The notes under the pieces are model-generated. The model was not told where the DNA came from. It made no database searches and worked only from the letters and a program-made list of their open reading frames with translations. Positions 1-64,000 of a stretch of 64,000 nt of DNA are shown here, in pieces. Source of the stretch: Pyrinomonadaceae bacterium (lineage in GTDB: Bacteria > Acidobacteriota > Blastocatellia > Pyrinomonadales > Pyrinomonadaceae); NCBI GenBank assembly GCA_036277115.1, contig DASUNM010000015.1, positions 108,451-172,450 on the forward strand, given 5' to 3'. How positions within the stretch are numbered: position 1 is the stretch's first letter; every line of letters starts with the position of its first letter. The translations under genes and the position numbers were made by a program.

Positions 1-34
1 TTGGGAACCTCCTGTGATGAAAAGAGACGAGTTA

Positions 35-1291
35 TCATTGTTCAAAATCGAGACGAATGGCTTTGGGTGGGTGAGGCTGATTTGCCGTTGCTCTGTCCCG
101 GCGGAATGCCTCAGCGTAATTGCGCACGTCGATCGCCTTAGCAGAGATCACGTCAACGCGTTTATCGATTGCAATGGTGACGCGAACACTGCGTTGCGCT
201 GGCGCGAACCGAGCAACCTCAGAACTGGCTGGTGTCACTTTATGTTCGGGCGTGGCGTCAATTATGACCGCGCTCGCTTCCGGCGACTGAGATTCCTCCA
301 GCGACCTCCAATTGATCGCAAAACGAACCGGGCGCTTCGAGTCTTTCGGGCGAATTCGGACAATAATCCTCGAATGCTGATTTGAAGGCCCTGGAGCTTC
401 GATAAAGGATCCTTCCGTAACATTCTCGACCCTGATTAACGCAACGCCACACGGCGCACAACCCAGATTGCCGCGAACCTCAGGAAAGGCCGGCGCCAAT
501 TTGCTTGCGGTGACGTTTATCGTGCCAATACTCGTCGAATCGTCCGGAGACGAACCGCTCAAATAGACGATCAGGTATTTGCCTTCGGTTTCCACTCGCA
601 CAGTCATGGGACGAACCGGGCGAGGCGGCGGTCGCGGCGGCGGTAAAGCATCCAGTCTGGGCTCGATCTCAAGACTGCCCCCAGGTTTTAAGGTAACGGT
701 ACGCGTCACAACTGCATAGCCAGCTCTTGAGACAGTGATTTCATACTCGCCTGGTGGAAAAGCGACATCTTCGATCGCGCTTGCATACGAACCCACGTGC
801 TGGTTCCGATCGATATTCCTAACTTCGATGGCGGTGCCGTCCACGGTAGGCTGAACGGTCAGCGTCGCCTTCAAGAGCTCAAGTGTCAGCGTCAACGAGG
901 AAGTGTCGCCGGCCTTTAGATCGACAGTTTGCTCGGCATCCCCGTAGCCTGGATGGCGCGCCGTGATCGTATAGGACATCGGCGGCAGTGTGAGAACAAT
1001 GGTTCCGCTGGTATCTAGTTTTTGCGATTCGCCATTCAGCCAAACTGAGCTGTCGGCCGGACTCACTGCAAGGTACAACCTCCCGGGTTTGACTCTGGCC
1101 GACGCGGGCTTAGGGCTGGACGGACGGCCGCTCCCCTTCTTCCGTGGGTTAGTTGAACGGTTAGTGCCTGCGGGCGGCGGTGGTCGGGTAGCGTTTTCGT
1201 CTTGAGCCTGAAGGTCACAAACCAAACCGCTAAAAATAGACACGAACATCAGGCAACAAAAAGGAATCCGCCAGTTGTGTTTGTAACTCAT
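35..1291 (-). CDS. Membrane-anchored/exported protein with Pro-rich linkers and two PEGA-like repeats; last gene of the 17-kb cluster
   Basis: ORF 35..1363. The internal ATG at 1291 lies 10 nt after the upstream stop (1302) and is preceded by GAGG. N-terminal hydrophobic helix IPFCCLMFVSIFSGLV. PEGA-type segments YTITARHPGYGDAEQTVDLKAG and FPPGEYEITVSRAGYAVVTRTVTLKPG. Confidence 0.7.
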   Translation of the reverse strand: MSYKHNWRIPFCCLMFVSIFSGLVCDLQAQDENATRPPPPAGTNRSTNPRKKGSGRPSSPKPASARVKPGRLYLAVSPADSSVWLNGESQKLDTSGTIVLTLPPMSYTITARHPGYGDAEQTVDLKAGDTSSLTLTLELLKATLTVQPTVDGTAIEVRNIDRNQHVGSYASAIEDVAFPPGEYEITVSRAGYAVVTRTVTLKPGGSLEIEPRLDALPPPRPPPRPVRPMTVRVETEGKYLIVYLSGSSPDDSTSIGTINVTASKLAPAFPEVRGNLGCAPCGVALIRVENVTEGSFIEAPGPSNQHSRIIVRIRPKDSKRPVRFAINWRSLEESQSPEASAVIIDATPEHKVTPASSEVARFAPAQRSVRVTIAIDKRVDVISAKAIDVRNYAEAFRRDRATANQPHPPKAIRLDFEQ

Positions 1292-1301
1292 GGTTGAAGC
1301 C

Positions 1302-2753
1302 TCACAAATCCTTGGCGCATCGAAACCCTGTATTCGCGTAACCAACCAAGGCGCCCCGCGCATCCCACCCTTTTCTAAAGGTTGCTGTGGCCTTTCCGGG
1401 AGTACTGCCCCAATAGCCTCCGCGAATTACTCTTAGTTCGGCTTGATTTTGATCGGGCGCTTGTCCTCCGGGATACGCCCTGAATTCGGTTGCCGTCCAC
1501 TCCCAGGCATTTCCGATCATGTCCATCACGCCAAAAGGGCTTTTCCCGTCCGGATAAGAACCCACATTCGCAAAGTGGCGGACGGTGGCATCGCCGGCGT
1601 TCGCGACGTTGTTTCGCCATTGATTTCCCCACGGATACAACCGGCCGTCGGTGCCACGCGCCGCGAATTCCCATTCTTCTTCGGTCGGCAAACGTTTACC
1701 GCTCCACTGTGCGTACGCATTGGCGTCGTACCAATCAACGCCGGTAACGGGATTCTGGTGGGAGCTATTTGGACAATTGCCTTTGACCCAACCTGGCGGC
1801 AGCCGATGATTTGTCGCCTTTACGAACTTTTCGTAATCACGGCACGCAACCTCGTGCTGATCAAGAAAAAAGGGTCGGACTGTGACCATGTGCGCCGGCC
1901 TTTCATGCTCATCGCCCAGATCATTTCCCATCCTGAATTCGCCGCCCGGAACGTAGACCATGCCCGATGGCGGCGTGGGGATGACTACTGCCGGCAAAGG
2001 GCCCGCTCGTTTGGGACCGAAGACAATCGCGAACGCAGTTACCGCGATAACCGTCACGCCGACTGCGACTGTCACCGGCAACCATGGAATATTTCTTTTC
2101 CGAGGGGCCGCCGGTAAGACTGCTTGCCACGGAGCGGCAATGTACACGGCACGATCGTCGCGCTGGGCATCGGTTGCACCAGTGTTTGGCGGCGACGTTT
2201 CGTTCTTCGAGTTTGTCCCCTCGAAGGCGGCATCTTTGGACAACCGGGCTGACAGATCCTGCGAAACCTGCTTGCTGACGCTGGTTGATTGGGCCCCAAC
2301 TGAAGCCTCACAAAAAGGACATGCACTCCTTGGAGTGAGAATTAAGACTCCAATTTCCGGACATTGATGTTCGGCAGGGGCGGCAGCGGGATGCGTTGCG
2401 CATCCTGGGCAACTGGGAGCAATTCCGTTTTCAACAGTGATTGAATAAAGCTTTCGCCGGACGGGCACGGCTGATTCGATGCTTATCACCTGACACGCGG
2501 GACATAAGTAGCGTTTGGCCGTCGGTCGCTCGCAGACAAAGCATTCGGAGCGGCGCAAGAAACCATTCGTCACTTTCGAAGGCCAAAACGTCGCGCAGTC
2601 ACAGCAGTACTGCCACCAGGCCTGATCCGGAAAGCCACTCCCGATCGCGTGCCCGCCCTGTTCGCATGCCACCAACGAATCTCCAGCGGCCCGGAACCGG
2701 AGCTGGTGCTGCGGACAATAAAAAGTAAAGCTCTGCGTTGCTTCGGGTGACAT
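1302..2753 (-). CDS. Single-pass membrane protein: N-terminal 14-Cys zinc-ribbon-like module, TM helix, C-terminal FGE-sulfatase (SUMF1-type) domain
   Basis: 483-aa ORF. Residues 12-148 carry YC..C..GH..YCCDC..CxxCER..CxxC..CPGC..HxC..CPFC. TM helix WLPVTVAVGVTVIAVTAFAIVF. FGE-sulfatase-like motifs include GGEFRMGND, RVIRGGYWGS and GFRCAKD. Confidence 0.8.
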   Translation of the reverse strand: MSPEATQSFTFYCPQHQLRFRAAGDSLVACEQGGHAIGSGFPDQAWWQYCCDCATFWPSKVTNGFLRRSECFVCERPTAKRYLCPACQVISIESAVPVRRKLYSITVENGIAPSCPGCATHPAAAPAEHQCPEIGVLILTPRSACPFCEASVGAQSTSVSKQVSQDLSARLSKDAAFEGTNSKNETSPPNTGATDAQRDDRAVYIAAPWQAVLPAAPRKRNIPWLPVTVAVGVTVIAVTAFAIVFGPKRAGPLPAVVIPTPPSGMVYVPGGEFRMGNDLGDEHERPAHMVTVRPFFLDQHEVACRDYEKFVKATNHRLPPGWVKGNCPNSSHQNPVTGVDWYDANAYAQWSGKRLPTEEEWEFAARGTDGRLYPWGNQWRNNVANAGDATVRHFANVGSYPDGKSPFGVMDMIGNAWEWTATEFRAYPGGQAPDQNQAELRVIRGGYWGSTPGKATATFRKGWDARGALVGYANTGFRCAKDL

Positions 2754-2828
2754 GTTTCAACTGCGCCGTCTTTGTCAAAAGGAGCCCGACGAACCTTGAA
2801 TATCCCGGCTCGCTCGTCGCAATGATGC

Positions 2829-4592
2829 TCATCCCTCTGGATTAAGCGGTGAAGGTGATGCCTTCTCGCTTGCGCTTGAGATCACGGTAACAAAAAGCCT
2901 CTGGGACGTGCTCCCACCACGTCCGTCGTTTATTGTGACGTTTATGATCTTCTGTCCGGGCTCAACACCCGTCGAATTGAATATTGCGGTATCTCCTTTA
3001 TGAATGATCTCGCCGGCCGACGCTTTCCAGTCAAAGTAGAGAGGTGAGTCCCCGTCAGGATCGGTGGCAAAAACCCAGAGCTTTACCTGCCCACCAGTCT
3101 CTACGGTGAGGCTGTCGGCTGTGAAAAATTCAAGTTTCGGAGAATGGTTTGGCTTTACCTCAGGTGGTGCGCGCGTGGCTGTCGCGGGAGAGAATTGCCG
3201 CGGCAGTACTACAATCGTCAAATCTCCGCTAACCGCGCCTCCATGATTGTCAGTTACACGTAATGTAATTTTCACGGGAACAGGCGAAATAATGTGGCCC
3301 ATTCCCGCAGTGTTTAGGATTGCGGTGGAACCAGAATCGGAGTTCGTCTTTGCGATTTCCAACGCGGGTGACGAACTTTGCCAATCGTATGAGAGCATCG
3401 CGTTCGTAGTGCTCGCCTCAGCTAGAGCATACAAGGACACTATTTCTCCGACTCGTATCTGTTGATTGTTGCAATTGCAGCGCGGGGGAACTGTTAGGCT
3501 CGGCGGATTGTTCAGGACGTTGCGAGACACAACCGAAATCCGTTCTTGTCGGGACGCCGTTAATCCGAGTTCATCAGTCACGACCAATTCGATTGTAAGA
3601 TCAGTCGAGATCGCTTTTGGGATGATGCCATCCGTGTTTAGCAAAGCGTTCGCGCCGTCTCCGTTAATCGTGCCGGCAGATGAAAGCCAACGGTAGCGAA
3701 GTTCACCGCCATCTGGATCATCAGCCTGCGCTCTTAACGCGACGACCTGTCCTTGCTGAACGAGATGTTCACACTCAATTGCTCGAATGCGGGGCGGACT
3801 ATTCAGCCATTCCGTTAAGGTTTGCGAAACCGCGGCTACCGGCCCGCCCAGACCTACCAGAATTCCAAAAACACCAACGGCAATGCTGATGGTGGTTACC
3901 CAATGTGAAAACGTTCTGGGCCGGTGCACTCTTAACCACTCAAGCGGCAATTTACAGCGGTCAACCCACGTGCTTGAATTTGCGAATCCAGCGAGGTAAG
4001 CCAGGCTCTGCGGCTTGTCCGGCGCGTCGTGCTCATCCGGGGAGTCAGCGGGATCTTTCGCCGCGCCAACCTGTGTTAGCCACTCGTTGCAGAATGGACA
4101 TTCCAATCGGGGAGTTACGTATGTAATTCCCAAAATCGTGCATTCATGTTTAGCCAGGTTACTTGTGAGAGTCGCGACCAGACAGCCCGGGCAAACAGGA
4201 GACGCCCTTCCGTCTTGCAGAATCGCGAAGGACTTGCTTACTGAATTCTCGGACGCAATTGTCAGAAGCTTACAGTCGTTGCACAGAAACCATCGCGTGA
4301 CTGGGCGTTCACATTGCGAACATTGCGTATATGCGTCGTCACCTTCAAGGATCTCCCGTGGGACAAACTTCTCGCAATCGCAGCAGTACACCCAGAACTC
4401 CGTATACGGAAAATCGGTTGCAACTTCATGCCCGTTTGCACAGACGATGGTAGAGGCGCGCAGGGACGACACCGCTGCGCGCTCGGTCCTGCAATATACC
4501 TGTATTAGATCTGGCTTCGCGGTCGCGGTTGTGGTTGGTCGCATGTGAATCACGGACGAGCCCCCGCTTGTGCTCTGGGCCCCCGAAAACAT
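2829..4592 (-). CDS. Single-pass membrane protein: same 14-Cys module, TM helix, three PKD/Ig-like repeats
   Basis: 587-aa ORF. Residues 33-168 align with the Cys modules of the two neighbouring genes. TM helix WVTTISIAVGVFGILVGLGG. Three repeats of about 90 aa contain DPDGGELRYRW, LSYDW and DPDGDSPLYFDW. Confidence 0.75.
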   Translation of the reverse strand: MFSGAQSTSGGSSVIHMRPTTTATAKPDLIQVYCRTERAAVSSLRASTIVCANGHEVATDFPYTEFWVYCCDCEKFVPREILEGDDAYTQCSQCERPVTRWFLCNDCKLLTIASENSVSKSFAILQDGRASPVCPGCLVATLTSNLAKHECTILGITYVTPRLECPFCNEWLTQVGAAKDPADSPDEHDAPDKPQSLAYLAGFANSSTWVDRCKLPLEWLRVHRPRTFSHWVTTISIAVGVFGILVGLGGPVAAVSQTLTEWLNSPPRIRAIECEHLVQQGQVVALRAQADDPDGGELRYRWLSSAGTINGDGANALLNTDGIIPKAISTDLTIELVVTDELGLTASRQERISVVSRNVLNNPPSLTVPPRCNCNNQQIRVGEIVSLYALAEASTTNAMLSYDWQSSSPALEIAKTNSDSGSTAILNTAGMGHIISPVPVKITLRVTDNHGGAVSGDLTIVVLPRQFSPATATRAPPEVKPNHSPKLEFFTADSLTVETGGQVKLWVFATDPDGDSPLYFDWKASAGEIIHKGDTAIFNSTGVEPGQKIINVTINDGRGGSTSQRLFVTVISSASEKASPSPLNPEG

Positions 4593-4638
4593 CTTGTCAG
4601 CTTCCTACACTCTATTAATCGGACCTTGTCTCGCGAAA

Positions 4639-6603
4639 CTATTCGTATTCGCTGCCGGCTGAAAGTTGTTGGGCTTCGTTCAGTTTCTCTTTGATCTTCT
4701 CGAGGTTCATGTTGGCAGTTCCGACGGCCTGTGGACTGAGCACCCATTGGTACTCTGTTATCGCGGTCTCAAAATCCTTCTCGATCATTGCAATGTCGCC
4801 CAACCACGCGTGAGGGCGCGCCCAGTCAGGCGCGAGCTGAACTGCTTTCTTGTAGAAAACCTTAGCCTCAGAGTAGTTTCTTTCCATGTAATATGAGGTG
4901 CCTAAATTGTTGTAAGGATTTGCCCAATTGGGATTGCGGCGAACTGCGTCAGAATAGAGTGTCCGCGCCGTTGAATAGTTCTTGAGCGATGCGTAGACCA
5001 GCCCCGCGCTGTTGGCAGGTAGAGCCCATGACGGATCCAGTTGGGCCGCTTTTACCCAGTGCTCAATCGCAGCTTGATTCTGGTTAGCCAAGTAGGCCAC
5101 TCGACCCTGGCAGTAGGCACTCTTTGCGCTAATAAGACTGTCACCAGGCTTCAATTCAGTAGCCCATGACATCGCTCTCGTGGCGATTTGCCATTCCGAG
5201 GCTGGCGCTTCTTCATAGCCAGGCTGAAGCAGGTTTTGGGTAAGCTGCGTGGCCTGCCTCGTCAGTAACGGCACCAGTCGCTCTCGGTACTTGCGCAACG
5301 TCTCGTCATTGGCGCCGTTGGCTTTCAGTTGGTTGTAGAGTTGATAGGCGTTCTGGCTTGCAGGCGGAAATAAATTGCCTCTCGCTATTGCGTCGTCAAG
5401 CTGCTTCTCGACGCTGTTACTTCCCACGGTGTTAAGGGAAACAGCAATAATCACAACCAGCAGGAACACCAATCCAATGCCTGCCATCAGAACCTTGACT
5501 GCGGTTGACAGAGGTGATGGGATTCGCGAAGTGGAAGGCGACGCCGACCAGGAAGTAGTGTCGATCGGCGAAGCCGTCACGTTCTCAACGTCACCAACAA
5601 ACGATCCAGCAGGTGTCGATCCGGGGACAGGTAGGTTCTCCGGTGCAGTCAATTCAACTGGTAGAGTGACGCTTTCATAGTCAGCCGCCCCAGAGGCTCC
5701 GAAGGCCAGGCCACAGCGTCCACAAAATTGCTCGGTGGGTTTTCCGGCGGTACCACAGTTGGGGCAGACGATAAGTTCTTGCGTAATGCGCTGCGGCCCG
5801 GCGAGCTTGATTTCGATTGCGCCTGCTTCTTTGACGACCCACCCGGCCTCAGTCCGATCGACTGACGCAGGTCGAATGACAATAATCTCGCCCGCTGATG
5901 GGTTGTCGCAGTTAAAGAGTTCGTAATAGGTGTCGTAATACTGCCGCTTCGATTTAAGTTTCCTGGCCTTAGGAATCGCGAAGGACAAGTTCAGGCCGGG
6001 CACACCCGGCAAAAGGACGTAGTCGCCGTCGGCCGACGCTGTTAGTTGGTTTCCAGCGCTATCCAATTTCAGTTTGGTTGTCGTCTTGAGACTGGTTAAG
6101 CACTCTGACACCGTGCACGGAAAATCCGGCAGGCGTTCAAGGACTTCATCGCAGAAAGGACAAGTGGAAAAGCTCGTCACGAAAGAGGCGCCGTAGTCGC
6201 GACAGTCGTGGTCGATGACGGAATGTGAAGGCTCTTGCAGACAGCCCGGACAGGTGGGAGTCGGTATGCCGTTCGTGATCGCAAAGACCTTGCGACGACC
6301 TGGTTCGTCTGATTCGACACTAATGACATTACAGTCCCCACAGACATAGCGGCGGACTACGTTGCGTTCACAAGCTGGACATTCTTTGCTGGCGGCTTCT
6401 TTTTTTGCCGTATCAACGAGCCAGCAATGCTGGCAGTCACAGCAATATTCCCACGACGAGCTGTCCGGAAAATTCTTGGCGAGAGCATGGCCACCTGACG
6501 CACAGAGAATTGGCTTACTCGACGGGGCGTCGAAACCCACTTTATGGGTGATGCAATAAGCGCGAATTACGCGAGCGGTAATCGCGTCGGCTGGGGCAGC
6601 CAT
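4639..6603 (-). CDS. Single-pass membrane protein: 14-Cys module, shared YY..YYE..PSAG domain, double zinc ribbon, TM helix, periplasmic TPR repeats
   Basis: ORF 4639..6690. The ATG at 6603 has a GAGGAG RBS and avoids overlap with the upstream gene. Cys module encoded at nt 6151-6558. CPNCG..FCGRCG at nt 5710-5766. TM helix VLMAGIGLVFLLVVIIAVSL. The C-terminal part has TPR-like repeats (AYCQGRVAYL, ALPANSAGLVY, NPYNNLGTSYY). Confidence 0.75.
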   Translation of the reverse strand: MAAPADAITARVIRAYCITHKVGFDAPSSKPILCASGGHALAKNFPDSSSWEYCCDCQHCWLVDTAKKEAASKECPACERNVVRRYVCGDCNVISVESDEPGRRKVFAITNGIPTPTCPGCLQEPSHSVIDHDCRDYGASFVTSFSTCPFCDEVLERLPDFPCTVSECLTSLKTTTKLKLDSAGNQLTASADGDYVLLPGVPGLNLSFAIPKARKLKSKRQYYDTYYELFNCDNPSAGEIIVIRPASVDRTEAGWVVKEAGAIEIKLAGPQRITQELIVCPNCGTAGKPTEQFCGRCGLAFGASGAADYESVTLPVELTAPENLPVPGSTPAGSFVGDVENVTASPIDTTSWSASPSTSRIPSPLSTAVKVLMAGIGLVFLLVVIIAVSLNTVGSNSVEKQLDDAIARGNLFPPASQNAYQLYNQLKANGANDETLRKYRERLVPLLTRQATQLTQNLLQPGYEEAPASEWQIATRAMSWATELKPGDSLISAKSAYCQGRVAYLANQNQAAIEHWVKAAQLDPSWALPANSAGLVYASLKNYSTARTLYSDAVRRNPNWANPYNNLGTSYYMERNYSEAKVFYKKAVQLAPDWARPHAWLGDIAMIEKDFETAITEYQWVLSPQAVGTANMNLEKIKEKLNEAQQLSAGSEYE

Positions 6604-6670
6604 AGCAATGTACTCCTCTTGGGAAACCTGTCGACTCGGGATTATCAGCGTCAGCGTGTTAGCTCGGGCT

Positions 6671-7837
6671 CTAACGCACTTCGAGAACACCTTTCTCTCT
6701 CAACTGCCAACCTCCGGGAACGGTTGAGACGATGGCCGGGTCGATTATCCAGACATCTCCCGCGGAGGGTCTCTGGCATTCGTAATATCTCTCGTAGTAC
6801 GAATGAAACTCTTGCTTCGTCTGGAACTGAGCCACGCGCGGCACGACAAACAAAGGCTGAGCGTCATCGGCAACGCTTGCATCACGAATCAGGACCAACT
6901 CGCCTTTGCCGTCGATGTCATTCACCAGAATTCCGTTTTGGAAATCGGGTTTTACGACCGTTGAATTTCGCCTTTTCTTGTCCAGGTACTCATTGACCGA
7001 GGCGGGAAACTCAGGTTCAATCGGCTGTGGCGTTAGTCGTGAGTAGTCGTCGAAAGCCTGCCGAACCGTACCGCCGCCATAACCACCGTCGGGGCTTTGC
7101 CTGATTCGCCGTCCCAGCGCCTGCAGTTCGCCTTCAATCGATTCCAATCGTCCAGATGTTTTTTGCTGCTCATTCAGTGCTGCGCTGAACTGTTTGTTCA
7201 ACTCGTCGTGGCGGCGCTTAACGCCGGTTACATGGGCTTTCACAAGTTCGTTCACGTGGTCATCAAATTTCGCCCAGTAGCCTTTGCGCAGTCTCAGAGC
7301 ACCGAAGACGGCAAGCGCTATGAGGCCTGCTGCTGCAATTCCTCCGGCGATTGGCCAGATTAGACTCAGCAAGCCACCCCCTTCATCGCCACGTCCGGGA
7401 GACACCTCAGATCCAGAGGATTGCGTCTGAGAATCCGCAGGGCTGACAGTTGTCTTTGGGACACTTGCGGCAAAAGTCTCAGCGTCGGCGATCGCCCTAT
7501 CCATCGCCTTCACTTTGTCGCCGCGCAAGAAAGTTTTACCCCTCGCGACCACCTGTTGTTTCTCAGCGTCAATTGCCTCGCGGAGTTCGGTAGCAGCGTT
7601 CTTCACTCTTTGTTTGTCACTCGAGTTCTTCGCGGACGACAAAAATCTATTCGCAGCCGTTTCCAGTGACCTGCCTAACTGGGGCTCTTTGGTTTTGAGG
7701 GCTTTTTCCAGATCGCTTAAAGATTGCGCCAAAGCGGATTTGCTTTCTGCTTCTGTGGGCTGTGCGCGAACCGTGAAGGACCAGCCCACGCAAAAACAAA
7801 TCACTAGAAGGTAATTCAAATATGACGGAGCTCTCAT
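6671..7837 (-). CDS. Signal peptide, coiled-coil ectodomain, TM helix, cytoplasmic coiled coil, C-terminal YY..YYE..PSAG domain
   Basis: ORF 6671..7891. The ATG at 7837 has a GGAGG RBS. Signal-like YLNYLLVICFCVGWSFTVRAQ. TM helix LLSLIWPIAGGIAAAGLIALAVFGAL. The C-terminal 115 aa resemble the middle domain of the 4639..6603 protein. Confidence 0.7.
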   Translation of the reverse strand: MRAPSYLNYLLVICFCVGWSFTVRAQPTEAESKSALAQSLSDLEKALKTKEPQLGRSLETAANRFLSSAKNSSDKQRVKNAATELREAIDAEKQQVVARGKTFLRGDKVKAMDRAIADAETFAASVPKTTVSPADSQTQSSGSEVSPGRGDEGGGLLSLIWPIAGGIAAAGLIALAVFGALRLRKGYWAKFDDHVNELVKAHVTGVKRRHDELNKQFSAALNEQQKTSGRLESIEGELQALGRRIRQSPDGGYGGGTVRQAFDDYSRLTPQPIEPEFPASVNEYLDKKRRNSTVVKPDFQNGILVNDIDGKGELVLIRDASVADDAQPLFVVPRVAQFQTKQEFHSYYERYYECQRPSAGDVWIIDPAIVSTVPGGWQLREKGVLEVR

Positions 7838-7856
7838 CTTTGCCTCCTCAGCAGTG

Positions 7857-10800
7857 TCAGCTCTCTTTACTTTGCACGCGATAATTTCCATTCACTTGCG
7901 CGAGCGTGTCCAGAAAGTCCTTGTTGCTGCGGCGGGAATAAAAGACTTCGGACAAAAAGTGATTGATTGGCGAGACCTCAAGCCGCTCGATGCGCCCACT
8001 GAGTGTGGATACGAAATCATCGACTCGCCCGTTGATATTGGTCCACGCTTCTCCTGGCATGTTGTCCTCTTCACCAGCACGAACATTGCCAATGGAGGTG
8101 AAAACCGAAAGCACGGGACTCAAGGGAACTTCGAGATCTGCGGGAGCATCAAATCTGCCATTCTCGACTTGTTCGACGCCCGGGAACTTTTGTTCGAACG
8201 TCTCAGTCCCCCATCGCTCACACCAGCGGATGGTGGCCGGAGGCGAGCCGCTTAATTCCAGGCCTTCCAGGGTGAATCCCGCGTAGGGCGTTGCGGATGC
8301 ACCATCTCTCGATGCGCGCGTGCGCGCGGCATTCAGAGCGCCTAAGGCCACGTTAGTCTTGGCCTTACTCAGGTTCTCCTCGTTCAGCAGGATTAGGTTG
8401 TAGATCTTGAGCGCCTCTAGATATTCCCGCTCTTCTTCCGTGACCACCGCTGCCAATTTTTCTTTCAGTAAGTTGAGAATTCTTTTGGCTTCCTTCTCGA
8501 GGTGTCCGCCAAGGCGCTTGAACTCACCGAACAGCATCAATCCCCAACCGTTGCCGCCCAAAATCAGGTTGATGCCACTTGAGGGCTTCAGCTTCTGCTC
8601 GACGGCTGCCGCGCATGCTTGCAGCAAGGCGTAGGCGAGAATGTGTTGAAAAAAGAGGCGGGTGCGGTATCTCTGGTAGGACTGCGTGCCCATTCCTTTC
8701 CGCAAAATTGCGGATTCACGCTCTTGAAACTGCTGATCATTGAGACTGCTGATCCAGACCGAATACGTGATGTCGAGGTCAAAGCTGGGATCCGGATTCA
8801 GCAGTTTTAGTTCCGCGTCATCATTCGCACCCTGGAGTAATCGGCGCAGATGTTTCTTGAACTCACTCGCCCCAAGCAGATCGTTACCGAAATTCTTCTT
8901 CGCAAATTGAAAGAAGGTCTTGCCGGCAACGCGGATGCTGTCCAGGACCAGAAATCGCCGGTCGTGACTGACAGCGATGTCCGCCGTGCCCCCACCAACA
9001 TCGACGAAGACTTCCATCGTCGCTTTGTTGCCAACCGATCCGATCGATTCAGCAATCGCAGTGCTCTCGTCTACTCCTTCTTCATAATTCACGTCCTTAC
9101 CCAAGCCAGTTCCATAACAGATGTTACGTACCCGTTTCAGGGCCTGCCTTACCTTGTTGTGATAGCTGTCGCGATCGTCCTTTCGGAAGGCGAGCGGAAA
9201 CGTAAATACGTATCGATCGATAAGCATCCGCTTGCTAAAGAACATCTCGGCGTGCGCATACAGCAACGTGAGTTGCAGAAAGAGTGTTCGCCACGGCTCG
9301 GTCTTGCCATCGAGATCCCACTTTAGGTTGGCATGCGGCTTCCAGGTTTTGTTGAGGTCCCCTTGATACAGTCGTTGCTCGAGATCTCTATGCAACCCTG
9401 GGATGTCTACTTTGAAAATCTCGGCGACTGAAACGTCCTCCGATTTCAGCGCGTCGGTGAGGTTGGGATCACTCCTGCGCGATAAGAGAATAGTCGGGAA
9501 GAAACCTTTTGTGGTAGTCGCATTCCACTTATAAGGAAAGAAGCCCGGTAGTTCCAACGCCTCGCTCAGATCGCCACGCTTCCCCCACACGGGCCTGGGC
9601 GCAATGGTGAATCTCAAGATCTCCGGCTGACTGTCGCTGAACGCGTAGGCCAGGCAAGTGTTGCTGGTCCCGAAGTCAACGGACAGTTTCGTATCAAGCT
9701 CGCGATTAGCGGTTTGGTCTCCGCCGAAGTCCGCAAGGAAAAGTATGCCGCGCTCTCGCTCGCCATTGTCGGTCAACGCGAGAGCACGCGGTTGGTTCGG
9801 GACCTCCGAACCGGAGAGGACGCTTACGTACTCTTCCTCTTCGACATCGACCAATTTGCCGAGCCGGCCGTTCTGATCCACCAGGTGCCAACGGCCGGAG
9901 TCTTCCTTAGTGCCAAACCCGTACGCCGCGTACAAACGCCATTCACTCGACACCTTGGGCGGCCAGATCGCGAGCGACGAAGCGGCAAGACCCTTGGCGT
10001 ACGATGGTCGTGTCTGCCACTTCACTTCCCTGCCCGGCATGACCGGAATCGTCCATTCCACCGATGCGCCTTCAAGGCTTGGGAGCGCGGATACTTTTTC
10101 CAGGTTAGTCAGAATCTCGGGAAAGTGCCGAATAAATTCGCTTCTTATCGGCGCAAGACACACCGCCGCATCCTTCTCGGTGACCACCGGATCGCGTAAT
10201 TCCATTTTGTGAACCGATCGGATGTGCGCGGCCTGGGTATCTGAAGTCTTCGGAATCTTGCACCAGTGCGGAGTGTCGCTGAGGAACAGATCCTTCAACA
10301 AAACGATTTCATCGTTTTCAGATATTCGGCAACTAAATCGGCGGCCGGGTAACTCGACTACGATTTCCTTATCGTTCAGTTTCCGATACTGGTAGGGCGC
10401 GGGTCCGCTGGGAACGGTAGCCGCTTTCATCCACGGTTGCAGTTCGGGCAAACCATCCAGCAGATAAAAGATGCGGCCAACATTTTTCTCGTCATCCTGC
10501 TCAGTCGAGCGCTTGGCTTTACGCAACGGATAAAGCTGGAGCAACTCGTCGCTTTCCCAGTGTTTGAGCCCAGGAACCTCCCAGCTCGACGGATCCGTTT
10601 CAAGACTCCCGGTTAGATCAATTCGCCCTTTGAAGTTAGCTTCACAGAAATCGTACAGACGATCCTGAAGCGTCCGGCTTGAGACTGCGTATTCCGCAAT
10701 TAACCTGAGGTGGGCATGGAAGTCCTGGTTTTCCTTGTCACTGGTGAGAAGAATGCGCCGGCTTCGGGTCCAAGACAGTCGATCGTCCAGTAGGTAATCG

Positions 10801-11309
10801 GCAAGCGTCTTGTCCTTTTGCCAGGCAGTCCGATCTCGCGCCGGGAAAAAGATTACCGCGGGATAGTATGCGCCAACCACGGTTTCGTTGTGTTGGAGAA
10901 GCTTGAGAGACCTTGGCGCCTGTTCGCGAACACTGGGATAGGTGCCACTAAGAGCTTGCCAAAGATCGCGATCATAGTTTTGCTGAAGGTAGCTCTGTTT
11001 GAACTCCGCCAGGTGCGCAACTCCAAAGTAATGAAGGAGAAAAAGCGTGATCCACTCTTCGACCGCTGTTGAAACCTCGTCCGCAAAAGCTCCCGCTTCC
11101 GCGCCTGTTTTGACCGGCAGGTCGAGCACTTTCCGAAACGCGTATCCCGCCGCCCAAGCGGTTGGAAAAGTCTCGAAATATTGCGGGTCATAGTCGGGAC
11201 TTGTTAGATATTCAGTTCGCACAGCACGAAAGGACCGCTTTTCGGCAATCCCAGCGCCACCACCCAAGATTCCGGAATTCAGAAATTCCCTTCGATTACC
11301 GTTATTCAT
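7857..11309 (-). CDS. Giant actin/Hsp70-fold ATPase-like protein with an N-terminal region of about 540 aa of unknown function
   Basis: ORF 7857..11321 starts at TTG; the ATG at 11309 has GGAG 7 nt upstream. Phosphate-1 VDFGTSNT is encoded at nt 9657-9680. DESTAIAES precedes phosphate-2 VDVGGGTAD at nt 8979-9005. ILGGNGWG is the adenosine-type motif. Confidence 0.8.
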   Translation of the reverse strand: MNNGNRREFLNSGILGGGAGIAEKRSFRAVRTEYLTSPDYDPQYFETFPTAWAAGYAFRKVLDLPVKTGAEAGAFADEVSTAVEEWITLFLLHYFGVAHLAEFKQSYLQQNYDRDLWQALSGTYPSVREQAPRSLKLLQHNETVVGAYYPAVIFFPARDRTAWQKDKTLADYLLDDRLSWTRSRRILLTSDKENQDFHAHLRLIAEYAVSSRTLQDRLYDFCEANFKGRIDLTGSLETDPSSWEVPGLKHWESDELLQLYPLRKAKRSTEQDDEKNVGRIFYLLDGLPELQPWMKAATVPSGPAPYQYRKLNDKEIVVELPGRRFSCRISENDEIVLLKDLFLSDTPHWCKIPKTSDTQAAHIRSVHKMELRDPVVTEKDAAVCLAPIRSEFIRHFPEILTNLEKVSALPSLEGASVEWTIPVMPGREVKWQTRPSYAKGLAASSLAIWPPKVSSEWRLYAAYGFGTKEDSGRWHLVDQNGRLGKLVDVEEEEYVSVLSGSEVPNQPRALALTDNGERERGILFLADFGGDQTANRELDTKLSVDFGTSNTCLAYAFSDSQPEILRFTIAPRPVWGKRGDLSEALELPGFFPYKWNATTTKGFFPTILLSRRSDPNLTDALKSEDVSVAEIFKVDIPGLHRDLEQRLYQGDLNKTWKPHANLKWDLDGKTEPWRTLFLQLTLLYAHAEMFFSKRMLIDRYVFTFPLAFRKDDRDSYHNKVRQALKRVRNICYGTGLGKDVNYEEGVDESTAIAESIGSVGNKATMEVFVDVGGGTADIAVSHDRRFLVLDSIRVAGKTFFQFAKKNFGNDLLGASEFKKHLRRLLQGANDDAELKLLNPDPSFDLDITYSVWISSLNDQQFQERESAILRKGMGTQSYQRYRTRLFFQHILAYALLQACAAAVEQKLKPSSGINLILGGNGWGLMLFGEFKRLGGHLEKEAKRILNLLKEKLAAVVTEEEREYLEALKIYNLILLNEENLSKAKTNVALGALNAARTRASRDGASATPYAGFTLEGLELSGSPPATIRWCERWGTETFEQKFPGVEQVENGRFDAPADLEVPLSPVLSVFTSIGNVRAGEEDNMPGEAWTNINGRVDDFVSTLSGRIERLEVSPINHFLSEVFYSRRSNKDFLDTLAQVNGNYRVQSKES

Positions 11310-11347
11310 CGTGATCTCCAATATCCGTTCGACCGGTTAACCTAAAT

Positions 11348-13051
11348 CTACGCGGCGCCGACCGCTCGCATCCGTTTCTGAGTTCGGGAAAATAACCTTG
11401 ACCATACCAGCCTTAGATATTCTCCACGAGTAAACTCGGCGGTCTCCGGGCACCAGTCGCCGAATTCGAAAGTAGATACACGGATCGACGATCGGCCAAG
11501 CTCAAGTTCCCCTTTTGCTTCTCTGCTCGTTAATTTCTTGGCCGTCTTTGCTGTGATCTCCTTCAGACTGTGCGGATCGCTTGAGAGGAACGGCCGAAGT
11601 TTGGCCACATCTTCGCCGCTCCACCCCACGGTGTGATCCGGATTGGGATCGAGCGTCGTATCAAGGAACTTGGCGAGCAGATTGGCAGCGCCATTGAATC
11701 GCTTCCAATCTTCGAGCTTGCGATTTTCGTTATCGGCGTACACTTCGCGCAGGCGTTTAATCTCTTTGGGCCAGGTGCGCGCCGGCAGGTCCCACGGAAT
11801 TTGCTGGGTAACAAGATGGTGCATGACCGCAGCAGACAAGAACACCGCTTCCGGCTCGATCTCAGTCTCACCGGCCGTGTAACGAGGAAGATGACGCAGA
11901 CTCATTTTTTCCGAGTCGAGATCCGGCGTTGATGCGCCGATCACATACGACTCCGGATTCCCGGTACCCGCGCGGGAGAAAAAGTTTAGCGCCGCCAGCG
12001 CGCCAACTATTTCCGCCGAGTTGAGTGGATTTCTTTGACTCTTACCGCCATTGCTCCAAACCTTTAATTTGTCAGGCTCAGGCTTGCCGGCAAGATAAAG
12101 TTCGTCAAAGTATTCCGCGCTGTGATCGCGGTAATATGCGAGGGCTTGCCGAGCGCGCGCCTCCATCGCTTCGGGTTCGGCGTAAAAACCGAGAAGGATC
12201 TGCTCGACGAGCTTTCGCTTATCCTCGATTGGCAGTCCATTGAATGCCGGTTTGTCGCCATGTTCTTTCGCAAGATCGTCAATCTGCTGGGTCGTCGGGT
12301 AATCGTCCTTAAGCGCGCCAAACGGAGGCTGCGGCGGCACACAGTACGGTGTCAGCAGGCAGGCGCCAACGCGCCAATCCCACGTCTGATTTTCTTTCTT
12401 GAGCGTGCCGAGATATTTGCCCATGACAGGAACTCCGCACGCGCCTGTCCCGCCATGAAGACTTCCGCAAAGGAAGAAGTTCGTGCTGACGTTTTGAAAT
12501 GCCGTCAGACTGCACGCTTTGCCACCGGGTGAATTCTCGTCGCGCAGCGATTCAGCGAAAACCGCCATAACCGCGGCGCCAATAAATGGCTTCTGATAGA
12601 AGCCGCGGTCAATTTCGACGTCAAGGTCTTTCTTTTCATAAAACGGAGAGAGAAATGGGAGCGAACTCTTGGTGGCGCCATATCTTGAATCGAGAATGCC
12701 GCCCAGGTTCTTCACAATGTTGTCAGAGTTAGAAGCCTGGGGTAGCTGCAACGGATCCAAGTGGCGAACTCGCATATCAATGTCCATCGCCCATCTACTA
12801 CTGGCCATACCGCCGGTTTGCTGCCCATTCAGCAACTCTTGCAGCTCCTGATAATCCTTTAGGCAATTTCCGAGAGCGACAGCCGCACCGGAATTCAAAT
12901 CCGGATCCAATCTCCAAATCTGCAAGGAATGACCGGCGCTCGTGAGTACGTCCTTCTCACTGTGCGTCGGGAAACCGATTGCCAGCAGACGAACCAGCGC
13001 TTCGGCCACCTTGGTGCCACTGCCGCCAACTGCAATAAAAACGTTGCGCAT
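11348..13051 (-). CDS. Divergent tubulin/FtsZ-superfamily GTPase (Tubulin_2-like)
   Basis: 567-aa ORF. N-terminal strand plus T1-like loop VFIAVGGSGTK (nt 13010-13027). T4 tubulin-signature-like HGGTGACG (nt 12434-12457), comparable to FtsZ GGGTGTGAAP. Confidence 0.8.
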   Translation of the reverse strand: MRNVFIAVGGSGTKVAEALVRLLAIGFPTHSEKDVLTSAGHSLQIWRLDPDLNSGAAVALGNCLKDYQELQELLNGQQTGGMASSRWAMDIDMRVRHLDPLQLPQASNSDNIVKNLGGILDSRYGATKSSLPFLSPFYEKKDLDVEIDRGFYQKPFIGAAVMAVFAESLRDENSPGGKACSLTAFQNVSTNFFLCGSLHGGTGACGVPVMGKYLGTLKKENQTWDWRVGACLLTPYCVPPQPPFGALKDDYPTTQQIDDLAKEHGDKPAFNGLPIEDKRKLVEQILLGFYAEPEAMEARARQALAYYRDHSAEYFDELYLAGKPEPDKLKVWSNGGKSQRNPLNSAEIVGALAALNFFSRAGTGNPESYVIGASTPDLDSEKMSLRHLPRYTAGETEIEPEAVFLSAAVMHHLVTQQIPWDLPARTWPKEIKRLREVYADNENRKLEDWKRFNGAANLLAKFLDTTLDPNPDHTVGWSGEDVAKLRPFLSSDPHSLKEITAKTAKKLTSREAKGELELGRSSIRVSTFEFGDWCPETAEFTRGEYLRLVWSRLFSRTQKRMRAVGAA

Positions 13052-13067
13052 AATCGAGTTCCTTCCC

Positions 13068-13385
13068 CTAAATAATTTCGCGCCGCCAAGGGCTCACCAG
13101 ATGACCGGTAAACATGCACAGAATGTAGATAATCCACGCCATTACAATTCCTTTCATCAACCCCCCGACGCCCACGAAGTTGAAGAAGTTCCTGGTCATA
13201 TACCAAACAACCAGCAGTACGATCACGACCGGAATTAGCCCGACCACGATTAGCAGCATCGTCTGTCCTCGGCTCCACGCCTTCTGAACGATGTTGATGG
13301 CCATGTACTTCCTGAGCCATTTGAAGCCCAACATCACGAGCGCGCAGATCGCCGCGATCACCAGAGCTGCTATGACCCAGTTCAT
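13068..13385 (-). CDS. Small 3-TM membrane protein
   Basis: ORF 13068..13559. The ATG at 13385 avoids overlap with the vWA gene. Three hydrophobic helices are present. Its stop lies 17 nt before the tubulin-like start. Confidence 0.6.
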   Translation of the reverse strand: MNWVIAALVIAAICALVMLGFKWLRKYMAINIVQKAWSRGQTMLLIVVGLIPVVIVLLVVWYMTRNFFNFVGVGGLMKGIVMAWIIYILCMFTGHLVSPWRREII

Positions 13386-13489
13386 CGCAGTTTCTTCGCA
13401 TCCTTCCTCGTCACAAGCGTCCAGGAATAATTCGAGAAAGCCTGAGCCTTGAATTAGAATTGCCAACACGCGCGTATCTCCCTTCTCAC

Positions 13490-14995
13490 TTAATCCGACG
13501 GCCCAATCCGCAAGTAGGCCTTCGCGACCACTTGATCCTTTGCTGTCGAGTTGTTCCACAGCCCAAGAAGCGCTGTCTCAAGATTGAATGTCCGGTTAGC
13601 AGTTTCCGGCGTTGTATCGAGATCGGTAGACCAACTCTTGATCCATTCCGGCGTACCTTGGTTGAGATTGACGCGACCCTCTACGCTGTAGAACCGCCAG
13701 GAAGGTTCTCCTGTTCCCGGTGGATACGACGCGGTCGCCTCCAAAACGAGATTGCCACCTTCAAGATGCGCGCCGGTTATGTTGAGCTCGGGAAATCTCG
13801 CGCCCGATTTACTGTCACTTGGGGGGTGGATTGGCTTGAGTTCCCATTTGATCAACCGGACAAGTTCCTGTTCATTGCCCGCATCGAGAGCATGAGAAGA
13901 CCAGGGCACTTTTACTTGAATCGTAAACGGCTTCGGTCCGGACCGCTCGGTATCAACATCCACTTGCATCGTGAATCTCTGCGGCGGGCCGCCCTGGTTT
14001 TTCGCCTTGTGGAGCGCCCCTCGTGATTCTTTGGGAACGGAAATTTCGAACTGGGCCGCAGCGTCCGTGTATGGGAAAGATAAATTCAACTCTCGGATGC
14101 AATCTAAGCAGTTGTCTATCAATGGACGTAGACGCTCTTTGAGGGATCGCACCAGCGAATCAAGCGCAACCTGATCGGGCGAGAAGATGTAAAGGAAGAA
14201 GGGGCGGAAGGAGGATGGATTGTTGTTCCTGGTCTCGTACGGGATGGCGGCGCCGCTCACTTCTGAATACACCTTGCCGCGAAAATCTGCGCGAACGCCC
14301 AGCACGCATCCACCCCAACCCGCCTTCAGTAACTCCGCAATCTTTTGCCTGACGCAAAATTGATCGGAGCCGGCGTTACAGTTTTGGTTCGTATCTCCTT
14401 TTTTGGTGGATTGCACGCCGTCAGTAACCAGGATTTGGAACCGAGCTGGCGGCGGCGGCTCCGCGGAATCGGTGCCGTTGCTTCGAGTTGGAGTTGCCGC
14501 CTGCTTTGAACCAGTGCCGTTGGGCTGGTAGCCGACTTTGAATGCGCTGATGGCGCCCGACAGGTTTGTTTCACCGGCACGATAAACGGAAGGGTCTTGC
14601 GAGGCAGTAGTCAGATCCATATCGGGAAGCGGCGGCCCAATTGCGGAGCCTACTCGGCGGACGGAGACGCGCACGTCAGGACCCGCGAAAGTTCCAGTGG
14701 CAAAACGAAGCTCTCGCAATGTCTTGCCGAAAATTGTCTGGCCGTCGCGTGACACGTAGCCGGCCATGCTCCCGCTTTCATCCAGATAGACAATGAGTTC
14801 GTTAGTAGTCGCGATCGATGGCGACGGCGGAAGAGATGTCGCCGGCTTGTTCTTCACCTCAGGCGGCCATTCCGGCGCTGGAGTGCCACATCCTGTAAAC
14901 AAAACCAAACCGCTTAGAACCAGCACGTGCCACGAGACGCTCAAGAGTCGGGTTCGCGCATTGATAGCTTGGGTGTGTTTGTAGTGTCTAGTCAT
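13490..14995 (-). CDS. vWA-domain lipoprotein
   Basis: 501-aa ORF. Lipobox LFTGC. MIDAS motif DESGS at nt 14768-14782 (ELIVYLDESGSMAG), followed later by ILVTDGVQS. Confidence 0.8.
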   Translation of the reverse strand: MTRHYKHTQAINARTRLLSVSWHVLVLSGLVLFTGCGTPAPEWPPEVKNKPATSLPPSPSIATTNELIVYLDESGSMAGYVSRDGQTIFGKTLRELRFATGTFAGPDVRVSVRRVGSAIGPPLPDMDLTTASQDPSVYRAGETNLSGAISAFKVGYQPNGTGSKQAATPTRSNGTDSAEPPPPARFQILVTDGVQSTKKGDTNQNCNAGSDQFCVRQKIAELLKAGWGGCVLGVRADFRGKVYSEVSGAAIPYETRNNNPSSFRPFFLYIFSPDQVALDSLVRSLKERLRPLIDNCLDCIRELNLSFPYTDAAAQFEISVPKESRGALHKAKNQGGPPQRFTMQVDVDTERSGPKPFTIQVKVPWSSHALDAGNEQELVRLIKWELKPIHPPSDSKSGARFPELNITGAHLEGGNLVLEATASYPPGTGEPSWRFYSVEGRVNLNQGTPEWIKSWSTDLDTTPETANRTFNLETALLGLWNNSTAKDQVVAKAYLRIGPSD

Positions 14996-15029
14996 CGGCT
15001 ACCACTTCGGTCGTAATGCTCGGTACTCC

Positions 15030-15516
15030 CTACTGCGCAGTTGCGTGAGCGGCGAGGGGGGTTCGTCCGGCAAATGGCAGAGACATCGCGGCCGCCCGCT
15101 CCTCGTTGCTGAGGAATGGAGACGTGTGGACAGCAGCGTCCGCGTGGGACATCAACAGTTGTCCCTGCGCAGAAATGAGGACGCCCAGGAGAAAGAACAA
15201 GCCGCCGACAAGAACTCCAACCGCCACGCCGATCATGAGGCAAAAAGAAGAAGACGACTCCAGCCGCGGACTGACTGGCCGGACTCGGTCCGAAAGGTGC
15301 AGACGACTGGCTGCTTGAGCTGGCAGCAGCGCCAACGATGAACCAAAACATGAAAATGACTGCGCCCAGAATGACGCCAACGACTTTGACGGTCATGCCC
15401 AATCCGGTCATAACGCGCGCCGCTCGGTAAAGATCTAAATACCGGTGGACCAGAGCACTGCCTGGCCTTTCACTGTTTGTGTTGCCCGATGTCGTAGCGG
15501 CGTATGTGGAATCCAT
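15030..15516 (-). CDS. Small 2-TM membrane protein, apparently split by a 1-nt frameshift in a T5 run (pseudogene or assembly error)
   Basis: ORFs 14992..15516 and 15030..15380 overlap in different frames. The first has a plausible N-terminus and TM1. The second has a plausible TM2 and tail. Removing one T from TTCTTCTTTTTG (A5 at 15242-15246 on the plus strand) joins them into about 161 aa. Confidence 0.5.
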
Positions 15517-15592
15517 ATGTCCTCCGTAACGTTGGGTTTCAGTTAAGCTCGTCGCCCGCTTAGTCGAGTAACAAAAGATCGTCGATGCCGGA

Positions 15593-16663
15593 CTACGGAC
15601 TAGCGGGCGGAACGAGCACGGCTCGGGGCACCGTCATTTTTATCGACAACACTTCTTTCACTCGAGTAACACTCACGTTCTGCAGCGCTCGCAGCGCCTG
15701 CTCGTCGCGGTTGTTCGTTGCGGCCAGGGTTGAAAAGCGTTTCATCAAATTCAATGAACCGGTCACAACGGCTGCTGCCTGTTCGTCGCGCATCAAAACG
15801 CACATTTCCGCTGGGTACTCCTGATTTGTGCCGCGGCTCAGGTTCAGGCCAAAGCCTCGTGCGACGTTGATTTGCTTCAAAAGACTTCCGACGCCGCCCA
15901 GATCAAACAGCGACAGAGCGAGCGAGGTCGCTGTCAAAGCCGCATCCGCCATGTCCAGGCTGCCTTGCGGAATTACTAGAAAAGCTCGGACGGAGCTGTT
16001 CCGCGCTGTCATGCCTGCCGCAATTTGTTTGTAGGGAGATGAGGAAATAAATCTTTGTTGCGAGTCACCAAGCGCTCGGAAAACTGCGGCGGCGGCTTCA
16101 CGACTTCCGGCAAAGACGGTGCCCGTTTGCGGCAGGGCGACATAGTCCTTGCCGTTCGTATAGACAGGATGCCCGTCGACGCGCTGCTCTTGCCAGCCTC
16201 TCCCCTTTAGACTTGCTATCTCTTGTTTTCGATTGAACGAACCATGCACTAACAGCCCGGCCGTCGCCTGGGTGTTAATGCCACTAAAGACAACGGCGGT
16301 CTTGACTTCTTCGCTACTCAAAACGAGCTGCTGAAGGATCCCTTCAAACTGATCTCCTTTGAAAAGCTGTTTCAAGTCGTTGTCGTTTCGCACCGTCGCC
16401 CAATCGATAATCACAACAGCACAGCTATCAATCGGCACTAGATCAAGGACGCTCGATTGGCGGCGACTGCATGCGCACATCGACAACAGCAGCAGAGTGC
16501 TACACAACAAACCACATAGCTGCAACGCCGGTTTTCGCGCCTGCTTGAACACATGAGCAGCGATGCTTTCCTTGCACGACGGACCGCTTAGAGAATCCAA
16601 TCTCATGTGGTTGAATGCCTGCCTGAACCGCAATCCGCTCTTGCTTCGTCGGCTATAGTTCAT
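15593..16663 (-). CDS. Hypothetical lipoprotein / membrane-anchored protein
   Basis: 356-aa ORF. Hydrophobic LCGLLCSTLLLLSMCAC has a lipobox-like end. ATGA overlap with the upstream AraC-type gene. No motif recognised. Confidence 0.6.
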   Translation of the reverse strand: MNYSRRSKSGLRFRQAFNHMRLDSLSGPSCKESIAAHVFKQARKPALQLCGLLCSTLLLLSMCACSRRQSSVLDLVPIDSCAVVIIDWATVRNDNDLKQLFKGDQFEGILQQLVLSSEEVKTAVVFSGINTQATAGLLVHGSFNRKQEIASLKGRGWQEQRVDGHPVYTNGKDYVALPQTGTVFAGSREAAAAVFRALGDSQQRFISSSPYKQIAAGMTARNSSVRAFLVIPQGSLDMADAALTATSLALSLFDLGGVGSLLKQINVARGFGLNLSRGTNQEYPAEMCVLMRDEQAAAVVTGSLNLMKRFSTLAATNNRDEQALRALQNVSVTRVKEVLSIKMTVPRAVLVPPASP

Positions 16664-17124
16664 TTCGGGGACTCCTGCGTAACCAACAACTTGTTTTCAC
16701 TTGCGCGATTGCCGTCGCTGACGCGAGAGCATTCAAAATGGACCTTCCGATACTCCACCGGCGTCATGCCGTAGGCGGCCTTGAAGCTTTTAGTAAATTG
16801 GCTGGGATTCGGAATGCCTACAGCCGCACCAATCTGCTGAATCGAAAGAAAGCTGGTTTCCAATTGATCTTTCGCCTTTTGCAAACGCACCAGCGTCAGA
16901 TACCGCTGTGGAGACACTCCCGTCTCAGCCTTAAAAAGGTGAGCCAGGCGCCACGGAGAAAGATTTACCTCGGCACTCATGTCTCGTAATCCCAACTTGC
17001 GCTGGAATGAGCTTTCCAAGAACACGCGCACAATCTGCACTCTTCGGTCTCGTCCCTTCGCCGCCAAAACTTTGGCGCGATTCTGTTCAGAGTTCTCAAC
17101 ATTTTTGTCGCGCTTGTTCGACAT
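16660..17124 (-). CDS. Short AraC/XylS-family HTH regulator (DNA-binding domain only)
   Basis: 154 aa. NLSPWRLAHLFKAETGVSPQRYL and FLSIQQIGAAVGIPNPSQFTKSFKAAYGMTPVEYRK form the typical double HTH. Confidence 0.8.
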   Translation of the reverse strand: MSNKRDKNVENSEQNRAKVLAAKGRDRRVQIVRVFLESSFQRKLGLRDMSAEVNLSPWRLAHLFKAETGVSPQRYLTLVRLQKAKDQLETSFLSIQQIGAAVGIPNPSQFTKSFKAAYGMTPVEYRKVHFECSRVSDGNRASENKLLVTQESPK

Positions 17125-17494
17125 AATTCAACTTTCACCCGCCAGTTCGCGATTGTTGGGGTGGGAGTTCCCAACTGAACGCGAAACCCTCAAAGGTCGC
17201 GGGGTGAGAAACATTGAAATCTTCGCAGGGCAAAGCTGCCCCTCATGATTTCCTGTCGCTGTCGCAGTTTCCCGCGCAAGCCAAGCAACACGCGTGACGT
17301 TCAGTCGACGCGTCATTTAGTTTTTCAAGTTCAGCGGGATGATCCGAATTGCAAGTTGGGTCGGGGGATCACCAACGCAGACACAACTGAGAACTGAAGT
17401 GGACATTTAATGTTAAAGAAGAATGCATGCAACCACTTTTCGTTATAAGATCCTGCTAATAGTTTCGGTTTCTGCTATTACTTGGCTCATCTTG

Positions 17495-17986
17495 CTACCA
17501 GGATCGTTCAGCGTCGTGATAAGCGGCGTTCGACAGTTGTTTTCGGTATTGGCCAGGCGTGAATCCGACAACGCTCTTGAAGCACGCGACGAACCTGGTG
17601 ACACTAGAAAAGCCTACGGCCGCCGCGATCTCTTTCACCGACAGGAAACTTGTCTCCAACTGCCTCTTTGCTTTTGCCAGCCGAAGTCGCGTCAGGTATT
17701 GCTGCATCGAGAGATTCATTTCACTCTTAAACAGGTGAGCCAGACGACTGGGGGACAGGTTTACTGCCTGCGCAATCTCAGGGAGCGCAATTTGTTTGTT
17801 CCAATTGCTTTCGAGCAACATCACGACGGTTTGAACTCGTCGATCAGTGGGCTTACGAATCGCCGGATTAAAAAGCTTGTCCTGCGCAAACCCGTTGCTT
17901 TTGAGACCAACGGTGGGCCGGGTGATCTTGCTAACCGGCTGCTTAGTAAGTGACTCGGAATACATGATCGAGTGAAAACTTCGCAC
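17495..17986 (-). CDS. Short AraC/XylS-family HTH regulator, paralog of 16660..17124
   Basis: 163 aa. NLSPSRLAHLFKSEMNLSMQQYL and FLSVKEIAAAVGFSSVTRFVACFKSVVGFTPGQYRK. Confidence 0.8.
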   Translation of the reverse strand: MRSFHSIMYSESLTKQPVSKITRPTVGLKSNGFAQDKLFNPAIRKPTDRRVQTVVMLLESNWNKQIALPEIAQAVNLSPSRLAHLFKSEMNLSMQQYLTRLRLAKAKRQLETSFLSVKEIAAAVGFSSVTRFVACFKSVVGFTPGQYRKQLSNAAYHDAERSW

Positions 17987-18203
17987 TAGCCATGGTGCCT
18001 GCGTAGCTAAGCCGGATTCTCTCCGAGCAATTAGCCCGGGCGGGCCAGCGGCTAGTCATGGAATTTCAGTGATAATGGAAAACGTTGAAAAACGTTACTG
18101 GAGGAGTTCAGAAAAGGCGTGGAGAAGCCATTAGCAGCGCGTCAGACACACAGGCAGGACAGAATGAGAGGTGGTGTACGTCTCTCCCCAAAGTTTGCTG
18201 TCC

Positions 18204-19067
18204 TCAATGGATCGAGACAAACGTGTATTCATCAACCGGTCCCGCCGAACCATCCTTTGCAAAGCTGCTCAGTGTAATTTGGTACTGACCGCGAGCTAAT
18301 AATTCTTTCCGCAGTCTCAGCTTTATGACGCGGCCACCGGATGTCTTGTGAAGCTGAAGGTTGGGAACCTTGTATGTCTCGCCGGTCGAAACCCTGCGGA
18401 ATACCGCGTGGTAAGTGTCATAGTCACGCGCATGGAGCCAAGAAAGCTGAAGCTCGACAATCTTGGAATTAGGGTCAGCGGCCACTTCGCCTGGCCCGCT
18501 CCCACTTCGCAGAGTTCCCGGCGAGAGGACGACGGCAGGCATCCCCGGCGGATTGTTACGAAGTTCCGACGGCGAATTGAGTTGCGCAAGCTGCTGTTCA
18601 ATAGAATTCAGTCGCCCGCGTTCCTGTGCTCTGCGGTTGTTGAAGTCGATCAGCCAGATCGCAACAATTCCAAGTACGATCGCCAAGGCCGTTGCCGGAA
18701 TCAAAAATGGACGCCTTCGGCGCCATAGCGACGAAACAAAACTGCCTAACCGCTGAACCTCTAACGCTGGTTTTTTATTAGCCACTGACTGTGTCGCAGC
18801 ACGTCGTTGTATTACCTCGGCAATCTCCAGTTTGCGGCGCAGTGCTGAGGTGTTCGCATACTGCGCTAGAAACCTCTCCGTATCCGTGGCCGAGAGGCTG
18901 CCTTCAAGGTAAGCCTCCATTAAATCCTCTTCCGCAAGGAGGACGGTTTGCTTGACCTCAGGGTAGACGATGATTAGTTCGTCGATTCTCTCCCGTTCTG
19001 AGTCATCAACGTTGCCCAGCAAATATTGCCTGGCAATCGTTTCATTCACTTGAGGTTCGCTCGTCAT
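18204..19067 (-). CDS. Putative anti-sigma factor, single TM helix with periplasmic C-terminal domain
   Basis: ORF 18204..19112, with an ATG at 19067. Sits immediately downstream of the ECF sigma gene. N-terminal ARQYLLGNVDDSERERIDELI-type helix. TM helix FLIPATALAIVLGIVAIWLI. Confidence 0.6.
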   Translation of the reverse strand: MTSEPQVNETIARQYLLGNVDDSERERIDELIIVYPEVKQTVLLAEEDLMEAYLEGSLSATDTERFLAQYANTSALRRKLEIAEVIQRRAATQSVANKKPALEVQRLGSFVSSLWRRRRPFLIPATALAIVLGIVAIWLIDFNNRRAQERGRLNSIEQQLAQLNSPSELRNNPPGMPAVVLSPGTLRSGSGPGEVAADPNSKIVELQLSWLHARDYDTYHAVFRRVSTGETYKVPNLQLHKTSGGRVIKLRLRKELLARGQYQITLSSFAKDGSAGPVDEYTFVSIH

Positions 19068-19118
19068 CGCTCTTTCAGCGGTCCGGTCTGTTGACAATGA
19101 ATTTCGACGCAATACGTT

Positions 19119-19739
19119 TCATTTTTGATTGCGGCGCCGATCGAGACAAAGTTCAATGCACGCTTCCAGGTTACGGCGCATGCGGGACATCCTGACCCGC
19201 AACGTCTCGACAGAGATTCCGAGCTGTCGGGCCATTTCCGCTCGGTGGACGATCTTGGCGTGTTTTTCTTTTGAGTAGTAACTCAGTATCAACTCCCGCT
19301 TTCGCTCGGGCAGTTTCTGCAAGCAATCGTTTAAACACTCTTCTCGAAACTCGATGCTCGTGTCCTCCGTGTCCGGTGGCTCGTCTGCGACGTCGATGCC
19401 GTCGAACGGGACGTTGAGTTTCAGTTTCTTCTGATACTCCTTTATCAGGTTGTTGGCGACAGCATAACAATAGACCTTTGGATTACCCTCGAACTCGCGT
19501 TCCAACTGTGGTAGTCGCCGACAGACTCGATCGAAGACTTCATCGGCCATACCCTCAGGGTCCGCACATTTGCGCCATGCGAAAATCCTCGCGAGCGAAT
19601 CTTGCAAATCGAGGTAGGTAAGACCCGCGGATTCAGGGTTCGGATCAAGCCAGGCAAGTAGATCATTGAAACGTTCAGGTGGTATATCCGACTTCCGTGG
19701 CATTGAGCGACTTTGTTGGCGGTAATCAAATGCCGGCAA
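19119..19739 (-). CDS. ECF-type sigma-70 family factor
   Basis: 206 aa. Region-2-like YCYAVANNLIKEY. Region-4 HTH LPERKRELILSYY..MARQLGISVETLRVRMSRMRRNL. Confidence 0.8.
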   Translation of the reverse strand: MPAFDYRQQSRSMPRKSDIPPERFNDLLAWLDPNPESAGLTYLDLQDSLARIFAWRKCADPEGMADEVFDRVCRRLPQLEREFEGNPKVYCYAVANNLIKEYQKKLKLNVPFDGIDVADEPPDTEDTSIEFREECLNDCLQKLPERKRELILSYYSKEKHAKIVHRAEMARQLGISVETLRVRMSRMRRNLEACIELCLDRRRNQK

Positions 19740-19748
19740 TGGCCATCA

Positions 19749-22700
19749 TCATCTGGGAGAAGCGCGTCGCCTCCTCTTGTGGATCAAATGCAATCCAAAC
19801 AAAAACAGCGGTAACGTTAGTACCAGAACAAAGGCGGCGTTCAAGTTGTGGAAGGTGGAGGGGTCCACAACATTGTCGGCGTATTCGCCTTGTAACACAA
19901 AGCCGGCCCAAAAATACGGAGCCTCCCACCCTTTCTGTCGCCTGACATGTTCTTTCGCTGACTTCAGCGCGGCAACCGGTTTCATGCCGTCCTGCAGCAT
20001 CGATTTGTAGAAGCGCGACATCAGTGCCGCGGTGGCTCGATCGTCGACTTTCCACAAACTAGCTACCACCGTTTTGGAACCTGCCGACATGAAGCCATAC
20101 GTCAGGCCCACTAAGCCTTCGCCTGTAATGTCCTTACCTAAAGCAGTGTCGCAAGCACTCAGGACGACGAGATCAGCCGAGCCGTTCAGGCTGTAAATGT
20201 CGCGCAGCGGCATGAATCCTTGCGCCTTGCTCCCATCTTTGTTGACCATCGAGAGAACAATCCCCGAAAGCTCGGGATGCTCATTGTTTATGAAGCTGTG
20301 CGTCGCAAAATGCACGATTTTGTAGTCAGCCGCCAACACGTTGATCGCAGTCTCGCGGCGGGCATCGAATCCCTGAATGGCGATCCCTTTTCCCCGGGGC
20401 GTCACCGCCAGGATTTCGTCAGCTTCTTTCGCAGAATGCAGCAAACGCATGAACCCACGGTAGCTGCCCGACCGAGTAGCAACAGCCACCGGGAGCAAAG
20501 GTGAGTTCACGGCGGAAGTAAGATCTATTGACCCAGAATTCGGGTTCTTCACGCGGTCGTCATCGCGGTTAAAAACAGGATCTGCCAGCACCGCAACTAC
20601 TTTGTCAGACGCCGCTACGCGAGGGTGCTGGCGACGGATTGCGGCCAGCGTTGAAATAGATGGAAGCATAACTATTTCGTGTGCCGCCAGCAGCGGCGGA
20701 GGATCTCCTGAACCGCCAAAAGCCTGACTTGATGCTGCTCGCGTTACACGAGGATCTGGTAGCGCGTCGAACGGGATGTATTGCAAGACTCCCTCGGTTA
20801 CCACGATGATCCGTTTGGCGCCAAGTTGTTCCGCAGCTGGTCCCAGCAACATCCGACTCAACTCGAGTCCCTCTTCCTGGTAGATCCGGTCGGAGGTAAA
20901 CACGGTAGACGAATCCGTTGCCGCGCTGTTAGCGCCAATCACCTGTCGCTCGGTGACCAGCTTGTAGACTTCAAAGGCCTTCGTTTCCAAAACAGCGCGA
21001 CGCGGTAACTCGTAGCTATGGAACGTTTTCTTAGTGACGGCCCAGAGATAACTGCGCTCATCGCCCAGCGAGAATTCGAGCAGTATCGAATCATCGTCAA
21101 GCAATTCTGTTTGAATTTGCGCGACCGTAAGCGGCTGTTGTTGGCTCAACGCGCCAAACCCAGGGGTTGGTTTCCTGATCTGCGCCTCAATATCCAGGTA
21201 TTCAGATCGGAGCTCTTTTAGCTGCCGGCTGACTCCCTCGGATTCCCCGGCATCATGCTTCTTCATTGAAAGCTCCAACGCATACTGCCCCTGCGCCCTG
21301 ATCAGCCCCAGCAATTCGCGCCTCCGTTCAAGTAGAGCGGGAGAGGCGTCGGAGGGAATATCGGCCTCGCTGTCGGCCATCCGATCTCTAAGAGAACGAG
21401 CGCGAGCACTATCGCTGACCGAAAATGCTCTGGCGGCAAAGTCGCAATTCGGATGAATTCGATCAAGCTGCATTAGGAGATCACTATGCAGGTCATACTG
21501 TTCTTGGACACCCGCAAAATACGACGTGCGAAACTCGGGACTCTTCACGTTAGACCGCAGATTCTCAATCGTGCTGATCGATCTCTCAATGGAGGAAAGC
21601 GCTTCGTAAAAGTTTCCCAACGCACGGTTCGCCCGGGCCAGGTTATACAGAGTAGATACCGAGATGGCCGGATCGCCGAGTCCCTCGCTGAGTGGAAGCG
21701 CCTGCTCAAAGGCGCGTAAAGCACGCCGCGGTTGTTTGAAGCGTAGCAAGACATCTCCGAGGTTGTTCAGCGTCGTCGCTTGTCCTCGTCGATCAGAAAT
21801 GCCAGCGAAGGATTTTAGAAGCCTTTGATATAGGGCGGTGGTCTCTCTCTGGTTGCCCTGCGTCGCGTAAATCGTAGCCATATCATTGAGTGCATTTGCT
21901 TCGGTACGCCACTTCTTTGCCGCCCGGCTCAACTTCAAGCATTCGCGATAGTGCACCAGTGCTTGATCGAAATCTTTAATCACGCGATAGGTCCGCGCCA
22001 CCTTGAACATGCTTGACGCGGCAATATCAACAAAGCCTGTGTTCTGAAGAATCGCCAAAGCCCTCTTATAACTTTCGAGCGCCATCGAGTAGTCTTTCAA
22101 AAACTCATAAGCCTGGCCCATTGCGTTCAGCGTGATAGCTTCACTTTGCCGGTCTCCAATCGCCCGGAAGATATCGCCCGCCTGACGATGCATCCCCATC
22201 GCCTGATCCGCTCTCTGTTTTTGCGAATGGTACAATCCAAGAGCAGTAAGACATAGACCTTCACCAGATTTGTCTGCAACCGCCTGGAATAGATTTAATG
22301 CTTCTGAAATTTCCGCGAAAGCTTTTTCCGAATCGCCTATGCTCGCAATATAACCTTTGAAGAGATGAGATCTGGCCTGGCCTCGACGATCGCTAACGTC
22401 GGTAGAGAGATTTAAGGCATGGTTAAAGTCTTCCAGCGATTTGACGAGGTCACCCTTCGCATAATTAATTTCACCCCGGCTAATCAGTGCCTCAGCACGG
22501 ACATGACGGACGGTGGCAAACTGGGTGGAGGCATTAGACTGCGGGATGATATTTAGCGCCTTAGCCAAACACTCCTCAGCACGATCGCTATTCCCCAAAG
22601 CTGAATGCAGTCTTGCAATTTGCGTGAGTGCCCGAGCTTCTTCGATCGGCGTCTGCGTCTTCTTCGCATGCGTCGCTGCCTTTTCGAAGCGTTTCAGCGC

Positions 22701-23336
22701 CTCGTGATAATCGCCCAGGACGAAACACGTTTCACCTGCTCGCATCGAAGCGAACGCCGCTTGCCGCAACTGTTTTGAAGAAACGAGGAGGGCCGTCGCC
22801 GTGTCGTAACTTGCGAGCGCCTGGCGTAGCGAGTTCTCAGTCCACTCCAGCCTAAGAAAATCCCCTGTCGCAACGATCTGTTGGGCTGTGTTGAGTTTTC
22901 TGTCTTCAATCGTGGCTGGCCTGAGGGACTCAACTTTCAGTTGATATCGACGGCTGGCGCGATGCTCTCGCGAAATCACTTCGAGCCGGTAGGCTCCAGC
23001 TGCCGACGTTGGCAGCGCAATCTCCAAAACTTCGTAGCCGGTGCTGATCCTGTCCGCCACTCGCTGATTTAGTGGGTCGTAAACCGCCAACTCGAGCACA
23101 GCATCTTCCTTCTCAACGGACACGCGAAACAGTTGATCGGAAACGAGGGATATCTGGAAGAGGTCTTTCGAGCCGACACTAATCTCGCGAGTCACGGACT
23201 GACCGGTTGTCAGCGAGAGCAATCTCGCATCTGTCCTGGCGATCTCCGCGCGATTCCCGGTAGTCGTTAGCAGACAAAAAAATAACAACCCAGCCAGGTG
23301 TGAGACCACAAAAACAGCTTTACTGCGTGACGACAT
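19749..23336 (-). CDS. Exported TPR-repeat CHAT (caspase-like) protein with a C-terminal TM anchor
   Basis: ORF 19749..23441. The ATG at 23336 yields a signal-like VVSHLAGLLFFCLLTTTG. Many TPR units follow. The CHAT His/Cys dyad sits in the contexts HFATHSF and LVVLSACDT. C-terminal helix AAFVLVLTLPLFLFGLHLI followed by KRRRR. Confidence 0.85.
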   Translation of the reverse strand: MSSRSKAVFVVSHLAGLLFFCLLTTTGNRAEIARTDARLLSLTTGQSVTREISVGSKDLFQISLVSDQLFRVSVEKEDAVLELAVYDPLNQRVADRISTGYEVLEIALPTSAAGAYRLEVISREHRASRRYQLKVESLRPATIEDRKLNTAQQIVATGDFLRLEWTENSLRQALASYDTATALLVSSKQLRQAAFASMRAGETCFVLGDYHEALKRFEKAATHAKKTQTPIEEARALTQIARLHSALGNSDRAEECLAKALNIIPQSNASTQFATVRHVRAEALISRGEINYAKGDLVKSLEDFNHALNLSTDVSDRRGQARSHLFKGYIASIGDSEKAFAEISEALNLFQAVADKSGEGLCLTALGLYHSQKQRADQAMGMHRQAGDIFRAIGDRQSEAITLNAMGQAYEFLKDYSMALESYKRALAILQNTGFVDIAASSMFKVARTYRVIKDFDQALVHYRECLKLSRAAKKWRTEANALNDMATIYATQGNQRETTALYQRLLKSFAGISDRRGQATTLNNLGDVLLRFKQPRRALRAFEQALPLSEGLGDPAISVSTLYNLARANRALGNFYEALSSIERSISTIENLRSNVKSPEFRTSYFAGVQEQYDLHSDLLMQLDRIHPNCDFAARAFSVSDSARARSLRDRMADSEADIPSDASPALLERRRELLGLIRAQGQYALELSMKKHDAGESEGVSRQLKELRSEYLDIEAQIRKPTPGFGALSQQQPLTVAQIQTELLDDDSILLEFSLGDERSYLWAVTKKTFHSYELPRRAVLETKAFEVYKLVTERQVIGANSAATDSSTVFTSDRIYQEEGLELSRMLLGPAAEQLGAKRIIVVTEGVLQYIPFDALPDPRVTRAASSQAFGGSGDPPPLLAAHEIVMLPSISTLAAIRRQHPRVAASDKVVAVLADPVFNRDDDRVKNPNSGSIDLTSAVNSPLLPVAVATRSGSYRGFMRLLHSAKEADEILAVTPRGKGIAIQGFDARRETAINVLAADYKIVHFATHSFINNEHPELSGIVLSMVNKDGSKAQGFMPLRDIYSLNGSADLVVLSACDTALGKDITGEGLVGLTYGFMSAGSKTVVASLWKVDDRATAALMSRFYKSMLQDGMKPVAALKSAKEHVRRQKGWEAPYFWAGFVLQGEYADNVVDPSTFHNLNAAFVLVLTLPLFLFGLHLIHKRRRRASPR

Positions 23337-23554
23337 ACAGTGAACCGGTGTCGTTGGTTGAATGGCTAGTGCGCAGCTCGCGTCACCGGGAGGCGAGTTG
23401 GAGCAACAGAGAAGTACCTCAAGTGGTTGTCCTTTTAACATGGATAAGCGGCAGATTCAATGAATTTGGCCGCCACTGAACAATATCGTTACCAGCAACA
23501 GGGTAGTCCTCTTTTGAGGACTACCCTGTTGCTATTTGCGGAAAGGCAGACGTC

Positions 23555-23749
23555 TCAGCGGCCGTCGCGAAAGCCATTACGGTTCAGCTTCCGTCCGGTC
23601 CGTTTGTCGCCTCCAGCGCGCCAATCTTCAATAATTCCGGCGCGTGTTCCCAGCGCTTTCGTCGCGAAGGTCTTACCATTCGTCGAACCTTGCTGTGTCG
23701 AGCCCGAGTTGCCGAACTGTCTTCGTGTTGCAATGTGTCGAACTAACAT
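23555..23749 (-). CDS. Small basic Gly-rich hypothetical protein (64 aa)
   Basis: ORF 23555..23788. The internal ATG at 23749 has AAGGAG 8 nt upstream. No motif recognised. Confidence 0.4.
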   Translation of the reverse strand: MLVRHIATRRQFGNSGSTQQGSTNGKTFATKALGTRAGIIEDWRAGGDKRTGRKLNRNGFRDGR

Positions 23750-23762
23750 TTTCGTGTCTCCT

Positions 23763-23793
23763 TTAAAAAGTGTGAGTGGCGCAGTCACTCACA
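23763..23793 (-). terminator. Candidate intrinsic terminator or attenuator
   Basis: 8-bp stem TGTGAGTG/CACTCACA (23771-78 and 23786-93) with a 7-nt loop, followed on the minus strand by CTTTTT. Lies downstream of the CHAT-only gene. Confidence 0.35.
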
Positions 23794-23875
23794 TAGCCCC
23801 TCAGCCGGGTGTAATCTCGTTCACACGAACTTACACCTGCGTCCCGGCATCGTCCCAGTTTCAAACATAAGCGGA

Positions 23876-24922
23876 TCATTCTTTCGCTAAGTTATTCACG
23901 ACTAAGTCGAAGCTCTCTGTCCTCACGACTCGTAACAAGTGGACGGTAGCTGTTGCGGAAGCCGGCAATAAGCTCACTGACGAGCGCTCTTTCCCTCTGC
24001 GCCGGGCTGCGTCGCGCCTGGCTTCGCCGAGTCTTCGTTTCGTCTTCGAAGCCGGCAGTGGCCGTTCTTGCAGCGACGCTTTTGAAGATCGTCGACTTAC
24101 GATCACTTCGGTTCGCACCGAGTTCACCACTTCAATCCGTCGCTCGCCGGAATGTGAGCCGTCGCTGGCGCGCGTCTGGCGCAATGCACCGACAAGACTG
24201 GTTGATGGCAAGAAGATCGGATCATCGCGGAGCAACTCTCCGCGACGGCCGGTAATGCAACGGTCCTCTGACGATGTCCGGCTGGTAGTTTGGCGTTCAG
24301 AATGCCTGCGCTTCCCGCGGGCTCTTGTCTTCGGAAATGAATCGCCGCTGCGCAGATCCGGGCGCTTAAACAACTCGAGTCCACTCGATCTTGGGATCTT
24401 GAGAACAGCAAGTTCCGCTTTTGCCGACTGGAATGCTTCCGAAACCGATTTGCCAAAACCCAGAGAGCGGTAGAATGCGCCGGCAAAAGCTACGCCGCCT
24501 TTATCTCCGATCATCTTTCCGGTACCGACAGAATAATCGATCACCTGACAAAGAGACTGTGCCTGGGTTCTGGTAAAGCAAGCGTTCAGAAAGACGAGCT
24601 TTACGTGGCTTCGGTAGAGTGCGAACAATTCGACCAGACCAGCGGGATCGACTTCCTTGCCTCGACCACGACTACCACCAAGAATTATTTTGTGTCGCTT
24701 GCTCCCATGTGCACTGAAGTGAACAATATGTGGTCGGTGCATCAGCAGCAGACGCTGAAGATCGATTACTCTTGTAGCCGCGTGTTTTAGCAACTCGAAC
24801 TTATCTCGATATGATCCCTGCTGAAGTTTTTCAGAGATCTCCCGCGCTTCCTCATCCACCAGTATTCGACTGGTTGTCCATGGATTTGCTGATAAGAAAA
24901 GTATCCGAGTTTTTTGCGCCAT
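23876..24922 (-). CDS. Stand-alone minimal CHAT/caspase-like domain with an Arg/Ser-rich tail
   Basis: 348 aa. ILFLSANP.., HIVHFSAHG and LVFLNACFT give the His/Cys dyad context. The last roughly 150 aa are low-complexity and R/S-rich. Confidence 0.7.
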   Translation of the reverse strand: MAQKTRILFLSANPWTTSRILVDEEAREISEKLQQGSYRDKFELLKHAATRVIDLQRLLLMHRPHIVHFSAHGSKRHKIILGGSRGRGKEVDPAGLVELFALYRSHVKLVFLNACFTRTQAQSLCQVIDYSVGTGKMIGDKGGVAFAGAFYRSLGFGKSVSEAFQSAKAELAVLKIPRSSGLELFKRPDLRSGDSFPKTRARGKRRHSERQTTSRTSSEDRCITGRRGELLRDDPIFLPSTSLVGALRQTRASDGSHSGERRIEVVNSVRTEVIVSRRSSKASLQERPLPASKTKRRLGEARRDAARRRGKERSSVSLLPASATATVHLLRVVRTESFDLVVNNLAKE

Positions 24923-25246
24923 CCTGCTGTCCTCACTTTGATCTCTGGTTCAGTCCACTGCTCGTCATGCCGCTTCGAGCATGATTCGCTTGCGTTTCGT
25001 GTTTTGATCGCGTCGCCTCAATCGGCCAGTTTTTTACTCCTCATTTAGCATGGCGTAGGAATCGCTGAGATTCCTTCACCGATTGCCAATTTATTTTCCG
25101 CCGCACTGTCCGACTCTCATCTGACGGCCTTACGCTACAGAACTCATTAAGCTAGAATGAGCGGCTCGTGGCCCTACGTTCCACCTTTAGCAGCAACGTT
25201 CAAATAAGTCCTTTGGATCCGATTAGGGTTTTATGAGGAAGGCTTG

Positions 25247-26371
25247 ATGTTAGCTAAACAAAACCAAGTCAGTCGTTTGTACGAATTCGGCCCGTTTGTC
25301 CTAAACCCCGATGAGTACCTGCTTGTCACCAATGGCACTCCCATTTCCCTGCCGCCCAGAGCCTTCGACCTGCTTTTAGTACTCGTCGAGAATCAGGGAT
25401 CTTTGGTGACGAAGGACAATCTGCTCAAAGTCGTCTGGCAAGATGTGTCCGTCGAGGAAGGAAACATTCCTTACAACGTATCGCTCGTGAGGAAAGCTCT
25501 TGGTGACAACGCCGCTGCGCCTCGCTACGTGGCAACTGTTTCGAAGCTGGGCTACCGATTTATCTCGCCGGTTAAAGAAGTAACCGAATCCCCAACCGAC
25601 TCGGCAGCGACGAAAATTGAGATTGAGAATAACGTCAGTTATTCACAACCATCGACGCTCGATCCGACCAGCCGGCTGCTTTCGTCGCCCTTAAGAAATC
25701 ATGTTTGGCACTTATTGGCAGCGTGTGTTTTGTATGCACTCTATTACTCGGTCGCTTTCATGCTGGAGGTCGCATATGAGTATGAGACCTACGGAATACG
25801 GGCCTTGAGGATCACGCCGCTAATCTTTTTGTGGGTGATGGGAACATCTTTGATAGGTTTGGTTGGAGGATTAAGACGGACGTCAAGAGGCTCAGCATCG
25901 GGGAGTCTATTTTCTTTGTCGGTCTTCATCGGCGCGGGCTTGACGCTCTACCTGGTTTCGGGACTGTTCCTGCCAAACCATGCGATAACCAAAGCATTAT
26001 TTCAGACCTATCCGGCACAAGGAGCGTTTTTAAAGAGTGTCTATTATGTGCTGCCCCTGGTTGTGCTGTTTGTGGTGCTGCCATTTCATCTCATCGTGGC
26101 GAAGGAGTCTGAGTTGCTGAATGGAACGTGGCGGGCCGGGTTGGAAGGGCATCGTTACGCCAGTCCTGGCGGCGTTTATCTCAAAACCTGGTGGCTGGCG
26201 GGAATCTTACTTGGCACATTCTGCGTCGCCCTGTTAGGTACAGCTCATTTATTTGAAAACCTGCGTTCCAACCCTAACAGCGGTCTGTTCATTCAATTAG
26301 CGCAATGGCGATTCCTTCTTTATTTTCTCCTCGGATTGGAGTGCATCCTCTGGTACCAAAAAGCGCAGTGA
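25247..26371 (+). CDS. ToxR/CadC-like membrane-bound transcriptional regulator (OmpR/PhoB-type winged helix plus multi-TM domain)
   Basis: YEFGPFVLNPDEYLL..ISLPPRAFDLLLVLVEN..LVTKDNLLKVVW..VSKLGYRF, followed by about six hydrophobic helices. Confidence 0.8.
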   Translation: MLAKQNQVSRLYEFGPFVLNPDEYLLVTNGTPISLPPRAFDLLLVLVENQGSLVTKDNLLKVVWQDVSVEEGNIPYNVSLVRKALGDNAAAPRYVATVSKLGYRFISPVKEVTESPTDSAATKIEIENNVSYSQPSTLDPTSRLLSSPLRNHVWHLLAACVLYALYYSVAFMLEVAYEYETYGIRALRITPLIFLWVMGTSLIGLVGGLRRTSRGSASGSLFSLSVFIGAGLTLYLVSGLFLPNHAITKALFQTYPAQGAFLKSVYYVLPLVVLFVVLPFHLIVAKESELLNGTWRAGLEGHRYASPGGVYLKTWWLAGILLGTFCVALLGTAHLFENLRSNPNSGLFIQLAQWRFLLYFLLGLECILWYQKAQ

Positions 26372-26519
26372 CAGACTGGCCCCCACCTTCAGAGAGGGCC
26401 GGAGACGTTAGTTGGGTCGAACTAGATTTGGCGAGTTTCTGACGCGATAGAATTGCTGGTCTAATTTTATTTCGTGCCGTCTAAGAACGATATTTAGCGA
26501 CTTAAGTGGCTGTTTCCCA

Positions 26520-29364
26520 CTAGTTTCGGTTAACAGGTCGCCAATCCCCGACTCCGATGAAACTTGCCCAGAAGAACGGATGCTCACGTCCCACCGTTCT
26601 CATCAACGCAAGTTCGGCATTCCGCAATGCCTCGCCTCTTCCCTCTCCTCTTTGCAGGCGCGTATAAAAGTCAACCAACAGCTCGCGGGTCGCTTTATCA
26701 TCCACCTGCCACAGACTAATCATTTGGCTCTCCACGCCTGCGAGCACGAGCGCCCGCCGCAAACCAAAGACACCATCGCCGATCTTTACGTCGCCGATTC
26801 CAGTTTCGCAAGCGGACAGCACGACTAGTTGCGTGCCTCTAAGATCCAGTGCCGCTGTCTCCAGAGCCGAGAGAACACCATCCTCTCCCGGGCCGCTGCT
26901 ACGTCTCGCCACCCCCGCCAGAATGAGGCCCGATCGCAACAGGGGGGTTTTCCAAAGACAGGTCGCTGCGCTCGCGAACAAGTCCACGCTCGCCTGGTTT
27001 CGTACTCTTTTGATCTTCAAGGAAAAAACCGTGCGTAGCTATGTGCAAAATGCGCGGCCTGATGGCCCTTTTCACAAAACGCTCAGTCGCCTCGGCTCCA
27101 GTCAAAACTTCTGCATCAGTCAGAACAGCAGCGATTTCCTTCGCCTCAAGTGCACTACCCGGCAACGGTGAATATTTGATTTTCGTGAAATCGATTGCGC
27201 GTTCCATAAGTGCCGAGGAATCCTGAGGGCCAGGGTCGTCATTTCCAACGCCCTCAAAGAGAGGATTTGCAATCACAAGCGGCCGGTTGAGAGTCTGGCC
27301 CGGCGACAGCGACCGCAACAGATCTCGGCCACTGGTCAGGTAAGTGATCAAATACTTCTCGATCAAATAATGGTTCTGTTCATCGACCAGCGCGCTAAAA
27401 GGAATCAGGCTAAGGCCTCCATCGGGCGATAGGAGGATGTGGCCCGAGTCTCCTAATAGAGTGCGAATCGGTTGCATGACTTGCTCATACAAGGCGCGGC
27501 CAACCTCTTTTGAGTTGCGGCTAGTGCGATCTTGAAGGGCCGCGCGAAATTGGCTGACCTGTTTGTCTATGACACGTGCATCCCCCAGTTCCACCCACGA
27601 TGCATGCCCCTCGCGGCGAAGCACAAACGCAACGTATCGCGCATCGCCGAACTTCTTAGCCTGAGTCGTGGCTTTCGGGTCGAATGGTCGATAGCTAAAG
27701 ATTTCGACCAGCGCTGCGCCCGGCGGTATCGCGGTTACCAGATGTTCCAGGGTTACCGGCCGTAATTGCTACCGGAACTCATCGCTATGAGCTGCGATGT
27801 TTCCTTCCAGCTCATCGACTCGCTTTTCCAGTGTTGACGCGTAGGCTTGCCGGTCTTCATCACCGGCGCGGTTAGGGTCGAGCATGATGTTCGCTAGCTG
27901 CCCCTTGGCCACTGACAACTCATCCAGCAGCGCGACGTCCTGAGGGCCTGCGCGCCGGCGCAACTTTTCAATCTGGCCGCTTAGCACGTCGAGCGCTCGT
28001 CCCTTGCGCCGCAGTACTGACGTTAGAGCAAGCTCGACGATCTCCTTATTACCCGGCCCCGCCTGGACCATCAGGGACACAATAGCGTCGGTTTCTTGGG
28101 ACAGCGTTGCGACATAGAGGCGCTTCTGTCGCTCAGAGCCCGTAGCTACGACTAATCGCAGCGTCCTCTCGCGTATGTTGAAGACGCGCACGAGAAGGCT
28201 CACGGCATAATTGAACTCACCTCTGGCTTCGTAAATCTTTGAGAGATTTATTAGCGGGGAAACGGCATAAACCGAGTTCTTTCCGTAACGCCTTTCGTAA
28301 ATCGCCAAGGCGCGTTCCAGCAGCGGTTGCGCCGTCGCGTTATGACCCAGCTCCATGTGAAGCAGTCCAAGATTGTTGAGAGACGTCGCAGTCGAAATAG
28401 CGTCGCTACCCAGGGCCTTTTCCGTTATGGTGAGCGCACTTTCATAAAATGGTCGGGCCAGTTTGAAGTCACCCTCCTCTTCATAGACTCTGGCTAAACC
28501 GCTTAGCGAGGCTGCCAACAAGTGCCGGTTGGACGCCCCGCCGAGTCCTTCTGTCAGGGAAATTGCTCGTCTGAAATACGTCTTCGCAGCCCGGTAATCC
28601 ATTTTCTTCACATAGACAAAACCCAGACTGTTGAGCGCCGTAGCCAGATTCATATCTTCGCGTGGGAGTCTCTCGGCGATGGTTATCGCGCGCCGCAGCA
28701 ACTGTTCGGCTTGCTCATCGTCACCTCTCTCACTGTAGAAACCCGCGAGGCTGTTCAGGATGCTGGCGACGTCAGGGCTTGATGGATCGGCAGAAGGGCT
28801 TTCAGCTACGTTAAGCGCCCTTTTGTAGAATTGCTCCGTGCGAACATAGTCGCCCATCAAACGATATAAGCCGGCAAGATTGACAAGACACAAAACTACA
28901 ATTCGGTGAGTAGGCCCAAGTCTGCGTTCGGCAATAGCAAGCGATCGCTTATACCGCAATTCAGCTAGGTGATAGTTACCTACCTGTCGATGGAAGCCCG
29001 CAAGATTGTTCAGCAATCGGGCAACTGCAATATCGTCCGTGCCAAACATTCTCTCCAGTAGGAACACAAGACGTTCAGCCCGCGGAATTGCCTCCGCATA
29101 TTTCCCTTCCTTCGACAGCAGCTCGATTTCCTGGTTCAGGCGTCTGGCTTCGGACAACTGTTGCGATTGTGGTTGGGCGAAGGCACTTTTCACCTGGGCT
29201 GATGACTGTGCCAAGGCAATAACTACAAGGAATAATGGCAGAGCGGGCGGAAATTCAGGCTTGAGTAATCGGTGGCGAGAAAGGCGGAATTGCCGGCAAC
29301 GTGAAGCCGAGCCGTCGATTTCGAATCGCGTGGACCGAGTCGCGATAAGCGAATCACTTCCCAT
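26520..29364 (-). pseudogene. Disrupted TPR-CHAT gene (in-frame TAG plus 1-nt frameshift)
   Basis: Three consecutive ORFs (27769..29364, 26899..27624, 26520..27020) together encode signal peptide, TPR and CHAT. TAG at 27769-27771 sits in frame within a conserved segment. Deleting one G from the G6 run at 26942-26947 restores ..SLENPLLRSGLILAGV..VVLSACETG. Confidence 0.75.
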
Positions 29365-30265
29365 AGCTCAACCGTACGTTCACCAGCATGGCCTTTGTAT
29401 TCGTCGCCGAGACGCGATAGATCGTCTGCGGACCGGGATCGTCCCGGGTTAGTTGTCGGGTCTTCTTCGCGGCGGCTTGTTTTTCCTCTTGCGTCCAGGC
29501 CTGGCCAACTCCCCCCTCCATTTCGTAACGCTCGCTCACGCCGCCCCACAATTTTTCCCATCGGCTAAGTTCCCCCGATTCGATATGCAACGGTTTGTCA
29601 GACAGCGGGAGATCGAGTGGAGTGGCGGTGACTATGAAGGTCAGCAACTCGCCGACCTGGTTGTGGCGCGTGATCCGGGCGGTGAAATGGTTCGGGTCTT
29701 CTTCCTGGCCAGGAATATCAATAAGACTTCCCGGAACCAGTTTGTTGTCAGCCTCAGCCCACGGAAAGATTAGCATCGCCTCGCCAGTTGAGCCGTCGGC
29801 CAAAACGTCTCGGTCGACTACATAGAGGTATCCGCCCCGCGGGGACTCAACGCTGATACGAATGTAATCGCCCTCTCGAAATGTGCCGTCGCTTTGGACT
29901 CGTTCGGCAGCCCAAAGCGATCCTTTACTCTTTTCCCGGATGAGAGCGCGTCGGCCAGAATCACCCGTCCTCGCCGGTCGCAACCGCCAGATCGTAATTC
30001 CTAGCTCCTCGAAATTCGCGGGCGGAGGCCGTGAGCCAGCGGCGGGATTCGAAACGAGCCGGTAAGTGGGACGTCTGACTTGCCCACGTGATCTTCCCTT
30101 GCGGCGCGGGTCGACTTCTCTGCGGCTCTTGATGAAGTCGTCAGAAACAATTTTCCGTTGCGGGTCCTGGCTCGGGCTGACATACCCTTCGACTCGTAAG
30201 CCTGCAATGCTCGCGAGCGAGAGCAACAAGATCACGAACCATTTCACATGTAAGGGTGGTTTCAT
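29354..30265 (-). CDS. Exported DUF4384-like protein
   Basis: 303 aa. Signal peptide VILLLSLASIAG. DUF4384-type GDYIRISVESPRGGYLYVVDRD. Confidence 0.7.
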   Translation of the reverse strand: MKPPLHVKWFVILLLSLASIAGLRVEGYVSPSQDPQRKIVSDDFIKSRREVDPRRKGRSRGQVRRPTYRLVSNPAAGSRPPPANFEELGITIWRLRPARTGDSGRRALIREKSKGSLWAAERVQSDGTFREGDYIRISVESPRGGYLYVVDRDVLADGSTGEAMLIFPWAEADNKLVPGSLIDIPGQEEDPNHFTARITRHNQVGELLTFIVTATPLDLPLSDKPLHIESGELSRWEKLWGGVSERYEMEGGVGQAWTQEEKQAAAKKTRQLTRDDPGPQTIYRVSATNTKAMLVNVRLSYGK

Positions 30266-30280
30266 AGTTGGCCTCGTAAG

Positions 30281-32065
30281 TCATTGATGTTCCAACTCCA
30301 CAAGTTTGACCAGTAAATTTCCGCTGGCCCAAACACTGGTTCGTTGTTTGGCTGTGTCCTTAGTGGTTTTCGGTTCAGGTGTCGAGTTTTCAGACAGAAA
30401 ATCTCTCAGCGTCTTCACAATAGATGTATCGGTGACTGCGCCTTCCGGGCTCTTAAAGGCGTCGAGGGCTGCGACTTCCAGCGGCACGACCTTAGCCTGC
30501 GACCACACAATCCATAAACGTTCTTTTCCCTTTTCGCCGGTAAAGGTGTTCCAATTTGTTTGGAAGTCCTGATTTTGTTCCAACCGGGCGGTCCCATCAT
30601 TCGCCGCCTTTGTAGGAAAAATAATATTAAAGACCTCTTGTTCAGGTGGGCCTTGACTAAAGACATAGAGATGTCCAGCCTGTCGCTTGAAAACGTTGAG
30701 ACGGAATTTATCGCCGCTTTCGAAAACGTTCGGTTCTGCTGATTCAAAAGGCTCCTGGTACAGCTGTCCGCCGCGCATCTTTTGTACGGTGAATGAGTAA
30801 CTCAACGTTCGATACGGCGACGAACGAGTATTCGTCGCGGTCCCGAACCCGGGTCGCCAAATCAGCCAGTACACTCCGGTCACCATTGCCAGGAGCAGAA
30901 CGGCAGCGGTCGCAATCATAAACCGCTCTCTTAGTCGTAGTTTTCTGCCGACGACTGGGTGCGCCGGAGCATTTGCCAGTAACGCGCTGGACAATCGGTT
31001 GCCGAATTCACCCGCGTGGTAACGGGCCCCCGGGTCAAATGACAAACCGTTGAGGATGATCGCTTCCGCTTCTTCGGACAACTTGGGCCGCAAGGCTGTC
31101 GGTTTGGCCCTGATTCCCTGGCGCTGCAGTTCCCACAAATCAGCCGGCGTTTCAAACACGAATGGCCGTCGGCCGGTCAACAATTCATAAGCGACCACGG
31201 CAAACGAATAAACGTCGCTCGGCGCCGACACCCTGTCACCGTGCAATTGCTCAGGAGACATGTAGGCTACCGTCCCCATCGTGACTGAGTCCTCAATATT
31301 GGTGGGACCCATCAACGACGCTTTGACTTTCGCAATGCCGAAATCCACAACTTTCACCTGCTCTTCGTTGGCTCCGAGGTCCTGGAGCATGATGTTTTCC
31401 GGCTTCAGATCGCGGTGATAAATCTCGTTGCGGTGGACGGCATTGAGCGCGGAGCCAATGCCTCTGATGATGAACGCCGCGCGTTCGAACGGAAGACCCT
31501 GGGGCTTTTCGTTAATCAAGTTGCGCAGAGAAGCGCCGGCCACATACTCCATCACCAGGTAAGGTTTCTTATCCGGCAACTCACCGGCACCCAAAATGGT
31601 TACCACGCCGGGATGAACAACATGGGCGAGAGCCCTTTTCTCCTCCTTGAATTTCCGAACGATCTCTGCGTTACGCAGTGATTCGTCCAGCAGGACTTTC
31701 AACACCACGCGCTTCGGATCAAGCGTAAGGTCGCGCGCCAGATACACGCGGGCCATGCCACCTTTAGCGAGACGTCTCTCGACCACGTATCGATCATCAA
31801 TAGTCGAACCGATTAGTTCATCATTCGAGTCAGAAATATCCAATTCTGTGGGATCGTCCGTGCTCAGAATCCTGAGACCGAGTCTGAAGATCGGCGCTTC
31901 GAGAAATTGCGCAGACGAGTCAGCTTTCAGCAGCGAGCAAACCTGTTTTGTGAGAACCGGATCGAAGTCACACTCTCGCGCAACGAAATCGCATCGCTGG
32001 CCGGGAGGGATCGGCAAGGCTGAGTAATAAATCTCTTGAATGCGATCCCAAGTGTGAGGGTCCAT
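30281..32065 (-). CDS. Ser/Thr protein kinase with TM helix and extracytoplasmic DUF4384-like domain
   Basis: 594 aa. VLKVL, HRDLKPENIML, DFGIAK and YMSPEQ motifs. TM helix MIATAAVLLLAMVTGVYWLIW. C-terminal GDKFRLNVFKRQAGHLYVFSQG. Confidence 0.9.
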   Translation of the reverse strand: MDPHTWDRIQEIYYSALPIPPGQRCDFVARECDFDPVLTKQVCSLLKADSSAQFLEAPIFRLGLRILSTDDPTELDISDSNDELIGSTIDDRYVVERRLAKGGMARVYLARDLTLDPKRVVLKVLLDESLRNAEIVRKFKEEKRALAHVVHPGVVTILGAGELPDKKPYLVMEYVAGASLRNLINEKPQGLPFERAAFIIRGIGSALNAVHRNEIYHRDLKPENIMLQDLGANEEQVKVVDFGIAKVKASLMGPTNIEDSVTMGTVAYMSPEQLHGDRVSAPSDVYSFAVVAYELLTGRRPFVFETPADLWELQRQGIRAKPTALRPKLSEEAEAIILNGLSFDPGARYHAGEFGNRLSSALLANAPAHPVVGRKLRLRERFMIATAAVLLLAMVTGVYWLIWRPGFGTATNTRSSPYRTLSYSFTVQKMRGGQLYQEPFESAEPNVFESGDKFRLNVFKRQAGHLYVFSQGPPEQEVFNIIFPTKAANDGTARLEQNQDFQTNWNTFTGEKGKERLWIVWSQAKVVPLEVAALDAFKSPEGAVTDTSIVKTLRDFLSENSTPEPKTTKDTAKQRTSVWASGNLLVKLVELEHQ

Positions 32066-32308
32066 TCAACTATCTCCGGTCATGGGAAGTTGATCGGCGA
32101 GCGAACTCGCGTTCGGGACTATTAGCGGTTCGGCGCGGCGACATCTTATACACGGCTAGTTCCGATGGCAATAGTGTTTTGGACAGCAGCTTGGCCATTC
32201 ATTTTAGCGTAGCAGGATATTACTAGTCAGAGACTGAGCCCCATAAATCAAACACGAAATCACCGTTTTCTAAAACGTTCTGGATGTATAATCTGCCACC
32301 GGTTTAAT

Positions 32309-32887
32309 GTGAAAGATCAAACACTCAACTCTCATGAAATAACTAAGTTGCTGCAAGCATGGAGCCAGGGCGATTCGGAAGCTCTCGCCAAGCTGATACC
32401 CCTGGTAGACCGTGAGCTGAAGAAAATTGCCCACGCCTATATGCGTAAAGAGAGACCCGGCCATATCCTGCAAACGACCGCACTGGTCGATGAGGCGCTT
32501 ATCCGGTTAATACGGGCAGACAAGATCAATTGGGACAATCGAAAACACTTCTACGCGCTCATCGCCCGCCGCATGCGTCAAGTCCTGGTTGAATACGCCA
32601 GAAAGCAAATAACCAGGGGAGGTACTCGCGTGGCCCAGGTTGAGATCACAGAGGCTGATAAGTTGACGGACAAGGCATCGGAAGAATTGCTACTCCTGCA
32701 TGAGGCGCTGATGAAGCTCGCGACTTTCGACGCGCGCAAAGCAACCGTTGTCGAGCAGCGTTACTTTGGAGGATTTACCTTCGGCGAAATAGCGAAGCTC
32801 ATGGGAGTCTCAAAGACCACGGTTGAGCGCGAGTGGAATTTCGCACGCAGCTGGCTGAAAAATGAAATTCCGGCCTCGAAAACTTGA
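32309..32887 (+). CDS. ECF sigma factor of the kinase-associated type
   Basis: 192 aa, GTG start. ITKLLQAWSQGDSEALAKLIPLVDRELKKIAHAYM and a region-4 HTH FGEIAKLMGVSKTTVEREWNFARSWL. Divergent from the kinase gene. Confidence 0.85.
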   Translation: MKDQTLNSHEITKLLQAWSQGDSEALAKLIPLVDRELKKIAHAYMRKERPGHILQTTALVDEALIRLIRADKINWDNRKHFYALIARRMRQVLVEYARKQITRGGTRVAQVEITEADKLTDKASEELLLLHEALMKLATFDARKATVVEQRYFGGFTFGEIAKLMGVSKTTVEREWNFARSWLKNEIPASKT

Positions 32888-33008
32888 AAAGCACCGAGTC
32901 TGGAGGTTGATCTAAGAGTCCGCCCCTTTCGCAGAACCATACGGGCGATGTGAATCCAACTCACCATCGGGCGCAAAGAAAAGATCCTTTGTGCTGAGGA
33001 AATTTGCC

Positions 33009-35801
33009 ATGAGTCCACCATCTCCCAGCAGGTCACTCACCCCGAACTGCTCAATTCCTTTCCGATACCTTTTTCTATTGGTAACTTTCTTTCTGTTACT
33101 CGGCACACCGTCAGCACAACCGACGAAAGAGACCCCTGAAAATGCTTTTATCCGACTAGCGAACGAGGGGTTGCATCTGTTCGCCGCAGGCTCGCCGGCA
33201 TCTCTAACAAAAGCCATTGAAAAGTTCGAATCGGCACGAGTAGCGCTTCGCCCCCTTAACCTGCCTGTCGGCGACGCTGTTATGTTGACGATGATTGGCG
33301 TCGCCTACAGCCAGGTCGGGCAAGATCAAAAGGCGATGGAAAAGTACATGGAGTCGCTGCCCCTCTATCGAATTGCCGGCGAGCAGAAAGGGGAGGCCAG
33401 CACCCTGCTTCATCTTGGGCTAATACATACCAAGTTAGGCGAAATGGAGAAAGGGCTGGACTATTTGGGCCAGGCTTTGGCGCTCTTTCACACCGCGGGC
33501 GAGCGGCAGGGTGAAGCGATGGCGCTAACTGTGATCGGAAGTCTTTATGTGCTTCTGGGAAAACCTGAGGAGTTGATCACTTATTACAGCAAGGTTCTCG
33601 CGATCTCCCGCTCCACCGCGCCGCGTGAGAGGGACACAACTGCTCTGCCTGCACTTGCCCCGCTCTTTAAGCTGATGGGTCAGAATGTAGTGGATCAGCC
33701 GGAGAAGGCGCGAGAGGGTCTTGAGCAACTTTTGTCATTGTCGCGCGCCTTCCGCATTCCTCGCGGACAGGCTCTTGCGCTTTTAGGGCTGGGCCTGGAC
33801 CACAGTTTTGAACACGAAACTCAAAAAGCTCTTTCGTATTACGAGCAAGCTTTGCCTCTCTTTCAATCCGAGCATGATCGCCCCGGCGAGGGCGTTGCGC
33901 TCTTCGGGCTTTGCATGAGCTACATTAGTGCTCGTGATCATAAGAAGGGTTTTATCTATTGTGATCAGGCGCTTGCGCTCCATCGCGCCATTGGTGACCG
34001 CCATGCTGAATCACTCACACTGAAGCAAATCGCTATCGGAGAACGAGATCGTGGAGATCTCGCCGCCTCTTTGAGAGCGATCGAGTCTGCCATCGCGAAT
34101 GTCGAGTCTATCCGAACAAAAGTAGTTAATCCGGAGCTTCGTCTCTCGTTTTTCGCCGGCGCACAGGATTACTACGAGTTCTACATCGACCTGCTAATGC
34201 GTCTGCACAAGCAGCATCCAAACGACGGCTACAACGCAAAGGCACTCCATGCGACCGAACGCGCGCGCGCGCGCTCCCTGCTTGACACGCTTAACGAAGC
34301 AAACGCCGACATACGCCAAGGCGTTGATGCTGCACTGTTACAGCGCGAACAGGAGACTCAGCGCCGGCTCAACGCGAAAGCCCAAACACAAATGAGCTTG
34401 GTGTCGCAAAAGCACTCAGAGGCACAAGCCAAGGCGATCGCCGAAGAAATCCAGGCGTTGATTAAGGATTTGCAGCAGGTCGAAACAGAGATCCGGCAAA
34501 ACAGCCCGCAGTATGCTGCGCTGATGCAACCGCGCCCGCTCACTGTAAGGGAGATTCAGACGCAGGTACTGGATCAAGAGACTGTCTTGCTGGAGTATGC
34601 GCTGGGTGAGGAGCGTAGCTTTGTATGGGTTGTGACTTCAGCCGCGATCACCAGCCACGAGTTAGCCAAACGTTCTGATATTGAAAGTGCTGTCGCCCAC
34701 TTTTACAATCTTTTGAACGCACGGAATGCAGACGTGAAAGGTGAGACGAAGGAACAGCGGGCGGTCCGAATCAGTAGGTCGGACGCCGCCATCCCCCTGG
34801 CTGCCGCATCGTTAAGCCGGATGGTGCTCGTTCCCGAAGTGGGACGCACGGGCAAGAAGCGATTGGTGGTTGTCGCTGACGGCGCGCTCCACTTTATTCC
34901 GTTTGCCGCGTTGCCGGTGGGGACCGACGGCCCTACCAGGGGGAATCAAAAAGGAACTGTCACAGAGCCGAGAAACTTGATAGCTGATCACGAGATCGTC
35001 AATCTGCCCTCCGCCTCAACACTGGCAGTGATCCGAGAGGAAGTCGCGGGACGTGAACGGGCGCCTAAAACTGTCGCGGTGCTGGCCGATCCAGTGTTTA
35101 TGAAAACCGATGAGCGCGTTAAGACAGAGAAAAACAGGAGCCCACCGCCGCGCAATGAAAGCAAAAAAGACCGACAGCTTATCAAAGCTAAGGAAGATAC
35201 AGGTTTATCCAGTGGATTGGACATTCCTCGTCTGCCCGGTACGCGTCGAGAAGCAGAGCAGATCGTGGCGATGGTTCCCGAAAATGAGCGGCGACTAGCG
35301 CTGGACTTTACCGCCAATCGGGAGGCGGCAACCAGCGCCGAGCTGGCCCAGTATCGCTACGTACATCTTTCCACCCACGGTCTTTTGAACAGCGTCCACC
35401 CAGAATTGTCCGGGTTAGTTTTCTCTCTGGTGAACGAACGTGGAGAACCCCAAGACGGCTTCTTGCTGGCGCATGAGATCTTCAATCTAAAGATTCCGGC
35501 CGAGGCGGTGGTTCTAAGTGCGTGCGAAACCGGCATTGGTAAAGACATTAAAGGGGAGGGGCTTGTGAGCCTAACACGCGGATTCATGTACGCCGGATCA
35601 CCACGGGTGGTCGTAAGTCTTTGGGGTGTGAGCGACTCCGCAACGACTGAACTGATGGTGCGATTTTATCAAGGGATGTTAAAGGAAGGCCGGCCGCCCG
35701 CCGCGGCTCTTCGGGCTGCACAATTGTCCGTGATGAGCGACAAACGATGGGCGTCACCCTATTATTGGGCCCCATTTGTCTTGCAAGGGGAATGGCGATA
35801 A
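33009..35801 (+). CDS. Exported TPR-repeat CHAT (caspase-like) protein
   Basis: ORF 32991..35801, with an ATG at 33009. Signal-like FRYLFLLVTFFLLLGTPSAQ. TPR units. CHAT dyad contexts HLSTHGL and AVVLSACETG. Confidence 0.85.
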   Translation: MSPPSPSRSLTPNCSIPFRYLFLLVTFFLLLGTPSAQPTKETPENAFIRLANEGLHLFAAGSPASLTKAIEKFESARVALRPLNLPVGDAVMLTMIGVAYSQVGQDQKAMEKYMESLPLYRIAGEQKGEASTLLHLGLIHTKLGEMEKGLDYLGQALALFHTAGERQGEAMALTVIGSLYVLLGKPEELITYYSKVLAISRSTAPRERDTTALPALAPLFKLMGQNVVDQPEKAREGLEQLLSLSRAFRIPRGQALALLGLGLDHSFEHETQKALSYYEQALPLFQSEHDRPGEGVALFGLCMSYISARDHKKGFIYCDQALALHRAIGDRHAESLTLKQIAIGERDRGDLAASLRAIESAIANVESIRTKVVNPELRLSFFAGAQDYYEFYIDLLMRLHKQHPNDGYNAKALHATERARARSLLDTLNEANADIRQGVDAALLQREQETQRRLNAKAQTQMSLVSQKHSEAQAKAIAEEIQALIKDLQQVETEIRQNSPQYAALMQPRPLTVREIQTQVLDQETVLLEYALGEERSFVWVVTSAAITSHELAKRSDIESAVAHFYNLLNARNADVKGETKEQRAVRISRSDAAIPLAAASLSRMVLVPEVGRTGKKRLVVVADGALHFIPFAALPVGTDGPTRGNQKGTVTEPRNLIADHEIVNLPSASTLAVIREEVAGRERAPKTVAVLADPVFMKTDERVKTEKNRSPPPRNESKKDRQLIKAKEDTGLSSGLDIPRLPGTRREAEQIVAMVPENERRLALDFTANREAATSAELAQYRYVHLSTHGLLNSVHPELSGLVFSLVNERGEPQDGFLLAHEIFNLKIPAEAVVLSACETGIGKDIKGEGLVSLTRGFMYAGSPRVVVSLWGVSDSATTELMVRFYQGMLKEGRPPAAALRAAQLSVMSDKRWASPYYWAPFVLQGEWR

Positions 35802-36006
35802 ATCGAATTCAACTCTGTGACTTCAACCCTCAGTGACTACTCACTCGATGCCGTAATGCGCAAAAGCCTCAAATACTCCCAGCACCTTCTAAGAGTCTTC
35901 AGGAAGTCAAGAAAACGAAATAACGTGGCGCCACTGTAACGTTATGGCTTTTTCGCCATAGTCACTGGTCAGACTTTCGAAAATCTAAGGAAGGGCCAAA
36001 TTTCTA

Positions 36007-36165
36007 ATGGCTAAGACCAGTCCGTGGCATTCGAAACTTCCGAATGACCCGTATGTTTACCACAACGACACCGACTGCAACACGGGAAACAACATCGAAA
36101 AAGAAAACCGCGTTGAGGGTACTGGTGACCGACCGCTCTGCAAAGAGTGTGCTGGGCTCGGATAG
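36007..36165 (+). CDS. 52-aa conserved-looking small protein (YHxxxxC..GNNI..C..EC)
   Basis: Not in the ORF track because it is under 60 aa. ATG at 36007 with AAGGAAGG upstream; TAG at 36163. Translation: MAKTSPWHSKLPNDPYVYHNDTDCNTGNNIEKENRVEGTGDRPLCKECAGLG. Confidence 0.4.
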   Translation: MAKTSPWHSKLPNDPYVYHNDTDCNTGNNIEKENRVEGTGDRPLCKECAGLG

Positions 36166-36380
36166 ATAGAAGTTAATTTCCTACGGGCCCGTTAGTCGGA
36201 AGGCCATCTTCTATCACGGGCCGGTAGGCCCTCTATGATCGATCGGGTAGACGCGCCTTAACACGGTTACGTTTAACCTTACAACTTGCGAAGTTGCAAG
36301 TTTCCTAGCGTGCTTCTGTTCTAGCGCGAACAAATTCATCGATATCTTGAAGACCGGGAGAAAGGGATGGAGGTTTAGCG

Positions 36381-36587
36381 ATGGAAAAATACTACGTCAA
36401 CAAAAATGCTCAGACTAACGGGGATCATGAAGTTCACGTTCCACGCTGTTCGTTTTTTCCCGAGTCTGAAAATCGAGTCTACTTGGGAGAGTATTCTAGC
36501 TGCCGCCCCGCGGTAACGAAGGCGAAAGAGTATTACAGCCACTGTAATGGTTGCTTCTACTGCTGCAACGCTTGCCACACGAGCTAG
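36381..36587 (+). CDS. 68-aa Cys-rich small protein
   Basis: ORF with GGAGG upstream. HEVHVPRCSFF..YLGEY..C..AV..A and a C-terminal CNGCFYCCNACH. Confidence 0.5.
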   Translation: MEKYYVNKNAQTNGDHEVHVPRCSFFPESENRVYLGEYSSCRPAVTKAKEYYSHCNGCFYCCNACHTS

Positions 36588-36642
36588 TTAGTTGGCGCAG
36601 TTTGCATTAAAGCAACAATTCCGAGCCCTTTTTTTGCGGGTT

Positions 36643-36981
36643 ATGAAGACAGTCCCTCTAGCTCTTGCTTTATTTTCCCTTCTAACTGCCGGCTGCTACG
36701 GCCCTAAGTCTGAGACCGAGCGTCAAGGCAAAGGGCCGCCAACGGTTTCGAGTCCCATGACCCGAAGTAGTCCTGATGCGTTGTCATCGTCGAATCAGGC
36801 AAGTGAAAAGGCCTCTAATTGCGATCCCAACTATTCTCCCTGCGTTCCTATTGCCAGCGACGTTGACTGCGCTGGCGGCGGCGGCAATGGACCAGCTTAC
36901 GTGCGAGGGCCTATCCGGGTCATCGGAACAGACATCTACGGGCTAGACCGAGACGGTAATGGAATCGCCTGTGAGAAGTGA
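36643..36981 (+). CDS. Lipoprotein with C-terminal Excalibur-like calcium-binding domain
   Basis: ORF 36592..36981, with an ATG at 36643. Lipobox LLTAGC. C-terminal CDPNY..C..DVDCAGGGGNGP..GLDRDGNGIACE. Confidence 0.65.
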   Translation: MKTVPLALALFSLLTAGCYGPKSETERQGKGPPTVSSPMTRSSPDALSSSNQASEKASNCDPNYSPCVPIASDVDCAGGGGNGPAYVRGPIRVIGTDIYGLDRDGNGIACEK

Positions 36982-37012
36982 AAGAGTTCAGTTGCAAACG
37001 AAAGGAGCAGTC

Positions 37013-37225
37013 ATGGCAGACACAATTAAAGGCAACAACGACGGTGAAAATGGTGAGAACGACTCATACACAATACCTGGACGTGGCTCCCACATTGCTC
37101 GTCGCACTATCGTCCGAGAAGTTAAAGACGGTAAGCATCCGAACTTTGGAATCTATGAAAGAAACGGCGTCGAGTACGTTCGCGGCAAACCGGACTCCAA
37201 AACCAGAAATAACGTTAATGATTAG
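37013..37225 (+). CDS. 70-aa hypothetical protein (possibly DUF3892-like)
   Basis: ATG at 37013 with an AAAGGAG RBS. ..IVREVKDGKHPNFGIYERNGVEYVRGKPDSKTRNNV. Confidence 0.45.
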   Translation: MADTIKGNNDGENGENDSYTIPGRGSHIARRTIVREVKDGKHPNFGIYERNGVEYVRGKPDSKTRNNVND

Positions 37226-37405
37226 CTCTACAAGACGACTGTAGCTGATAAAGGTGTGCCTGCGACATAGCTGCCATTCCATGTTGCACCGTTGGGTCTT
37301 TACACACTATTCGCACATCACTGCGAGGAAAAGGGTGACAACAGTGGGCACTAAGAGGACCCTAATTTTAAAACGATGCGGTTTTGCTAAGGAACATGAA
37401 AAGGA

Positions 37406-37490
37406 TGGTGCCGAAGGGGGGACTCGAACCCCCACGAGTTACCTCACACGCCCCTCAAACGTGCGCGTCTACCAGTTCCGCCACTTCGGC
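37406..37490 (-). tRNA. tRNA-Leu (anticodon GAG), CCA encoded
   Basis: The reverse complement reads GCCGAAGTGGCGGAACTGGTAGACGCGCACGTTTGAGGGGCGTGTGAGGTAACTCGTGGGGGTTCGAGTCCCCCCTTCGGCACCA. It has a 7-bp acceptor stem, a GGGGG/CCCCC T-stem, a long variable arm and anticodon loop TTGAGGG. Confidence 0.9.
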
Positions 37491-37539
37491 TCGTTCAGGC
37501 AGGATTATCAAACAGCAACGCCGAATCGAGTTCAGAGTT

Positions 37540-37908
37540 CTACTTGCTCGGTTGCGGCGAAGGCGTGATGACAGTTGAAAACGGAGTCGGGGTCGGCGCC
37601 GCTGTCGTTGGCGAGGCTACGGGCGTCGGCGTCGTCACGGGAGCATCCGTTACACCGGACTGCAAAACCGAACTCGTGCCCGTGAGCCACGGCAGCGAAA
37701 GCATCAATGCAATCAGCATAAAGGCCGACGCCGCGCCGATCGTAATCTTTGCCAGCAAGCTTGCCGTGCCGCGCGGTCCGAACGCCGTGCTCGAAACTGA
37801 GCTGGTGAACAATGCGCCCGCATCGGCCTTGCCTGGTTGCAGCAAGATGACGAGGATCAAAACAACGCACGCCAGAATGAATAATCCGTATAAAACGTAA
37901 GCGATCAT
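37540..37908 (-). CDS. secG: Preprotein translocase subunit SecG with a Thr/Pro-rich C-terminal extension
   Basis: MIAYVLYGLFILACVVLILVILLQPGK..LFTSS..FGPRG. Conserved position between tpiA and tRNA-Leu. Confidence 0.8.
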   Translation of the reverse strand: MIAYVLYGLFILACVVLILVILLQPGKADAGALFTSSVSSTAFGPRGTASLLAKITIGAASAFMLIALMLSLPWLTGTSSVLQSGVTDAPVTTPTPVASPTTAAPTPTPFSTVITPSPQPSK

Positions 37909-37916
37909 AATTAGTT

Positions 37917-37992
37917 AATCGTAAATCGTGAATGGTAAATAGAAGTGCCCTACCCTGCGTTCGTCTATTTACGATTAACTATTCACGATTCT
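37917..37992. repeat. Heptamer-phased inverted repeat (intercistronic hairpin, tpiA-secG)
   Basis: Left arm AATCGTA AATCGTG AATGGTA AATAGAA. Right arm CTATTTA CGATTAA CTATTCA CGATTCT. 37924-33 pairs with 37981-90, and 37935-42 pairs with 37965-72. Confidence 0.6.
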
Positions 37993-38749
37993 ACTTTAGG
38001 TAATTCACAATCTCAGCGAAGCTCTCGGCCTTCAAACTCGCACCGCCGACGAGGGCGCCATCAATATCAGGCTGTTTCATCAAGCCCGTGATGTTGTCCG
38101 GTTTGACTGATCCGCCGTACAAAATCCGCAGGTTTTCCGCCGCGGCCGGCGAGTGTCCTTCCGTAAAAACGCGCCGGATAAACGCGTGCATTTCCTGCGC
38201 TTGCTCCGGCGTCGCGGTGCGTCCAGTACCAATGGCCCAGACAGGTTCGTAAGCAACGATGATACGGTCGAGGTCTGAGGCTGTCAACCCGCTCAAACTG
38301 CCGGTTAGCTGCTCTTTCACCACATCAAGAGCCTTGCCCGCATCGCGCTGATCGAGCGTTTCGCCGACACACACGATCGCGGTCAGGCCCGCGGCGAGTC
38401 CGGCCTGGGCTTTCTTGCTGACGATTTGATCCGTCTCGAGAAAGTATTGGCGACGTTCCGAATGGCCCACAATCACGTGCGAGCAGCCGGCGTCGCGCAC
38501 CATGAAGGCCGCTACTTCACCCGTAAAGGCGCCTTCGTTGTGTTCCGTCGAACAATTCTGCGCCGAGACGCGAATGTTCGAACCCTCCAGACGATCAGCG
38601 ACAGATTTCAACGCCGGGAACACTGGCGCGATAACCACTTCACAGTGATTCGCGTTAGCGACCAAAGGTTTCAAAGCGACGGCCGTCGCCACTGAGTCGG
38701 CGACCGTCTTGTACATCTTCCAGTTTCCAGCAATGACAGGTTTACGCAT
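37991..38749 (-). CDS. tpiA: Triosephosphate isomerase
   Basis: 252 aa. [22 protein letters not shown] and [11 protein letters not shown]. Confidence 0.95.
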
Positions 38750-38933
38750 TGTTTAAGTGTCAAAATGAGTTTCGATAGTAGCAAAGCCCGGGGGCCAGGC
38801 GAAGCAGCCAGCCATTAGAGACCGCTCTTCACGAAATACATTCAGTGTTCTTGTCATCAACTTTAGGAACTAATGTTGATTCAAAAGGGGGCCCATTTCT
38901 GGCTTTTTAACCTCACTAAAAAAGGAGATTCCC

Positions 38934-39746
38934 ATGAATCGATTCAATTCTCACTGGGCCTTCAAACTGGTTATGTTCCTGTCTCTCTGTGCTGGGGGTT
39001 CAAACGCGGAAGCCAACGTCCCCCATGTGCAAGCCAACGTCACCCCGGGTAACGTCGGCTCATCCATGCGAGTTGTCAGCAGCGGTCTTTGCATGAGTGT
39101 TTCAGAACACGGCCGCGGCATCTGGCGCGTGGTCCAACAACCGTGTCGGTCTGAGGAAGCGATGTGGTTCTACGCCCGACCGGTTTCCAATACTCAATTT
39201 TTTACCATCGAAGCGAGGCGGCGTTGCCTTGATGTGCCTTCGGGATCTCGAACCTCAGGAGAGCGTCTTCAGCTCTACGCTTGCAACGGGCAAACTAATC
39301 AGCACTTTGAGCTGAGAGCGACTGGTGCGGGGTCATACAAAATTCACCCAAGACTAGCCCCCACTCTGTGCCTGGATATCGAAGAGGGGGATACACAAGC
39401 GGGCAGAAGGCTGCAGCAATTCGCCTGTCACAATGGCAACAATCAGCGGTTTTTGATCCGACCGACGTTGTTGACTGAGATCTTCGATTTTGACAGACGG
39501 GACGTGTTGCACATTGGCTGGCCTAACATTTTAGTGCCCGATCCGTATAACCACCCCTTGTTCGATAGGGTGAATAATGGCACCGTGGTCCACTTCGCGG
39601 CCGCACATGTGCGTTGGTCCGACAGGCCGGGACGTGGCCAAAACTGGTGGGACGATGAGAAAATATGTCCCCGCGGGACTTCGACAATCGAGATTAGCCG
39701 CCTCGAACGCGACCGGAACACGTTTCGAATTCGCTGCTACCAGTAA
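38934..39746 (+). CDS. Secreted ricin-type beta-trefoil lectin domain protein
   Basis: 270 aa with a signal peptide. QxW/F-type repeats LQLYACNGQTNQHFELR and LQQFACHNGNNQRFLIRP. Confidence 0.75.
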   Translation: MNRFNSHWAFKLVMFLSLCAGGSNAEANVPHVQANVTPGNVGSSMRVVSSGLCMSVSEHGRGIWRVVQQPCRSEEAMWFYARPVSNTQFFTIEARRRCLDVPSGSRTSGERLQLYACNGQTNQHFELRATGAGSYKIHPRLAPTLCLDIEEGDTQAGRRLQQFACHNGNNQRFLIRPTLLTEIFDFDRRDVLHIGWPNILVPDPYNHPLFDRVNNGTVVHFAAAHVRWSDRPGRGQNWWDDEKICPRGTSTIEISRLERDRNTFRIRCYQ

Positions 39747-39835
39747 AGTACATGCGGGCGATGTGTTTACGCCTCGCTCTTTAGCAGACTTACAAACTTG
39801 GCTTTTGGCTTGAGCCGGGGCCGTCGATCACGGCA

Positions 39836-41098
39836 CTACTTATCAGTCAGCGAACTGACGCCGGGCAGCTCGTCTCCGGAAAGAAATTCCAGCGTGGCTC
39901 CGCCGCCGGTGGAAATGTGTGTGATGCGATCGGCGACGCCGGCTTTTGTCACCGCCGCGACAGAGTCACCCCCGCCGACAATCACAATCGCGCCGCCATC
40001 CGCAGCTTCGGCGACCGCGCGCGCGATTCCGATTGTGCCCTGGTCGAATGGCGGCTCTTCGAAGACGCCCATCGGACCGTTCCAAATGATCGTCGTCGCA
40101 TCTTTCAAAGCCTGCGAAAAGTGCATCACCGTTTCCACGCCGATGTCCATGCCCGCGTGTCCCGCATTCGTAAATTCAATCGGGATCGTCTTCGCCACAA
40201 TCGCGCTTCCCTTCACCGGCTCGTAGCTGTCGACCACTTGATGATCCGTGGGCAGAAGCAGCTGCACGCCAGACTGTTCGCATCGCTGTTTGATCTCCGA
40301 TGCAGTGTGAAGCTGATCATTTTCCACGAGCGACTTTCCGACGGTGAAGCCTTCAGCCTTTAAAAACGTGTAAGCCATCGCGCCGCCAATTAACAACCGA
40401 TCGACTTTGCGTCCGATAAGCGCGTCAATTACTGGAATTTTGTCCGAGACTTTTGCGCCACCGAGGATCGCAGCGAACGGATGCTCAGGATTCTCAATTA
40501 CGCGGCCTAGATACTCAAGTTCTTTTTCCATCAGCAGACCAGCTGCCGCTTTCTCAACGAACTTTGTGATACCGGCCGTGGACGCGTGCGCGCGATGCGC
40601 CGCGCCGAATGCATCATTGACGTAGAGATCGCAAAGTGAGGCTAGTTCTTTCGCGAAGGCTTCATCATTCTTTTCTTCTTCGGGATGGAAACGAAGATTT
40701 TCGAGCAGCAGCACGTCGCCGTCCTTCATTTGCTCGGTCATTTTCCGGACTTCTTCGCCGATGCAGTCCGGCGCAAAAGTGATTGAGCGGCTGCCACTCT
40801 CGGAGCCGATTGGGCTGGCTATTGCGACTTCGGTTGACGGCGTTCCCAGCAGTTCCTGAAGTTTTTCGTGCGCGGGCCGCAAGCTGTACTTATCGACGCG
40901 TTGACCTTTGGGCCGGCCCAGGTGCGACGCGAGAATCACGCGCGCGCCGTGTTCGATCGCGTAGTTGATGGTGGGTAACGCCGCACGAATGCGCGTGTCG
41001 TCGTCACACCTACCGTCTTTGATGGGGACGTTAAAATCGACTCGGATGAAGACGCGCTTGCCGTTGAGGTCGAGGTCGCGGATGGACAATTTAGTCAT
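39836..41098 (-). CDS. pgk: Phosphoglycerate kinase
   Basis: 420 aa. [22 protein letters not shown] and GGGD. Carries an extra segment of about 17 aa, [20 protein letters not shown]. Confidence 0.95.
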
Positions 41099-41103
41099 TG
41101 TCA

Positions 41104-41247
41104 GTAGTCAGGTGTTCTACTTTGTTCTTTGTACTTTGATTTGTTTCCCAGATTACCTTTTCGATTGAAGTTGGCTGCTGCGCGACGAGGTCAAAGCACG
41201 AAGCACAAAGTACAAAGCACCGCATTGAACCACTGGCAACTGACTAC
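41104..41247. repeat. Heptamer-phased long inverted repeat (intercistronic hairpin, gap-pgk)
   Basis: Outer stem GTAGTCAG (41104-11) pairs with CTGACTAC (41240-47). Left arm GTGTTCT ACTTTGT TCTTTGT ACTTTGA (41112-39). Right arm TCAAAGC ACGAAGC ACAAAGT ACAAAGC (41191-218). Confidence 0.6.
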
Positions 41248-41256
41248 GGACGGTCT

Positions 41257-42264
41257 TCAGAGTCCTTTTCCAGCAATGTACTTGATCAGGTCGCGCACGC
41301 GGCAGGAGTAACCCCACTCGTTGTCGTACCAGGAAAGGATCTTGATCATGTTGCCACCGATCACTTTCGTGTATTCGGAATCGACGATCGAGGAGTTTGA
41401 ATTCTGTTTGAAGTCTGAGGACACGAGCGGCTCTTCAGAGAAGCTCAAGATTCCGGCCAACTCTTCGTTCGCGGCGTCCTTGAGCGCTTTGTTCACTTCT
41501 TCGGTCGTCGTTTCCTTTTCGACAGAGATAACCACGTCCACGAGCGAAACGTTCGGCGTCGGTACGCGGACACTAATGCCATCAAACTTGCCTTTTAGTT
41601 CCGGCAATACGAGCGCAACCGCTTTCGCCGCCCCCGTCGAAGTCGGAATCATGTTCAGCGCCGCAGCGCGCGCACGTCTTAAGTCGCTGTGCGGCAAGTC
41701 GAGCAGTTGCTGATCGTTTGTGTACGAGTGAATCGTGGTCATCTGCGCGTTGCGGATGCCGAACTTTTCGTGGATTACCTTCGCGACGGGCGCCAGGCAA
41801 TTCGTCGTGCACGACGCGTTGGAAATGACATGGTGCGCGGCCGGGTCGTAATTGTCCTCGTTCACGCCGAGCACGATTGTGATGTCTTCATTTTTCGCGG
41901 GCGCCGAGATAATCACTTTCTTGACGCTGCCGCGCAGGTGTTTCTTGGCGTCTTCGGCTTTGGTAAAGCGTCCGGTGGATTCAATGACGATTTCAGCGCC
42001 AACCGATTCCCACGGAATCAACGAAGGATCTCGTTCGGAAAACACCTGGAACTCTTCGCCTTCGACGGTGATTCCCTTTTCCGACGCCTTGATGTCATGT
42101 TCGAGATTCCCGAGCACTGAATCGTATTTCAGCAGGTGCGCCAAAGTCTTTGTATCGGTGATGTCGTTGACGGCGACGAAGTCGATGTCTTTGTCGCCCA
42201 GGGCCGTGCGAAAGATGTTGCGGCCGATGCGTCCAAACCCGTTGATGCCAACTTTAACTGCCAT
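41257..42264 (-). CDS. gap: Type I glyceraldehyde-3-phosphate dehydrogenase
   Basis: 335 aa. [28 protein letters not shown] and WYDNEWGYS. Confidence 0.95.
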
Positions 42265-42490
42265 TCCCTGTCCTCCGGAAGCTTTGCGATTTGCACACTT
42301 CAGCCGCAGGTTTGCTGCCTAACGATGAACTGAAGAGGCTGAACTTAGAAAGAAATTGGAAGATAATGCGCGCGCCATTGAGTGTCAAGCGCGTGTTCGT
42401 TTACTGATTGAACAAGTGTCGCCCAAAAGTCTTAGGACGCTAATGCTTGATTGATCGCTGATCACTTCAGATCTGGCTGACAATATTCAA

Positions 42491-42733
42491 CGAAGCTGCA
42501 AAGCAGCGGATGTATTTAAGCCCAAGGCGAGGTTTTGCGAGCCTTGGGTTACGATGGTTAATAAAATTTGTAGGAGCCGCGGAGCGGCGACAAATTTTCG
42601 AGTGCGCAGACTAGTCGCCACACTCCAAAGATGTCGCCCCCTTCGCGGGCTCCGCTGGTCTATACGGGCATGGTTTCCCAAGGCTCGCAAAGCCTCGCCT
42701 TGGGCTTAGCTAAGACCGCTGCTACGCAGCTCG
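42491..42733. repeat. 243-bp MITE-like / long-hairpin element with terminal inverted repeats of about 58 nt
   Basis: 42491-42548 matches the reverse complement of 42677-42733 at roughly 46 of 58 positions. Each end holds a local palindrome CCCAAGGC..GCCTTGGG. Inner segments GGAGCCGCGGAGCGGCGAC and GTCGCCCCCTTCGCGGGCTCC are also complementary. Confidence 0.55.
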
Positions 42734-42861
42734 ACGAGTTTGTTCGCTAACTCGGCTTTTTGGACAAAGCCGCGACGCGCGGTAAAAATGTCTAAACAGA
42801 GACTTACCACAGAGACACGGAGCTTTTCACAGAGACACAGAGCGAAGGCGAATGAGGACAC

Positions 42862-43584
42862 TTACTCTCCCAAGGTCACGGATTGACCGACACGAAGCTC
42901 GCCCGCTCTGACCACCGTACCGTAACCGCCGGCGTAGTTCTTGTTCAGCCGCACAACAGTCCTCATCACTTGAACATCTCGCTCGGCTGTGTCCGGATCA
43001 AGGTTCACCATCCGGCATCGCTCATCCTTCATATAAATCTTGACGGCGGCGGAGTTGTCACCTTCACCAAAAGTCAGTGTCTGGCCCACCCATCGGTCTT
43101 CCGCAAACGGTTCAGCACTGTCGGTTTCGATCACGACGTTTGGGCGAAATCGGCGCAGGTCGAGCTGCCGGCCTGATTCGCGTTCGATGCATTGCACGGT
43201 GGTCGTCGTGATTACCGAAATCGACGCTTCGTCGAAAATGCCGGCCTTGAGATTCATTAATTCGACATCGCTGCCATAGCGCGAAGAAATGTCCTTGCGT
43301 AGTTCGTCACTTCCGAGTTCGTACTCTTTTCCGTCCGGTGTACGAACGTGCGTCGGAAGTTGTGCAGCGTTGTCGCCGTCGAGTCCGAAAGGCTTATAAA
43401 GAATCAACTCCGGCAGTTTGCTGGCGGTCAGCCAGGGGAAATTACTTTTGTCATTGAGTCGCCGAAAAGCCATCCGGCGATCGCCTTCAATGCCATGCCA
43501 ACCAACACTGGCAACATCCAGCATTTCGCCTGCCATTGACTTAACCGGATAACGAAGGATGGCACTAATACGCCCTAAGGTCAT
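42862..43584 (-). CDS. MOSC domain protein (N-terminal beta-barrel plus MOSC)
   Basis: 240 aa. ISAILRYPVKSMAGE, GIEGDRR and RFRPNVVIE. Confidence 0.85.
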   Translation of the reverse strand: MTLGRISAILRYPVKSMAGEMLDVASVGWHGIEGDRRMAFRRLNDKSNFPWLTASKLPELILYKPFGLDGDNAAQLPTHVRTPDGKEYELGSDELRKDISSRYGSDVELMNLKAGIFDEASISVITTTTVQCIERESGRQLDLRRFRPNVVIETDSAEPFAEDRWVGQTLTFGEGDNSAAVKIYMKDERCRMVNLDPDTAERDVQVMRTVVRLNKNYAGGYGTVVRAGELRVGQSVTLGE

Positions 43585-43695
43585 GTGACTTTATAACAAA
43601 CTGTTACTGTGATGATTTAGACGTCTGGCGTCAGGACTTTACCGAATGGCCTAGCTGTTTCCGCGAACCGTATACCAAGATTTGTTGGTCGCGGC

Positions 43696-44952
43696 TTACG
43701 GGCTAGCGACTTTTCGAACAGCGATACCGTAGGGACCCGTACTTGAAGGACTAAAATGACGAACCCGTACGAAGTATTTTCCAGGTAATAGCTGCTGAGT
43801 CAACAGCGACAGGTTGCCCGCTCCGCTATCGTCATCTTCCGCGATCAGTATTGACTCGTTATTCGGTCCGAAAAGACTGACGAACGTATCGGTCGGGCCG
43901 GAGGTTTCAATCGCGTACGTGCCGGCAGTATTCACTTTGATCGTATAACGGTCGCGTTCGCCGCCGTTGCTGATGTTTCCCTGCACCGCTGCCCCGTCGA
44001 TCTTCAATTCGTCTGCCGGTTTTTCATCCGGCCCTGCCGCGCCGTGGACTTCATTGGAATACATGAATTGGACCGGTGTTGGTTTCGGGCCGGGATGCGT
44101 GAGCACTTCTTTGAAGACCCGGTCCAGAGTGTTAGCCGCGATGGGTTGATCACCGATTTCCATGCCCCGGTTCGAGCTGTACCCAACGAAGCGTCCATCC
44201 CCCTGGCGAATGGCGTCACCGACATCTGGATCTGTCTGGGATTCGATCAACTCGTGGTATAGCGTGCACACCACGTTCTTCCACGGCTTGCTGAAAAACG
44301 GGATGCCATTCCGCTTGCCCGCGCGGATGGCGGAATAGACGTTCGCCGAGTAGTAAAGCGTCCGTGACTGGCCGTTGCGATTGAAATGGACCGAGCCGTG
44401 ATAGCCACCCAACCCGTCCCGAGAGCTCGAGCCGTCAAGCGTCAAAATTGTGTCGGGCGGAAGGATCAAATTGAAGATCGTGCGGTCATGGTCGGTGGCA
44501 AGAATGAGGTTCCGATCAAACAAGTCGATAATCTTGTTCTGAACGTCTCGCTCCCCCATCTCATTGGGCCTGGATTCATTCAGAATCACCGACGGAGCGA
44601 CGTCATAGGACACTGGCTTGCCAGGGAAGTATTGCTGTACGATCTCCTTGAGTTGTTCATCGCGCATCACGCGCGTGGTCGCATCGTCAATCGCCTCGAT
44701 GTCACCGGACGCGAAGTCCTTGGCCCGCCCCAAATAGATGTTTTGATAGCCCATCTGCGGAAGGGTCTTGCCACCGCGGAATATCAAATCATCCTTCGGT
44801 GAAGCGGTAACGCCAGGCGCTAGCGCTTCTCGGCGAGGGCTGTGGCCGCTGCGCCGCTGCGCAGCCCAGAAATGGCGAAACTCTGCTTCGGACCCCGGCG
44901 CTGCTTGTACGCGCATTGGGAGTGGACCAAGTTTCTCGTCGTCTTCAGGCAT
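43696..44952 (-). CDS. Hypothetical protein with C-terminal pre-peptidase (PPC-type) domain
   Basis: 418 aa. C-terminal GERDRYTIKVNTAGTYAIETSGPTDTFVSLFGPNN..IAEDDDSG. The N-terminal 300 aa were not recognised. Confidence 0.6.
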   Translation of the reverse strand: MPEDDEKLGPLPMRVQAAPGSEAEFRHFWAAQRRSGHSPRREALAPGVTASPKDDLIFRGGKTLPQMGYQNIYLGRAKDFASGDIEAIDDATTRVMRDEQLKEIVQQYFPGKPVSYDVAPSVILNESRPNEMGERDVQNKIIDLFDRNLILATDHDRTIFNLILPPDTILTLDGSSSRDGLGGYHGSVHFNRNGQSRTLYYSANVYSAIRAGKRNGIPFFSKPWKNVVCTLYHELIESQTDPDVGDAIRQGDGRFVGYSSNRGMEIGDQPIAANTLDRVFKEVLTHPGPKPTPVQFMYSNEVHGAAGPDEKPADELKIDGAAVQGNISNGGERDRYTIKVNTAGTYAIETSGPTDTFVSLFGPNNESILIAEDDDSGAGNLSLLTQQLLPGKYFVRVRHFSPSSTGPYGIAVRKVASP

Positions 44953-45165
44953 ATGATTCTCCTTTTGGTACCTGGCGGCACCGACTGCGGATCAAGTGAA
45001 GCATGGTCTCTCGGGCGCGGCGATTATATTCAACCTTTGCTGCAAATCAAGCAACGCTCGATCACCGCCAATGCCATACCGACTTAGCCTTGTCACATCG
45101 AGTAGTCTTCACCGCTTTTGCTCACGCGAAGGCGGGCGCTCGCTCGATCAATAACTGAAGATCCT

Positions 45166-45198
45166 TCCCGCGCAGAACCATGAAGGAACTGCGCGGGA
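45166..45198 (-). terminator. GC-rich hairpin downstream of the beta-propeller gene (weak terminator candidate)
   Basis: 10-bp perfect stem TCCCGCGCAG/CTGCGCGGGA with a 13-nt loop. No clear U-tract. Confidence 0.3.
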
Positions 45199-45248
45199 GG
45201 ATTGCTTGCGAGCCGATCGGCGTGCGCTTCGATCACTCTTTCGATCGA

Positions 45249-46298
45249 TTAAGGCAGCGGCTGGGCCTTGTCGTCTACGAAGACGTCGAAGACGCAAAAC
45301 AGGGTCGGATTGAAGGGCACGAGGCTGGCATGGTTGGTCACCAGCAACGAACCGGTATGTTTGTCGAAAGCGATGTTGGCCGGGTTGGTCCAGGGCATCG
45401 GATCCGGAGTCCCGCCGGGGTTGTCGGCCGGCCCTGAGTAACGCGCTTCCTCTGTACCATCAGGAAGTAGCACGGAGATTTGGCTTGTACCCGCCAGGGC
45501 GACATACAATTTTCCTGATCTGCCGAACGCGATCCCATCCGGGCCTGCGAGTTGAAATGTCGGGAAGAACGGATAGCGATAAAACTCGTCCAGGTTCAGC
45601 GCGGTAGGGGCAGCCAGAGGCAGACGGTAGATCACGCCGTCCAGGGTGCCGTTCTCGGCAGTCACCGACACATAAACATTGTCATAGTTCTCGTCCATGC
45701 GAATGCCATTTACGCCAAAGGGCACGTTAGGGTCGCCCGCCAGACGTGAGTCCGTGAACCACACCGTTGCCGCGCCGCCTCCGGCCGGGATGCGGTAAAT
45801 CGCCGCCGCAAACGAGTCAGTCACGTAGAGGTTGCCGGCATTGTCGAACGCAAGGTCGTTGGGCAGGGACTGCCCGGGAACCGCTGGAGGAGGAAACGTC
45901 GCATACAGAGACTGCGTGTTACCGGGATTAAGGTCCATGCGGATCACGCCGACGAAAGGCTCGATCACGTAGAGCTTACCGTCGGGTCCGAAGGCGGCGC
46001 ACGATGCAGCGCTCATTCCCGCGAATGGGTTGGTGATGGTGATGGGATAGCTGGCTTCGAACGCACCCGTCTTGAGATCGTAGGCATACACATATGCTGA
46101 GCCGAGGGGCGACCCAAACGTCGCGGGCCCGGAAACGTAGAAGCTGTTACCGCGCGTGGCGATGCCCTCCGGATAGCCGGGCAATGGAACCGGGGCGACC
46201 ACTTTTGAATCACCTAAACTCTGGGCAAGGATGGCGGTTGGGGTTACGACGAGCGCAAGTAGCGCGGTCGCAAAATAAAGAGAGATAGTCCGTTTCAT
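45249..46298 (-). CDS. Secreted SMP-30/gluconolactonase/NHL-like beta-propeller protein
   Basis: 349 aa with a signal peptide. Repeated motifs: GIATRGNSFYVS, GPDGKLYV, DNAGNLYVTD and GRSGKLYVA. Confidence 0.65.
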   Translation of the reverse strand: MKRTISLYFATALLALVVTPTAILAQSLGDSKVVAPVPLPGYPEGIATRGNSFYVSGPATFGSPLGSAYVYAYDLKTGAFEASYPITITNPFAGMSAASCAAFGPDGKLYVIEPFVGVIRMDLNPGNTQSLYATFPPPAVPGQSLPNDLAFDNAGNLYVTDSFAAAIYRIPAGGGAATVWFTDSRLAGDPNVPFGVNGIRMDENYDNVYVSVTAENGTLDGVIYRLPLAAPTALNLDEFYRYPFFPTFQLAGPDGIAFGRSGKLYVALAGTSQISVLLPDGTEEARYSGPADNPGGTPDPMPWTNPANIAFDKHTGSLLVTNHASLVPFNPTLFCVFDVFVDDKAQPLP

Positions 46299-46520
46299 TT
46301 AAATTATCCTCCAGGGGTTCTTTGAATATTAACCGTCAGTGTTGTGTGAGGGTCACAATCAGCGAACAGGGCTAAGTTCGACAACTCATCCCGATCACCT
46401 CCTTTTAATTCAATTTGCTAACAGCTAACACATCACCGCAAGCTGAATATAGATTTTTTTCATTCGTTGCTGATACGTGATTCTGCGAACCATACGCCAC
46501 GACAAAGAGTGCGGAGCTTC

Positions 46521-47603
46521 TTAGCCGTTACCATTGGGTCGCGCTGCAGTCGTCGCTTGCACTTTCTCGCTGAGGCGGGCGCAATAATCAAACCAGTCCA
46601 CCAGTCCCTCCTCACCTTCGAGCCGGGCGAGCGCCCCGCCGATCAGCATCCGGAAGTCGGGCAACCTCTGCCGTTTGTACTCTGACAGTTGTGCGCTTGA
46701 AAGTGTTTCGATCGCTGCCACATCAAAGCATGGGTTAAAGTCGTAAGCGATCGGTTTGAGCGTACCGCTCTCGGTGATGACAAGAGGATTCACCAAATCG
46801 GCCAGCAATCGTTCCGGCTCTTCCTCCGCGCTTCCGGGTCGAGTGCACATTGCGAGCAACGCTGCATATGCATCGCGTTGCTGCCAAAGGCCTCGCGCCG
46901 GAGCCAAATCGCAATGCACCGTCGCCTGATCTGCCAGTTCCTCTTGCAAAGCTAAAACAATCAAGTACATCCGCAATTCATCCGTAGCGGTGAAGGAAGA
47001 AAGGTCTTGCATTGTCCGTGCGCGTCCGGCGAGTGCGACCGGTCGCACTTGTAACGCCTTCGCACCCACGCCTACCAGGTGCTCGGCGAGGTCGGGCAGA
47101 TCGGGCAGTGCGTCTCGCGTCAGTGATATCGCAGCCGCGACTGGTCGCCCGCTATCAGCAAGACGTGCAAGCGCGGCCGAGGAACGTTCAAAAGCATCGG
47201 CGCGGCCACGTAAGCGGTTGTGGGTCGGAGCGAGTCCATCAAAACTGATTGCTATTCCATCCACTCGCGACGAAACCTCATCCATGCGCTTGTCTGCGAA
47301 CAGACCATTGGTGATCAGATTGACCCGGAAGCCTTTCGCGTGGGCTTCATCAACCAAAGGCAGCAAAGGCGCATAGACCAGCGGCTCCCCACCGGAGATA
47401 CTTATGACGTTATAGCCCTCGGCCTTGAGCAAGGGCAGCGCACGGAGCAGCGAGTCGACATCCAGCGCAGCTTTTTCCTTTGGCCCCGACTCGGAATAGC
47501 AGTGGAGACACGCGAGGTTACACAGCCGCGTGGGATGTAGATGGATAATGCGATCCGGCAAAAAGCCGGACCGCATTTCCGAGCGTGTAGCGACTGCCGG
47601 CAT
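46521..47603 (-). CDS. Radical SAM enzyme (no obvious SPASM Cys cluster)
   Basis: 360 aa. HPTRLCNLACLHCY (CxxxCxxC) and ISISGGEPL. Confidence 0.85.
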   Translation of the reverse strand: MPAVATRSEMRSGFLPDRIIHLHPTRLCNLACLHCYSESGPKEKAALDVDSLLRALPLLKAEGYNVISISGGEPLVYAPLLPLVDEAHAKGFRVNLITNGLFADKRMDEVSSRVDGIAISFDGLAPTHNRLRGRADAFERSSAALARLADSGRPVAAAISLTRDALPDLPDLAEHLVGVGAKALQVRPVALAGRARTMQDLSSFTATDELRMYLIVLALQEELADQATVHCDLAPARGLWQQRDAYAALLAMCTRPGSAEEEPERLLADLVNPLVITESGTLKPIAYDFNPCFDVAAIETLSSAQLSEYKRQRLPDFRMLIGGALARLEGEEGLVDWFDYCARLSEKVQATTAARPNGNG

Positions 47604-47920
47604 CAGCGACCAAACCGGGCATCGGCAAGTTCGTCGACATTAAAATCGGCCTTAACGTGCCAGTAGTCCCAGTCAATAATGCCGTAGGGAAATACTTCCC
47701 AGCGCGAGGGACCCGCTTTTTCAAACCAGGGATCCAGTCTGGGCGGCTTAGTGGTGTAGTAATCGATGCAGATACCATAGATGCAGACATCGAATCTGGT
47801 GATCGTCATCCCCTCCACCATCACGCGGCCTGCAATTTCTTTTATGGTCGCATCCTTAATTTTGTAATTGGCCAGGCGCTTCGACAGCTTTACCTGCAGG
47901 TCTCTTGCGTTTATCGGCAT
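47603..47920 (-). CDS. 105-aa hypothetical protein translationally coupled to the radical SAM gene
   Basis: AAGGAG RBS. Its stop overlaps the radical SAM start in TGATG at 47601-47605. Confidence 0.6.
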   Translation of the reverse strand: MPINARDLQVKLSKRLANYKIKDATIKEIAGRVMVEGMTITRFDVCIYGICIDYYTTKPPRLDPWFEKAGPSRWEVFPYGIIDWDYWHVKADFNVDELADARFGR

Positions 47921-48549
47921 ATTCTCTCCTTTTCCTCAAGTGTCCTTGGGCGATTTTGCCTTCACTCCCTCTTTGCTCAAGTGAGCTATACGGGCTTGTG
48001 ACCGTTATCAGACAGCAACCAATACTGTCGGATAGCGAGATTAAGGCATTGAGAACGTACCGGTTTTGTTCAGGAAAAGGCGTTAAGCGTCCCTTGGTAT
48101 GCTCCCGGTCTAGTTCGAGCGCCAACGCGACGAAATTCGAAGTTGGATACCCGAAATGCCAAAACAAGACTCTCCTCTGTTGGGGGCAAGAGGGTGGCTG
48201 AGATGAAGGCGGGGGACACAATATGACCATCGTAATCGGATGTCAACATTTAGATTTAGTGTTGAACTCCAAGTGACAATCGCGGCTAGCAATATCGAGT
48301 ACGGAACGACGACATGAGGCTGCGAGAAACTCAGACTATTGTTAAGACCGGCGTAAATACTATCTCTCCAGCCGCGGCAGTACGGTTTGAACCCTTTAAA
48401 TTCATGTTCTGATTGGTAGACTTCTACGCCTGGTCTTTAATTTGGAAAGTCGTCCGCGGTTCAGGCATGTGGGATTGGATCAGGGAAAGCCTGACCCCGT
48501 TCCAGATTCCCTGAACGATAGCGGACGAAGGAAGATGTACCGGCGCTGC

Positions 48550-50637
48550 TTATTTCTTGTAGATGGCAATACCCCAAAAGTTAATATCCGGGGGCAGACT
48601 ATTCCAGTGGTCGAATGAGTGCGACTCATCAGTTTTGTAACGCAATTTGTAATTGCCGGCCGGTAAAGTAATTACGAAATCCATTTTGCGATTTTTACCG
48701 GCGCCGCCCGCGTGCGAGGTCTTAGGCTCTTGCATTTCCCACACGGGGAGTCCTTTGTCTGTGTTTTCGATCCATCCGTAGTCAAACATCTGACCACCCT
48801 GGCCTTCCCCGATGGCGAAGACACGCACCTCCTGACTGCGCGGCAAACTAAACGCGACCGTCTTATCTTCGTTGTCCAGCACTTGTACGATCTGCGCTAT
48901 AACCGGGAGCTTCGCCAGGTCTTCAGGCATCGGCTTGGAAAACAGTTCACCATACATACGCATCAACTGCGCCGCCTCAGTTGCGCGTCCCACGCTCTGA
49001 TGAATCCGGAACCTTGTCACCAGATCTTTGCTGTACAGATCAGCGTATGGTTTTCCCGCCACTAATTTCAGTTGAGTTTTTATTTCTGAAACGGGAGCGT
49101 TCCAATTCACTTCCGGTATGGCCTCGCCGAATTTCTCAGGCAAGACGAAAGTCTTCAGGAAGGCCATGCCCACGATGGAACTGAGGGCGTCACCCGAACC
49201 AAGGTCTGTCGGTCGACTGAGATTGTCGGAGTTAGCCATGATGATGAACGTTAAGTTTCGCTCGGGCACTTTCAAGATGAACGATGAATTACCGGTCCAG
49301 TATCCGTAGTGCCAAAGCAGTTTCGTCCCCTTGTAGTTCGTCGTGAACCACCCAAGACCGTAAGGAAGAATTTCGCCTTTAGTTGACGTCGCGGGCGTGA
49401 AAGCAAGTTGCTGGGTCTCTTTGGTAAGGAACTTATTCTGATCAATTGCGATGTCATACTTCGCCATATCCAGAACTGTGGACATTAGTCCGGCTGAAGT
49501 GCTGAACCCCTGCGGGTAACTGATCTTCGTCGTCTTAAATTCGCGATCGAGCGCATACGGTTGCGCCAGTGTCTTCACAATCGTATCGAATCTTTGCTGG
49601 TGCTTTTCCGTAATCATCCCGCGGTTCATTGCGGACTGGTGAGAATGAATCAGCTTCCATGTCCCATCTTGCTTGTTCAAGACATATGAGCTTCGCCACG
49701 GGCCTTCCGTGCGTGGCGCCCCACCTGGAGGCGTAACAACTCCTCGCATAAAGAACGTAGCCACCGCGCTGTCGCCGTAAACGGCAGTCTCGAGGTTGTT
49801 GATCTCAAGATTCACTTTGAAACCCGCTTGAAACGCTCTTCGCAGCTCTGCCGAATCGATAAAAGAAGTTAAGAATCCGCCTTCGCCCTGGAAGCGGTTG
49901 TTCTGAGGCGCGAGACGACGCTCGATTTGATCCACGTTGCCTGCATTGAAGCCTGAGATGATGTCCATCACGGCCGTCTTCACTTCAGCCTCTGCGGCTG
50001 CCGCACCCGCGTTAGGCGATTTAGTGCCGACGATCCGGGGCACGTTCGGCGCAGTCTCGTTCATGCCGAGGGGATCGAGAATGTTGGCTATTAAAAGTTC
50101 GCCAAACGACTTGCCCGTAGCTCCCTGCACCACCTTGTCTAATTCTGCGAAACGATTTCCGTTGTAACGATATTGCTCGCCGGGATTCCCCTCGGAAGTG
50201 TGTGACAGCAAGTGCCGCACTTTAATAACTCCATCGCTCTCTAAAGTAATGCCGTATTTTGAAACGGGATCGTCCAGCTTGATTTTTCCGTCCTGCACTA
50301 GCTGCATCAGAATCGTGGAAGCGAACGTCTTGGTGAGCGAGGCGAGGTGGTACGGGGTATGTTCGGTCGCGGGAATTTTATTTTCCAGATCGGCAAAGCC
50401 GAATCCCTTCGCCCAGAGCACCTTTTGATCTTTCACAATCGCCGCGGAGTAAGCCGGTATTTTTAGTTCCTGTCGCAGATTCTCCAGAAGAGTTTCCAAT
50501 CGCGCTATCCGTTCGGCATCGGATGACTGAGCTCCGGCGTCAGCGACCCGCGCGCCTGACGCGGGGACAAATATGACCTGTCCGGCGATGGCCACAGTCA
50601 GAATCAGGGTGACTAATCCTCGTGTTTTCAACTTCAT
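48550..50637 (-). CDS. Secreted serine hydrolase of the beta-lactamase/transpeptidase fold with an inserted NTF2/SnoaL-like domain and a C-terminal extension
   Basis: ORF 48550..50703, with an ATG at 50637 and GGAG 6 nt upstream. SxxK motif ASLTKTF. The insert of about 125 aa is encoded at nt 49633-50007 (VMDIISGFNAGNVDQI..DGTWKLIHSHQS). Confidence 0.8.
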   Translation of the reverse strand: MKLKTRGLVTLILTVAIAGQVIFVPASGARVADAGAQSSDAERIARLETLLENLRQELKIPAYSAAIVKDQKVLWAKGFGFADLENKIPATEHTPYHLASLTKTFASTILMQLVQDGKIKLDDPVSKYGITLESDGVIKVRHLLSHTSEGNPGEQYRYNGNRFAELDKVVQGATGKSFGELLIANILDPLGMNETAPNVPRIVGTKSPNAGAAAAEAEVKTAVMDIISGFNAGNVDQIERRLAPQNNRFQGEGGFLTSFIDSAELRRAFQAGFKVNLEINNLETAVYGDSAVATFFMRGVVTPPGGAPRTEGPWRSSYVLNKQDGTWKLIHSHQSAMNRGMITEKHQQRFDTIVKTLAQPYALDREFKTTKISYPQGFSTSAGLMSTVLDMAKYDIAIDQNKFLTKETQQLAFTPATSTKGEILPYGLGWFTTNYKGTKLLWHYGYWTGNSSFILKVPERNLTFIIMANSDNLSRPTDLGSGDALSSIVGMAFLKTFVLPEKFGEAIPEVNWNAPVSEIKTQLKLVAGKPYADLYSKDLVTRFRIHQSVGRATEAAQLMRMYGELFSKPMPEDLAKLPVIAQIVQVLDNEDKTVAFSLPRSQEVRVFAIGEGQGGQMFDYGWIENTDKGLPVWEMQEPKTSHAGGAGKNRKMDFVITLPAGNYKLRYKTDESHSFDHWNSLPPDINFWGIAIYKK

Positions 50638-50659
50638 GATGATCTCCATCTTCATTTCT

Positions 50660-51979
50660 CTATGGATCCAGCGGGTCATTCGCATCAAAAAACAGTGAAG
50701 CAACCGATGGCTTGAACTCCGCGGCGACCGGGGAAACTCGGGTAATAAACTCCATCGGAAAATATCCTAGTTCCGACGAGCAACGAATGCGAAAACCGTC
50801 CTTGGTGACGATTGCGATGTGGTCCTCGCTTGAAGTGACAAGGGCCTTTAGCTCATTCGGTATTCCATAACGAAATGCGAGGCGTCCCGCGTTCCGAAAA
50901 TTCGTTGTTGTATGGCGCGCATATGGGTCGATCAAAATACTCTTCTCAGGTATTTTGAATTTTTCCATCAGGTATTTTTTCATCTCAATCGACTCGTTAT
51001 AAGGCGTCTGTATCGGGTGGACGTGGCCACCGGACAAAATGATTAACGGGGCCTTGTGCTCGAGGAACAGTTGAGCACCCTGATCCGCTCTTTTGGCCGC
51101 TATCTTACTTAGATTGAGCCCGGCCGGCGGGCCAGAGCCCAGAACTAAAATGAATGAATACGGATAGTTGCTCCAGCTGATGTTTTTCAAATCTTGAACC
51201 GTGACCTTGTTTTCGCCTTCTTCAAGTGGTTCGTAACGCGCGGCTTCATCACGCCGATTTGCTTCCAAAAGTTTCAGAGCAAAACTGAGCGTGGGTTCAA
51301 AGAACAGCGAGTCCCTGGCGAGCTTTATCTCGGCAAGCTTCGCCTTAAGAAGTTCTCGGTATTCTTCGCTCGAAACATCAAAGCTAACCCGATCGATGTC
51401 TTTATAGTACGGGTTCTTGCCCAGACCATAGACACTCAGCAAACGGTTCATTCCATTCGCGGCATCTTTCCACGCCGCAACGAGCATGTCTGAATCAGAT
51501 TGTTGGCTGTATTTGATGAACGCGCCTGAGGGACGCATATCCTTCCGCACGAGATTTCTGAACTCAGGATGCCTGCTTAGGATTTTGAGTTGGGTTGCCA
51601 CCCGCTCGATTGTTGGGCCATTCAAACGAAACTGCCGATCATAGCAACCGACGTCGTCGCAATTCGCGGCAAATCTTAAAGCCTGGATCTTCTGGATGGT
51701 TAGTCTTTTCAGGACTAAGTTTCTTCTCAGAAGTTTTCCAACTTCGGGGTTTCTCTGAAACAAGCTCAGCAGATAAAAGTTCTTGTCCTGAACCGCGTTA
51801 CGAAATTCTAATTTGTAAGCGGGGTCAAAGCCTGATGAATTAAGACTCGCGTTCTGAGCAAACGAAGTGCTTGGAAGGGACTGATAAGTGCCGGCAGAGC
51901 TTAGCGCAATAAGCTGCGCCCTCTGCGGAACTGAAATACTCGTTAAAAGAACAAGAGAAAGAATTAGCCGTCGCAGCAT
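50660..51979 (-). CDS. Secreted protein with C-terminal DUF218/YdcF-like domain
   Basis: 439 aa. FILVLGSG.., PLIILSGGHVHP and ILIDPYARHTTTN. Confidence 0.7.
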   Translation of the reverse strand: MLRRLILSLVLLTSISVPQRAQLIALSSAGTYQSLPSTSFAQNASLNSSGFDPAYKLEFRNAVQDKNFYLLSLFQRNPEVGKLLRRNLVLKRLTIQKIQALRFAANCDDVGCYDRQFRLNGPTIERVATQLKILSRHPEFRNLVRKDMRPSGAFIKYSQQSDSDMLVAAWKDAANGMNRLLSVYGLGKNPYYKDIDRVSFDVSSEEYRELLKAKLAEIKLARDSLFFEPTLSFALKLLEANRRDEAARYEPLEEGENKVTVQDLKNISWSNYPYSFILVLGSGPPAGLNLSKIAAKRADQGAQLFLEHKAPLIILSGGHVHPIQTPYNESIEMKKYLMEKFKIPEKSILIDPYARHTTTNFRNAGRLAFRYGIPNELKALVTSSEDHIAIVTKDGFRIRCSSELGYFPMEFITRVSPVAAEFKPSVASLFFDANDPLDP

Positions 51980-52194
51980 TATTATTTATGCAGCCCTTTG
52001 TTCAATTGGCGGCGCCCTGTTTTAAAGCTCTCTGCGCTACCTCCGCGTTCCCTGCCGTCTCCGCGGTGATTGGATTCTTGTGCGCGAAAATTTCCGTAAC
52101 CGCGGCCGAGTGAATGTCGTTGATAGATCGCGCGCCGGCGCTATAAATTTCCGAGGTACTTATGATTTTTCACGTACTCTATCCCACTCCCACA

Positions 52195-53148
52195 ATGCTC
52201 AAGCGTGTTCTCTGCTCGCTCGCCTTTCTCATGCTGACGAGCGCAAGTATATCCTTTGCTCAGCAAGCTCCACAGCCCGGTGGGGATCAGGCTGAGTTGA
52301 ATGAACTCATCAGCCGGGCCGCCATAAGGATCACGGAATACATGACCGGGTTCAAAGACCTCACTGCTGAAGAGGAGCAAAACGTCGAGGACTATGACGA
52401 CAAAGGCAAACTTAAAAAGCAAAGACGGATAGCCTCTGACCTGTTCATCTATCAGTCACAACTGGATCCGACTAAAATGTACGAATATCGCGACGTGAAA
52501 TCGGTTGACGGCGTGGCTGTCAAGAAGCGAGAAGAGAGATTGATAAGTCTTCTGACTAAGTCAGCTAAAGCCGATTCGGTTAAGAAAGAACTCGACCGGA
52601 TTACCCGCGAGAGCCGAAGGTACGATCTTAACTATAGTTTTTACGGCTTCACTCTTAACCAGGGGCTACCACTGCATGAGAACGCGCGCGGGTCCTTTGA
52701 GTTCAAGCTCGCCGGTCGTGAGCAGGTTAGCGGTCATGATGCGATTGTGATTGAGTACAAACAGGTTTCGTACAATGCTGGCCTCGCGATGAAGCTGTCA
52801 TCACTACCATCTCACTTAAAAGGCGCTGAGACGCGTTACCGCGGGCGATTATGGTTGGACGCGGAGACCGCGCAAATAAGGCGCGAAGTGAGAGAAATGC
52901 TTATGGAACATCCTTCCCTGACCCGTTCTCTCGTCATTATCAGGTATGACCTTAACTATTCTGATAGCCGCTTCGGATTCTTAACGCCACAGCGTATAGA
53001 AATTAATACCTACCTCCACGGACGCACCGGGGCTGACAAACATCCTGAACTCGGTTTGGGAGGAAGAGTAACTTTCGATTACGGCGCATTCATTCGGTTT
53101 GCGGTGGACTCGCCTGATGCCTCAATCGATCCAGTGAAAAAGCCCTGA
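52195..53148 (+). CDS. Hypothetical secreted protein
   Basis: ORF 52162..53148. The ATG at 52195 gives signal peptide MLKRVLCSLAFLMLTSASISFA. Confidence 0.6.
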   Translation: MLKRVLCSLAFLMLTSASISFAQQAPQPGGDQAELNELISRAAIRITEYMTGFKDLTAEEEQNVEDYDDKGKLKKQRRIASDLFIYQSQLDPTKMYEYRDVKSVDGVAVKKREERLISLLTKSAKADSVKKELDRITRESRRYDLNYSFYGFTLNQGLPLHENARGSFEFKLAGREQVSGHDAIVIEYKQVSYNAGLAMKLSSLPSHLKGAETRYRGRLWLDAETAQIRREVREMLMEHPSLTRSLVIIRYDLNYSDSRFGFLTPQRIEINTYLHGRTGADKHPELGLGGRVTFDYGAFIRFAVDSPDASIDPVKKP

Positions 53149-53162
53149 AGCTTATGATCAAG

Positions 53163-53621
53163 CTACTTTGGAAACTTAACGTTGTCCCAACACCTTAACC
53201 TGAACGTATATTCCAAGCTTCCAGCGTCAATCCGCTTGCTCACGGTTAGATACCAACGTTTTTTGAAGGCCGTAGATGCTTCAGAACTGTCAACCAAACC
53301 AAAGATAGGTTTAGCTTCGCTGGTGCTTGCCGCGATCATGAGGCGAACTTCCTGAAATCTGGCGTCTTTCGAATCTTTGTGCACCTCAAATTCCACGCCC
53401 GCAGTCACTACCAGGTTCTGATAGGGCCTAAAAGTTTTGAAGGTTGTTCCGTCAGACACTAATGGATTGAAGCTACCCAAATGAGTGATCCCAGTTCCCT
53501 GTCTCGTCTGGTTATCCCGGGTCGAGGCGTCAACCCAACATTGACCGGTAGCGCTCTGAGCATTTGCGGTGACAGGGACAATGAGTAACGCGTAAGCGAT
53601 CACCAGTTTAGAAATTGTCAT
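53163..53621 (-). CDS. Hypothetical secreted protein
   Basis: 152 aa with signal peptide KLVIAYALLIVPVTANA. Confidence 0.6.
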   Translation of the reverse strand: MTISKLVIAYALLIVPVTANAQSATGQCWVDASTRDNQTRQGTGITHLGSFNPLVSDGTTFKTFRPYQNLVVTAGVEFEVHKDSKDARFQEVRLMIAASTSEAKPIFGLVDSSEASTAFKKRWYLTVSKRIDAGSLEYTFRLRCWDNVKFPK

Positions 53622-53672
53622 GTCGTGCTCTCGACTTGTAAGGAAGTAGGGCTAATTTTCAATCCTCATACT

Positions 53673-54125
53673 CTAAGCCCCGAACTGCCGCAAGTGATGA
53701 CTCGCATGCTTGTAGGTGACCACGCCCCATTCGCGCCAGGTCAGTGGCCCAAAAAGCGGATGTGCCGGCCCGAGACCTTCCGACGGGCCCGTCCCGATTC
53801 GCTCTAACAGCTTCAGCAGTTCCGCACGCTCCTCTTCAAACGACGTCACATCGCTGGGCTTCAACTCAGGCGCGGTCGGTGCCCCTTTCGGAAAAGGAAC
53901 GACGTAGAGGATGAGGTGCTTAACGGGAAACTTCTGGAAGACGCGCTTGTTTGCGGAAGGAATCGACAGCTCGCCGAGGGCCATGTTCGCCGAGAGGCGA
54001 AGATGCTTCAACATGCCCACCACGTCCAGGCTACCCCATCGTCTGGTTGACGATGCTGAAAGCGACCGCATCCTGCGATCGATCTCCGCGCGGTCACTTT
54101 CGTTTAGAATTGAACCCATCGTCAC
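53673..54125 (-). CDS. DinB-superfamily / DUF1569-like protein
   Basis: 150 aa. RRWGSLDVVGMLKHL and TYKHASHHLRQFG. Confidence 0.6.
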   Translation of the reverse strand: MTMGSILNESDRAEIDRRMRSLSASSTRRWGSLDVVGMLKHLRLSANMALGELSIPSANKRVFQKFPVKHLILYVVPFPKGAPTAPELKPSDVTSFEEERAELLKLLERIGTGPSEGLGPAHPLFGPLTWREWGVVTYKHASHHLRQFGA

Positions 54126-54146
54126 CTCGCCTTCCCTGCTGAAGAC

Positions 54147-54707
54147 CTAGACCCTGATTGAGCCACGGAACGCCCTGGCGCCATAGTAAGATTCCGCGCC
54201 GTTGTGATACACGAAGACATGGTCGTAGCGTTTATCACAAAAAAGCGCACCGCCGAGTTTTCTAATATCAGGAGGTGTCTTCACCCAGCTCGATGTCTTG
54301 GTGTCGAAGTCTCCAAGTTGCTGCAGCTCGCGATATTCGTCCTCCGTCAAAATCTCGATGCCCATAGCCGCGGCCATGTTCATAGCGCTGTCTTTTGGTT
54401 TGTGTTCTTTCCGTGCCTCGAGCGCTTCACGGTCGTAACAAATACTTCGGCGGCCTTTAGGACTTTCGGATGAACAATCAAAAAAGATGTACTCGCCCGT
54501 CTTTTTATCACGGCCAACCACATCGGGTTCACCGCCGGTTTTTTCCATTTCACCAAGTGACCACAGTTTTTTCGAATTAGCTTCCAGCTTTGCCTGCACT
54601 TTCGCCCATTCGAGACCCTTATGGCGCTTCATATTCTTCTCAAAGCGGGCCTTTAAACTCTGGAGCAGTTCTTCACGTTCTCCTGGGGACATGGCGGTCT
54701 GTTTCAT
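54147..54707 (-). CDS. DUF4256-like protein
   Basis: 186 aa. LKARFEKNMKRHKGLEWAKV..KLWSLGEMEKTGGEPDVVG. Confidence 0.6.
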   Translation of the reverse strand: MKQTAMSPGEREELLQSLKARFEKNMKRHKGLEWAKVQAKLEANSKKLWSLGEMEKTGGEPDVVGRDKKTGEYIFFDCSSESPKGRRSICYDREALEARKEHKPKDSAMNMAAAMGIEILTEDEYRELQQLGDFDTKTSSWVKTPPDIRKLGGALFCDKRYDHVFVYHNGAESYYGARAFRGSIRV

Positions 54708-54773
54708 GGTTGGTTTTGTAAATCTATCTGTCGGCGACTGTCAATCCCTCATTTTTCAGTTCACCGATTGAGA

Positions 54774-55640
54774 TCATTGAGCCTGAGGACGCCGCTGTGC
54801 TGTGCGCGTTCGCAAATCAAACTGATCTCCGGGTGATAACCAGTAGTACCAGTTCCGATCGTATTTCTTGTTGTCGTAGATAGCCACACGTCCTCGACCG
54901 AAGACTTCAAAGCGGTCGCCAGTAACTTTGATCCACGCTTTCTCATCAATACCGATCCCCAGAAGTTTCGGGTAAAGGTCGAGGATGGTCACCAGCTCAT
55001 TCTGGCGCATCGCTTCCGAAAGGTGAGGGTTGACCGCGACATTCTTTAAGAAGGCGAACCCGCGCTCGCGCCCTTTGACCATTAATACCGGCTTGTCCGG
55101 ATTGCCTCTGATCGTGTAAGAGCCCTGGATAATTGCGCCCGCCGAGTTGCCGCCGACGACACCGCCGCGATCGAGTACAGCCTCAATTTCCCGTTGCGTC
55201 CGCGTATCGAGATAAGCCTGTGACAAGCGGCCGGCATTGCCGCCGCTTAACCAGACGCCATGCGCTTTACGCAGAGGCTCGACGAATTCTTTAGAGTCAG
55301 CGGTCTTTGAGTTGCGCGTGTGCAGGATCGTGATGTCTCTAACGCCAAACATCTTACAGAGTTCCTGCTTAAACTCTGGCGTGTTTGCCGGCAGGGTGTC
55401 GGTGTGCAACCACTCCCAGATGAGGCCGGAAGGCAGTCTCAGGCTCGAAGCTGCAGTGGGGATGTAAACGATATTTGCGTCGGGTCCTCCGGCTAAAGCA
55501 ACGAATTCCTTGATGCCCGTCTCCTGGTCTCCGCCGGTAAGGATCAACGTCCCTTTGGAAGGGCCACTCGACGTCTGGGCGGTCACCGTGGCGGCGCAGA
55601 TGGTTGCGACGAGCACCACGAAGAATATCTTCCGCGTCAT
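54774..55640 (-). CDS. Exported peptidase S51 / cyanophycinase-like protein
   Basis: 288 aa with a signal peptide. LILTGGDQ, WLSGGNAGRL and GGNSAGAII (Ser nucleophile context). Confidence 0.7.
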   Translation of the reverse strand: MTRKIFFVVLVATICAATVTAQTSSGPSKGTLILTGGDQETGIKEFVALAGGPDANIVYIPTAASSLRLPSGLIWEWLHTDTLPANTPEFKQELCKMFGVRDITILHTRNSKTADSKEFVEPLRKAHGVWLSGGNAGRLSQAYLDTRTQREIEAVLDRGGVVGGNSAGAIIQGSYTIRGNPDKPVLMVKGRERGFAFLKNVAVNPHLSEAMRQNELVTILDLYPKLLGIGIDEKAWIKVTGDRFEVFGRGRVAIYDNKKYDRNWYYWLSPGDQFDLRTRTAQRRPQAQ

Positions 55641-55692
55641 GAATCCTCCGTCTAAACCAAATCATTAACTCGGCACGACAAACGATTTTTGC

Positions 55693-56055
55693 TCATCCAC
55701 CGCGATGCACAAACCGAATGCTGTTGCCGTCTGGATCATGGACGTACATTTCGCGATTGCCCCAACTTTGATCAGTGGGTTTGAGATCAATGACGACACC
55801 CCTGGCCCTCAATTCCACATGGAGGGCGTCCACATCTTCCACCCCGACAAAGACTACTCCGCCCGCCACTCCATCACCAGAAAAAGAGGAAACATGGACC
55901 TCAACGTTGTCACGCGTCAGACCCATGTAACAGGGATCCGCGCCACCAAACGGCCGATAGGCAAAAATTTGCGTAAAACCGAGACGGTCGCAGTAAAACT
56001 CTTCGGCCGCGGCCGAGCTGCTCGCATGCATGACAGGAATAGCAAATTTGAGCAT
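55693..56055 (-). CDS. VOC-family (glyoxalase/bleomycin-resistance-like) protein
   Basis: 120 aa. FYCDRLGF.. and WGNREMYVHDPDGNSIRF. Confidence 0.75.
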   Translation of the reverse strand: MLKFAIPVMHASSSAAAEEFYCDRLGFTQIFAYRPFGGADPCYMGLTRDNVEVHVSSFSGDGVAGGVVFVGVEDVDALHVELRARGVVIDLKPTDQSWGNREMYVHDPDGNSIRFVHRGG

Positions 56056-56220
56056 GACAGAAACTCAGAAGGTGGATAACGGTTGAGTTGGGGGCCGGCG
56101 CGGCGAATATGTTCAACCCTTTCGCCTTCCTCCTTTTCGCTTGGATTTTACGATCCGGCCGCTCGCGTCAAAACGATTTGTTCGACCGCGATGATTTATC
56201 AAAGCGCCAATCGTGCATCA

Positions 56221-56808
56221 CTACTGAGCAATCAGCCAAGCCACCCCAGTGACGTTGAGCACCACGCTTAACCAGTATCCGACGCGGAAGGCGACCTTTC
56301 TAGTTTTGTGCCGGAACCAGTGTCGCGCAACGAGAGCGCCCGGCCAGCCCCCGATCAATCCCAACATCACCAGGGTCCACTCGTTTGTTCGCCTCGCGCC
56401 GACCTGTGCGGCCCACTTGTCGTGCTTGTACGTAAAGAAAGTCGCGATGCTGATGACGATGTAGACAAACGCCACCGGCCACCAGAGGCGTCCAACCACG
56501 GCCAGCAGCACAACAACTCCGAGAAACGCCGCGGCCACACAACCTGCGAATAGATACGGGTCGCGCGATCGCGTCTGTGCTTCAAACCGCTTCGGACGGC
56601 TCACGACATAAGTGACTAATGTTGCGCAGCGGCGGCCGCGTTCATCGGTGCCGAGTGTGTAGGAGACAAACTCGCCGTCCGTCGGACGTCGACTTCCGCT
56701 GGGGAAGGCCGAGATGTGAACGAACACGCGTTCGGCGCGTTCGAGCGGGGATACAAAGCCGAACCCGCGAAGATCGTTCCAGTCAGTGATTTTGCCTTGC
56801 ACTCGCAT
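56221..56808 (-). CDS. Cold-shock-like domain fused to a DUF1294 membrane domain
   Basis: 195 aa. GKITDWNDLRGFGFVSP, then TM helices and WGGWPGALVARHWFRHKTRK-type sequence. Confidence 0.75.
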   Translation of the reverse strand: MRVQGKITDWNDLRGFGFVSPLERAERVFVHISAFPSGSRRPTDGEFVSYTLGTDERGRRCATLVTYVVSRPKRFEAQTRSRDPYLFAGCVAAAFLGVVVLLAVVGRLWWPVAFVYIVISIATFFTYKHDKWAAQVGARRTNEWTLVMLGLIGGWPGALVARHWFRHKTRKVAFRVGYWLSVVLNVTGVAWLIAQ

Positions 56809-57015
56809 GTCGCTGCCACGCTGTGCATGGCTAGGCGGTATCTTTACTCATTTTCAAGATCCTGCACATAGCGAACGTGTGAGTAATGGTCGTCAAGTTG
56901 GGAGCCGATACTCTCCAGGTATTTGGAAAGTTTGCTCAGGTCGGTACCCCAAGCAACCCAACGCGCCATAGTTGTTCGATTCCCTGCGTGTTGCGTCGGA
57001 AGGTGTAAGGCTTGT

Positions 57016-57513
57016 CTAGGGAAGCAATTCCGGCACGACTAACCACTGAAACGTTCCCGAACCATTCTCCACCGACTGACCACTAATTGTGAGATGGGCA
57101 GTTGCGCCATAAGCATCGGGCCAGGGCAGATTAGAATTCGTCAGCTGTTTGAATACTTCTCCAATCATGGGAAAGTGCCAAACAACGAACAGGTGCATGG
57201 GATGCTCATCTGCTACAACCGTCCGCATGGTATTGAACACTGAGGTTAGACTGACTGTAGAAGACAATTGACGTATAGGTCGTGCTGCAGTCGGCGGTAG
57301 ATTTTGTGCCAGACACAGACTCTTGAGGATGATATTAGCGGTTCGCTCTGCCCGTTTCTTGTTGCTGCTCAAGATCGAGGTCGTGTCGGGCGTTATGCCA
57401 AGCCTCACAAACATGCTACCGAGCTTAGCAGCCTGGGACTGACCGGTGGTCGACAATGAGGGATCGTTACCGTTTTGTACAGGTTTGGCATGGCGTATCA
57501 GATATAGGTTCAT
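57016..57513 (-). CDS. Histidine phosphatase family protein (SixA-like)
   Basis: 165 aa. MNLYLIRHAKP..LSTTGQSQA. Confidence 0.7.
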   Translation of the reverse strand: MNLYLIRHAKPVQNGNDPSLSTTGQSQAAKLGSMFVRLGITPDTTSILSSNKKRAERTANIILKSLCLAQNLPPTAARPIRQLSSTVSLTSVFNTMRTVVADEHPMHLFVVWHFPMIGEVFKQLTNSNLPWPDAYGATAHLTISGQSVENGSGTFQWLVVPELLP

Positions 57514-57815
57514 TGATTCAATTCCCCTCTCCTACAGATATGAGCGTTAGCCTCTGAAGCTGGCCTGTTTCACTTGTCTCGAAAAGCACCGAACTAAGAT
57601 TCTCTCAGCCACTTTCTAATGATCTTTAGGCCCAGGACATTTCATGGTCTGACTTAGAGGAGCGATTGTGAACGTTTGAGTTTTACCGGGCGGCGCTAGA
57701 GCAAGGAGAAATTGTGAAGGAAGAAGGCGGAATCAATCTCATTGGTTTATCCTCTCTCGTCCTTCATTCTGCTTTTCGGCGCCGGTTCAAAGAGTGGGCA
57801 CGCGGCCATAACAAG

Positions 57816-58196
57816 TTAATTCTCGATGCGCAATTTCCCATCAGCCGTCAGCGCATCCGAACAATCAGTGGTTTCACAAAGCCTGATAGGGAGTTCGTTC
57901 CTGGCAACGATATCGATAACGTTCTTGAAGATGGGGTGGGGTTGGGCTTCGTGAGGCGCTTCACGCGAATACAAGACGACGCCATGTCTTCGTGCCAACG
58001 CTCCCAACGCCTCATCGAGTTCTTCGAGCGTTACATTTTTTCCGTCAAGCGTGACCTGGCCTGATTTTTGGACGTACACCTTTGCATACGGCGTATCCGC
58101 GGTCCGCATGTTCGCCGAATTCTGGTTCTTGCACCCGCCCAAAAGCATCAGCGATGGAAGAAAAAGCAGAAGGATCAGGTTGACTAATGACTTCAT
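57816..58196 (-). CDS. Lipoprotein, possibly with an ExbD/TolR-like fold
   Basis: ORF 57816..58286, with an ATG at 58196. Lipobox LLGGC. KVYVQKSGQVTLDGKNVTLEELDEAL pattern. Confidence 0.45.
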   Translation of the reverse strand: MKSLVNLILLLFLPSLMLLGGCKNQNSANMRTADTPYAKVYVQKSGQVTLDGKNVTLEELDEALGALARRHGVVLYSREAPHEAQPHPIFKNVIDIVARNELPIRLCETTDCSDALTADGKLRIEN

Positions 58197-58245
58197 GATT
58201 ATCTTGAGCCGCCGAACGTTTAGAGTTGACGCGGCGGCGGCGATT

Positions 58246-58854
58246 TCAATCATCCACCAGCGTATCAACCCAGTCGCCGAGCTCATTAATATAACGGCGC
58301 CGAACCTGAGCGGGCGGGATTGACTCAGCTAGATCACGTTCGTGTCTGATAAAGGCAATTGCGTTGACGGTCAAAGGACCGAGAATGATAAGAATCCCAA
58401 TTCCAAGTTCCACAAGATCTGGAATCTGATCGTCAGTAGGGAGATAGTTGCCAAGAATCAAGAGAGCGAACAATGACAACGCTACCGCAGCTCTCTTTGG
58501 GCGCATTGTAAAAAAGAAACTGAGACCGTAGAAAAGAAGACTTGCTAGCACGATACGCCCGAGCTTCCATCGCATGCCATGTAATCCGCCACAATGTGGG
58601 CACTGGACGAGGAACCCATTCCAACTGTCCCATTTTTTAAGCCCTAGTTTATTGCCACAGTGGAGACAAGGTTTGATTGAATCGCCTGGTTTGGCATCTC
58701 CGGGAAGAACTCCCTTGGGGTAACCCGTATCAGAAAAAGATTCGCTTGTTTCAACGACACTATCCGAATCAAGCAATATGGTGTCGCACCGCTTGCAAAA
58801 GGGCGTCGTCGCCCAATTTACCATTCCACATCGCGAACATTTGATGGAGTTCAT
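58246..58854 (-). CDS. Zinc-ribbon membrane protein
   Basis: ORF 58246..58914, with an ATG at 58854. CSRCG..CKRCD and CLHCG..CPHCGG, followed by three hydrophobic helices. Confidence 0.55.
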   Translation of the reverse strand: MNSIKCSRCGMVNWATTPFCKRCDTILLDSDSVVETSESFSDTGYPKGVLPGDAKPGDSIKPCLHCGNKLGLKKWDSWNGFLVQCPHCGGLHGMRWKLGRIVLASLLFYGLSFFFTMRPKRAAVALSLFALLILGNYLPTDDQIPDLVELGIGILIILGPLTVNAIAFIRHERDLAESIPPAQVRRRYINELGDWVDTLVDD

Positions 58855-59078
58855 GAGATAGATCCGGATCTGATCTCCGCCGCGTCTGAGCTGAGCCGCG
58901 CGGCGCGATTTCACTCAGCACTCACTATTCATCACGCCTTAGAGGATGGCTCCGGACACGCTCGTGCGCGTCGCAAGTAGCGAGAAGGTCGGCGGGAGTT
59001 CGAACTGGAAGTGCGGTGGGCTTAACCGGCAAAGCCGGAAGCCTAAAGAAGACGGGCAGCCTCACATATACTGGTGGG

Positions 59079-59618
59079 TCACTTCCAAAGCTCAACCCCT
59101 GTGGCCACGAAACTGATTTCGTCGGAGGTGCCGTCGGCGTTCCGCGCTATTTTCGCGCCATCCTCGACCAGGTGGTCGGCTTCCTCCTTGCTCAGGACTT
59201 TGACGCTGAATTCGCCCTCGGCCATGAATTTTAGACCGTCTGAATCTTTCGGGACGAAGAATTTGTGATCCAGAAAGCTGACGCGAACGCCCGCAGCTCC
59301 CGCCTTGGGCGCGATCTGCATCCAGCAGCCCTGCATTTTGCAAACGCGCTCGACGACGCCCTCGATAATCACGCGCTTGCCTGCGAATTTCGCCGGATCT
59401 TTCAAAACGTCGGCGAAAGCCACTGCGGGTGATTTACCGATCGGCTCGCCGCGCTTGATGCGGCCGCCTCCGGCGCTCATCGCCTCGGCAGCCGTCATAG
59501 TATTCCCAGACCCCTGCCCCTTCTCTTTCGAGTGTTTGTTGTCCTGGTAGGCCGTAACCCCGGCGAGCGCGGAGCAGGCGACAATCAGGAGCGACGCTAT
59601 AAATGTTTTCATGGCCAA
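59079..59618 (-). CDS. Secreted protein, DUF4920-like
   Basis: 179 aa with a signal peptide. VERVCKMQGCWM motif. Confidence 0.5.
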   Translation of the reverse strand: MAMKTFIASLLIVACSALAGVTAYQDNKHSKEKGQGSGNTMTAAEAMSAGGGRIKRGEPIGKSPAVAFADVLKDPAKFAGKRVIIEGVVERVCKMQGCWMQIAPKAGAAGVRVSFLDHKFFVPKDSDGLKFMAEGEFSVKVLSKEEADHLVEDGAKIARNADGTSDEISFVATGVELWK

Positions 59619-59907
59619 GCGAATTATCCTCTCTCACCCTCAGATAAGGTGGACCCGTCGTGCGGGCCGAGTCCGGGATTATAGATGTAAGAAAGGCTCA
59701 GCCAAAACCCCGTGGCCAATCACGCAGCTGTGACAGTTGGTTCTTTCAGCTTCCTCGCATGTTCCTAAGCTTCTTGAAACCGCTCGTTAATTGTTAACGT
59801 AGTAGAAATTTGACCTTTCGCGGCCGATCTGTGTTTGAATCGCGTACGGTCACGCGTTTTCAGGTTTAAGTCTCAAGTTTCGTTCTAGTTCGTTCAGGAG
59901 CACTCCA

Positions 59908-61746
59908 ATGAAAGTCTCTTCAAACATCGCGACGTTAACCCTGTTGCTGACAGTTTGGGTTCTGGCTGCAGGCAGCGTGGTTGCGCAAACGCCGACCCCG
60001 CGACCGACGCCGGTTAACCCTGCAACGCAACCGCCCGGGCAGGATCCTTTACCGACGCCCGCGCCGAATGCGCCGCCGGGAACGCAACCAATTTCGCCAC
60101 AGTCGCCACCGGGAGTTCTCGTGCAGCCGACGCCAGTTCCGACGCCGTTCGATCCGACATTGCCTGATCCGCGCGAGCCGAATTTCCCGGTGCAGCAGGC
60201 GCAGCCGTTGTTGCCGATGCCGGATCTCTCGCGGGTGGGAATCATCAGCAGCAACATCCTGAGCCTTTCGCTGAACGATGCGATTCGTAAGGCGCTGCAG
60301 AACAACAACGAGATCGAAATCGCACGCGACGACGTTCGCTTTGCTGAGACGCAACTGCGCGGCCTGTACGGTGTGTACGATCCGCTGTTCAGCATCACGC
60401 CGCAGATAATTCATAACATCACGCCGCAGCAAAGCAGCCTCGGCGGCGGCGGCGCGGCCGGTACGACGACCACGACGATTTTCAACTTCAGCCCGCAGGT
60501 CACTAAGTATTTCGAGCGCGGCGGGGGCAACTACACGCTGAGCTTCGCGAATTCGCGGCAGACGACAAATAATTCGTTCAGCTCCCTAAGTCCCTTCTAC
60601 TCGTCGAACCTGGCGCTGCAATTCAACCAGCCGCTGTTTCGAAATCGCAGCATCGATCTCAATCGCCGCTCGATCAAGATTCAGAAGAAGTTCATTCAGC
60701 AAACCGATTCTGATTTTCGGCAGCGAACGATTCAGATTATTTCGCAGGTGCAGGCCGCTTACTGGAACCTGGTGTTTGCGCTGCGCAATCAGCAGAACCA
60801 GCTCGAGAGTCTGAACGTCGCGCGGCAGAACATGCGCAATATCGAAGCGCAGATTGAAGCCGGCGCGAAGGCTCCCCTCGATCGCGCACAGGTGCAGACC
60901 GACATTTCATTGCGCGAGTCGCTACTTTTCACCGCCACGCAAAACGTTTCTATCTCAGAGAACTCTTTAAAGCAGTTGATGCTGCGCGACCCGGCCGCGC
61001 CCGAATGGACCGCGCAGATTACGCCGACTGATACCCCGGTGCTCGACTTGTCGCCGGTGAATCTGCAACTCGCGCTCGATGAAGCGCACAAAAACCGGCC
61101 TGAGATTCGGCGGCTAAACCTGCAGAAAGAAATTAACTCGATCGACATCGACTTCTATAAAAACCAGACGAAGCCGCAAGTCGATTTGAATGGCACATTC
61201 GCGCTGACCGGTCTGGCCGGGTCGCCCTGCGATCCGGTCACAAACACTCGCTGTACGCCGCCACCGACGAATCTCGTCGGCGGTTACGGAAAGGACATCC
61301 GCAACTTGTTCAGCGGCGACACGCGCAACCTGACGGTTGGGGTGACGATTTCATTCCCGTTCAAGAATCGAACTGCGGAAGCAAATCTCGCCGGCGCGCG
61401 CATTCAACGCGATCAGCTGGAGGCTTCGTTCCGTTCTCAGGACCAGGCAATCGAGATGGACGTTCGCAACGCGGCGCAGGCGGTGGACACTGCACGTCGC
61501 CGCGTCCTGACTTCACGAATGGCAAGAGAGAGCGCTGAGCAACAGCTCGCCGGCGAAGAGAAACTGTACGAAGTCGGCCGCTCGACCACGTTCCTGCTGC
61601 TCTCGCGGCAGAACGAACTGACTTTCGCCCGAACCAACGAACTCCAGGCGCAGACTGATTACAACAAGGCGCTCGCGGATCTTCAGCGGGCGACGGGCTC
61701 GACGCTCCGCATCAACAATATTACGGTTGAGCCTACCAAGGAGTAG
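59908..61746 (+). CDS. TolC-family outer-membrane efflux protein with a Pro-rich N-terminal extension
   Basis: 612 aa with a signal peptide. Two repeats of the OEP type (LSLNDAIRKALQNNNEIEIA, LQLALDEAHKNRPEI). Confidence 0.85.
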   Translation: MKVSSNIATLTLLLTVWVLAAGSVVAQTPTPRPTPVNPATQPPGQDPLPTPAPNAPPGTQPISPQSPPGVLVQPTPVPTPFDPTLPDPREPNFPVQQAQPLLPMPDLSRVGIISSNILSLSLNDAIRKALQNNNEIEIARDDVRFAETQLRGLYGVYDPLFSITPQIIHNITPQQSSLGGGGAAGTTTTTIFNFSPQVTKYFERGGGNYTLSFANSRQTTNNSFSSLSPFYSSNLALQFNQPLFRNRSIDLNRRSIKIQKKFIQQTDSDFRQRTIQIISQVQAAYWNLVFALRNQQNQLESLNVARQNMRNIEAQIEAGAKAPLDRAQVQTDISLRESLLFTATQNVSISENSLKQLMLRDPAAPEWTAQITPTDTPVLDLSPVNLQLALDEAHKNRPEIRRLNLQKEINSIDIDFYKNQTKPQVDLNGTFALTGLAGSPCDPVTNTRCTPPPTNLVGGYGKDIRNLFSGDTRNLTVGVTISFPFKNRTAEANLAGARIQRDQLEASFRSQDQAIEMDVRNAAQAVDTARRRVLTSRMARESAEQQLAGEEKLYEVGRSTTFLLLSRQNELTFARTNELQAQTDYNKALADLQRATGSTLRINNITVEPTKE

Positions 61747-61750
61747 CAAC

Positions 61751-61827
61751 ATTGCCGATTGAAGATTGTCGATTGCCGATTAGCGAAATGTATACTAATC
61801 GGCAATCGTAAATCGGCAATTGGCAAT
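61751..61827. repeat. Heptamer-phased inverted repeat (hairpin between the TolC stop and the GT2 start)
   Basis: Left arm ATTGCCG ATTGAAG ATTGTCG ATTGCCG ATTAGCG. Right arm CTAATCG GCAATCG TAAATCG GCAATTG GCAAT. Perfect 14-bp stem between 61770-83 and 61795-808. Confidence 0.65.
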
Positions 61828-62596
61828 GAAAATCTCCGCCTGCATCATCACCTTCAACGAAGAAGAAAATATTCACGCCGCTTGTGAATCGGTTTCTTGG
61901 GCGGACGAGATTGTCGTCGTCGATTCCGAATCCACCGATGCGACCGCTGAAATCGCCCGCACTTGCGGGGCGCGGGTCCTCTTCAACAAATGGCCCGGAT
62001 TTGCGAAGCAGAAGCAATTCGCGACTGATGCGGCCACTCACGAATGGGTCCTAAGCCTCGATGCAGATGAGCGCGTCTCGCCGGAACTCGAATCATCAAT
62101 TGCAGCTTTGCGCCGCCGGCCGCAGACGGCTTGGGCAGACGGCTATCGGCTCGCGCGGCGGACGTTTTATATGGGCCGCTGGATTCGCGGCGGTGGCTGG
62201 TACCCGGATTTTCAACTGCGCCTTTTTGATCGGCGGCACGGAAGCTGGGGCGACCGATTGATTCACGAATCCTTCGCGATGAACTCAGGGTCCAGAGTCG
62301 AAACACTTTCCGGGGACTTGCTTCACTACACAGTGCGCGACGCCGCCCATCATCAGCAGATGATTGAAGAGCGCTATGCGCCGCTTGGCGCGCAGCAGAT
62401 GCTTCGCGATGGCAAGCGCACGTCTTCGCTGCAAGCCGCCGTCGCCGGCCCGTCAGCGTTCGTGCGCAGCTACATCTTGAAATCCGGTTTTCGCGACGGC
62501 TCAGCGGGACTGATGATCGCAAAGTTTGCGGCGCGTCATGCGTCACTGAAGCATCGGCTGCTCCTGGACCTTCAGGATCGGCGCGATGAGGGGTGA
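61826..62596 (+). CDS. Family 2 glycosyltransferase
   Basis: ISACIITFNEEENI.., VVVDSESTDAT and LSLDADE. Confidence 0.85.
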   Translation: MKISACIITFNEEENIHAACESVSWADEIVVVDSESTDATAEIARTCGARVLFNKWPGFAKQKQFATDAATHEWVLSLDADERVSPELESSIAALRRRPQTAWADGYRLARRTFYMGRWIRGGGWYPDFQLRLFDRRHGSWGDRLIHESFAMNSGSRVETLSGDLLHYTVRDAAHHQQMIEERYAPLGAQQMLRDGKRTSSLQAAVAGPSAFVRSYILKSGFRDGSAGLMIAKFAARHASLKHRLLLDLQDRRDEG

Positions 62597-62784
62597 CAGA
62601 AGCACTCGATCCGGGGGTATCGCCCTGCGCGCTCACCCCGGCTACTCTCTTTCAGCCCGTCGGGCTGACTTCCATCTGTAACAATCACAGTTGGTGCATC
62701 AGACACCTACCTTATTGCTCTCGTAACGGGCAAAAAGAGAAAGCAGTAGGCAGGGCTTCTCTGTCGGGTTACAATCGCAGACGA

Positions 62785-63660
62785 ATGAGCCTGTTGGCGA
62801 TCGAGAACGTCCTGGACGTGCCGCTGCCAATCGTGGCCGCGTTCACGGGCATTCTCGGCGCCATCATCGGTAGTTTCCTCAACGTCGTCATTCACCGGAT
62901 CCCGCTTGAACAATCGATAGTCTTTCCGAATTCTGCGTGCCCGTCGTGTCGCACGCCTCTGCGCGCGTACGACAACATTCCAATTCTGAGCTTCTTAATC
63001 CTGCGGGGCCGCTGCCGCTCGTGCCGCAATCCCATTTCCGTCCGTTATCCAATCGTCGAGGCGTTGACCGCGCTCCTCTTCGCTGCCGTCGCCCTGCGTG
63101 ACGGCATTTCGTATGCGCTGCCATTCGATCTGGCTTTCGTGGCAGCACTTATCGCGCTGATCTTTATCGACGCCGAGCACATGATTCTGCCGAACGTGAT
63201 CACTTATCCCGGGATCATTTTCGCCGTGCTGACGCGCATTGCGCTGCCTTATCTCGTCGGACCCGAGCAGTTCGATGATTTGCCGGGGTTGTTAGCGCGG
63301 ATGCCGCAGCTTCCGGTGTGGGCCGTCTCGCTGATTGGCGCCGGTATCGGCGCGCTGGTTGGTGGCGGCTCGCTTTGGCTGATGGGATTTCTGTGGGAGA
63401 AGCTGCGCGGGGTTGAGGCGATGGGGCTCGGCGACGTCAAGATGATGTTCATGGTCGGCGCCTATCTTGGATGGCGCCTGGCGGTGCTCACAATCTTCTT
63501 CGGCGTTTTTACCGGCTCTTTCGCCGGCATCGCAATGATGGCCAAGCGCGGACGCAACATGCAGATGATGCTGCCGTTCGGAATCTTCCTGGGCATTGGC
63601 GCCATCTTCTGCCTGTTCTTCGGTCATCGCATCATCGAATGGTACGCGTCGCAGTTTTGA
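62785..63660 (+). CDS. Prepilin peptidase (A24 family)
   Basis: ORF 62593..63660, with an ATG at 62785. FLNVVIHRIP, CPSCRTPLRAYDNIP..RGRCRSCRNPIS and GLGDVKMM. Confidence 0.85.
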   Translation: MSLLAIENVLDVPLPIVAAFTGILGAIIGSFLNVVIHRIPLEQSIVFPNSACPSCRTPLRAYDNIPILSFLILRGRCRSCRNPISVRYPIVEALTALLFAAVALRDGISYALPFDLAFVAALIALIFIDAEHMILPNVITYPGIIFAVLTRIALPYLVGPEQFDDLPGLLARMPQLPVWAVSLIGAGIGALVGGGSLWLMGFLWEKLRGVEAMGLGDVKMMFMVGAYLGWRLAVLTIFFGVFTGSFAGIAMMAKRGRNMQMMLPFGIFLGIGAIFCLFFGHRIIEWYASQF

Positions 63661-63666
63661 TAGCTC

Positions 63667-64000
63667 ATGCGAATTAGCGGGCGGCAACTTTCGCTCACCC
63701 TCCTGGCGGCGGCGTTGCTGCTGGCTGCGGTCTTCATCTTCGCGGTCTTCGCTTTCGCTCCTGAGGTGGCGGGCGTCTACCAGCCGTTCCTGCTTACGAG
63801 TTTTATCGTCGCACTCTTCATTAGTCTGGTAGCCATCGCGTGGCTGCTGCGCGGAATTCTCCGCCCCTACAACCAACTAATCAGCGAAGCCGAGCGCGTG
63901 CCCGTCGCGCGATCCGGCAAGACGCAAAATGAAGCGGCGTTCGTGCTTGAAACATTTCAGTCCGTCGTCGCCCAACTTCAGGCGCAACAGCAGGAGTTGG
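63667..64000 (+). CDS. Partial membrane protein (5' part; possibly the N-terminus of a sensor kinase)
   Basis: ATG at 63667, open to the window end. Two hydrophobic helices, then a coiled-coil-like QSVVAQLQAQQQEL. Confidence 0.4.
   Translation, partial: MRISGRQLSLTLLAAALLLAAVFIFAVFAFAPEVAGVYQPFLLTSFIVALFISLVAIAWLLRGILRPYNQLISEAERVPVARSGKTQNEAAFVLETFQSVVAQLQAQQQEL

Follow-up and report, generated by a model that had tools for sequence, protein, structure and literature searches.

The window analyzed here is a stretch of 64,000 nucleotides from an acidobacterial (Pyrinomonadaceae) contig. It carries a gene for a tubulin-like protein, TUB_567, within a set of minus-strand genes that are listed below from upstream to downstream. 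An open reading frame for a 567-aa product at 11348-13051 had been given in a preliminary description of this DNA, and it is a real gene on that strand. Module genes overlap or are spaced by <40 nt, which is consistent with a single operon.

15593..16663, minus strand: possible accessory lipoprotein, 356 aa, with a lipobox-like LSMCAC
13490..14995, minus strand: probable vWA-like lipoprotein, 501 aa, with lipobox LFTGC, DxSxS (D72-S76, nt 14768-14782), and TDG (T191-G193)
13068..13559, minus strand: small membrane protein with 3 to 4 hydrophobic helices (hydropathy), whose orthologue lies directly upstream of the tubulin-like gene in ~40 loci
11348..13051, minus strand: TUB_567, tubulin-like protein, 567 aa (ORF and translation, which starts MRNVFIAVGGSGTK)
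7857..11321, minus strand: ACT_1154, the partner protein, 1154 aa (partner family profile, AlphaFold2 model, Foldseek, invariant motifs)
9660..9677, minus strand: phosphate-1 motif DFGTSN of ACT_1154
8979..9002, minus strand: phosphate-2 motif DVGGGTAD of ACT_1154
6671..7891, minus strand: single-pass coiled-coil membrane protein, 406 aa (hydropathy), kept downstream of the Hsp70-like gene
4639..6690, minus strand: zinc-ribbon membrane protein, 683 aa, with a Cys-rich, predicted cytoplasmic N-terminal domain, one transmembrane (TM) helix, and a TPR outer domain (Pfam TPR, DZR, and zinc-ribbon matches; operon position)
2829..4592, minus strand: zinc-ribbon paralogue, 587 aa, with a similar Cys-rich N-terminal domain, one TM helix, and a PKD/Big_9 outer domain
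1302..2753, minus strand: zinc-ribbon paralogue, 483 aa, with a similar Cys-rich N-terminal domain, one TM helix, and an FGE-sulfatase (formylglycine-generating-enzyme-like) outer domain

Fold and nucleotide-binding loops of TUB_567

The preliminary description read TUB_567 as a non-canonical tubulin/FtsZ-superfamily protein. For the N-terminal ~360 residues this reading is supported by fold matches to the predicted structure, by a sub-threshold match to Pfam family Tubulin_2 (PF13809), and by transitive homology. A Foldseek comparison of a predicted structure had been suggested as a check, and the AlphaFold2 model (pLDDT 84, pTM 0.88) returned a tubulin-family fold: the best 50 PDB matches were all to tubulin, FtsZ, or PhuZ (E = 3e-4 to 6e-3; probability up to 1.00), with no competing fold near the top. 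In the viral structure library (BFVD), all those of the best 6 matches that carry a name are phage tubulin, PhuZ, or tubulin-like proteins, and no match reached an E of ≤1e-3. Because of insertions and an extra domain, the Foldseek TM-scores were low (0.15 to 0.35), and the fold call therefore rests on agreement among matches, not on close superposition.

The sole Pfam match of TUB_567 was to Tubulin_2, at the T4 segment and below the gathering threshold (E = 0.024; 14.3 bits versus 27); a precomputed PF13809 match was likewise absent in the 120 close homologues listed. PF00091, FtsZ_C, and Tubulin_C had no match in TUB_567, and NCBIfam had none in the core proteins except sub-threshold MreB matches of ACT_1154. 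The link to Tubulin_2 runs through a related family of ~500-aa proteins (A2; 60 members scanned), relatives of this length being retrieved at E values of 1e-20 to 1e-30 by an hmmsearch with the profile of A1, an alignment of 35 sequences 53 to 88% identical to TUB_567. The A1 and A2 profiles aligned over residues 1 to 394 with an hhalign probability of 100% (E = 1.6e-51). Tubulin_2 was matched by 47/60 A2 members and PF00091 by 7/60 (E ≤ 0.001); among the A2 relatives listed, most carry a precomputed PF13809 match, and several are named "tubulin-like" by NCBI. Pfam and NCBI place demonstrable homologues of the window family in Tubulin_2. Direct comparison with Escherichia coli FtsZ by hhalign paired residues 189 to 215 of TUB_567 with FtsZ residues 95 to 121 (S4-T4-H4) as the only aligned block (E = 0.082 for A1 and 0.013 for A2, each for the T4 block only), and no T7 or C-terminal correspondence with E. 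coli FtsZ could be derived from these alignments. The A2 profile also aligned the T3-like stretch through T4, weakly (E = 3.5), with PDB chain 4b45, which carries an FtsZ annotation; searching PDB chains with TUB_567, by sequence and by profile, gave nothing useful.

The features assigned within TUB_567 are as follows.

11978..13051, minus strand: predicted tubulin/FtsZ-type GTP-binding domain, residues 1-358, S1-H1 through S6-T6-H7 (DSSP of the model, A1 blocks, A1-A2 alignment)
13010..13027, minus strand: T1-like phosphate loop GGSGTK, residues 9-14 (G9-G12 invariant in A1; G9 and G10 in A2)
12575..12604, minus strand: T3-like loop GFYQKPFIGA, residues 150-159 (G150-G158 invariant in A1; GF..P.IGA kept in A2)
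12428..12466, minus strand: end of S4 and T4 signature GSLHGGTGACGVP, residues 196-208 (invariant in A1; counterpart of GGGTG(S/T)G)
12320..12358, minus strand: end of S5 and T5-like loop LLTPYCVPPQPPF, residues 232-244 (P235, P239, P240, P242, P243, and F244 invariant; P-Y invariant in A2)
11978..12058, minus strand: T6-like loop and H7-like helix WSNGGKSQRNPLNSAEIVGALAALNFF, residues 332-358 (W332-G336, Q339, N341, P342, and N344 invariant; GG..Q.N kept in A2)
11849..11863, minus strand: acidic cluster E397-I-E399-P-E401, capping the N-terminus of the first helix after H7, a candidate for the T7/H8 catalytic acid (A1 conservation)
11351..11854, minus strand: family-specific, mostly helical C-terminal domain, residues ~400-567 (DSSP of the model; outside the A1-A2 alignment, which ends at residue 394)

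Homologues of TUB_567 number >292. Residues F5, I6, A7, G9, G10, S11, and G12 are invariant across A1 (35/35), as are F192, C195-A204, G206, and P208, and the N-terminal and T4 glycines are still invariant in A2, at a mean column identity of 23%. On these three grounds, the motifs are not due to chance. The phosphate-loop motif GGSGTK lies where the preliminary description had placed it (nt 13010-13027). HGGTGACGVPV, compared there with the T4 signature, is also present (residues 199-209), at nt 12425-12457; the span originally quoted (nt 12434-12457) covers only HGGTGACG, the T4 variant proper at residues 199 to 206. The two motifs are 190 aa apart, compared with ~86 aa for the equivalent spacing in E. 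coli FtsZ (G19-N24 to G105-G111), which agrees with the ~190 aa and the large insertions proposed earlier; these amount to ~100 aa between T1 and T4, at residues ~26 to 41 and ~76 to 150.

The preliminary description could align nothing in the C-terminal ~300 aa with the FtsZ C-terminal domain or a T7 synergy loop, but part of this region still belongs to the tubulin-type domain: in the topology of the model, S5, H5, S6, T6, and H7 all fall within residues 210 to 358, and only residues ~400 to 567 are specific to the family. On this topology, with a modeled helix at residues 345 to 358, we infer that residues 332 to 358 correspond to T6/H7. All of the glycine-rich loops (T1, T3, T4, T5, and T6/H7) are intact, and TUB_567 therefore most likely binds GTP. 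Beyond them, residues 400 to 567 in the model appear to replace a recognizable FtsZ/tubulin C-terminal domain. The acidic cluster of TUB_567 lies where the first helix after H7 begins, the topological position of D209/D212 in FtsZ and of E254 in alpha-tubulin, and is a candidate for the same role: within A1, position 397 is acidic in 31/35 sequences, while position 399 (D or E) and position 401 (E) are conserved in 35/35. Across the wider A2 family, neither this E397/D399/E401 cluster nor any other T7 acid is conserved. A hydropathy scan found no transmembrane or hydrophobic segment in TUB_567, which is predicted to be cytoplasmic and looks soluble.

The partner ATPase and the surrounding operon

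The gene for ACT_1154 starts 26 nt downstream of the TUB_567 gene. Residues ~540 to 1000 of the product form an Hsp70-NBD/actin-fold ATPase domain, preceded by a beta-rich region of ~540 aa with no assigned fold. The phosphate-1, phosphate-2, and adenosine motifs are invariant in the partner family alignment (A3), whose profile matched MreB (PDB 7bvy; E = 2.6e-7) and Hsp70 NBDs (~2e-3). The AlphaFold2 model (pLDDT 83.6) had 508 Foldseek matches at an E of ≤1e-3, with DnaK/Hsp70 NBDs at the top (~1e-9).

Tubulin-like and Hsp70-like genes are adjacent and in the same order in nearly all of the ~45 acidobacterial loci that include the downstream region. Trichormus variabilis and Arthrospira likewise have the two genes side by side, and the Trichormus partner is homologous to ACT_1154 (hhalign probability 97.7%; E = 1.9e-12). 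In five protein clusters (P0121, P0133, P0135, P0180, and P0238) the two proteins are fused, with both motif sets present. Across ~45 loci, the gene order is vWA-like lipoprotein, small membrane protein, tubulin-like protein, Hsp70-like ATPase, coiled-coil protein, and 1 to 3 zinc-ribbon membrane proteins. The module is distributed in Acidobacteria, with a simpler form in Cyanobacteria.

Upstream of TUB_567, the true start of the small membrane protein is probably downstream of the listed GTG, since its orthologues are mostly 126 to 152 aa long; more distant systems have a gene for a 150- to 182-aa protein at this place, similar in position alone. The 501-aa lipoprotein, whose gene is kept upstream in most loci, is probably vWA-like, a weak assignment. 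Among its orthologues D72 and D192 are invariant and S74 and T191 nearly so, VWA_2 was matched by 5/22 and VWA by 2/22 in Pfam, and the profile gave a weak match to the TRAP vWA domain (E = 0.27). The 356-aa accessory lipoprotein, which had no Pfam match, is found by tblastn upstream here and in close relatives (L005-L008, L038, and L039) and between the tubulin-like and Hsp70-like genes in two distant loci (L009 and L016).

Downstream of ACT_1154, the 406-aa protein has a signal-like N-terminus, a polar region predicted to lie outside, and a predicted cytoplasmic C-terminal domain shared with the product of the next gene (residues 293 to 406 matching residues 188 to 295 of the 683-aa protein; BLASTP E = 1e-13). 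The Cys and His residues of the zinc-ribbon domain are invariant across 44 paralogues and orthologues, while the outer domains of these membrane proteins vary across loci (TPR, PKD, FGE, SH3, and NTF2). The PKD paralogue had a weak RmrT match in PADLOC.

The preliminary description had set the gene outside any cell-division context, with no ftsA, ftsQ, or mur gene nearby, and the gene context bears this out. Pfam matched none of these, nor any other division, murein-synthesis, or dcw-cluster gene, among the scanned window ORFs of ≥200 aa (most of them). Context and domain content led us to reject both a canonical FtsZ role and a plasmid TubZ role for TUB_567.

Relation to described tubulin-fold and GTPase systems

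The closest described branch is FtsZ-like 1 (FtsZl1; Pfam Tubulin_2, PF13809) of Makarova and Koonin (2010; PMC2875224). In both families the tubulin/FtsZ GTPase domain is divergent and carries family-specific inserts between T1 and T4, an FtsZ/tubulin C-terminal domain or T7 loop is not recognizable in either, and neither occurs in a cell-division context. Both also lie in operons with membrane proteins and an upstream vWA protein (a weak vWA call here). Some FtsZl1 operons have a ~108-aa gene directly upstream (Deinococcus) and MotA/OmpA genes downstream (PMC2875224), with which the distant locus L001 may be compared. However, described FtsZl1 proteins are ~760 to 1210 aa long and combine a long coiled coil with a helical C-terminal domain (PMC2875224), whereas TUB_567 has 567 aa and, in the model, only the helical C-terminal domain and no coiled coil; it also falls below the PF13809 threshold. 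A further difference is its constant partner, a giant and sometimes fused Hsp70/actin-fold ATPase that is not discussed in PMC2875224, where one Magnetospirillum neighborhood does include a 1626-aa DnaK-like gene. The 2010 lists contain neither Acidobacteria nor any short form from Anabaena variabilis (PMC2875224).

FtsZl2 of the same study is likewise a non-canonical tubulin-superfamily protein with no coiled coil and a C-terminal region of ~300 aa of no assigned type (PMC2875224). It is described as restricted to Proteobacteria, retaining T6, H7, and T7, and having no conserved gene neighbors, and one of the neighborhoods presented includes a 735-aa protein (PMC2875224); this description sets it apart from TUB_567, which is acidobacterial and part of a strongly conserved operon. 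Canonical FtsZ and the eukaryotic and bacterial tubulins have the same nucleotide-binding-domain fold and S4-T4-H4 signature as TUB_567, but in TUB_567 insertions of ~100 aa separate T1 from T4, neither FtsZ_C nor Tubulin_C was detected, and no dcw-cluster genes lie nearby. TubZ and PhuZ are also divergent prokaryotic tubulin-fold GTPases outside division, and PhuZ and phage tubulins are among the fold matches of TUB_567; they differ from it in that TUB_567 has no TubR/tubC-type partner, lies in a chromosomal operon of membrane proteins, and has a different C-terminal region.

A resemblance of another kind is to the DO-GTPase/GAP1-N2 systems of Kaur et al. (2020; PMC7159879), which also bring together a tubulin homologue, Hsp70-family proteins, vWA, zinc ribbons, TM segments, and extracellular SH3, NTF2, beta-sandwich, PEGA, and FGS domains. 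As in those systems (PMC7159879), the components here are predicted to act near the membrane. There, however, tubulin and Hsp70 are described as separate themes that do not overlap and that are confined to Firmicutes and Actinobacteria (PMC7159879), whereas here tubulin and Hsp70 are combined, even fused, in Acidobacteria and Cyanobacteria, and the Hsp70-like protein has ~1100 aa with a ~540-aa N-terminal region instead of being a DnaK with a GrpE/DnaJ partner. Pfam, NCBIfam, and PADLOC found no DO-GTPase (a TRAFAC-clade P-loop GTPase) and no GAP1 in any module protein, within their detection limits. Pfam presumably contains models for these domains. Since both defining proteins went undetected, we rejected membership of the module in the DO-GTPase/GAP1 group.

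A proposed two-NTPase assembly at the membrane and its alternatives

We consider it probable, at roughly 60%, that TUB_567 is the GTP-binding subunit of a membrane-associated two-NTPase assembly or switch and not a divisome protein. Residues 1 to 358 would be the nucleotide-binding domain of a Tubulin_2 (FtsZ-like 1) branch protein, and the strict adjacency of the two genes, together with the natural fusions, argues that it would work in a physical complex with ACT_1154. As judged from hydropathy and domain types, which also suggest the membrane topology and the direction of signaling, the pair would lie against the cytoplasmic membrane on its inner side, with the small multi-pass protein, the single-pass coiled-coil protein, and 1 to 3 zinc-ribbon receptors as its anchors. 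The outer domains of the receptors (TPR, PKD/Ig, FGE, SH3, and NTF2) and the vWA-like lipoprotein would face the periplasm. A ligand or the status of the envelope might be sensed outside and relayed through the zinc-ribbon receptors, altering a tubulin-like/Hsp70-like assembly that depends on GTP and ATP. Acting as a switch or as a short polymer on the membrane, this assembly would then remodel the envelope or signal there. GTP hydrolysis would probably depend on a non-canonical activating contact, made by the E397/D399/E401 cluster of a neighboring subunit or by the partner protein.

A bolder form of this proposal, which we offer as speculation and think rather improbable, is that the tubulin-like GTPase and the Hsp70/actin-fold ATPase form an obligate hetero-assembly, a membrane-anchored co-polymer or ring of both cytoskeletal folds that in some species is a single polypeptide. 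It would be a class of prokaryotic cytoskeletal/signaling machine not recognized before, widespread in Acidobacteria and Cyanobacteria, that couples extracytoplasmic sensing by the zinc-ribbon receptors and the vWA lipoprotein to nucleotide-driven remodeling of the envelope.

As to biological role, it is possible, if clearly a minority view, that the module is a biological-conflict (anti-phage or anti-invader) system like those described by Kaur, Burroughs, Iyer, and Aravind (2020), with the NTPases as regulated assembly or threshold parts and the outer domains as sensors; this is compatible with the molecular description of a two-NTPase membrane machine. The domain grammar (tubulin, Hsp70, vWA, zinc ribbons, TM segments, and outer SH3, NTF2, beta-sandwich, and FGS domains) fits that of GAP1-N2 systems (PMC7159879), and a constant core is combined with receptor paralogues that vary in number (1 to 3) and type, but DO-GTPase and GAP1 were undetected by Pfam in any module protein, no toxic effector is obvious, and the tubulin-like, Hsp70-like, vWA-like, and TM proteins had no match in PADLOC (PADLOC-DB v2). 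Some loci have suggestive neighbors: L002 adjoins McrBC, an MmeI-type methylase, and a deaminase-HATPase gene; L004 adjoins conjugation and relaxase genes; and next to the distant relative L001 lie genes for a trypsin-like protease and for MotA/ExbB-like and OmpA-like proteins. When 132 flanking ORFs from 26 loci were searched with Pfam and PADLOC, CHAT (CHAT-TPR) was the commonest family (6/132, and several in the window), followed by amidohydrolases (5), TM2 (4), subtilases (3), and kinases (2). There was no general enrichment of defense genes in these flanks, and with flanks so mixed and a McrBC/MmeI neighbor at one locus only, we did not adopt a defense system as the main explanation. Gene order and sequence are also kept across a whole acidobacterial class, with identity that appears to drop with taxonomic distance, which looks more like vertical inheritance of a lifestyle function.

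An unlikely alternative for TUB_567 itself is a classical cytomotive filament like TubZ, PhuZ, or BtubAB, a head-to-tail polymer with T7-type activation of GTP hydrolysis that moves or positions cargo. The intact nucleotide-binding loops and the fold matches to PhuZ, phage tubulins, and FtsZ filaments are in line with this, as is the acidic cluster at the first helix after H7, invariant among close homologues; that cluster, however, is not kept in the wider family, and the region after H7 is mostly helical and family-specific instead of the alpha/beta C-terminal domain of FtsZ and tubulin. The context is chromosomal and membrane-linked and lacks an adaptor or a partner of centromere type, and a simple protofilament lattice would not easily accommodate a protein fused one-to-one to a 1100-aa partner. 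It is very improbable that TUB_567 is no tubulin homologue, its GGxG/GGTG loops having converged in another Rossmann-like or P-loop fold, or is an inactive scaffold that binds no nucleotide: beyond T4 the direct alignment of profiles with E. coli FtsZ loses significance, PDB gave no sequence match, and TM-scores are low, but the top 50 PDB fold matches are all tubulin, FtsZ, or PhuZ, phage tubulins lead in the viral library with no rival fold near the top, close homologues give a strong link to Tubulin_2 and PF00091, and the glycines of all nucleotide-contacting loops stay invariant between families that average 23% identity, which argues for retained nucleotide binding.

Cytoskeletons in every domain of life rest on two pillars, tubulin-type and actin-type NTPases, which are normally found in separate systems. 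In the two-NTPase module, the two folds are genetically locked together, from Acidobacteria to Cyanobacteria, within an envelope-spanning operon. Our literature search yielded only Makarova and Koonin (2010) and Kaur et al. (2020), with no published description of the tubulin-like/Hsp70-like pair and no published experiment on the FtsZ-like 1/Tubulin_2 branch, known from sequence since 2010. The module offers several handles on this branch: its tubulin-like protein is short and looks soluble, the partner is defined, an acidic cluster is a candidate for activation, and homologues occur in cultured cyanobacteria (Trichormus variabilis and Arthrospira). It may thereby make addressable whether tubulin-fold proteins with no canonical C-terminal domain act as polymers or as switches, and what role FtsZ-like systems play.

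A divergent member of the tubulin/FtsZ superfamily

The open reading frame at 11348..13051 (-) is present in the window and encodes a 567-aa product with the N-terminus MRNVFIAVGGSGTK. The preliminary description had placed a GGSGTK motif at nt 13010-13027, which is right (residues 9-14). The second motif that it named, HGGTGACGVPV, is also present (residues 199-209), but the span given for it, nt 12434-12457, covers only 8 of the 11 residues and should read 12425-12457. The spacing between the two, put at about 190 aa, measured 190 aa, compared with a T1-T4 distance of ~86 aa in E. coli FtsZ. A search of 5.8 billion proteins returned >292 homologues, every one ~560 to 570 aa long and labelled hypothetical, with Blastocatellia, Pyrinomonadaceae, and other Acidobacteriota as the named taxa among close homologues. 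In an alignment of 35 homologues (53 to 88% identity), both motifs were invariant, as were GFYQKPFIG (150-158), P235/P239-F244, and W332-G336/Q339/N341/P342/N344. Judged from sequence, this is a genuine gene that is under selection.

Direct sequence evidence for a tubulin/FtsZ identity is thin. The sole Pfam match is to Tubulin_2 (PF13809) at the T4 region and is subthreshold (E = 0.024; 14.3 bits versus a 27-bit cutoff), NCBIfam gave no match, sequence and profile searches of the PDB returned nothing useful, and hhalign against E. coli FtsZ paired S4-T4-H4 alone (27 columns; E = 0.082). The evidence from structure and from transitive homology agrees. An AlphaFold2 model built from the 35-member alignment (mean pLDDT 84, pTM 0.88) had tubulin, FtsZ, or PhuZ chains throughout its best 50 Foldseek matches in the PDB (E, 3e-4 to 6e-3; probability up to 1.00), with low TM-scores of 0.15 to 0.35. 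Named phage tubulin, PhuZ, and tubulin-like proteins were among the best six matches in a viral predicted-structure library, the rest being unnamed. A profile search of 1.84 billion cluster representatives retrieved 1415 clusters at E <= 1e-3, including, beneath the close family, a large set of ~480- to 560-aa proteins (E, 1e-20 to 1e-30). Sixty of these were aligned (mean column identity, 23%); 47/60 matched Tubulin_2 and 7/60 matched PF00091 (E <= 0.001). The close and distant alignments matched each other with 100% probability (hhalign, E = 1.6e-51, residues 1-394). Among the distant relatives listed, most carry a precomputed PF13809 match, several are named "tubulin-like doman-containing protein" by NCBI, and those with named sources are largely cyanobacterial. 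Model matches and homology to Tubulin_2 proteins together argue that the window protein is a divergent member of the branch named FtsZ-like 1 by Makarova and Koonin (PMC2875224), and they bear out the superfamily assignment made in the preliminary description.

Elements of the tubulin-like protein, assigned by topology from model secondary structure and conserved blocks
S1: residues 2-8
T1: residues 9-14, GGSGTK
H1: residues 9-25
Inserted hairpin: residues 30-37
S2: residues 42-48, terminating in RLDPD (compare FtsZ NTD)
H2: residues 55-75
Insertion: residues ~76-150, lower confidence (pLDDT 66-75)
T3: residues 150-159, GFYQKPFIGA
H3: residues 155-168
S4: residues 190-197
T4: residues 198-206
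H4: residues 201-220
S5: residues 226-233
T5: residues 234-244, TPYCVPPQPPF
Two inserted helices: residues 254-286
H5: residues 293-310
S6: residues 317-321
T6: residues 322-344, WSNGGxSQxNPLN
H7-like helix: residues 345-358

In this topology, the ~100 extra residues between T1 and T4 appear as insertions, as had been guessed. The estimate that the C-terminal ~300 aa could not be aligned was too high, since the GTPase domain reaches about residue 358. Beyond H7, the model has a poorly ordered stretch (359-399) and then a mostly helical domain (400-555), which is not common to the distant relatives in the alignment of the two groups and is without the C-terminal beta-alpha-beta pattern of FtsZ and tubulin. 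FtsZ-like 1 proteins were likewise reported to be without alignable T6-H7-T7 elements (PMC2875224). A check for a T7-type acid, which had been suggested beforehand, gave a divided answer. Within the acidobacterial family there is a conserved E-I-D-P-E cluster (position 397 acidic in 31/35, position 399 D/E in 35/35, and E401 in 35/35), which in the model caps the N terminus of helix 400-417. Its topological place is that of FtsZ D209/D212 and alpha-tubulin E254. The distant relatives have no invariant acid in a T7-type place, the best position being 77% acidic, and the E397/D399/E401 cluster is a candidate only.

The conserved operon

The neighborhood is a more informative result than the tubulin-like identity. 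The gene lies in a tight minus-strand operon whose members overlap or are separated by gaps of <40 nt. A scan of one genome per species found 46 loci, nearly all in Acidobacteriota (Blastocatellia, Pyrinomonadaceae, Chloracidobacterium, and Thermoanaerobaculia), and tblastn of the window proteins indicated that gene order is kept across loci. No division or murein-synthesis gene occurred among the scanned window ORFs of at least 200 aa, in agreement with the earlier reading of the surroundings.

Gene order of the operon (all on the minus strand)
1: 13490-14995, 501-aa lipoprotein
2: 13068-13559, small protein (3-4 hydrophobic helices), its orthologues mostly 126-152 aa
3: 11348-13051, tubulin-like protein
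4: 7857-11321, 1154-aa partner
5: 6671-7891, 406-aa single-pass membrane protein
6: 4639-6690, 2829-4592, and 1302-2753; 1-3 paralogues (across loci) with a common Cys/His-rich N-terminal domain

The lipoprotein probably carries a divergent vWA domain; its DxSxS (D72-S76) and TDG (191-193) motifs are invariant or nearly so, 5/22 orthologues match VWA_2, and its profile weakly matches the vWA domain of TRAP. Such a protein fits the vWA-FtsZl1 linkage described in 2010 (PMC2875224). Directly upstream, at 14992-15516 (-), lies a 174-aa ORF that matches no family and has a single hydrophobic helix and a low-complexity tail; it is possibly not a genuine gene. A TM2-domain protein fills the upstream flank in four other loci, and the copy in L002 (7505-8071) adds a weak GYF match. 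The ORF of the small membrane protein, 163 aa from its GTG, shares 70 nt with the end of the gene upstream; alignments with orthologues begin at about residue 25-40, and the true start probably lies downstream.

The order 6 paralogues have invariant Cys/His residues, one transmembrane helix, and outer domains that vary (counts over 44 such proteins: TPR, 18; Big_9/PKD, 4; FGE-sulfatase, 3; NTF2-like, 2; SH3, 2). In the window, three stand in tandem (1302-6690, minus strand), with a multi-zinc-ribbon cytoplasmic domain and TPR, PKD/Big_9, and FGE-sulfatase outer domains; other loci have 1-2 such receptor genes, NTF2-like or SH3 outer domains also being found. A domain of ~110 aa is common to the 406-aa protein (6671-7891, minus strand; residues 293-406) and the 683-aa zinc-ribbon/TPR protein (4639-6690, minus strand; residues 188-295), with a BLASTP E of 1e-13, the motif YYxxYY...PSAG(D/E)..I.PA.V....GW...E.G..E, and no Pfam match.

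The partner has a beta-rich N-terminal half of ~540 aa without assignment and carries the invariant motifs DFGTSN (549-554), DVGGGTAD (774-781), and GGNGWG. In the PDB, its family profile matched MreB (7bvy, E = 2.6e-7) as well as nucleotide-binding domains of Hsp70, and its model (pLDDT 83.6) had 508 Foldseek matches at E <= 1e-3, with DnaK/Hsp70 nucleotide-binding domains foremost (~1e-9) and an Arp2/3-complex chain also among them. Motifs and profile and fold matches point to an actin/Hsp70-superfamily ATPase in the C-terminal half. The protein is 100% identical to NCBI "hypothetical protein VFX97_03490" (1150 aa), from a Pyrinomonadaceae metagenome-assembled genome, whose annotated start lies four codons after the TTG taken as the start in this analysis.

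Tubulin-like protein and partner form one polypeptide in five clusters of the representative search—P0121 (1689 aa), P0133, P0135, P0180, and the distant P0238 (1605 aa)—and P0121 is a single ORF in an NCBI assembly. Each fusion has tubulin-type T3/T6 motifs N-terminally and the Hsp70 phosphate-1 motif C-terminally; T4 as searched is present in all except P0133, and phosphate-2 in all except P0180, which is shorter than the others and may be truncated. The layout of small protein, tubulin-like protein, and ~1000- to 1090-aa protein also occurs in four loci of the distant type (L001, L051, L056, and L057), while contigs L053 and L054 stop just past the tubulin-like gene. L056 and L057 are loci of cultured Trichormus variabilis and Arthrospira, and the 1087-aa Trichormus neighbor is homologous to the window partner (hhalign, 97.7%, E = 1.9e-12). 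Adjacency across phyla and repeated fusion argue strongly for the two NTPases acting in a single complex.

The L001 locus, on a JGI metagenome contig, encodes in order a 433-aa protein, a 159-aa protein, a trypsin-like protease, the Tubulin_2-type tubulin-like protein, a 1072-aa Hsp70-like protein, a 356-aa protein, and MotA/ExbB-like and OmpA-like proteins, resembling Deinococcus FtsZl1 neighborhoods, which have MotA/TolQ/ExbB and OmpA genes (PMC2875224, supplementary table).

Flanking genes

Across 132 flanking ORFs from 26 loci, the commonest family was CHAT-TPR (6 ORFs), and CHAT-TPR genes recur close to the module in loci besides that of the window. The window has four CHAT-domain ORFs within 16 kb, at 19749-23441 (-), 23876-24922 (-), 26899-27624 (-), and 32991-35801 (+); two of these are complete CHAT-TPR proteins, of 1230 and 936 aa, and the other two, at 348 and 241 aa, match the CHAT profile in part and could be fragments of genes. 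Interspersed with the four are genes for a TPR-only protein (27769-29364) and a Ser/Thr kinase (30281-32065). In the interval from the CHAT-TPR gene to the module, 18204-19739 (-) and 16660-17986 (-) encode a 206-aa ECF-type sigma factor, a single-pass anti-sigma-like protein of 302 aa, and two small AraC-type HTH proteins. The order of sigma, anti-sigma, and CHAT genes is kept in the closest relatives (L005, L007, L008, L038, and L039) and not in more distant ones. The sole RNA gene, tRNA-Leu(GAG) at 37406-37490 (-), sits beside a minus-strand glycolytic cluster of triosephosphate isomerase (37991-38749), phosphoglycerate kinase (39836-41098), and GAPDH (41257-42264), into which a ricin-type lectin gene (38934-39746, plus strand) is inserted.

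Elsewhere, an MmeI-type methylase, a deaminase-HATPase_c_4 protein, DUF3293, and McrBC lie directly upstream of the module on a complete acidobacterial chromosome (L002/L023, 1-6000), and in a single-cell genome (L004/L017, 19700-25000) a fused version adjoins relaxase, primase, and TraG/TrwB-like genes.

Proposed mechanism and alternative roles

The predicted tubulin-fold domain keeps all of its nucleotide-loop motifs, the Hsp70/actin-fold partner as modelled keeps all of its ATPase motifs, and the two genes are coupled, fusion included, within a conserved membrane and lipoprotein gene set. We propose that the pair would assemble under GTP and ATP control at the membrane's inner face, with the small multipass protein as its anchor and the zinc-ribbon domains of the single-pass receptors making contact from the cytoplasmic side. 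The outer domains of these receptors and the vWA lipoprotein may sense something at the periplasm or surface, and the output would be envelope remodelling or signalling. Since no canonical C-terminal activation domain is recognizable, GTP hydrolysis would be triggered differently, by the E397/D399/E401 cluster through a noncanonical self-contact or by the partner. The assembly could be a switch or a short polymer, and the 1:1 fusion leans slightly toward a hetero-complex over a simple protofilament.

Alternatively, the module could be a conflict system of the GAP1-N2 "DO-GTPase" kind. Those systems contain tubulin, Hsp70, vWA, zinc ribbons, transmembrane segments, and outer SH3, NTF2, PEGA, and FGS domains (PMC7159879), a repertoire to which that of the module is closely similar, and one locus adjoins McrBC and MmeI while another adjoins conjugation genes. 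However, the defining DO-GTPase and GAP1 were not detected in the module, Kaur et al. (PMC7159879) describe the tubulin and Hsp70 themes as nonoverlapping, no core protein is represented by a PADLOC model, and the flanking ORFs had no general defence enrichment. Because of these substantial differences, we keep a conflict role as a serious rival, if an unlikely one, and not as the main reading. A classical cytomotive filament is more doubtful still. Beside the consistent structural evidence and the retained motifs, a protein that is not a tubulin homologue, or is inactive, is highly improbable.

Noncanonical FtsZ-like proteins with vWA and membrane partners are known from sequence analysis alone, published in 2010 (PMC2875224) and 2020 (PMC7159879), and the literature searched held no experiment on proteins of this kind. 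Within that literature, these descriptions include no short form without a coiled coil, no Hsp70/actin-fold partner that is obligate, at times fused, and accompanied by a small membrane protein, and no zinc-ribbon receptor paralogues. Likewise absent from them is the acidobacterial family, which scores under the Pfam threshold and is labelled hypothetical only. The tubulin-like identity by itself is of modest interest. For the cytoskeleton specialist, the surprise would be the conserved, repeatedly fused pairing of a tubulin fold with an actin fold, which is testable in cultured cyanobacteria.
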